A DNA stretch of 20,000 bases from an uncultured virus (IMG/VR IMGVR_UViG_3300027863_000003). Lineage: Duplodnaviria; Heunggongvirae; Uroviricota; Caudoviricetes. This document shows, one piece after another, positions 1-20,000 of the stretch. Where the stretch lies: the IMG/VR virus record IMGVR_UViG_3300027863_000003; one strand, given 5' to 3'. A model generated the notes under the pieces. The model saw only the letters and a program-made list of their open reading frames with translations. It searched no databases and had not been told where the DNA came from. Position 1 is the stretch's first letter, and every line of letters begins with the position of its first letter. A program made the translations under genes and the position numbers.

Positions 1-2
1 CT

Positions 3-3000
3 GGCGCTGAACCGGCAGCGAATGCCCCAGCCACTCCCGAAAAACCGTTGCCGACAAATTTGGCCACGGGTGCCAAGCCAGAAGAGCAGAAAAGCCCACC
101 GGCATCGGTTATGGCACCTGAAACGCCAGCAACCAAACCGCCCGAACAAACCGCCGCGCCAAAAGCTGGGCCGCCGAAACCGCCGGAACCGTTGGCGCCA
201 GCAGCAGAAAAACCAGTCAAACCGCGTCCCCCGGCCCCGACTACTGGCGTGACGCCATTGCCAACACCAATAACAACCAGCGAACAAAAAAAGGAAAAGC
301 CGGAGAGCGAGAAACCCGCACCAGTTTTGCCAACAAACTTGGGAGCGGGCCAAAAATCTGAAGAGAAAAAAGTTGCCCCTGAAAAACAAGCGCCGACGGC
401 AGTTTCGGCACCAAAGCCGGTCAAGATAAGAGCCACGCTTTGGGCTGACGGCTCAGTCGAGACACAAGATGAAGAGGTCACGGGCTTTAAATTTGCAAGA
501 GATGAAAACAATAGGATATTCGTAAATAAGTATGGCATAGCTGAAATCACAAATGGTGAAGATTCTTACAGAATTTTTATTAAAAAATTGTCGCCAGAAG
601 CCAAGCGTGAATTAGGATGGGACGAGGCAAGCGTTGTTTATGAGCCACCAATATCGCCAGAAGTAGAAAAGCTTTTGGATGAATTAAGGGATATTCATGC
701 AAGTAAAGAATATGAACAGGCGTCGCAGAAAATACTGGCGCAGAAACGCTCGCATTTAACTAAAGATGAAGAGCGGGCATTCAACCGGTCACGTGAAATA
801 TGGAATGAAATTAGTAAATTGCCCCCAGAATTAGCAGCGGAACTGCCAGACGATGCTTTTAGAGAGTGGCAGGATTCAAGGCTCGATAACTTTTCAATTC
901 AAAGCGCGAAAGAATTACACAGGGCATTTCTTTTGCGAGGCGAGCCAATTGCCGCTGAAAATATAGAAAATAAATTGGCCGAGACTCTCGTTAATGTGCA
1001 TAGCAAGCATCCTGATGACCGTGCAGAAGCGAAAAGACATAATAAAGAAACCAAAGCCGTGATAGACGAATTATGGCGGGCACGGGAAGAATACAAGAAG
1101 AACAAAAAAGCGACTCCACCGGCACCAGCGCCAGCAGAGCCGGCAAAGCCGATTGAATTGAAGCCAACGCCGCCAATTCCGACAGGGGCCAAGGTTGAAG
1201 TTGTTGGCAAAGGCGATGACAAATATCCTGGTGTTTATTCAATTTTGCCGCTTTCAGAATTGCAGGCATCGCATACGGAGACCTTCTCGCCAAATGAAAA
1301 GTATCCTTTGAGCAATACCCGCCAGTATCATTTGGAAAGCCAGAAAGCTGAGCGGGATAAAGTGAACAAGGGCGCCTACGAACCCATACCAGACCTGCTG
1401 GTTGAGCCTTCAGTTTCGGCTTCAGTCGGCCCGCCAGTTGTTGCTTGGGACAGAGGCACTGGTCAATGGGTTGTTCTGGGCGGGAATGGCCGGACTTTGA
1501 TGTATAAGATTATGCCCGAAGAAAAACGGGCGCAAGTCCATGAATATGCGAAACAAAGCGCCAAGAAACTTGGGTTGCCGGAACCGAAAACTCCCGACGA
1601 CGTCATCGTCCGAGTAATTGACCCAATTGATACATCAACACGAGAAGGGCGCGAGGCGGCCAATCGAATAGTTGACAGCCTTAACCGCTCTGACATGTTG
1701 AGCCGCAGCCCGTTCAACATGGGGAAAGATGATGCGCGCAATATTCCCGATGATGATGCTCTTCAACTTTTGGATGAGCTAACTGAAGCCGCGCCTAATC
1801 AGACAATCAATATTTACAGGAGGTTTGTCGAACGAATGATAGGCTCTGGGAAGATTGAACAAGCTTCGCGCGCCTCAATTCTCGACAATGATGTTGATGT
1901 AAGAACTTATGTTGAAAGCTTTCTAGCCGAGAAAGCATTTCCGAACTCAACAATCCCGCGGCTCATGGCGGACAGCAACACGCCGGCCACAATTAGGGGG
2001 TTGATGAAGGTTGCAATGCCAACCGTATTGCGGTTGCGCTCACAAAAGACTGCATTTGGCGAAAAACTCGCCAATGTTATAACAGGCGCTTTGGATAAAG
2101 TCAGCCTTGCTTCTGATGATATTTCAAAGATTTCAAGCGCCCTTGAAATGGCATCCGGCCAATCTGAATTGGGCGAATCAGAGGCGAGTAAGGCGGGGCG
2201 CGCCCTCATTTATCTGCTCCAGAAATATGCCAATGTAAAAACCGATAAGAAAACAAAGAGCCAGGCCGCCCTGTCGGTATGGGGCAAGATATTCAATTAC
2301 CTCGACCAAGCCTTGGCGAATCAAAAAAAACAAGGTGGGGGCGAAAATCTGTTTGGCACAGTGGAAGATGATGCCTTGGTGTTCAGGCGGACATTGCAGG
2401 GCATAATGACCGAAAAGGAATATAAGAGCTTCGGTTTGAAGCCTGTTTCTGAGGACTCGCAAACACCGCCTAGATTCGGCTATAACATCCCGGCACTGGA
2501 GCGTGCTATTAGTGAGACTACCGGCAAATTACCCACCAGTATAACCATGGGCGCGACGAAAGTCGAAAAGCCCACCAAACCTGCGGTAAAACCGAAAGGC
2601 AAAGCCAAGGTTGCGCCCGTGGAAGAAAAACCGCCTACCACTATCAGAGCCGGTGAAGAGGAAGTAAAACCCACAGAGCCGCCTGCCAAACCGCGAATAA
2701 CGTCTGGGCAGGAAGCTAAAAAAAAAGAAACGGTTCCAATAAAGCCTGAGGAAGAAAAGCCTGCGCCGGAACCGACACTGGACGAACTCAAGGCAGAGCG
2801 GGACGCCTTGGAAAGACGCCTGAAGAAATATGGTGAATTACCGCCCCGTGACCAAGCGCGGCTTGAAGAAGTCAAAATGGCCATTGAAAAAGCGGAATTG
2901 GGCCAGGAATACCTGCCGCAAACCAAACAGGCCATTATTCCTGACGAAGAGACACTCAAGAAACAGCAGCGTTCTTTTGTTGAGAAAAAGGCTAAAGAAG

Positions 3001-6000
3001 GCACATTAAAGCCCCAAGGTGAACAGGAAAACTTGGAGGAGGGGCGAAAGCAACCTGAATTATTGCCTACTGGGCAGGGGGATATTTTCAGTGGGCAACC
3101 ATACAGGCCGACTCCCAAGCCGGCAGAAAGTCGCCCCGCCGCGGAGATGCCCAAGCCGCAGGTAGCACAACCCCAGCCAGCGGTTGCAAAGCCGGCTGAA
3201 CAGCCGAAACCTGCCATTACGCAGGCGCCTGTGGAAACCAAGGGGCGTTCGTATCAGCAAGTGATAACGCCTGATTTCGGCAAAAACAACAAGACATTCA
3301 GGCGTTCTGCTTTTGATGGCGCTCGACGGGCAATGCCAAAACCGCCGTCAGCCCAACAAGACCCGAATGGCCTAAAATTGTACACGAATGCCTCGACTGT
3401 TGGCGGTTTCCTTTATGAAGCTGGCGTAAGGGACTTCAAAGAATGGGAACGCTTGATGCGCGAGATGTACGAAACGCCGGATAATCCGCGTACAAAAGAC
3501 ACTAATTATTGGCAGAAAATCTACAAGAACGCCCGCATGATGCTAGATGAAGAGGGTGGCGAATCTTTGGCCGCAATACCAGCAAAAGGGCCAGGTGATT
3601 TAATTATCGGGCCGGAAGGCGAGCAGAGAGGCGGGGCGGAAGGCGAAAAGAAAACAGTCGAAGTGCAGTTTGTACCGCATCCTTCCAATCCCAAGCTGCT
3701 CATAGCAAGACCTGAATACACAAAGCCGGCGCCTGACCATTTGGAGCGCCTTGCACGAGAACACCCTGAATTGGCCAATCTGCGCAATTCACTTGCGCCG
3801 CATCAGGTTGAAGCATTCAACACGATGTACAGCGCGATTACCCGCCCACACCCAAACAAGGCCGGACTATTGGCCGATGGCACGGGGGCTGGCAAGACGC
3901 GGGTTATGCTTGCGTTGGCTCATGCGATTGCGGTTTCCGAAAAAAGGCCGGTTATCATGGTTGTTCCGCAAGCCGTGCTGAAGGCCAATTGGGCCAAGGG
4001 AACGTCCAAGGGCGGGTCGTATTTCAAGGACGCCAAGCAAATGGGGATACCGCTCGTATTGGCACGTGAAGGCGCCATACGCCCAGGTGAAATTATAATT
4101 ACAACCTATGAGAACGTGGGCAAATGGGCGGATGCAATGTCGTGGTTCCCGGCCAGGTCAGAAAATGCTGCCTTTGTTATTTTTGATGAGTCACATTATC
4201 TGAAGACGCCGGATAGTCGCAGAACAATTGAAGCCAAGGCCATGATTAGAAGGGCAAACAAAGTGCTCTTTTCAAGCGCCACGCCGGCGGACAAGCCGGT
4301 TCATATTCATTACCTCGAAACGCTCGGTATTGGGCGATTCGATGACGTGATGAAAAAGCTTGGCTATGAAAAGGTGCAAAGACAAGGCCGGCGACAGGAT
4401 GGCACCCCATACGATTATTACACTTGGGAAATAGCCCCTCATGTTACGGCACAAGAAATTGCAAAACGTTACTCGGAATTGTTCGATAAACTGACCGCAG
4501 ACGGTGTCATGATTAAACGCGAGATTTCAATGGCTCCCTTGAATATTCGCGTGCTTGAGTTTGAAACGCCCGATGAAGCCAGAATGATAATTGATGATTT
4601 CGAGTTTTTCTATTGGGAGCATAAGACATCCAATACTGCGCTTGACAGGGCTAATCTGATGATGATTTGCCGGCGATATTTGGAGCCGTTCAAAATACCG
4701 TTCGCCACCAACATTGCCCTGAAAGAGCTGAATAACGGGCGCAAGGTGGTCATATATCTTTCACGAGTCAACCAGGCTAAAGCCGGAGCGTGGAGTGGTA
4801 AGGGTCTCGAAAAAACATATCACAAACATTCAGATATTGCTTCCACCCTTGATGAACTCAGGAATGCCTTGATTGAATCCGGTGTTGAGGAGGATAAGAT
4901 TGGCGAGCTAAGCGGCAGGATGACGGAAGAAGAAATCCATGATGCCGTCAAGAATTTCAATGAAGGCGATGTGCAGGTTTTGATTTCGACCGTTGAAACT
5001 GGCGGGGCGGGTATCAATCTGGACGATGCTACCGGCAACCATCCGCGCTCGGTTATCTTCATGACCGCGCCGTTCAGTGGAATTGAAAACGTGCAGGCGC
5101 TTGGGCGTGTCAACAGGCTTACAACCAAGAGCAATTCAAACATCTACTATCTGTTCACCAAACATCCGATTGATGAATGGAACTCGGACATCGTGATGCA
5201 CAAACTGCGGCTCATGGGCGCGACGGTTAAGGGCCAATTGGCGGGGCTGGATGAAATTCTGCGGGATAGGGAGCGCGCCAAAATGTTTGATGACTTAACG
5301 GAAGAGAATTTGGAAGCGGACATCAACACGGCCAAGTCGCCAGAGGAATTGCTGAAGGAATACTTGCAAAGGGGCAGAAAAAAGAGAGGCGCCATACAAG
5401 GCGGAGCTGCAAAGGGTGAGGGCGAAGCCGCAAAGGGCGAAGGGCAACCCGTTAAGACAGCGCCGTTCCCAAGTGTTCCGTGGCGTGAGGTGCGCACAAA
5501 AGATGGCGGCAAATTCTATGTTTATCCTTTGAAACCTGACGCGCCGGAAACAAAAGCGTTCTGGGATTGGTGGCATGAACAGGGTGGCAAGGAAAATAAA
5601 CTCGATATCAGGGTGCGAAAAATACCTGAGAAATACCGCAAGACCCAGGGCGCAGATTGGGAAGTTGTAGCAAATGCACCTTATGAAAAAGGCGCAGCCG
5701 CCAAAGAACCGTCAACCAATGTTGAAACCGGCACAACTGAATCACCGCCGAACCCTGATGAAAACCTCATCAATCCAATCAAAAATGGTGTTGATGATGT
5801 GTCGGATAAACTGGGCACAAGACCTGATATTGAAATTGATAATGAGGAAAAGCCTAAGAAACCGGGCGAAGAAGAGGGCGAAGAGGGCCTGAAGGGCGCG
5901 CCGCGGTTATCCATCTATTATGATACCGGAACTGGCCGTATTGTTTTGAGGCCGCGCGAATTGGCGAAGGAACTTGAGCTGTTTGGCAGCGACGAAAAAG

Positions 6001-9000
6001 CCAAGCAAAATTACATGGAAGCACTTGGCCGCCATGAAGCCATCCATCATGCCGCCCTTGAATTGCTTGACCCCATAGAAGCCGCCAGCATTGCGGTATG
6101 GTTGCGTGAACGGCATCCCAAGAAATACAAGAAATTCGTGGAATCGTACACTGGTGGGCGCGATGTTGAATTGAGTGATTTCCAAATTGGCCACGAAATT
6201 TACAGGGCGGAACTTGAGCGCATTTTGTATGGGCGCACCACGGAAAGTTACCGGCCTGAAAACTTGTCGCTGTTCAAGGTGGCAAGAGAATATGTTCATT
6301 CGATAATTGCCAGAGTGCTCAGGTATATCCGCAGCAAGCTGGGGATGGAAAACGAACTGGATACTTTACTTGCACGTGCCCTTGAACGCATAAATGCAGA
6401 AAAGATTGAAGCCAACAAGCAGCGGCTTGATGCGCAAATACGCGGCGAACCAATTGAAGAATTATCGGATTCTGAGGTTCAGAATCAACCCGGCAAAAAC
6501 CTCGCCGCGATGCCGGCTGCGCCCGAAGCCTCTCCGGCCGAGCAAAAGAAGGTGTTTGAAAAAATCAAAAACACCTATGATAACGTGGCAAAAGCCAGAA
6601 TTGATTTGTATAAGAACGCAGAGGGGGTTATCAGGACAAAGGCGTTGAATGATTATCAGGCGCACAGGGCATTTAGTTTGTTGCATGATGTTACCAAGGC
6701 ATTGAAGATTGAAGTTGCCGCACTGCCGGAAACCCAAATAGACCCCATTACCGGCGAGCCATACAAGAAATCATACTTATCCGACGACTTCATCCATCAT
6801 TATCAAGACATGCTGAATCGCGAGGTGGAAAAGGGCGTTCTCAAGCCGGATGAAGCACAGCCAAAATTACGCGCCTTGCGCAGGGCGCAGATATTGGCTG
6901 ACAAGGTCATTCGCGCAAAGGCGTGTACGAAGCTTTTGAATGAATATGAAGCCCGTCAGGCAACACTCAACAAGCTTGTCGAACTTGGCGTTTGGAAACA
7001 ATCCGACATGGCGTATCAAATGGAACTCAAACGCCTAGAGGATATTCACAATGAATTTGAAAAGATACGCGACGGCAGCAAATTTGGCGAGAACAGCCCG
7101 GAGGCAATCATGCAGGATGTTATGCGGTTGCGCGATTTTCAGAAAAACGAGATTGATTATCGCGCACGCCAGAAAGCCCTGCAGTTAAGCACGGTTCGCA
7201 ACGCGTTTGGCTTGGAAAATGTTGAAGGCGGCACATTCCAAGAGGTTTTGGATGCTGTTAAAAAACTGACCGGCATTCATGCGCAAAAGGCGCACAGCGA
7301 ATTACTGGACAAACTGATGGAGTTTGAGGCGCTTGCGCAGCGTGTTGATGCTGATTACGAGGCTGCCCGCAAAGAATTGGGGGCCGAGATTGAAAGATTG
7401 AGCAAGGAACTCAATGAAGCCGAACTGAACAGGGCCTGGGCGGTTGTGCATTTGACCGATTACCTGAATGCGATGAAGGGCAAAATGACGCTTGACGGCA
7501 CCTTCTTCACCAATGATGAACTTGAAGATGCAGCGTCACGGCTAACTGGCATTGGGATGTTTGTGCTTGACCTTGCGAAACGCAAGCCTGATTTGACCGC
7601 CAACGAATTGATGACGTGGTTGTTGAATAGCAATGCCAACCTGCCTGAAATTCCGCGACAAATTGCCAATCTTTTGGGCATTCGGTTCACAAATAACGAA
7701 GAAGGCCAGCGTGCGCTTGTCAACTTGCCGCAGATGCCCATCTCCGATGAAGCCGTGGCTGCGATGTTGCGATATGCCCAGCGGCTGCCGGGCTTTGCGT
7801 CGGCTTTGGCGCGTGTTTTTGAGAAAGCAAAGGCCGAATGGGACAACAATCCGGGTGTCCGACTCGCGCAGATTATTGCGCTCAACCGCCAAATAGAGAA
7901 TTTGGAAGGGAAAGCCAAGCTGAAGGCTGAAAAGGCGCTGCAAGAAATGCTGAATCGCTTCGTCCAAGACGAAACCGCTGTTATGTCTCGCAGTGAATTG
8001 GCTGCCAAAGGCCTGTTAGAAGCGTTGAAACAAAAGCAAATCCGGTTGAAAACATACGAGTATGCCAAAGCCTTGTTCGATGAAGTGCGTGGGGCTGAAG
8101 GTTACGCTGATTTTCAATTCCAAGTGATGAGCGGGCCGGCGGGCGGCGCAAAAGTCATGCTGCATAAATCGGACAGGGCAATAGTTTTGAGCGGCTTTAG
8201 TATTCCGCGGCCAGATGGCAAGCTTGAATCAGTGGCGCCGGTGCTTTTGAGCACTGACTTTAACTCACCATTCTATTTGCCCAACAAAATTGGCGCGATT
8301 ATGGATTGGCGCAATAAAGCCGAAGAATACGTCAATGGCTATTACCGCGCCATGAATGATTATAACTCAGGCGCAACTGATAAAACGCCGATACAAGCCG
8401 GATATAATCCGATGATAGTTGCCGGCTTGGAAGAAGAACTTAAACCAACATCTAACCTTGCCTCCCTGTATTCAGCAACATGGGCGATACCGGAACAGAC
8501 ATTGCGCAGCAACAAATTCCTTGCCAACCTGACAAGACTCGGCTTGTTCCGGCAACTGAATGAAGGCGCTCTTCAATTGCAGGGGCCGTTCGGGGCGCAG
8601 GTAGCATCTGATGTGGCAGATTTGACTGCAGTTGAAATGAAGTTGCGCACTTTATTTGACCAGAAATTGCACCCTGAATTTGCCGAGATACCCAAATTAC
8701 GCAAGGCCGCACTCGACTCGCATCGTGATGACCCGATGATAAGAACTCAGGATGATTACCGCCGTTTCATTTTCAATCCAATGGGCGAGCACCTGCGGCA
8801 ATTTGGCGTTAGTTTGGCCGCCGGCGATAGAATAGGCCCTGGTAACCTGCGAGTAACGGCAGCAGACCTTGAGCTTTTCAAACGATTGTACGACCTTGAC
8901 GTTCAAATAAGAGAGGTGCTTGCCGGCCATTCAATCCGCGGGCTTGTCCGCCGCGAAGCACAAATCATCACGCCGACTGGCGAAAAAGCAACCATTGAAT

Positions 9001-12000
9001 ATCGTAGCAGGGCAATTCCAGTAGGCGAGATGGGCACCAGCCGCATCATCAACAGGTCAGGGGAAGATTTTGTCCGGCAGTTGTCCGAAGTGTTGCGATT
9101 GGTTGATGAGATGGAGAAGAAGAATCCCGGTTCAACAGCCATTACTTATGGGGATTTGAGCAAATCCAATCATCATCCGCTAATTGACTTCTACAACTCA
9201 GAAGAGGCGCAGAACAAAATGTTGTACAGCCATATCTCGGCGGCTGGACGCACTGATTTGGCAAACAAACGCAGTCCGTTGATGACCAAGCTTGAAATGC
9301 GCCTTGCGGAAAAAATACGCTCCGGGAAACTTACACGCCCCCTATTCACTGTTGATGATTATGTTCGCGGCCTTCTTGATGCGGCTCAGGAACTGGAAAT
9401 TAAAGGATTAAGCTATGAGCAGGTGGCCCGTGAATTCCTTGGTGAACTGGCCAAATACAACAAGTACGCCCTTGATTTGGCTGCGGATATGCCCAAGGAA
9501 AAAACGTCCGAGGCATGGATTGCCGCCGCGTCCAAGCTGACTGAATTCACCACTGAAGCCAACCTGCTCAAATTACCCGGATGCTATTATGATTACTCTG
9601 TTTTGACTGATGCCGACATTGCTTCCAAGGTTGTGCGCGGCCTAGCAGAATGGAATGTTAAACTGGTTACATCACTGCGCCATGCCGCCGATGATTTGAG
9701 CAACCGGATAAGACTGGTTGAAGAGGGCGTTAAAAAGCCTGAAGAGATTTTGAGTGATTACAATGGCGATGTGTTTCTGGCCCGCGTTATTCGGGACACA
9801 ACACGGCAGCTTGCTGATGATGTTCTGGCCAAGCAAGTCCATCAATCTGACCTTGCCCAAAAGGCGTATGACATACACAGCTTGCTAGTTGGCAACTGGC
9901 TTACTTCGCCGGCGGCGGCTGGCAACAACGTGCTCTTCTCGACAGTGGCAGCCTTTGATTTGATGGCCAAGATTGGAAATTACAATCGTGTTGTCGGCGG
10001 GCTGATGACGGCAATCAATATTTTGAAGACCCTACCCAAGGCTGTCATTCAACTCGCCGGCGGGCTGGCATCTTATGTGCCTGGCTCAAAAGCCGCCGTG
10101 GATTGGCTGATTAAGAATCATCCTGAAATTTACCAGAGCATAATCAAGTGGGCGCATACACTTCGGTTGGATTCAATTTATGATGAACTCCAAGGCCTTC
10201 ATGAAACCGGTCTCGCCACTGATGAAAAATCGCTGAGGCAACAATGGCAGAAAATCATCAGCGAGGTTCAATATCCGGCGACCAAGGCTGAGCTATACCA
10301 AAAGGAAAGTGGCCCGCTTGGAAAGGCAGCCACCTACGCGGGTGCCGGCTTGCGTCTTACAGCGGCAGGCGTGAATCGAATTTCGGCTGTTCGATTCACA
10401 GACGCGCTCATCAACGCAAACAGCCTGTTCTTTGTGGATAAAATCCGCCGGCAACTCGAATACACCGCCCGCCAATACCTGAAGCGAATTGAACAAATGC
10501 AGGCTGAAGGGAAGTTGGGCGATAAATTTGACCCAACCAACAAAGAATGGGCGGTTAAGCCAGAAGAATTTTCACACAGATTGTTGAAGGGCGACCAGCT
10601 TGCCAACATTGCCTACATGCGTTCATGGTTGCGTTTGAATACGGGTGCGGAATTGGAGCAGCTTTTCCTCGACTACGGCAAGAGATTGAAGGCCGACCCT
10701 GACGCTCAACTTTGGGACAACGAAATGCAACAACGCCTAGTCAGAGGCATAGTGGCCCATATTAACAAGCCGATACCTGGGCGCAACAGGGCGATATTGA
10801 TTGGCAAGGACAGGTTCCTGACGTGGTTTGCGATGTTGCAAGGGTACACGGGCGACCTTCTGTTGAAATTAACGGATGGTTTCCGCTCTGCGCATGGGGC
10901 TGCGTCATATCAACGCATTCTCACGCCCACCTTGTATTTGATGGGGTTGGCCGCGATGGCGGCTTATGCTGGCGGCACCGCCTTAACATATCGTGATTGG
11001 TGGGCTTACTTGTTTGAAGGCCGGTTGCAACGCGCCGTGACGCCGTTGGACAAGGAATTCTGGGCAAATCCAGTGACGAATACGAGCCTAGCCGCCTTCT
11101 CGGCCATACCATATATCGGCACTGCGATGTTGCAGATACTCGGCGAAATACGTGGCCGCCGCGGTTTTGACCCGGCAGATTCCATTGTTGCCATATCGCA
11201 ATTGCACGACCTTCAGATGCTGTTCGGCAGCCTGTGGGCGTTGCGTGATAATCCGGCAAGTTGGCCGATACCATTGCGCCGGTGGGCGGAGCGTAACTTC
11301 CCGTATTTCCGCTCGATTGAATACATCACAGGCACTGGCCGCGCGGATTATACGAGCGGCGTCAACAGCTTTTATGCGGTTGCGAAGAATAAGGGGCTGA
11401 TAAAAGAGCGCGCCCAACGGCAAATGGGGTTCTTCATTCCGGGAGTGCCCTCGGCTCTTTCAGACCGCCTGCGCCGCGCCATAATGGACGGGGATACGAC
11501 AGAAATTAAAGAAATAAAGGGCGAGTTATACGATTACCATTACAAGACTGCGATTGAAAATGGCAAGACGCCTGATGAAGCCAAACGCCTTGCTGAAGTA
11601 CAAACCAAGCGCGATTACATTTCTCTTTCGCCGGTGTTGCAGGCAACCAACCGCCGCAAATTTGCGCAGTCAGAATATGAGGATGTTGTTAATTCGATGA
11701 ACGACAGGCAGCGGTTTGCCTTTGAAAGAGTGCAGAAGGCATGGAAAGCTGCCGCTCCGTTGTTCAATGTCAGTGAAGGTTCGGCGGCGTTAATCCCGTG
11801 GAAGACTGAGGCTGAAGAACAGGCGCCGGGCGTAACCGGCGCTCAAGTCAGGCTCCAGCCGGTGGCCGGCTCAGCGTCCGGCACCACTGGAAGAGGCCGC
11901 TCTGTAACGCCTGGCGGCTTGCCAACTTCACTCATGTGGGGTATGGGAGGCATGGGGGGCCAGCGGGTTTCAACAAGCCCGATAAATCTCCGCGCACCTG

Positions 12001-12215
12001 CGCCGCTCCGGATGCCGGCTATACGACCTTCAATCACGGCTGGGACTGTCCGCCTGCCAACCGGCCTTGGCAGCATGGGCGGGCGGATGAATCGGTCGGG
12101 CGGGCGCCGGTCAATGCCGCGCATAAGCGGGCGGATAAAGAGCGGCATCAAACCAAGAGCAACCTTGACAAGCAAACCGTTGCGCACAAAACTACCGACA
12201 AGAATAAGACTATGA
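3..12215 (+). CDS. Giant polyvalent / virion-ejected multidomain protein, 5'-truncated (ParB-like, SF2 helicase, HExxH peptidase-like, hydrophobic C-terminal region)
   Basis: The frame is open from nt 3 (GAEPAANAPATPEKPLPTNL...), so the TTG at 48 is unlikely to be the true start. It runs >4000 codons without a stop to TGA at 12213-12215. The internal domains (listed separately) are joined by P/K/E/A-rich linkers, as in phage polyvalent proteins. Confidence 0.9.
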   Translation, partial: GAEPAANAPATPEKPLPTNLATGAKPEEQKSPPASVMAPETPATKPPEQTAAPKAGPPKPPEPLAPAAEKPVKPRPPAPTTGVTPLPTPITTSEQKKEKPESEKPAPVLPTNLGAGQKSEEKKVAPEKQAPTAVSAPKPVKIRATLWADGSVETQDEEVTGFKFARDENNRIFVNKYGIAEITNGEDSYRIFIKKLSPEAKRELGWDEASVVYEPPISPEVEKLLDELRDIHASKEYEQASQKILAQKRSHLTKDEERAFNRSREIWNEISKLPPELAAELPDDAFREWQDSRLDNFSIQSAKELHRAFLLRGEPIAAENIENKLAETLVNVHSKHPDDRAEAKRHNKETKAVIDELWRAREEYKKNKKATPPAPAPAEPAKPIELKPTPPIPTGAKVEVVGKGDDKYPGVYSILPLSELQASHTETFSPNEKYPLSNTRQYHLESQKAERDKVNKGAYEPIPDLLVEPSVSASVGPPVVAWDRGTGQWVVLGGNGRTLMYKIMPEEKRAQVHEYAKQSAKKLGLPEPKTPDDVIVRVIDPIDTSTREGREAANRIVDSLNRSDMLSRSPFNMGKDDARNIPDDDALQLLDELTEAAPNQTINIYRRFVERMIGSGKIEQASRASILDNDVDVRTYVESFLAEKAFPNSTIPRLMADSNTPATIRGLMKVAMPTVLRLRSQKTAFGEKLANVITGALDKVSLASDDISKISSALEMASGQSELGESEASKAGRALIYLLQKYANVKTDKKTKSQAALSVWGKIFNYLDQALANQKKQGGGENLFGTVEDDALVFRRTLQGIMTEKEYKSFGLKPVSEDSQTPPRFGYNIPALERAISETTGKLPTSITMGATKVEKPTKPAVKPKGKAKVAPVEEKPPTTIRAGEEEVKPTEPPAKPRITSGQEAKKKETVPIKPEEEKPAPEPTLDELKAERDALERRLKKYGELPPRDQARLEEVKMAIEKAELGQEYLPQTKQAIIPDEETLKKQQRSFVEKKAKEGTLKPQGEQENLEEGRKQPELLPTGQGDIFSGQPYRPTPKPAESRPAAEMPKPQVAQPQPAVAKPAEQPKPAITQAPVETKGRSYQQVITPDFGKNNKTFRRSAFDGARRAMPKPPSAQQDPNGLKLYTNASTVGGFLYEAGVRDFKEWERLMREMYETPDNPRTKDTNYWQKIYKNARMMLDEEGGESLAAIPAKGPGDLIIGPEGEQRGGAEGEKKTVEVQFVPHPSNPKLLIARPEYTKPAPDHLERLAREHPELANLRNSLAPHQVEAFNTMYSAITRPHPNKAGLLADGTGAGKTRVMLALAHAIAVSEKRPVIMVVPQAVLKANWAKGTSKGGSYFKDAKQMGIPLVLAREGAIRPGEIIITTYENVGKWADAMSWFPARSENAAFVIFDESHYLKTPDSRRTIEAKAMIRRANKVLFSSATPADKPVHIHYLETLGIGRFDDVMKKLGYEKVQRQGRRQDGTPYDYYTWEIAPHVTAQEIAKRYSELFDKLTADGVMIKREISMAPLNIRVLEFETPDEARMIIDDFEFFYWEHKTSNTALDRANLMMICRRYLEPFKIPFATNIALKELNNGRKVVIYLSRVNQAKAGAWSGKGLEKTYHKHSDIASTLDELRNALIESGVEEDKIGELSGRMTEEEIHDAVKNFNEGDVQVLISTVETGGAGINLDDATGNHPRSVIFMTAPFSGIENVQALGRVNRLTTKSNSNIYYLFTKHPIDEWNSDIVMHKLRLMGATVKGQLAGLDEILRDRERAKMFDDLTEENLEADINTAKSPEELLKEYLQRGRKKRGAIQGGAAKGEGEAAKGEGQPVKTAPFPSVPWREVRTKDGGKFYVYPLKPDAPETKAFWDWWHEQGGKENKLDIRVRKIPEKYRKTQGADWEVVANAPYEKGAAAKEPSTNVETGTTESPPNPDENLINPIKNGVDDVSDKLGTRPDIEIDNEEKPKKPGEEEGEEGLKGAPRLSIYYDTGTGRIVLRPRELAKELELFGSDEKAKQNYMEALGRHEAIHHAALELLDPIEAASIAVWLRERHPKKYKKFVESYTGGRDVELSDFQIGHEIYRAELERILYGRTTESYRPENLSLFKVAREYVHSIIARVLRYIRSKLGMENELDTLLARALERINAEKIEANKQRLDAQIRGEPIEELSDSEVQNQPGKNLAAMPAAPEASPAEQKKVFEKIKNTYDNVAKARIDLYKNAEGVIRTKALNDYQAHRAFSLLHDVTKALKIEVAALPETQIDPITGEPYKKSYLSDDFIHHYQDMLNREVEKGVLKPDEAQPKLRALRRAQILADKVIRAKACTKLLNEYEARQATLNKLVELGVWKQSDMAYQMELKRLEDIHNEFEKIRDGSKFGENSPEAIMQDVMRLRDFQKNEIDYRARQKALQLSTVRNAFGLENVEGGTFQEVLDAVKKLTGIHAQKAHSELLDKLMEFEALAQRVDADYEAARKELGAEIERLSKELNEAELNRAWAVVHLTDYLNAMKGKMTLDGTFFTNDELEDAASRLTGIGMFVLDLAKRKPDLTANELMTWLLNSNANLPEIPRQIANLLGIRFTNNEEGQRALVNLPQMPISDEAVAAMLRYAQRLPGFASALARVFEKAKAEWDNNPGVRLAQIIALNRQIENLEGKAKLKAEKALQEMLNRFVQDETAVMSRSELAAKGLLEALKQKQIRLKTYEYAKALFDEVRGAEGYADFQFQVMSGPAGGAKVMLHKSDRAIVLSGFSIPRPDGKLESVAPVLLSTDFNSPFYLPNKIGAIMDWRNKAEEYVNGYYRAMNDYNSGATDKTPIQAGYNPMIVAGLEEELKPTSNLASLYSATWAIPEQTLRSNKFLANLTRLGLFRQLNEGALQLQGPFGAQVASDVADLTAVEMKLRTLFDQKLHPEFAEIPKLRKAALDSHRDDPMIRTQDDYRRFIFNPMGEHLRQFGVSLAAGDRIGPGNLRVTAADLELFKRLYDLDVQIREVLAGHSIRGLVRREAQIITPTGEKATIEYRSRAIPVGEMGTSRIINRSGEDFVRQLSEVLRLVDEMEKKNPGSTAITYGDLSKSNHHPLIDFYNSEEAQNKMLYSHISAAGRTDLANKRSPLMTKLEMRLAEKIRSGKLTRPLFTVDDYVRGLLDAAQELEIKGLSYEQVAREFLGELAKYNKYALDLAADMPKEKTSEAWIAAASKLTEFTTEANLLKLPGCYYDYSVLTDADIASKVVRGLAEWNVKLVTSLRHAADDLSNRIRLVEEGVKKPEEILSDYNGDVFLARVIRDTTRQLADDVLAKQVHQSDLAQKAYDIHSLLVGNWLTSPAAAGNNVLFSTVAAFDLMAKIGNYNRVVGGLMTAINILKTLPKAVIQLAGGLASYVPGSKAAVDWLIKNHPEIYQSIIKWAHTLRLDSIYDELQGLHETGLATDEKSLRQQWQKIISEVQYPATKAELYQKESGPLGKAATYAGAGLRLTAAGVNRISAVRFTDALINANSLFFVDKIRRQLEYTARQYLKRIEQMQAEGKLGDKFDPTNKEWAVKPEEFSHRLLKGDQLANIAYMRSWLRLNTGAELEQLFLDYGKRLKADPDAQLWDNEMQQRLVRGIVAHINKPIPGRNRAILIGKDRFLTWFAMLQGYTGDLLLKLTDGFRSAHGAASYQRILTPTLYLMGLAAMAAYAGGTALTYRDWWAYLFEGRLQRAVTPLDKEFWANPVTNTSLAAFSAIPYIGTAMLQILGEIRGRRGFDPADSIVAISQLHDLQMLFGSLWALRDNPASWPIPLRRWAERNFPYFRSIEYITGTGRADYTSGVNSFYAVAKNKGLIKERAQRQMGFFIPGVPSALSDRLRRAIMDGDTTEIKEIKGELYDYHYKTAIENGKTPDEAKRLAEVQTKRDYISLSPVLQATNRRKFAQSEYEDVVNSMNDRQRFAFERVQKAWKAAAPLFNVSEGSAALIPWKTEAEEQAPGVTGAQVRLQPVAGSASGTTGRGRSVTPGGLPTSLMWGMGGMGGQRVSTSPINLRAPAPLRMPAIRPSITAGTVRLPTGLGSMGGRMNRSGGRRSMPRISGRIKSGIKPRATLTSKPLRTKLPTRIRL
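1210..2000 (+). other. DdrB-type ParB/Srx-like domain within the giant protein
   Basis: YSILPLSELQASH...FSPNEKYP...NTRQY...SASVGPPVV...VVLGGNGRTLM...VIVRV resembles the remembered pattern of DdrB-like ParB domains in polyvalent proteins (GaP-hh...h-GNGR). Boundaries are approximate. Confidence 0.7.
3790..5260 (+). other. SF2 helicase/ATPase module, strawberry-notch-like
   Basis: Q-motif LAPHQ, Walker A GLLADGTGAGKT (3864-3899), Walker B VIFDESH (DESH 4185-4196), motif III SSATP, motif V GGAGINLDD, motif VI QALGRVNR (5094-5117). The DGTGxGK and GINL-D...QxLGRxxR forms are typical of strawberry-notch-like helicases. Confidence 0.88.
5900..6400 (+). other. Zincin-like metallopeptidase (MPTase-type) segment
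   Basis: IYYDTGTGRIVL precedes ALGRHEAIHH (HExxH at 6033-6047), with a downstream Glu-bearing helix IGHEIYRAELE (~6190). This is the usual layout of polyvalent-protein metallopeptidases. Confidence 0.6.
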
Positions 12216-12541
12216 GAAGAGTAAACAGGCATCAACTGGCTGAAAAACTGGCTGAACGACTGGCAATAACAAGGCCGATGGCGAACAAAATCATCGCCGA
12301 ATTCATTGAGTGCTTCCGGGAGGAGGTTCTGGAAGGCAAACCCATCTACCTACGGCGCCTAGGTAAATTTGAGGTTAAACTGCGCCGCGCCAAAATTGCC
12401 TTCGACATGTTCAATAGGGAGCCAATTGAAATCCCAGCTCATTTCAAACTTGTGTTCAAAGCCGAGGCTGGTCTCCGGCGGGAAGTCATGCAAATCCCGA
12501 TAAAAAATGTTCTGGCGGCCCCCAAGCCGCCAGAACAATAG
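12212..12541 (+). CDS. HU/IHF-family DNA-bending protein (109 aa)
   Basis: MRRVNRHQLAEKLAERLAITRPMANKIIAEFIECFREEVLEGKPIYLRRLGKFEVKLRRAKIAFDMFNREPIEIPAHFKLVFKAEAGLR fits the HU/IHF pattern. The ATG at 12212 overlaps the giant ORF stop (ATGA). Confidence 0.9.
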   Translation: MRRVNRHQLAEKLAERLAITRPMANKIIAEFIECFREEVLEGKPIYLRRLGKFEVKLRRAKIAFDMFNREPIEIPAHFKLVFKAEAGLRREVMQIPIKNVLAAPKPPEQ

Positions 12542-12630
12542 ACCAAACAAACGGGAATTTAGGTGTGACTTTTGCCGGCTCAGGGCGTTGCAGGAGGGGA
12601 CGCGCCTGTGGCCAGCGACGGGAAAATCTT

Positions 12631-13404
12631 TTAATCCGGCAGTCCTTTAATCTCATCCGAGATTGCCTGTAATTTTTCGCGCAAAGCCGCGGCATCGGCT
12701 GGCGAATGCCTCATTTCATCAGGCAACGGGGCCGTTGTCAAAATATTTTCTGTTTTCCGAACTATAGCAGCGAACTCGTCGTCTTCGGTTATGTTTCTCG
12801 CCCTGAATTCCTGGGCAAATCTAAGGATATTATCCCAAAGGCCAAACCGTATGAGCGCAGGGTATCCCAGCTTATGCACGACAACAAGAATGCGCTCATT
12901 GAATTTCATCCTTTGGTCACTTCTGATTTTCTCAAAGATTGTTTGCCACATTGCCTCGGCTTTGAGCAATTCAGACTTCCCAAGGGCACCCGGCAATTGC
13001 GGCGGAACAAGCGAAACATACAGCCATTCAACATTGAATTTTGCAATAATGCTTTCCTCTGTTTCGTTTGCTTCCTTCAGCAGGCCGGCATTGGCAAGCT
13101 CATTGGCGTACGCGGCGGCCCGTTTCAGCCTTGCTTGCTTGAAGCGTTCAAGGCCCTCATCAATTATGGGCAGCGGCGAAACAACTTTCCCTGTTTCAGT
13201 CACATAGGAAATTTTCGCCAAGTAGGTGTGCTTCAACACCGGATAATAAACACACCAATCGGCCAGCAACCCGTTACGCAAATCTTCGTCAACCCTTTTG
13301 AGGTAATTCCACCCTGCCGTTTTCAGCTTCGACGGCGGTTCCCATCTCGGCCTGTCAATCTGAAGGCCCACGATATTTGGTAATATCTCCAACGGCTTTT
13401 TCAT
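12631..13404 (-). CDS. Hypothetical protein, DUF3150-like helical phage/ICE protein (257 aa)
   Basis: RBS GGAGA precedes the ATG. SIIAKFNVEW...P...W..I...NILRFAQEFRARNITEDDEFAAIV...MR resembles remembered DUF3150-type proteins; the family call is tentative. Confidence 0.6.
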   Translation of the reverse strand: MKKPLEILPNIVGLQIDRPRWEPPSKLKTAGWNYLKRVDEDLRNGLLADWCVYYPVLKHTYLAKISYVTETGKVVSPLPIIDEGLERFKQARLKRAAAYANELANAGLLKEANETEESIIAKFNVEWLYVSLVPPQLPGALGKSELLKAEAMWQTIFEKIRSDQRMKFNERILVVVHKLGYPALIRFGLWDNILRFAQEFRARNITEDDEFAAIVRKTENILTTAPLPDEMRHSPADAAALREKLQAISDEIKGLPD

Positions 13405-13627
13405 TTTTAATCTCTCCGCCTCTTTTTCTTTTCCAACTTATGTCCCTCAAAAACCATAGTGCCTCAACATGCCTTTTATAAATCCGCGCCACGCGCCAAT
13501 GTTCGCCGCGGTATTCAATAACATCCCTCAACCGCGTTGTTAAAGGGACGGCCTTGAATGAATATATTCTTCTCCCATCCACTATTCTGCTAATAACGGC
13601 GAATCTGCGCAATATCATGGCGGTCAA
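13355..13627 (-). CDS. Small basic hypothetical protein (~90 aa; start may be 13618)
   Basis: Fills the gap between co-oriented genes. It overlaps the upstream stop and the downstream start. Confidence 0.55.
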   Translation of the reverse strand: MTAMILRRFAVISRIVDGRRIYSFKAVPLTTRLRDVIEYRGEHWRVARIYKRHVEALWFLRDISWKRKRGGEIKNEKAVGDITKYRGPSD

Positions 13628-13812
13628 TTCCGGCCTTTGGGAGGCTCATCACTGCCATCATTCAAGCAGTATTTGGTGGCTAGGTGGACAAGGAAAATGT
13701 AGGCGGCCTGAAGTGTAACTTCATCTTGCGCCAAATTTTCTGGCTTGCCATTCACCTGCGCCATGGCCTTTTGGATTTCGTCCCGAACTTTTTTGATGTC
13801 TTCCAATATCAT
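13624..13812 (-). CDS. Hypothetical protein (62 aa, MILEDIKKVRDEIQKAMAQ...)
   Basis: GGGGAGG RBS, and the ATG at 13812 overlaps the upstream TGA (ATGA). The N-terminus is an amphipathic helix. Confidence 0.7.
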   Translation of the reverse strand: MILEDIKKVRDEIQKAMAQVNGKPENLAQDEVTLQAAYIFLVHLATKYCLNDGSDEPPKGRN

Positions 13813-14177
13813 TTGAGCCTCCCCAATGCATATAACTTTTGAGCATTCTTTACCTGAATTTTCAACTCCCTGTAAAGAGCATCGCCGGTTTTTGTGCCGG
13901 CATGTTTGTTGAGATTGAATTTCGCGTCTTCCCAATTGGCCAAATCCATTGTTTCACAATAGAATTTCCCAATATGCTCAGGCCGTTCCCCGCCAGTGTC
14001 AAGTCCCACCATTATCACTGTGTCATATTCCGTTCGGCCTTTCAGACTGTCTTTCAAGGCAGCCGGCAAATCTTTATACCAAGGGGAAACGTATGTTGAA
14101 TCGTACGCCCTTGGCGCGGGTTTCAAACCAGTAATCTTTCTGAACTTCAAATTCATTGCCCTATTCTCTTTACTCAT
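13809..14177 (-). CDS. Hypothetical protein (122 aa, MSKENRAMNLKF...)
   Basis: GGGAGA RBS, and the ATG directly follows the upstream stop at 14179. Confidence 0.7.
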   Translation of the reverse strand: MSKENRAMNLKFRKITGLKPAPRAYDSTYVSPWYKDLPAALKDSLKGRTEYDTVIMVGLDTGGERPEHIGKFYCETMDLANWEDAKFNLNKHAGTKTGDALYRELKIQVKNAQKLYALGRLK

Positions 14178-14178
14178 A

Positions 14179-14595
14179 TCATTCTCCCATAGAAAAGCCG
14201 TGCTCAAATACGCGCTCAACCTCCGTGTCGGGAACCCTTGTTCCCAACACAACAGCTTCAGCTAGGGCTGTGCCATCCGACAAATCTTTAAGTCTGGCCT
14301 TTGACCAATCCTTGTCCAGCCATACTGTCTTTTTCCTTGAAGGCGTGTATGTACAATTATAGACGGCGTATGTGTTCTTAAAATCTCGCCAATTGTACAA
14401 GAACCTGAATGTTTCAAGCACAGCCGCTCGCAGGGTTGTGTAAATGCAAAGCGGCCCGCAACCTGAGCTTGGTACGGTTTTCTTGCCGACTTTATATTCC
14501 ACGACCCCATCAATATGGGGTCCCATTTCCGATACCAGCCTTCTATTGCGAGTGACGAAAACCACTTTGTAACCTTCTCTCCATCTTTCTTTCAT
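14179..14595 (-). CDS. Paralogue 1 of the 'GYK...GCGPLC...LA' domain family (138 aa)
   Basis: WREGYKVV...RLVS...EYKVGKKTVPSSGCGPLCIYTTLRAA...VYNCTYTPS...VW...LSDGTALAEAVVLGTRV. ATGA-coupled to paralogue 2. Confidence 0.85.
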   Translation of the reverse strand: MKERWREGYKVVFVTRNRRLVSEMGPHIDGVVEYKVGKKTVPSSGCGPLCIYTTLRAAVLETFRFLYNWRDFKNTYAVYNCTYTPSRKKTVWLDKDWSKARLKDLSDGTALAEAVVLGTRVPDTEVERVFEHGFSMGE

Positions 14596-15161
14596 TTTGT
14601 GGCCTCCAATTTTTTGATTTCAACTTGCGACACTCTTTTCCCAATTATGACCTTGCTGGCCAGAACGGAGCCAACTTCAAGCCTGCCAAATTGAGTTGTA
14701 CCTATTTCGGGCGTCCATATTGTTTGCAGCTCTGATGGTTTATACCGGCAATGATATATTACCAGTGTTTCACAGCGCATGATAGCCTCGACGGCGGGCC
14801 TTAAAACTGAATAAACACAGATGGGGCCGCAACCCGGCTTGGGTTCCGTTACTTGGCCAACTTCATAAATGAGTCCCCCATCAAAAGGCTTGATGTACGG
14901 CGAGTAAAGTTTGCCTTCAAATCTATGAAGCAGCTTGAAGCCATCCAGCCACAATTCATCATAATAGCGCAGGATGTTTTCGATTTGATTTTGCAACTGC
15001 CAAAGCAGCCGGAAATCCACTTCTGCTTTAAGTTTTTGCTTAAACGGCAATCCATGAATTTTTGTCACGTTTTCTAGGCGTTGCTTGCGCGCCCGGAAAA
15101 ACTCCTCGTATGTCGGATGTTTCATTTGAATACTTTGCATTTCAAGCTTGCTATTTTCCAT
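14592..15161 (-). CDS. Paralogue 2 of the same family, with a ~70-aa helical N-terminal extension (189 aa)
   Basis: RBS AGGAGAGG. WLDGFKLL...KLYS...YEVGQVTEPKPGCGPICVYSVLRPA...IYHCRYKPS...IW...LEVGSVLASKVIIGKRV. Confidence 0.85.
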   Translation of the reverse strand: MENSKLEMQSIQMKHPTYEEFFRARKQRLENVTKIHGLPFKQKLKAEVDFRLLWQLQNQIENILRYYDELWLDGFKLLHRFEGKLYSPYIKPFDGGLIYEVGQVTEPKPGCGPICVYSVLRPAVEAIMRCETLVIYHCRYKPSELQTIWTPEIGTTQFGRLEVGSVLASKVIIGKRVSQVEIKKLEATK

Positions 15162-15177
15162 TTTGTTCCTCTCCTTT

Positions 15178-15438
15178 CTATTTTTCGATCAACTGAATCC
15201 CTGTCTTACCGCGTGTGTCAACAAAGACCGTCTTTTGACGTGGGCGGATTTTATCTGGGTTACACGTCCAGACCACATCTGGCCTTATTTCCCGCAGTAG
15301 TGGAAGCGGATTTGCATGGGCGGAATAGGCTCGCATAATTATCTCAACAGCCCAAGTCAGGTCTTCCTTCGCAAGCTTTTGCATATCGTATTCACGCCGG
15401 TTTTGCGCATTGGCCCACATGTCAATTAACTTGCTCAT
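15178..15438 (-). CDS. Hypothetical protein (86 aa, MSKLIDMWANAQ...)
   Basis: GAGGAG RBS 6 nt before the ATG at 15438. Confidence 0.72.
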   Translation of the reverse strand: MSKLIDMWANAQNRREYDMQKLAKEDLTWAVEIIMRAYSAHANPLPLLREIRPDVVWTCNPDKIRPRQKTVFVDTRGKTGIQLIEK

Positions 15439-15488
15439 AAATATCTCCTCATTTCTTATCCTGAAAAGGTCGGCTTGCCCAAAAAACA

Positions 15489-15857
15489 TCAACACAAATC
15501 AACAAAGCATTCCTTCCCCTCAACTTTAATGGTGCCACGGCCCCAATCGCACCGGCTTGCGGCTTCGAGACTGGCCCAAAATTCAGCCTCGCTCGCCGGC
15601 CTCAAAATTTCCTCAGTTTCACAGAGTTTGAGCATCGGACGCCCTGCCGGCCCAGCGCCGCCCGAATTATTCCATGCGGCGGCGATTATGCGCGCCATCC
15701 TTTCAGTCATGCCAGCAACATTGACAATGAACCTTTCCTTGTCCCGCTGGACGACAAGGTCGCGCGCATCATCGGGCAAGTCCCCTTGTGGTCGAGACTT
15801 GAAGACCCAGCCGCGCGACGTCCAATGTTGTACAACCATCCATTTTGACTCATTCAT
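15489..15857 (-). CDS. Hypothetical protein (122 aa, MNESKWMVVQHW...)
   Basis: The ATG overlaps the stop of the upstream gene, consistent with co-oriented packing. Confidence 0.65.
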   Translation of the reverse strand: MNESKWMVVQHWTSRGWVFKSRPQGDLPDDARDLVVQRDKERFIVNVAGMTERMARIIAAAWNNSGGAGPAGRPMLKLCETEEILRPASEAEFWASLEAASRCDWGRGTIKVEGKECFVDLC

Positions 15858-16635
15858 AAATCGTTTCTGGAGTTGATATCCACCAATTGCCGGCCGCAAA
15901 CTCGGCCAGCATCCCTTTCTGGCAGTGGTGTATGTACCAGGCCTTATCAGAGGAAAGCTGGTAATACAGCTTTCCGTCATGCCAGCCCACCGGCTGGGCA
16001 ATATCATTCTGCTCCCAGTCAGGCGTTTCATCGGGAGTCAGCAAATACCCCTGAATCATCGCCGGCAAGCGCAACTGATGCCGCCACAGGGCAACGGCCT
16101 CGGAGTCATTGCTCATGTCGTACACAGCCAACGACCCGACTTCCACCGGCTCACCTTCGTGGTTGCTGACCGGACTTTCGGCCAGCTCCCGCAGCGGGCG
16201 CTCCCACTCAAAATTGCGAATGATGCAGTCCGCTACGGCCACACTGACGAGAGCCTCGTCCTGCCAGTACTCAGGGACACGTGCTCGGCACCAGCGGCCA
16301 AATTCCTTAATTAAATCATTCAGCCAATGTCGCGGCACCTCCGCGATGCGCCATTCTCGCCGGTATTTCGCGCCGCCGTCATCCAGCGGCTCGGCTGGTG
16401 GTAGTTTTTCCGAGGCACGCATGAAAAATATCATGTCGAACCTAGAATTTCGCGCCCTCCAACCGCCGCACTGGAGCGGCTCAATGGCAGAGTAAACGAC
16501 GTCCTTATGTGTGACGTAGGGCGAATTGCGCCCGACCACGTCAGCCCTAATATTGTCGTACCACATTGACACTGCGGTTGACTGGGCCAATGAGTCACAC
16601 GCAGCCCGAATAATTTTCATCACATGTCCATTCAT
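15850..16635 (-). CDS. Trp-rich hypothetical protein (261 aa, MNGHVMKIIRAA...)
   Basis: Long ORF. The start is placed at ATG 16635 because the upstream in-frame extension is occupied by repeated non-coding elements. Confidence 0.75.
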   Translation of the reverse strand: MNGHVMKIIRAACDSLAQSTAVSMWYDNIRADVVGRNSPYVTHKDVVYSAIEPLQCGGWRARNSRFDMIFFMRASEKLPPAEPLDDGGAKYRREWRIAEVPRHWLNDLIKEFGRWCRARVPEYWQDEALVSVAVADCIIRNFEWERPLRELAESPVSNHEGEPVEVGSLAVYDMSNDSEAVALWRHQLRLPAMIQGYLLTPDETPDWEQNDIAQPVGWHDGKLYYQLSSDKAWYIHHCQKGMLAEFAAGNWWISTPETIYE

Positions 16636-16654
16636 ATTTTCTTTCGGCCTCGCG

Positions 16655-16698
16655 GGCCAGCTCACGCTTGCGACCATTCGCTTCGAGGCGCTGGTGAC
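16655..16698 (-). repeat. Leader element copy A (putative structured cis-RNA)
   Basis: 34 of 44 positions are identical, without gaps, to 18930-18973. It lies 19 nt upstream of a start codon. Confidence 0.75.
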
Positions 16699-16703
16699 GC
16701 ACC

Positions 16704-16750
16704 TTGCCCGACGGCACACACCGGCGGGCGGGTTATTGCTCACTCAATCA
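16704..16750 (-). repeat. Gene-boundary repeat copy 1 (TGATTGAGTGAGCAAtAAC..GCCCGCCGG-hairpin-CGGGCAA)
   Basis: Shares TGATTGAGTGAGCAA, CGCCCGCCGG and CGGGCAA with 17390-17442. It forms an imperfect GC hairpin. Confidence 0.75.
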
Positions 16751-16977
16751 AGGACACCCAAAAAACGGCCACCATGTTCAGCGGCCCATCTCTGGGCAGC
16801 CCTGACCGCCGTCTTGCGTCGCAGGAATGTACGTGGCGCGTCCTTCCATACGAAAGTACCATGTACTGTCGCGTGACACATCCGAACAGCATACACGTCG
16901 CGCTTGAGCGCTGGGTAGTCCGACGCAGCCGCCATTAAGTAAACCTCAGTATTTCCGTGTTCATTTCTTGTTTTCAT
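16744..16977 (-). CDS. Hypothetical protein (77 aa, MKTRNEHGNTEV...)
   Basis: AAAGGA RBS before the ATG at 16977. Confidence 0.7.
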   Translation of the reverse strand: MKTRNEHGNTEVYLMAAASDYPALKRDVYAVRMCHATVHGTFVWKDAPRTFLRRKTAVRAAQRWAAEHGGRFLGVLD

Positions 16978-17017
16978 GTTTCCTTTCTTTTGCCGCCGGC
17001 GAACCGGCGTACTTGCC

Positions 17018-17374
17018 TCAATGGACGACGCATATTTTGCCTTCAATAATAAGGACGCCCCCTCGGCTTTGACGTTTTTCTTCTGGGGTCGCCAGGCGCA
17101 CTGCACGCCACGTTTCGCACTCGTACAAGATTGGAGGGGCCTTTTTCCCCACCGGCAGAAGGGCGTCGTTATTAGCAAGCTTCATGTTGTGGATGCGGGC
17201 CTTCAAGGCGGCCTCCCGACGTGTCATTCCGTCGCTCACCACTCGCCACATGCCATCGCATCGACCAACGACAGGTTGATAACCACCCTTTAATTGGACG
17301 AAGCCAAACCGGCTGGCATATCGCTCACCCAGCCAGACCTTCTGGATGAGATACCAATTTTGTTCTGTTTTCAT
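17018..17374 (-). CDS. Hypothetical protein (118 aa)
   Basis: AGGAG RBS before the ATG, in the co-oriented run. Confidence 0.75.
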   Translation of the reverse strand: MKTEQNWYLIQKVWLGERYASRFGFVQLKGGYQPVVGRCDGMWRVVSDGMTRREAALKARIHNMKLANNDALLPVGKKAPPILYECETWRAVRLATPEEKRQSRGGVLIIEGKICVVH

Positions 17375-17389
17375 TTTTGCTCCTATTAT

Positions 17390-17442
17390 TTGCCCGCCGG
17401 CGCCTAGGCGCCGGCGGGCGGTTGTTGTTGCTCACTCAATCA
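17390..17442 (-). repeat. Gene-boundary repeat copy 2, containing a perfect 28-bp palindrome (17392-17419)
   Basis: GCCCGCCGGCGCCT|AGGCGCCGGCGGGC is its own reverse complement. The flanks match 16704-16750. Confidence 0.85.
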
Positions 17443-17665
17443 CATAACAAGCCCGTGGCTCACCATTAACGTCGGCTTCAATTACACCTGCGCCACCGCC
17501 GAATCTGTCCTCGATACTCGCTTGCAATTCGTCCGCGCTGGCCTGCCTGATGGGTTTACCCGTCTTATAATCATACAACCACGGGCCGGCTAATCCACGA
17601 CCTGTCTTTTTGTGGCTCTTTTGCGAACCACAATTGTGTTTGTGGCTCATATTTTTAGGCTTCAT
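17432..17665 (-). CDS. Hypothetical protein (72-77 aa; start 17665 or 17650)
   Basis: Lies immediately downstream of the ring nuclease gene. Contains ...LYDYKTGKPIRQASADELQASIE...GVIEADVNGEPRACYVIE. Confidence 0.7.
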   Translation of the reverse strand: MKPKNMSHKHNCGSQKSHKKTGRGLAGPWLYDYKTGKPIRQASADELQASIEDRFGGGAGVIEADVNGEPRACYVIE

Positions 17666-17993
17666 AAATCATCCACCATTGAACAGGGTATGATTGTAGT
17701 TCCTCGGCCTTAAGAATTTTGCCCTCTTCGAGACGCCTGCCAAGCGCCCCAACGAGCAAAATATCGCCCTTTGTTATTTTGTAATCTTCCCGATTCATTT
17801 TTACATCCAAATCGAGTTGCGCGGAAAAAAGTTGCGCCGTGGACTCGTGGCCAACAATGGATTTCAACCTGTCAATTGTAATAATTTCCTGAGCTAATGC
17901 ACGCGCTTCCTCCTTGCTTAAAGCGCGGAAACATATAGTATGCGTTTTCCCGTTCAACATGTTTGTACTAAACGCATTTGCCACAATCAGCAT
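17655..17993 (-). CDS. acrIII-1: AcrIII-1 / DUF1874 (STIV B116, SIRV1 gp29, YddF family) cyclic tetra-adenylate ring nuclease, anti-type III CRISPR
   Basis: 112 aa with all family hallmarks: ANAFSTNML, SIVGHESTAQL (catalytic His), NR, and RRLEEGKILKAEEL. RBS AAGGAGG. Confidence 0.93.
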   Translation of the reverse strand: MLIVANAFSTNMLNGKTHTICFRALSKEEARALAQEIITIDRLKSIVGHESTAQLFSAQLDLDVKMNREDYKITKGDILLVGALGRRLEEGKILKAEELQSYPVQWWMIYEA

Positions 17994-18002
17994 ATTCCCT
18001 CC

Positions 18003-18407
18003 TTATTTCTTCCTCCAATGCCAATGCGGGAGCGCTTTTTTAAGCTCCCGGTTTATTTTCCACCCCGAAACCCGTCTGCAAAGCTTAACTGAATCCGCCA
18101 AGACCGTCCCCCTTGGCAACAGGCTCTCTATCTGCCCCGCGCCATTATTCATCCAAACTCTGTTTTCGGCGGCCGGCTCATAATCGCAGTAATAGATTTC
18201 CATATTCAATTCCTGTCTGGTGTCTTCTAGGCATATCGCGTAAATTGCCGCCTCAAGTAAATTCGAGAAAACACACAAAGGCCCGCAGCCGCCTGCCGGC
18301 CTTGTTACTTTGCCAAAGGCATATTCAACGCCGCCCAACATCGTTGGCGTTGTGCATGAATTCAGCCGTCCGTCTGCGCATTTGTTTACTACTTTGAACC
18401 CCTTCAT
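18003..18407 (-). CDS. Paralogue 3 of the 'GYK...GCGPLC...LA' family (134 aa)
   Basis: MKGFKVV...GRLNS...EYAFGKVTRPAGGCGPLCVFSNLLEA...IYYCDYEPA...VW...LPRGTVLADSVKLCRRV. RBS AAGGAGG. Confidence 0.85.
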   Translation of the reverse strand: MKGFKVVNKCADGRLNSCTTPTMLGGVEYAFGKVTRPAGGCGPLCVFSNLLEAAIYAICLEDTRQELNMEIYYCDYEPAAENRVWMNNGAGQIESLLPRGTVLADSVKLCRRVSGWKINRELKKALPHWHWRKK

Positions 18408-18419
18408 GGCAGCCTCCTT

Positions 18420-18905
18420 TTACTCAAGCTCTTTAGCCCAATGTTCCAACAAACGTTGGACTTGATTAACTTCCCAATCATTATCGGCAATCCACCCGTC
18501 TGCCGGAACCCATGACGCATTAAAGAAGCGCCAGTCTTTTTCGTTTTCGGTGCCCCAGTCCACGTCCGAGACTAGAGACCAGTCTTCCCATGGTGTTTTG
18601 CTACCCCGCGGGTAGCAATATTTCGCCGCCTTGCGATTATCAACTTCCACCCATTCCCCATCCGACGGTCCAGGGTCTTCAACCGGAGCCCGCTCGCTCA
18701 AAAGCGTCCGCACGGTTTTGGTGTCCCTCAACCTGATTGGGTTGGGTTCCTCCTCCCACAGGATTTTCCCTTCCTCTGCGTCATACCGCAGAGCAAGGTA
18801 ATGCCCTTTTGGCGTTGATGTAAAGAGGCGCTTGCGAAACTCCGCCACAAGTTCCTCCGCATCCAGATTTTGAAGTCTTTGTGCCAGTTCGTTTGTGTTT
18901 TTCAT
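18420..18905 (-). CDS. Acidic, Trp-rich hypothetical protein (161 aa)
   Basis: GAGG RBS. First gene downstream of the 18906-19123 intergenic region. Confidence 0.8.
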   Translation of the reverse strand: MKNTNELAQRLQNLDAEELVAEFRKRLFTSTPKGHYLALRYDAEEGKILWEEEPNPIRLRDTKTVRTLLSERAPVEDPGPSDGEWVEVDNRKAAKYCYPRGSKTPWEDWSLVSDVDWGTENEKDWRFFNASWVPADGWIADNDWEVNQVQRLLEHWAKELE

Positions 18906-18929
18906 TTTACAGCCTCTCTGCGGCCCAGC

Positions 18930-18973
18930 GGCCAGCTCACACTTGGGTTTATTCCCTTTTGAGCGCTGGTGAC
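18930..18973 (-). repeat. Leader element copy B (putative structured cis-RNA)
   Basis: Ungapped match to 16655-16698. It lies 24 nt upstream of ATG 18905. Confidence 0.75.
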
Positions 18974-19059
18974 TCGCTCTTGTTCTGATGCAAACCTATC
19001 ACCGGCCGAAATTTTTCCAAGAAAAAAAAGTGAAAAAATTTTGCTCATAAAACCGCCTA

Positions 19060-19075
19060 TGGCACGAAAGTTGCT
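19060..19075 (+). promoter_or_regulatory. Sigma-54 (-24/-12) consensus box, + strand
   Basis: TGGCACG-AAAG-TTGCT matches TGGCACG-N4-TTGCW exactly. Confidence 0.7.
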
Positions 19076-19086
19076 TTATTAAAGCC

Positions 19087-19103
19087 AGCAAGTTTTGTGC
19101 CAA
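19087..19103 (-). promoter_or_regulatory. Sigma-54 (-24/-12) consensus box, - strand, facing the acrIII-1 gene run
   Basis: The reverse complement reads TTGGCACA-AAAC-TTGCT, with correct GG-N10-GC spacing. It is intergenic. Confidence 0.72.
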
Positions 19104-19123
19104 GCCGTAAAAGTTTGGCCTTT

Positions 19124-19354
19124 TTATTTTGTGCTCTCACGTTCCTTCTCGTTCTCTTCCGGCAGGTACCGCCTTGCAAGCGATTTGATTTTTCTCACTG
19201 AATCGTACAAATCGCAGCCGTCTCTTTCCAGCCTTTCAATAATCCGGTCGGCAATGGGGTCAGGCAATTTCTCTGACGGCCCATGCTGTTGAATGGCCTC
19301 GTAGATTTGCTCGCAAATATCAGTGAGCTGTTTTTCAATTTTTTCAATCTTCAT
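19124..19354 (-). CDS. Small helical, charged hypothetical protein (76 aa, MKIEKIEKQL...)
   Basis: GGAGG RBS before the ATG at 19354. Confidence 0.75.
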   Translation of the reverse strand: MKIEKIEKQLTDICEQIYEAIQQHGPSEKLPDPIADRIIERLERDGCDLYDSVRKIKSLARRYLPEENEKERESTK

Positions 19355-19378
19355 GTTGCCTCCATTTAATTTCAATTT

Positions 19379-19404
19379 GTGCCCCGTGATTGCTCACGGG
19401 GCAC
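19379..19404. other. Intergenic 11-bp perfect hairpin (GCAA tetraloop on - strand); possible + strand terminator or processing/stability stem
   Basis: GTGCCCCGTGA-TTGC-TCACGGGGCAC, followed by CTTTGTTATT on the + strand. There is no U-tract on the - strand. Confidence 0.65.
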
Positions 19405-19409
19405 CTTTG

Positions 19410-20000
19410 TTATTGCACTCTCTCTTCAATTTTGACCGCATCGGCCAGGTCTGTCCCGGCCGAAAGGTGATAAACTGAAACAGGCAGGAGCACATTTGTC
19501 CACACCTGAGTTTCTTGTGACGGCTTATATTTGCAACGGTAGATTTCCTTGGCCCGCTGTTTCTGATACCTCTTTCGGCCTGCAAAGAATTGAGCCGTTT
19601 CCAAGGTTCGGAAAACGCTCAACGGCCCATGCCCAGGTTCCGGCGTTGTTACCTCGCCTAGGCGATATTCCTTGCGGCCCTCAGTCACCGTGAGCAGTGG
19701 TGACACTAACCTGCCATCACACGTTCGGATTAACACCTTATAACCGTCTGTCCATTCCTCTCCGCATGGCCGCCAGCGGCAGCCTTTGTTACTGTATTCC
19801 GGCTGCACCATGTTATTGGAATACACTACTTTTCTTCCCCCGCTTTTAGGATTTACCTCCATTATGAGATAACTCCCGCTTGTCCCGCCTTCTTCATCCT
19901 CCCTTCTTTTTATTTGTTCCACGTGCTTTTCCGCCTTTGAGCGGCTGTAGTGCCAGCCCAGCAAGGCGGTATGCTCAACCTTTTCATCGAATGGTGTAAA
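19410..20000 (-). CDS. Paralogue 4 of the 'GYK...GxGPL...LA' family, fused to an N-terminal small domain; 5'-truncated
   Basis: The frame is open to the window end (FTPFDEKVEHTALLGWHY...). C-terminal WTDGYKVL...GRLVS...EYRLGEVTTPEPGHGPLSVFRTLETA...IYRCKYKPS...VW...LSAGTDLADAVKIEERV. Confidence 0.85.
   Translation of the reverse strand, partial: FTPFDEKVEHTALLGWHYSRSKAEKHVEQIKRREDEEGGTSGSYLIMEVNPKSGGRKVVYSNNMVQPEYSNKGCRWRPCGEEWTDGYKVLIRTCDGRLVSPLLTVTEGRKEYRLGEVTTPEPGHGPLSVFRTLETAQFFAGRKRYQKQRAKEIYRCKYKPSQETQVWTNVLLPVSVYHLSAGTDLADAVKIEERVQ

Follow-up and report, generated by a model that had tools for sequence, protein, structure and literature searches.

A hairpin-forming element of roughly 60 nt that occurs twice on the minus strand of an uncultured virus probably acts as a portable RNA leader in the control of the two genes behind it, although such a role is unprovable from the two copies known. 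The DNA that we analyzed is a window of 20,000 nt (IMG/VR record IMGVR_UViG_3300027863_000003). Our leading reading, held tentatively and at a little under even confidence, is that a mosaic array of anti-defense genes carries the element as a structured, portable leader module.

Two copies of one element precede unrelated genes

The earlier note had reported a gapless direct repeat, and a repeat search returned it: on the minus strand, positions 16655 to 16698 (copy A) and 18930 to 18973 (copy B) align over 44 nt with 34 of 44 positions identical (77%), in two copies. Both were also recovered by a block pattern, as GTCACCAGCGC-N15-30-GTGAGCTGGCC matched exactly twice, each time on the minus strand and at one of the copies. 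None of 200 dinucleotide shuffles reached two matches. Each 11-mer block occurs exactly at copies A and B only; allowing up to two mismatches gave 9 and 11 matches, compared to 5.1 and 5.5 expected. The repeat is real and lies far beyond chance. All 10 differences between the copies fall in the central 22 of the 44 positions (hypergeometric p = 2.6e-4), and the outer blocks therefore appear to be under constraint. The unit is longer than 44 nt, measuring about 58 to 59 nt (about 16704 to 16646 in copy A and 18979 to 18922 in copy B).

As the note had it, the core repeat ends 19 nt (A) and 24 nt (B) upstream of the ATG codons at 16635 and 18905. The downstream genes had been called unrelated, and the 261-aa and 161-aa proteins indeed lack similarity to each other (best E = 2.0). 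The gene behind copy A is an ORFan read from the ATG at 16635 (15850 to 16635, minus strand), for which neither a family nor a homologue was found. Behind copy B lies a second ORFan (18420 to 18905, minus strand) with the Shine-Dalgarno (SD) sequence GAGAGG and no family found. The distances to the ATG codons and an AT-rich spacer are compatible with a leader position. This spacer spans 218 nt upstream of copy B.

The shared module can form four tandem hairpins

In the extended alignment of both copies, each full module (16646 to 16704 for A and 18922 to 18979 for B, both on the minus strand) can form four hairpins in tandem. In module A, P1 pairs 16704-16700 with 16690-16686 and its loop, 16699-16691, holds GUCACCA. 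P2 pairs 16681-16679 with 16672-16670, P3 pairs 16668-16666 with 16661-16659 around a GUGA loop, and P4 pairs GGCC at 16658-16655 with GGCC at 16649-16646. The corresponding pairs in module B are 18979-18975 with 18965-18961 (P1), 18956-18954 with 18947-18945 (P2), 18943-18941 with 18936-18934 (P3), and 18933-18930 with 18925-18922 (P4). From the end of P4 to the ATG there are about 10 nt in A and 16 nt in B, and the SD of copy B lies outside the structure.

The pairings described in the note were found in the sequence. The inner hairpin exchanges C-G for G-C, and upstream of it the stems AGGUGC/GCGCCU and GAGCG/CGCUC enclose GUCACCA. UCAC is complementary to GUGA and CCAGC to GCUGG, and both copies have a GGCC-N4/5-GGCC hairpin. 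All 11 pairs that we counted form in both copies, and two of them changed by C-G to U.G. The note had proposed covariation as a check, and 3 of the 11 pairs did change on both sides; these pair counts come from two sequences, had an uninformative shuffle control (56 of 500), and are circular because the structure was derived from the same two sequences. Sliding the partners by 1 to 3 columns lowered pairing to 23 to 41%, and the probability of keeping all pairs, given the positions of the changes, was about 0.01.

The 5' strand of P1 lies in the flank, which is not homologous between the copies, yet it pairs in the same register in both. Among 200,000 draws of random flanks from the window, 0.45% (A) and 1.65% (B) matched P1 in the same register, and 2.8% and 10%, respectively, did so in any register. 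The consensus fold was more stable than column shuffles for the 44-mer (z = -3.3, 2/1000) and for the extended alignment (z = -3.7, 3/500). Its energy was -20.25 kcal/mol on the sense strand compared to -16.35 kcal/mol on the antisense strand, and both G.U pairs exist on the sense strand only. We regard the flank draws, the column shuffles, and the placement of the changes as no more than suggestive of a conserved structured RNA. Taken singly, copy A was no more stable than its shuffles (z = -0.40, 70/200) and copy B modestly so (z = -2.52). Folded singly, the extended sequences of the two copies have different minimum free energy structures, and these depend on the temperature. The DNA comes from a hot spring, and the energy of the four-hairpin fold at 65°C is no better than -7.5 and -5.5 kcal/mol.

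Between the copies, the loops and the linear blocks are invariant and the stems vary. Since the loops are invariant, the stems co-vary, and P1 is built from nonhomologous flanks, we favor an element recognized as a single strand, most likely as RNA. The suggestion of a protein-binding operator or cis-regulatory RNA thus stands in part: the conservation fits recognition of single-stranded hairpin portions on the sense strand, while the case comprises two sequences and small hairpins of 3 to 6 bp.

The copies lie in an array of small accessory genes with reused junctions

Between the copies, the minus strand encodes a 112-aa PF08960 (STIV B116-like/DUF1874) protein (17655 to 17993; E = 1.7e-19; phrog_5063), with the structural relatives 2j6b, 2j85, and 6scf in the PDB. 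This family includes the viral ring nuclease AcrIII-1. Neither a Pfam or NCBIfam domain nor a regulator domain was detected in the other small open reading frames (ORFs) of the array (16 and 18 proteins checked), and none of them stood out as a candidate binding protein. What the note had called an Acr run consequently shrinks to one predicted Acr, the PF08960/DUF1874 gene, as the remaining ORFs have no family. No HTH or RHH Aca regulator was recognized within the array of the window; about 43 kb of the contig lie outside the window. The array of small minus-strand accessory genes is probably anti-defense. A look-up of the HU protein (Atlas) gave no pointer to the host.

Directly upstream of copy A lies a junction module (16706 to 16750, minus strand) composed of TGATTGAGTGA (TGA in all three frames), GCAATAAC, and an imperfect GC hairpin. 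A second copy (17389 to 17442, minus strand), without the leader module, carries the three-frame stop, GCAACAAC, and a perfect 14-bp GC hairpin. The module of three-frame stop and hairpin is repeated at the junctions g6/g7 and g8/g9 and, more weakly, at two further junctions.

No third copy was found

We looked for further copies, as the note had proposed, and found no third copy or homologue in IMG/VR, metagenome, or GTDB contigs. The two-block pattern had two matches in IMG/VR, both coding, and a relaxed form had 15, none alike. It matched 117 loci among metagenome contigs and 77 among GTDB genome contigs; besides the element's own copies (L117 and L118), all were chance or coding matches in GC-rich genomes. 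Neither nhmmer nor a covariance model detected a further copy, whether in the window or in four distantly related viral loci (L197 to L200), and a hairpin scan placed GUCACCA-loop hairpins at the two copies only. The neighboring proteins were equally solitary. Queries with the 161-aa and 261-aa proteins and the C terminus of the giant protein found nothing in IMG/VR, and blastn and tblastn found nothing in phages and plasmids. In searches of 5.8 billion proteins, each with its own length limits, the 297-aa form of the 261-aa protein and residues 3000 to 4070 of the giant protein matched only themselves.

A DNA-level signal or a passive junction

We considered whether the element acts as DNA, as a non-sigma-70 promoter or a bipartite operator with its blocks at a 22-bp spacer, the two units being co-switched and the hairpins incidental. 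We judge this unlikely. Two invariant 11-bp blocks at fixed spacing around a variable center are what such a signal would look like, and the 19 to 24 nt from block to ATG would leave a short leader with an SD. Copy A directly follows the hairpin junction, about 70 nt past a terminator-like hairpin with a U-run (16786-16767). If this terminator is real, copy A needs its own promoter, which favors the DNA-level reading, and the arrangement resembles terminator-promoter cassettes (PMC2839356). Against it, a sigma-70 consensus scan scored 9 sites in the region compared to 7.8 expected, none of them at either copy, and no match to the sigma-54 or ECF consensus was seen by eye. The blocks lie 33 bp apart from center to center, too long for -35 and -10 elements. 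A possible sigma-70-type promoter (TTGGAA, 16 nt, TGnTAGGTT) was noticed by eye upstream of copy B (18990 to 19020, minus strand); it is absent from the consensus scan and falls outside the shared sequence. To judge from the two sequences, the loops are conserved and the stems variable, contrary to the pattern of a double-stranded DNA operator. The palindromic arms differ and the loop is conserved, the reverse of a dimeric operator. Finally, a DNA-level signal leaves the compensations in P1 and the sense-only G.U pairs unexplained.

About as unlikely is a passive recombination junction, in which an ancestral intergenic stretch was carried along with shuffled cassettes and acquired its patchy identity via gene conversion, with no regulation. 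The array is indeed mosaic: junction modules are reused, and the GC hairpin at 17389-17424 recurs 1,633 nt past the end of the window and at a contig end. The assembly graph breaks at 18918-18947 and about 19019, and variant contigs swap cassettes at these places. At the branch node (18918 to 18947, minus strand), a low-depth variant contig continues from the 3' half of copy B into another cassette. This contig (X3 record 15, 4.7x) reads 18947-18899, then 363 other letters, then 17324-17151; the branch node was placed from X3 records 14, 15, and 17, with the joint 17324/18899. To judge from the alignment coordinates of this one low-depth contig, a co-occurring variant joins the leader to another gene. 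The failure to find a homologue outside this genome also suits a passive junction. Neutral decay, however, would spread the differences evenly, whereas the 10 differences cluster in the center, and the changes preserve pairing, with P1 rebuilt from an unrelated flank.

Coding, catalytic, and host-mimic readings

The element could also be a coding repeat translated in the same frame in both copies, which we regard as improbable. That frame is open in both. Copy A would encode VTSASKRMVASVSWP in an N-terminal extension of the 261-aa protein, for which the gene caller took the 297-aa form starting at GTG 16743 (P0001). Copy B would encode VTSAQKGINPSVSWP near the end of a 48-aa ORF (18902 to 19048, minus strand) that reads through it and whose stop overlaps the ATG of the 161-aa gene (ATGA, 18902-18905). 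Three of the differences at third positions leave the amino acid unchanged (GCC/GCT, AGC/AGT, and CCC/CCG), but the same three changes are equally explained by pairing. Furthermore, both copies can be read without a stop in two of the three frames, and a frame free of stops arose by chance in a fraction of 0.49 and 0.40 of shuffles. The copies share no start codon, and the start on the A side must read through the junction hairpin, which is noncoding at its other copy. By manual count, the differences split 4/2/5 over the codon positions and therefore show no third-position bias.

A self-contained riboswitch, ribozyme, or processing RNA, whether nucleotide sensing or self-cleaving, is very improbable. 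What speaks for one is the sequence conservation and the alternative pairings UCAC/GUGA and CCAGC/GCUGG, which the note had read as a pseudoknot or alternative fold. These pairings rest solely on invariant bases (5 of 5 pairs unchanged) and thus show no covariation, and an H-type pseudoknot of adjacent strands without a linker would be sterically unlikely. The Rfam scan that the note had proposed (Rfam 15, 20-kb window) gave no match at the gathering threshold. At E values up to 10, the region 16400-19300 had 6 weak matches (best E = 2), none on the strand of the element. The only Rfam match overlapping the element was MESTIT1_1, on the plus strand (E = 4.6), a model without base pairs. There is no multihelix junction or pocket-sized core, and stability is low; with hairpins this short and a copy A that folds like its shuffles, the idea of a riboswitch, ribozyme, or cA4 sensor found no support.

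We consider it just as improbable that the element mimics or is antisense to a host sequence, whether as an RNA anti-CRISPR resembling a CRISPR repeat or as a leader segment complementary to a gene of the host. The element adjoins the DUF1874 gene, and RNA anti-CRISPRs (Racrs) occur as solitary repeats in phage genomes (PMC10651486). Among 37 distinct 22-nt spacers, 2 of them the window's own, that of L077/L104 agrees with copy A at 13 of 22 positions, 9 of them consecutive; none of the other 34 foreign spacers exceeds 11/22 or a run of 4. However, the copies differ at 23% of positions and therefore cannot both mimic one repeat, which argues against a Racr, and the element is 44 nt long without repeat-like termini. 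Copy A also matches a fragment of an MFS_MOT1 transporter gene at 35 of 44 positions on the opposite strand, but protein similarity extends over at most 9 residues (E = 0.25), and the corresponding frame of copy B is interrupted by a stop codon. Lacking extended similarity, we set this resemblance down to chance.

Several other candidates were rejected. Chi-like GCTGGTG has 6 sites compared to 2.5 expected, and 10 of 200 shuffles were as high, which is no clear enrichment. A DGR-like adenine pattern was not borne out by a manual count, in which only 5 of the 10 differences involve A in copy B. Readings as parS, attC, an IS200/605 end, or an N4 hairpin promoter did not fit, as the inverted segments are not nested. 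In addition, no recombinase or transposase domain was found, and no RNA polymerase domain was found in the giant protein.

A proposed portable leader

The portable structured leader that we favor would be one of several reusable intergenic junction modules in the minus-strand accessory-gene array of a phage or mobile element from a hot spring, so far uncultivated. It would be a module of about 58 to 59 nt that ends some 10 to 16 nt short of the following start codon and has four small tandem hairpins: P1 with its invariant GUCACCA loop, P2 as a small inner hairpin, P3 with a GUGA tetraloop, and P4 as GGCC/GGCC. The module may be cotranscribed with the downstream gene, copy B in a 5' untranslated region (UTR) behind a promoter and copy A between two genes of the same array. 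A trans-acting factor would bind the invariant loops and linear blocks on the mRNA and determine how well the message of the neighboring gene is translated or how long it lasts, and two unrelated cassettes would thereby be coregulated. Because its sequence is shared, the module might double as a recombination point at which one gene behind the leader is exchanged for another. The reuse of the stop-and-hairpin junctions and the variant contig with another cassette speak for this modularity. The sequence itself shows the duplication, its uneven conservation, the pairing potential with compensatory changes, the reused junctions, and the variant, whereas transcription through the element, factor binding, a regulatory effect, and the mechanism of recombination are inferred.

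Comparison with known systems

Among published systems, the element comes closest to the 5'-UTR motifs bound by Aca proteins and to the PeSL cassettes of T4. Feussner et al. (2026, PMC13551039) describe Aca-associated RNA motifs in anti-CRISPR and anti-defense 5' UTRs (two hairpins for Aca2, one stem-loop for Aca1) and cite Birkholz et al. (2024, Nature). These, too, are short hairpins just 5' of the ribosome-binding site (RBS) of counter-defense genes, with several copies per locus, at operon heads and between neighboring genes, and with proposed translational coregulation of neighboring cassettes (PMC13551039). The idea is less novel than the note had assumed, as anti-defense operons with RNA motifs in their 5' UTRs and intergenic regions are already published (PMC13551039). 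Our element differs in having no sequence relation to these motifs and no HTH or RHH regulator recognized in the window; its stems vary and its loops are invariant, and its binding and effect are only proposed.

The PeSL cassettes of T4-type phages (PMC2839356 and PMC4122927) are small conserved intergenic elements, repeated among nonessential ORFans, that serve as exchange points. Here, likewise, junction modules are reused among ORFans, a GC stem-loop adjoins copy A, and one low-depth variant contig has another cassette behind the same leader. In a PeSL, however, a terminator is accompanied by a strong promoter of the sigma-70-like type (PMC2839356 and PMC4122927). The part shared here has no sigma-70-like hexamers, thus no early promoter inside the repeated cassette, and it places four minihairpins beside the RBS. 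Exchange is suggested here by assembly contigs rather than by minicircles or recombination products.

The lambdoid nut sites (boxA/boxB) and the HK022 put sites act as RNA and combine a conserved-loop hairpin with a conserved linear block; each phage has two of them, similar to each other, in its early leaders. Our element resembles them in copy number, conserved-loop hairpin, and linear block, with RNA action only proposed; its sequence is not similar to theirs, and no N-like protein was identified. Hairpins inside the array have no U-tracts, and antitermination may therefore not be needed. The MS2/R17 coat-protein operator and the T4 RegA sites are translational operators that overlap the SD or the AUG. 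They share with our element a small hairpin near the start site, the loop being recognized sequence specifically in theirs and by proposal in ours, whereas here about 10 and 16 nt separate the last hairpin from the ATG codons.

Implications

A two-copy orphan motif is at present of value as a lead rather than as a result. A more ambitious reading, which we think doubtful, is that the element represents a new class of protein-recognized portable RNA leader on interchangeable anti-defense cassettes of a thermophilic phage, without a linked Aca gene. Such a leader would have a covarying hairpin with a GUCACCA heptaloop, a GNRA-capped minihairpin, and a GGCC clamp, and any gene recombining in behind it would at once come under the same posttranscriptional control. 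If the element is a bound RNA leader, RNA-level control of counter-defense, so far known for Aca1 and Aca2 of proteobacterial phages, would extend to an unrelated, uncultivated hot-spring element with a DUF1874 (AcrIII-1 family) gene. Regulation would then be tied to modular gene exchange, with one sequence controlling a cassette and marking the site of the swap, and the 161-aa and 261-aa ORFans behind the copies could be flagged as candidate anti-defense genes.

Two copies of a 44-nt repeat upstream of unrelated genes

A repeat search recovered the 44-nt duplication that the earlier note had claimed as an ungapped two-copy direct repeat with 77% identity between copy A (16655-16698, minus strand) and copy B (18930-18973, minus strand). 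The two-block pattern GTCACCAGCGC-N15-30-GTGAGCTGGCC matched exactly these two minus-strand sites; two matches were obtained in 0 of 200 dinucleotide shuffles, and each 11-mer block occurs exactly in the window only in copies A and B. Copy A lies 19 nt before the ATG at 16635 of a 261-aa ORF, and copy B 24 nt before the ATG at 18905 of a 161-aa ORF, both on the minus strand. As had been proposed, the two products are unrelated (best BLASTP E = 2.0). The 10 differences between the copies are confined to the central 22 positions, and the outer 22 are identical (hypergeometric p=2.6e-4); the ends of the repeat are therefore constrained, and its centre is free.

An Rfam scan, suggested in the earlier note, gave no matches at gathering thresholds across the window. 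At E values up to 10, region 16400-19300 gave six weak matches (best E=2), none on the element's strand; MESTIT1_1 (+ strand) overlaps copy B. The two-block pattern matched 2 loci in IMG/VR (both coding), 117 in metagenome contigs and 77 in genome contigs, with no homologue in any of these collections apart from the window's own copies (L117 and L118). On inspection, all other matches were coding or due to chance in GC-rich genomes. None of the 15 IMG/VR loci matching a relaxed pattern resembled the element. An nhmmer profile run against the window and four distantly related viral loci (L197-L200) found the two copies at E ~1e-18 and next a match within a coding region (E=0.05). R1, a covariance model of the module, scored the copies at 90.4 and 88.9 bits, the next best site in the window at 12.5 bits and the four viral loci at no more than 11.3 bits. 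Formally, the outcome named beforehand as counting against the proposal, an absence of additional homologues or of significant covariation, is what we found within the collections and the 20-kb window searched.

The pattern also matched an unrelated conserved sequence at 18 loci, 16 in metagenomes and two on one Pirellulales MAG contig (L004, L012, L022, L049, L056, L067, L073, L075, L081, L089, L096, L098, L106, L109, L111, L113, L179, and L196). It looks like a repeated coding gene and is possibly a mobile element. Separately, L077 (4783-5910, plus strand) and L104 carry an MFS_MOT1 transporter gene (E 8.6e-50) with a 44-nt stretch resembling copy A (peptide AGQLTPATI versus AGQLTLATI).

Predicted fold and mode of recognition

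Folded singly, the 44-mers adopt a common shape in which CCAGC/GCUGG encloses a small inner hairpin. Compared with shuffles, stability is not higher for copy A (z=-0.40) and only modestly higher for copy B (z=-2.52). The consensus energy beats that of column-shuffled alignments for both the core (z=-3.3, 2/1000) and the extended alignment (z=-3.7, 3/500). With flanks included (16646-16704 for A, 18922-18979 for B), the sense-strand consensus is predicted to form four tandem mini-hairpins: P1, with 5 to 6 bp closing an invariant GUCACCA; P2, with GCG/CGC in copy A and GGG/CCC in copy B; P3, AGY-GUGA-GCU with a GNRA-type loop; and P4, GGCC-N4/5-GGCC. In the extended two-copy alignment (A2), all 11 counted pairs of P1 to P3 form in both copies, the structure being scored on the same two sequences from which it was derived; three of these pairs are changed on both sides and two from C-G to U.G. 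Sliding the partners by 1 to 3 columns lowers pairing to 23-41%, and the probability of keeping every pair, given the positions of the changes, is ~0.01 (post hoc, as are all probabilities given for this structure).

The 5' strand of P1 lies in the unalignable flank outside the 44-nt repeat, yet it pairs in the same register in A and B. Among 200,000 draws of random window flanks, 0.45% equalled this pairing at that register for copy A and 1.65% for copy B; with any of 16 registers allowed, the shares rose to 2.8% (A) and 10% (B). The folding energy is -20.25 kcal/mol for the sense strand versus -16.35 for the antisense strand, and both G.U pairs are present on the sense strand only. A pairing shuffle control gave 56/500 with the two-row alignment, a setting in which it is uninformative. 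Each stem is very short, MFE folds of longer regions computed from single sequences are unlike between the copies, and at 65 C the four-hairpin fold retains only -7.5 and -5.5 kcal/mol; in a hot-spring host, its persistence would need a bound factor. The CCAGC/GCUGG long-range stem and the UCAC/GUGA pairing involve invariant bases only and are uninformative on a switch or pseudoknot. An H-type pseudoknot is sterically unlikely, we infer, because its strands have no linker.

In a dimeric double-stranded DNA operator, the half-sites are kept while the centre drifts. Here, the arms of P1 and P2 vary between the copies and the GUCACCA loop and linear blocks are invariant, which is the signature of a hairpin read single-stranded; this sequence comparison favours single-stranded recognition of the element. 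A promoter or operator acting at the DNA level would account for the fixed spacing and for the layout of a terminator followed by the element, but it leaves the compensations and the G.U pairs unexplained, and we consider it unlikely. No sigma-70-like site was scored at copy A or copy B. By eye, a possible promoter (TTGGAA, 16 nt, TGnTAGGTT) can be read at 19020-18990, beyond the shared part and upstream of copy B, which would then belong to a 5' UTR. One observation runs counter to a leader: at 16786-16767, ~70 nt upstream of copy A, there is a hairpin with a U-run that resembles a terminator. It may be due to chance, with 17 such sites against 10.1 expected; were it real, copy A would require a promoter of its own.

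Genomic context and cassette junctions

Within a 63,256-nt metagenome contig, the window spans positions 38999-58998; it is present in three DNA runs, two of them labelled hot springs metagenome. The start of the window falls within a giant gene (window 3-12215, plus strand, partial) whose full product, P0002, has 4,971 aa and is recorded on a 71.5-kb version of the contig. Two domains were recognised in the window's reading of the protein: ddrB-ParB at residues 405-539 and, at 1263-1748, a helicase of the SNF2/ResIII/Strawberry-notch-like type. This combination is that of 'polyvalent proteins', which phages and conjugative elements encode. The protein's C-terminal 1,071 residues matched only themselves in a search of 5.8 billion proteins (candidates of 2,238-7,123 aa). 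An HU gene follows, and beyond it runs a minus-strand array of ~17 small ORFs, most with a strong Shine-Dalgarno sequence. Small basic proteins of 76, 77 and 77 aa are encoded in the array next to the two copies. Between the convergent HU gene (plus strand) and the array, a strong hairpin flanked on either side by T-runs (12508-12537) is probably a bidirectional intrinsic terminator closing the array.

Only one small ORF, 17655-17993, received a family assignment (PF08960/DUF1874, E 1.7e-19). Its PDB relatives are AFV3-109, STIV B116 and 6scf, and the family includes the ring nuclease AcrIII-1. No regulators were found among the small ORFs by Pfam, PHROG function or NCBIfam. Searches of phage and plasmid collections gave no relatives of this phage-like element, nor did an IMG/VR search with three of its proteins, and the gene behind copy A, in its 297-aa form, matched only itself among 5.8 billion proteins within the search's length window. 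Four minus-strand small proteins of 134-189 aa are paralogous (18003-18407, 14592-15161, 14179-14595 and 19410-19964). They are 32-41% identical to the first one, share the motif G(C/H)GP(L/I)(C/S)(V/I)(F/Y) and were assigned to no family by Pfam, PHROG or NCBIfam; the four IMG/VR contigs L197-L200 encode distant relatives with 34-38% identity.

Genes of the array (g numbers below) are separated in places by a junction module consisting of TGATTGAGTGA, which carries TGA in all three frames, then GCAAYAAC and a GC-rich hairpin without a U-tract. Strong copies lie on the minus strand at 16736-16750 (g8/g9 junction, directly upstream of copy A) and 17428-17442 (g6/g7), and weaker ones at 16978-17030 (g7/g8) and 19376-19422 (g1/g2), also on the minus strand. 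The two strong copies terminate different genes in different frames, and therefore the module repeats at the DNA level. It resembles a universal border of gene cassettes, a 'stop plus hairpin'; judged from its sequence, the array is assembled from reusable junctions. A perfect 14-bp GC palindrome at 17389-17424 is found again 1,633 nt past the end of the window and where short contigs terminate. This genome thus has several copies of it, and assembly breaks there.

Contigs of the three DNA runs aligned to the window (sets X2 and X3 among them) bear on what follows the repeat. Record 15 of X3 (586 nt, 4.7x) consists of 18947-18899 (5 differences), 363 other letters and 17324-17151 (23 differences in 174). 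Breaks in the assembly graph were seen at 18918-18947 in X3 and at 18999-19028 in X2; unrelated sequence follows a loose end at 19019. From de Bruijn logic, we infer that the variant exactly shares 18918-18947 and diverges no farther than ~4 nt from P4's 3' end. The likeness of A and B ends at this same boundary, so that three different cassettes would stand behind the same leader. Low-depth (~4-5x) diverged contigs from two hot-spring runs, 80-90% identical to parts of the array (17151-17324, 18899-18947, ~19019, 17660-17772 and 14258-14405), differ in cassette content; related strains therefore coexist with the main one (~18-20x). A passive recombination junction would agree with this mosaicism, but the clustered, pair-preserving substitutions do not fit it, and it seems to us no likelier than the DNA-level operator.

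A candidate leader element

The repeat could also be coding, since A and B share an open frame (VTSA.K....SVSWP) in which three third-position differences leave the amino acid unchanged. Yet both copies are open in two of the three frames, with a chance of openness of 0.4-0.5 per copy, and there is neither a shared start nor a third-position bias, which makes this reading improbable. A mimic or antisense of a host sequence is highly improbable: the MFS_MOT1 gene in L077/L104 agrees with copy A at 35 of 44 positions, read on the opposite strand, and the match contains a 9-nt run. It is an outlier among the 22-nt spacers compared (37 distinct ones), but the similarity goes no further (E=0.25) and is probably a coincidence.

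A structured leader recognised by a factor is the best reading, which we hold tentatively. The earlier note had proposed a novel cis-regulatory RNA, possibly controlling the Acr run. The repeat it described is confirmed and its interpretation supported in part: a structured, factor-recognised leader stands as a candidate, given the compensated pairs and the invariant loop; a novel riboswitch or ribozyme lacks positive evidence and is very improbable. Copy A sits between two genes. With one copy at the head of an operon and another between neighbouring genes, the arrangement is like that described by Feussner et al. 2026 (PMC13551039) for the Aca1/Aca2 RNA motifs of anti-defence loci. Different cassettes behind one leader would match the behaviour of PeSL, the 'mobile regulatory cassettes' of T4-type phages (PMC2839356 and PMC4122927); unlike PeSL, the shared part of the element has no sigma-70 promoter. 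Elements of this kind are already known, both as RNA motifs in the leaders of anti-defence operons and as mobile regulatory cassettes. If the leader reading is true, the element would be a new member, unrelated to the known ones and present in two copies in one uncultivated genome.
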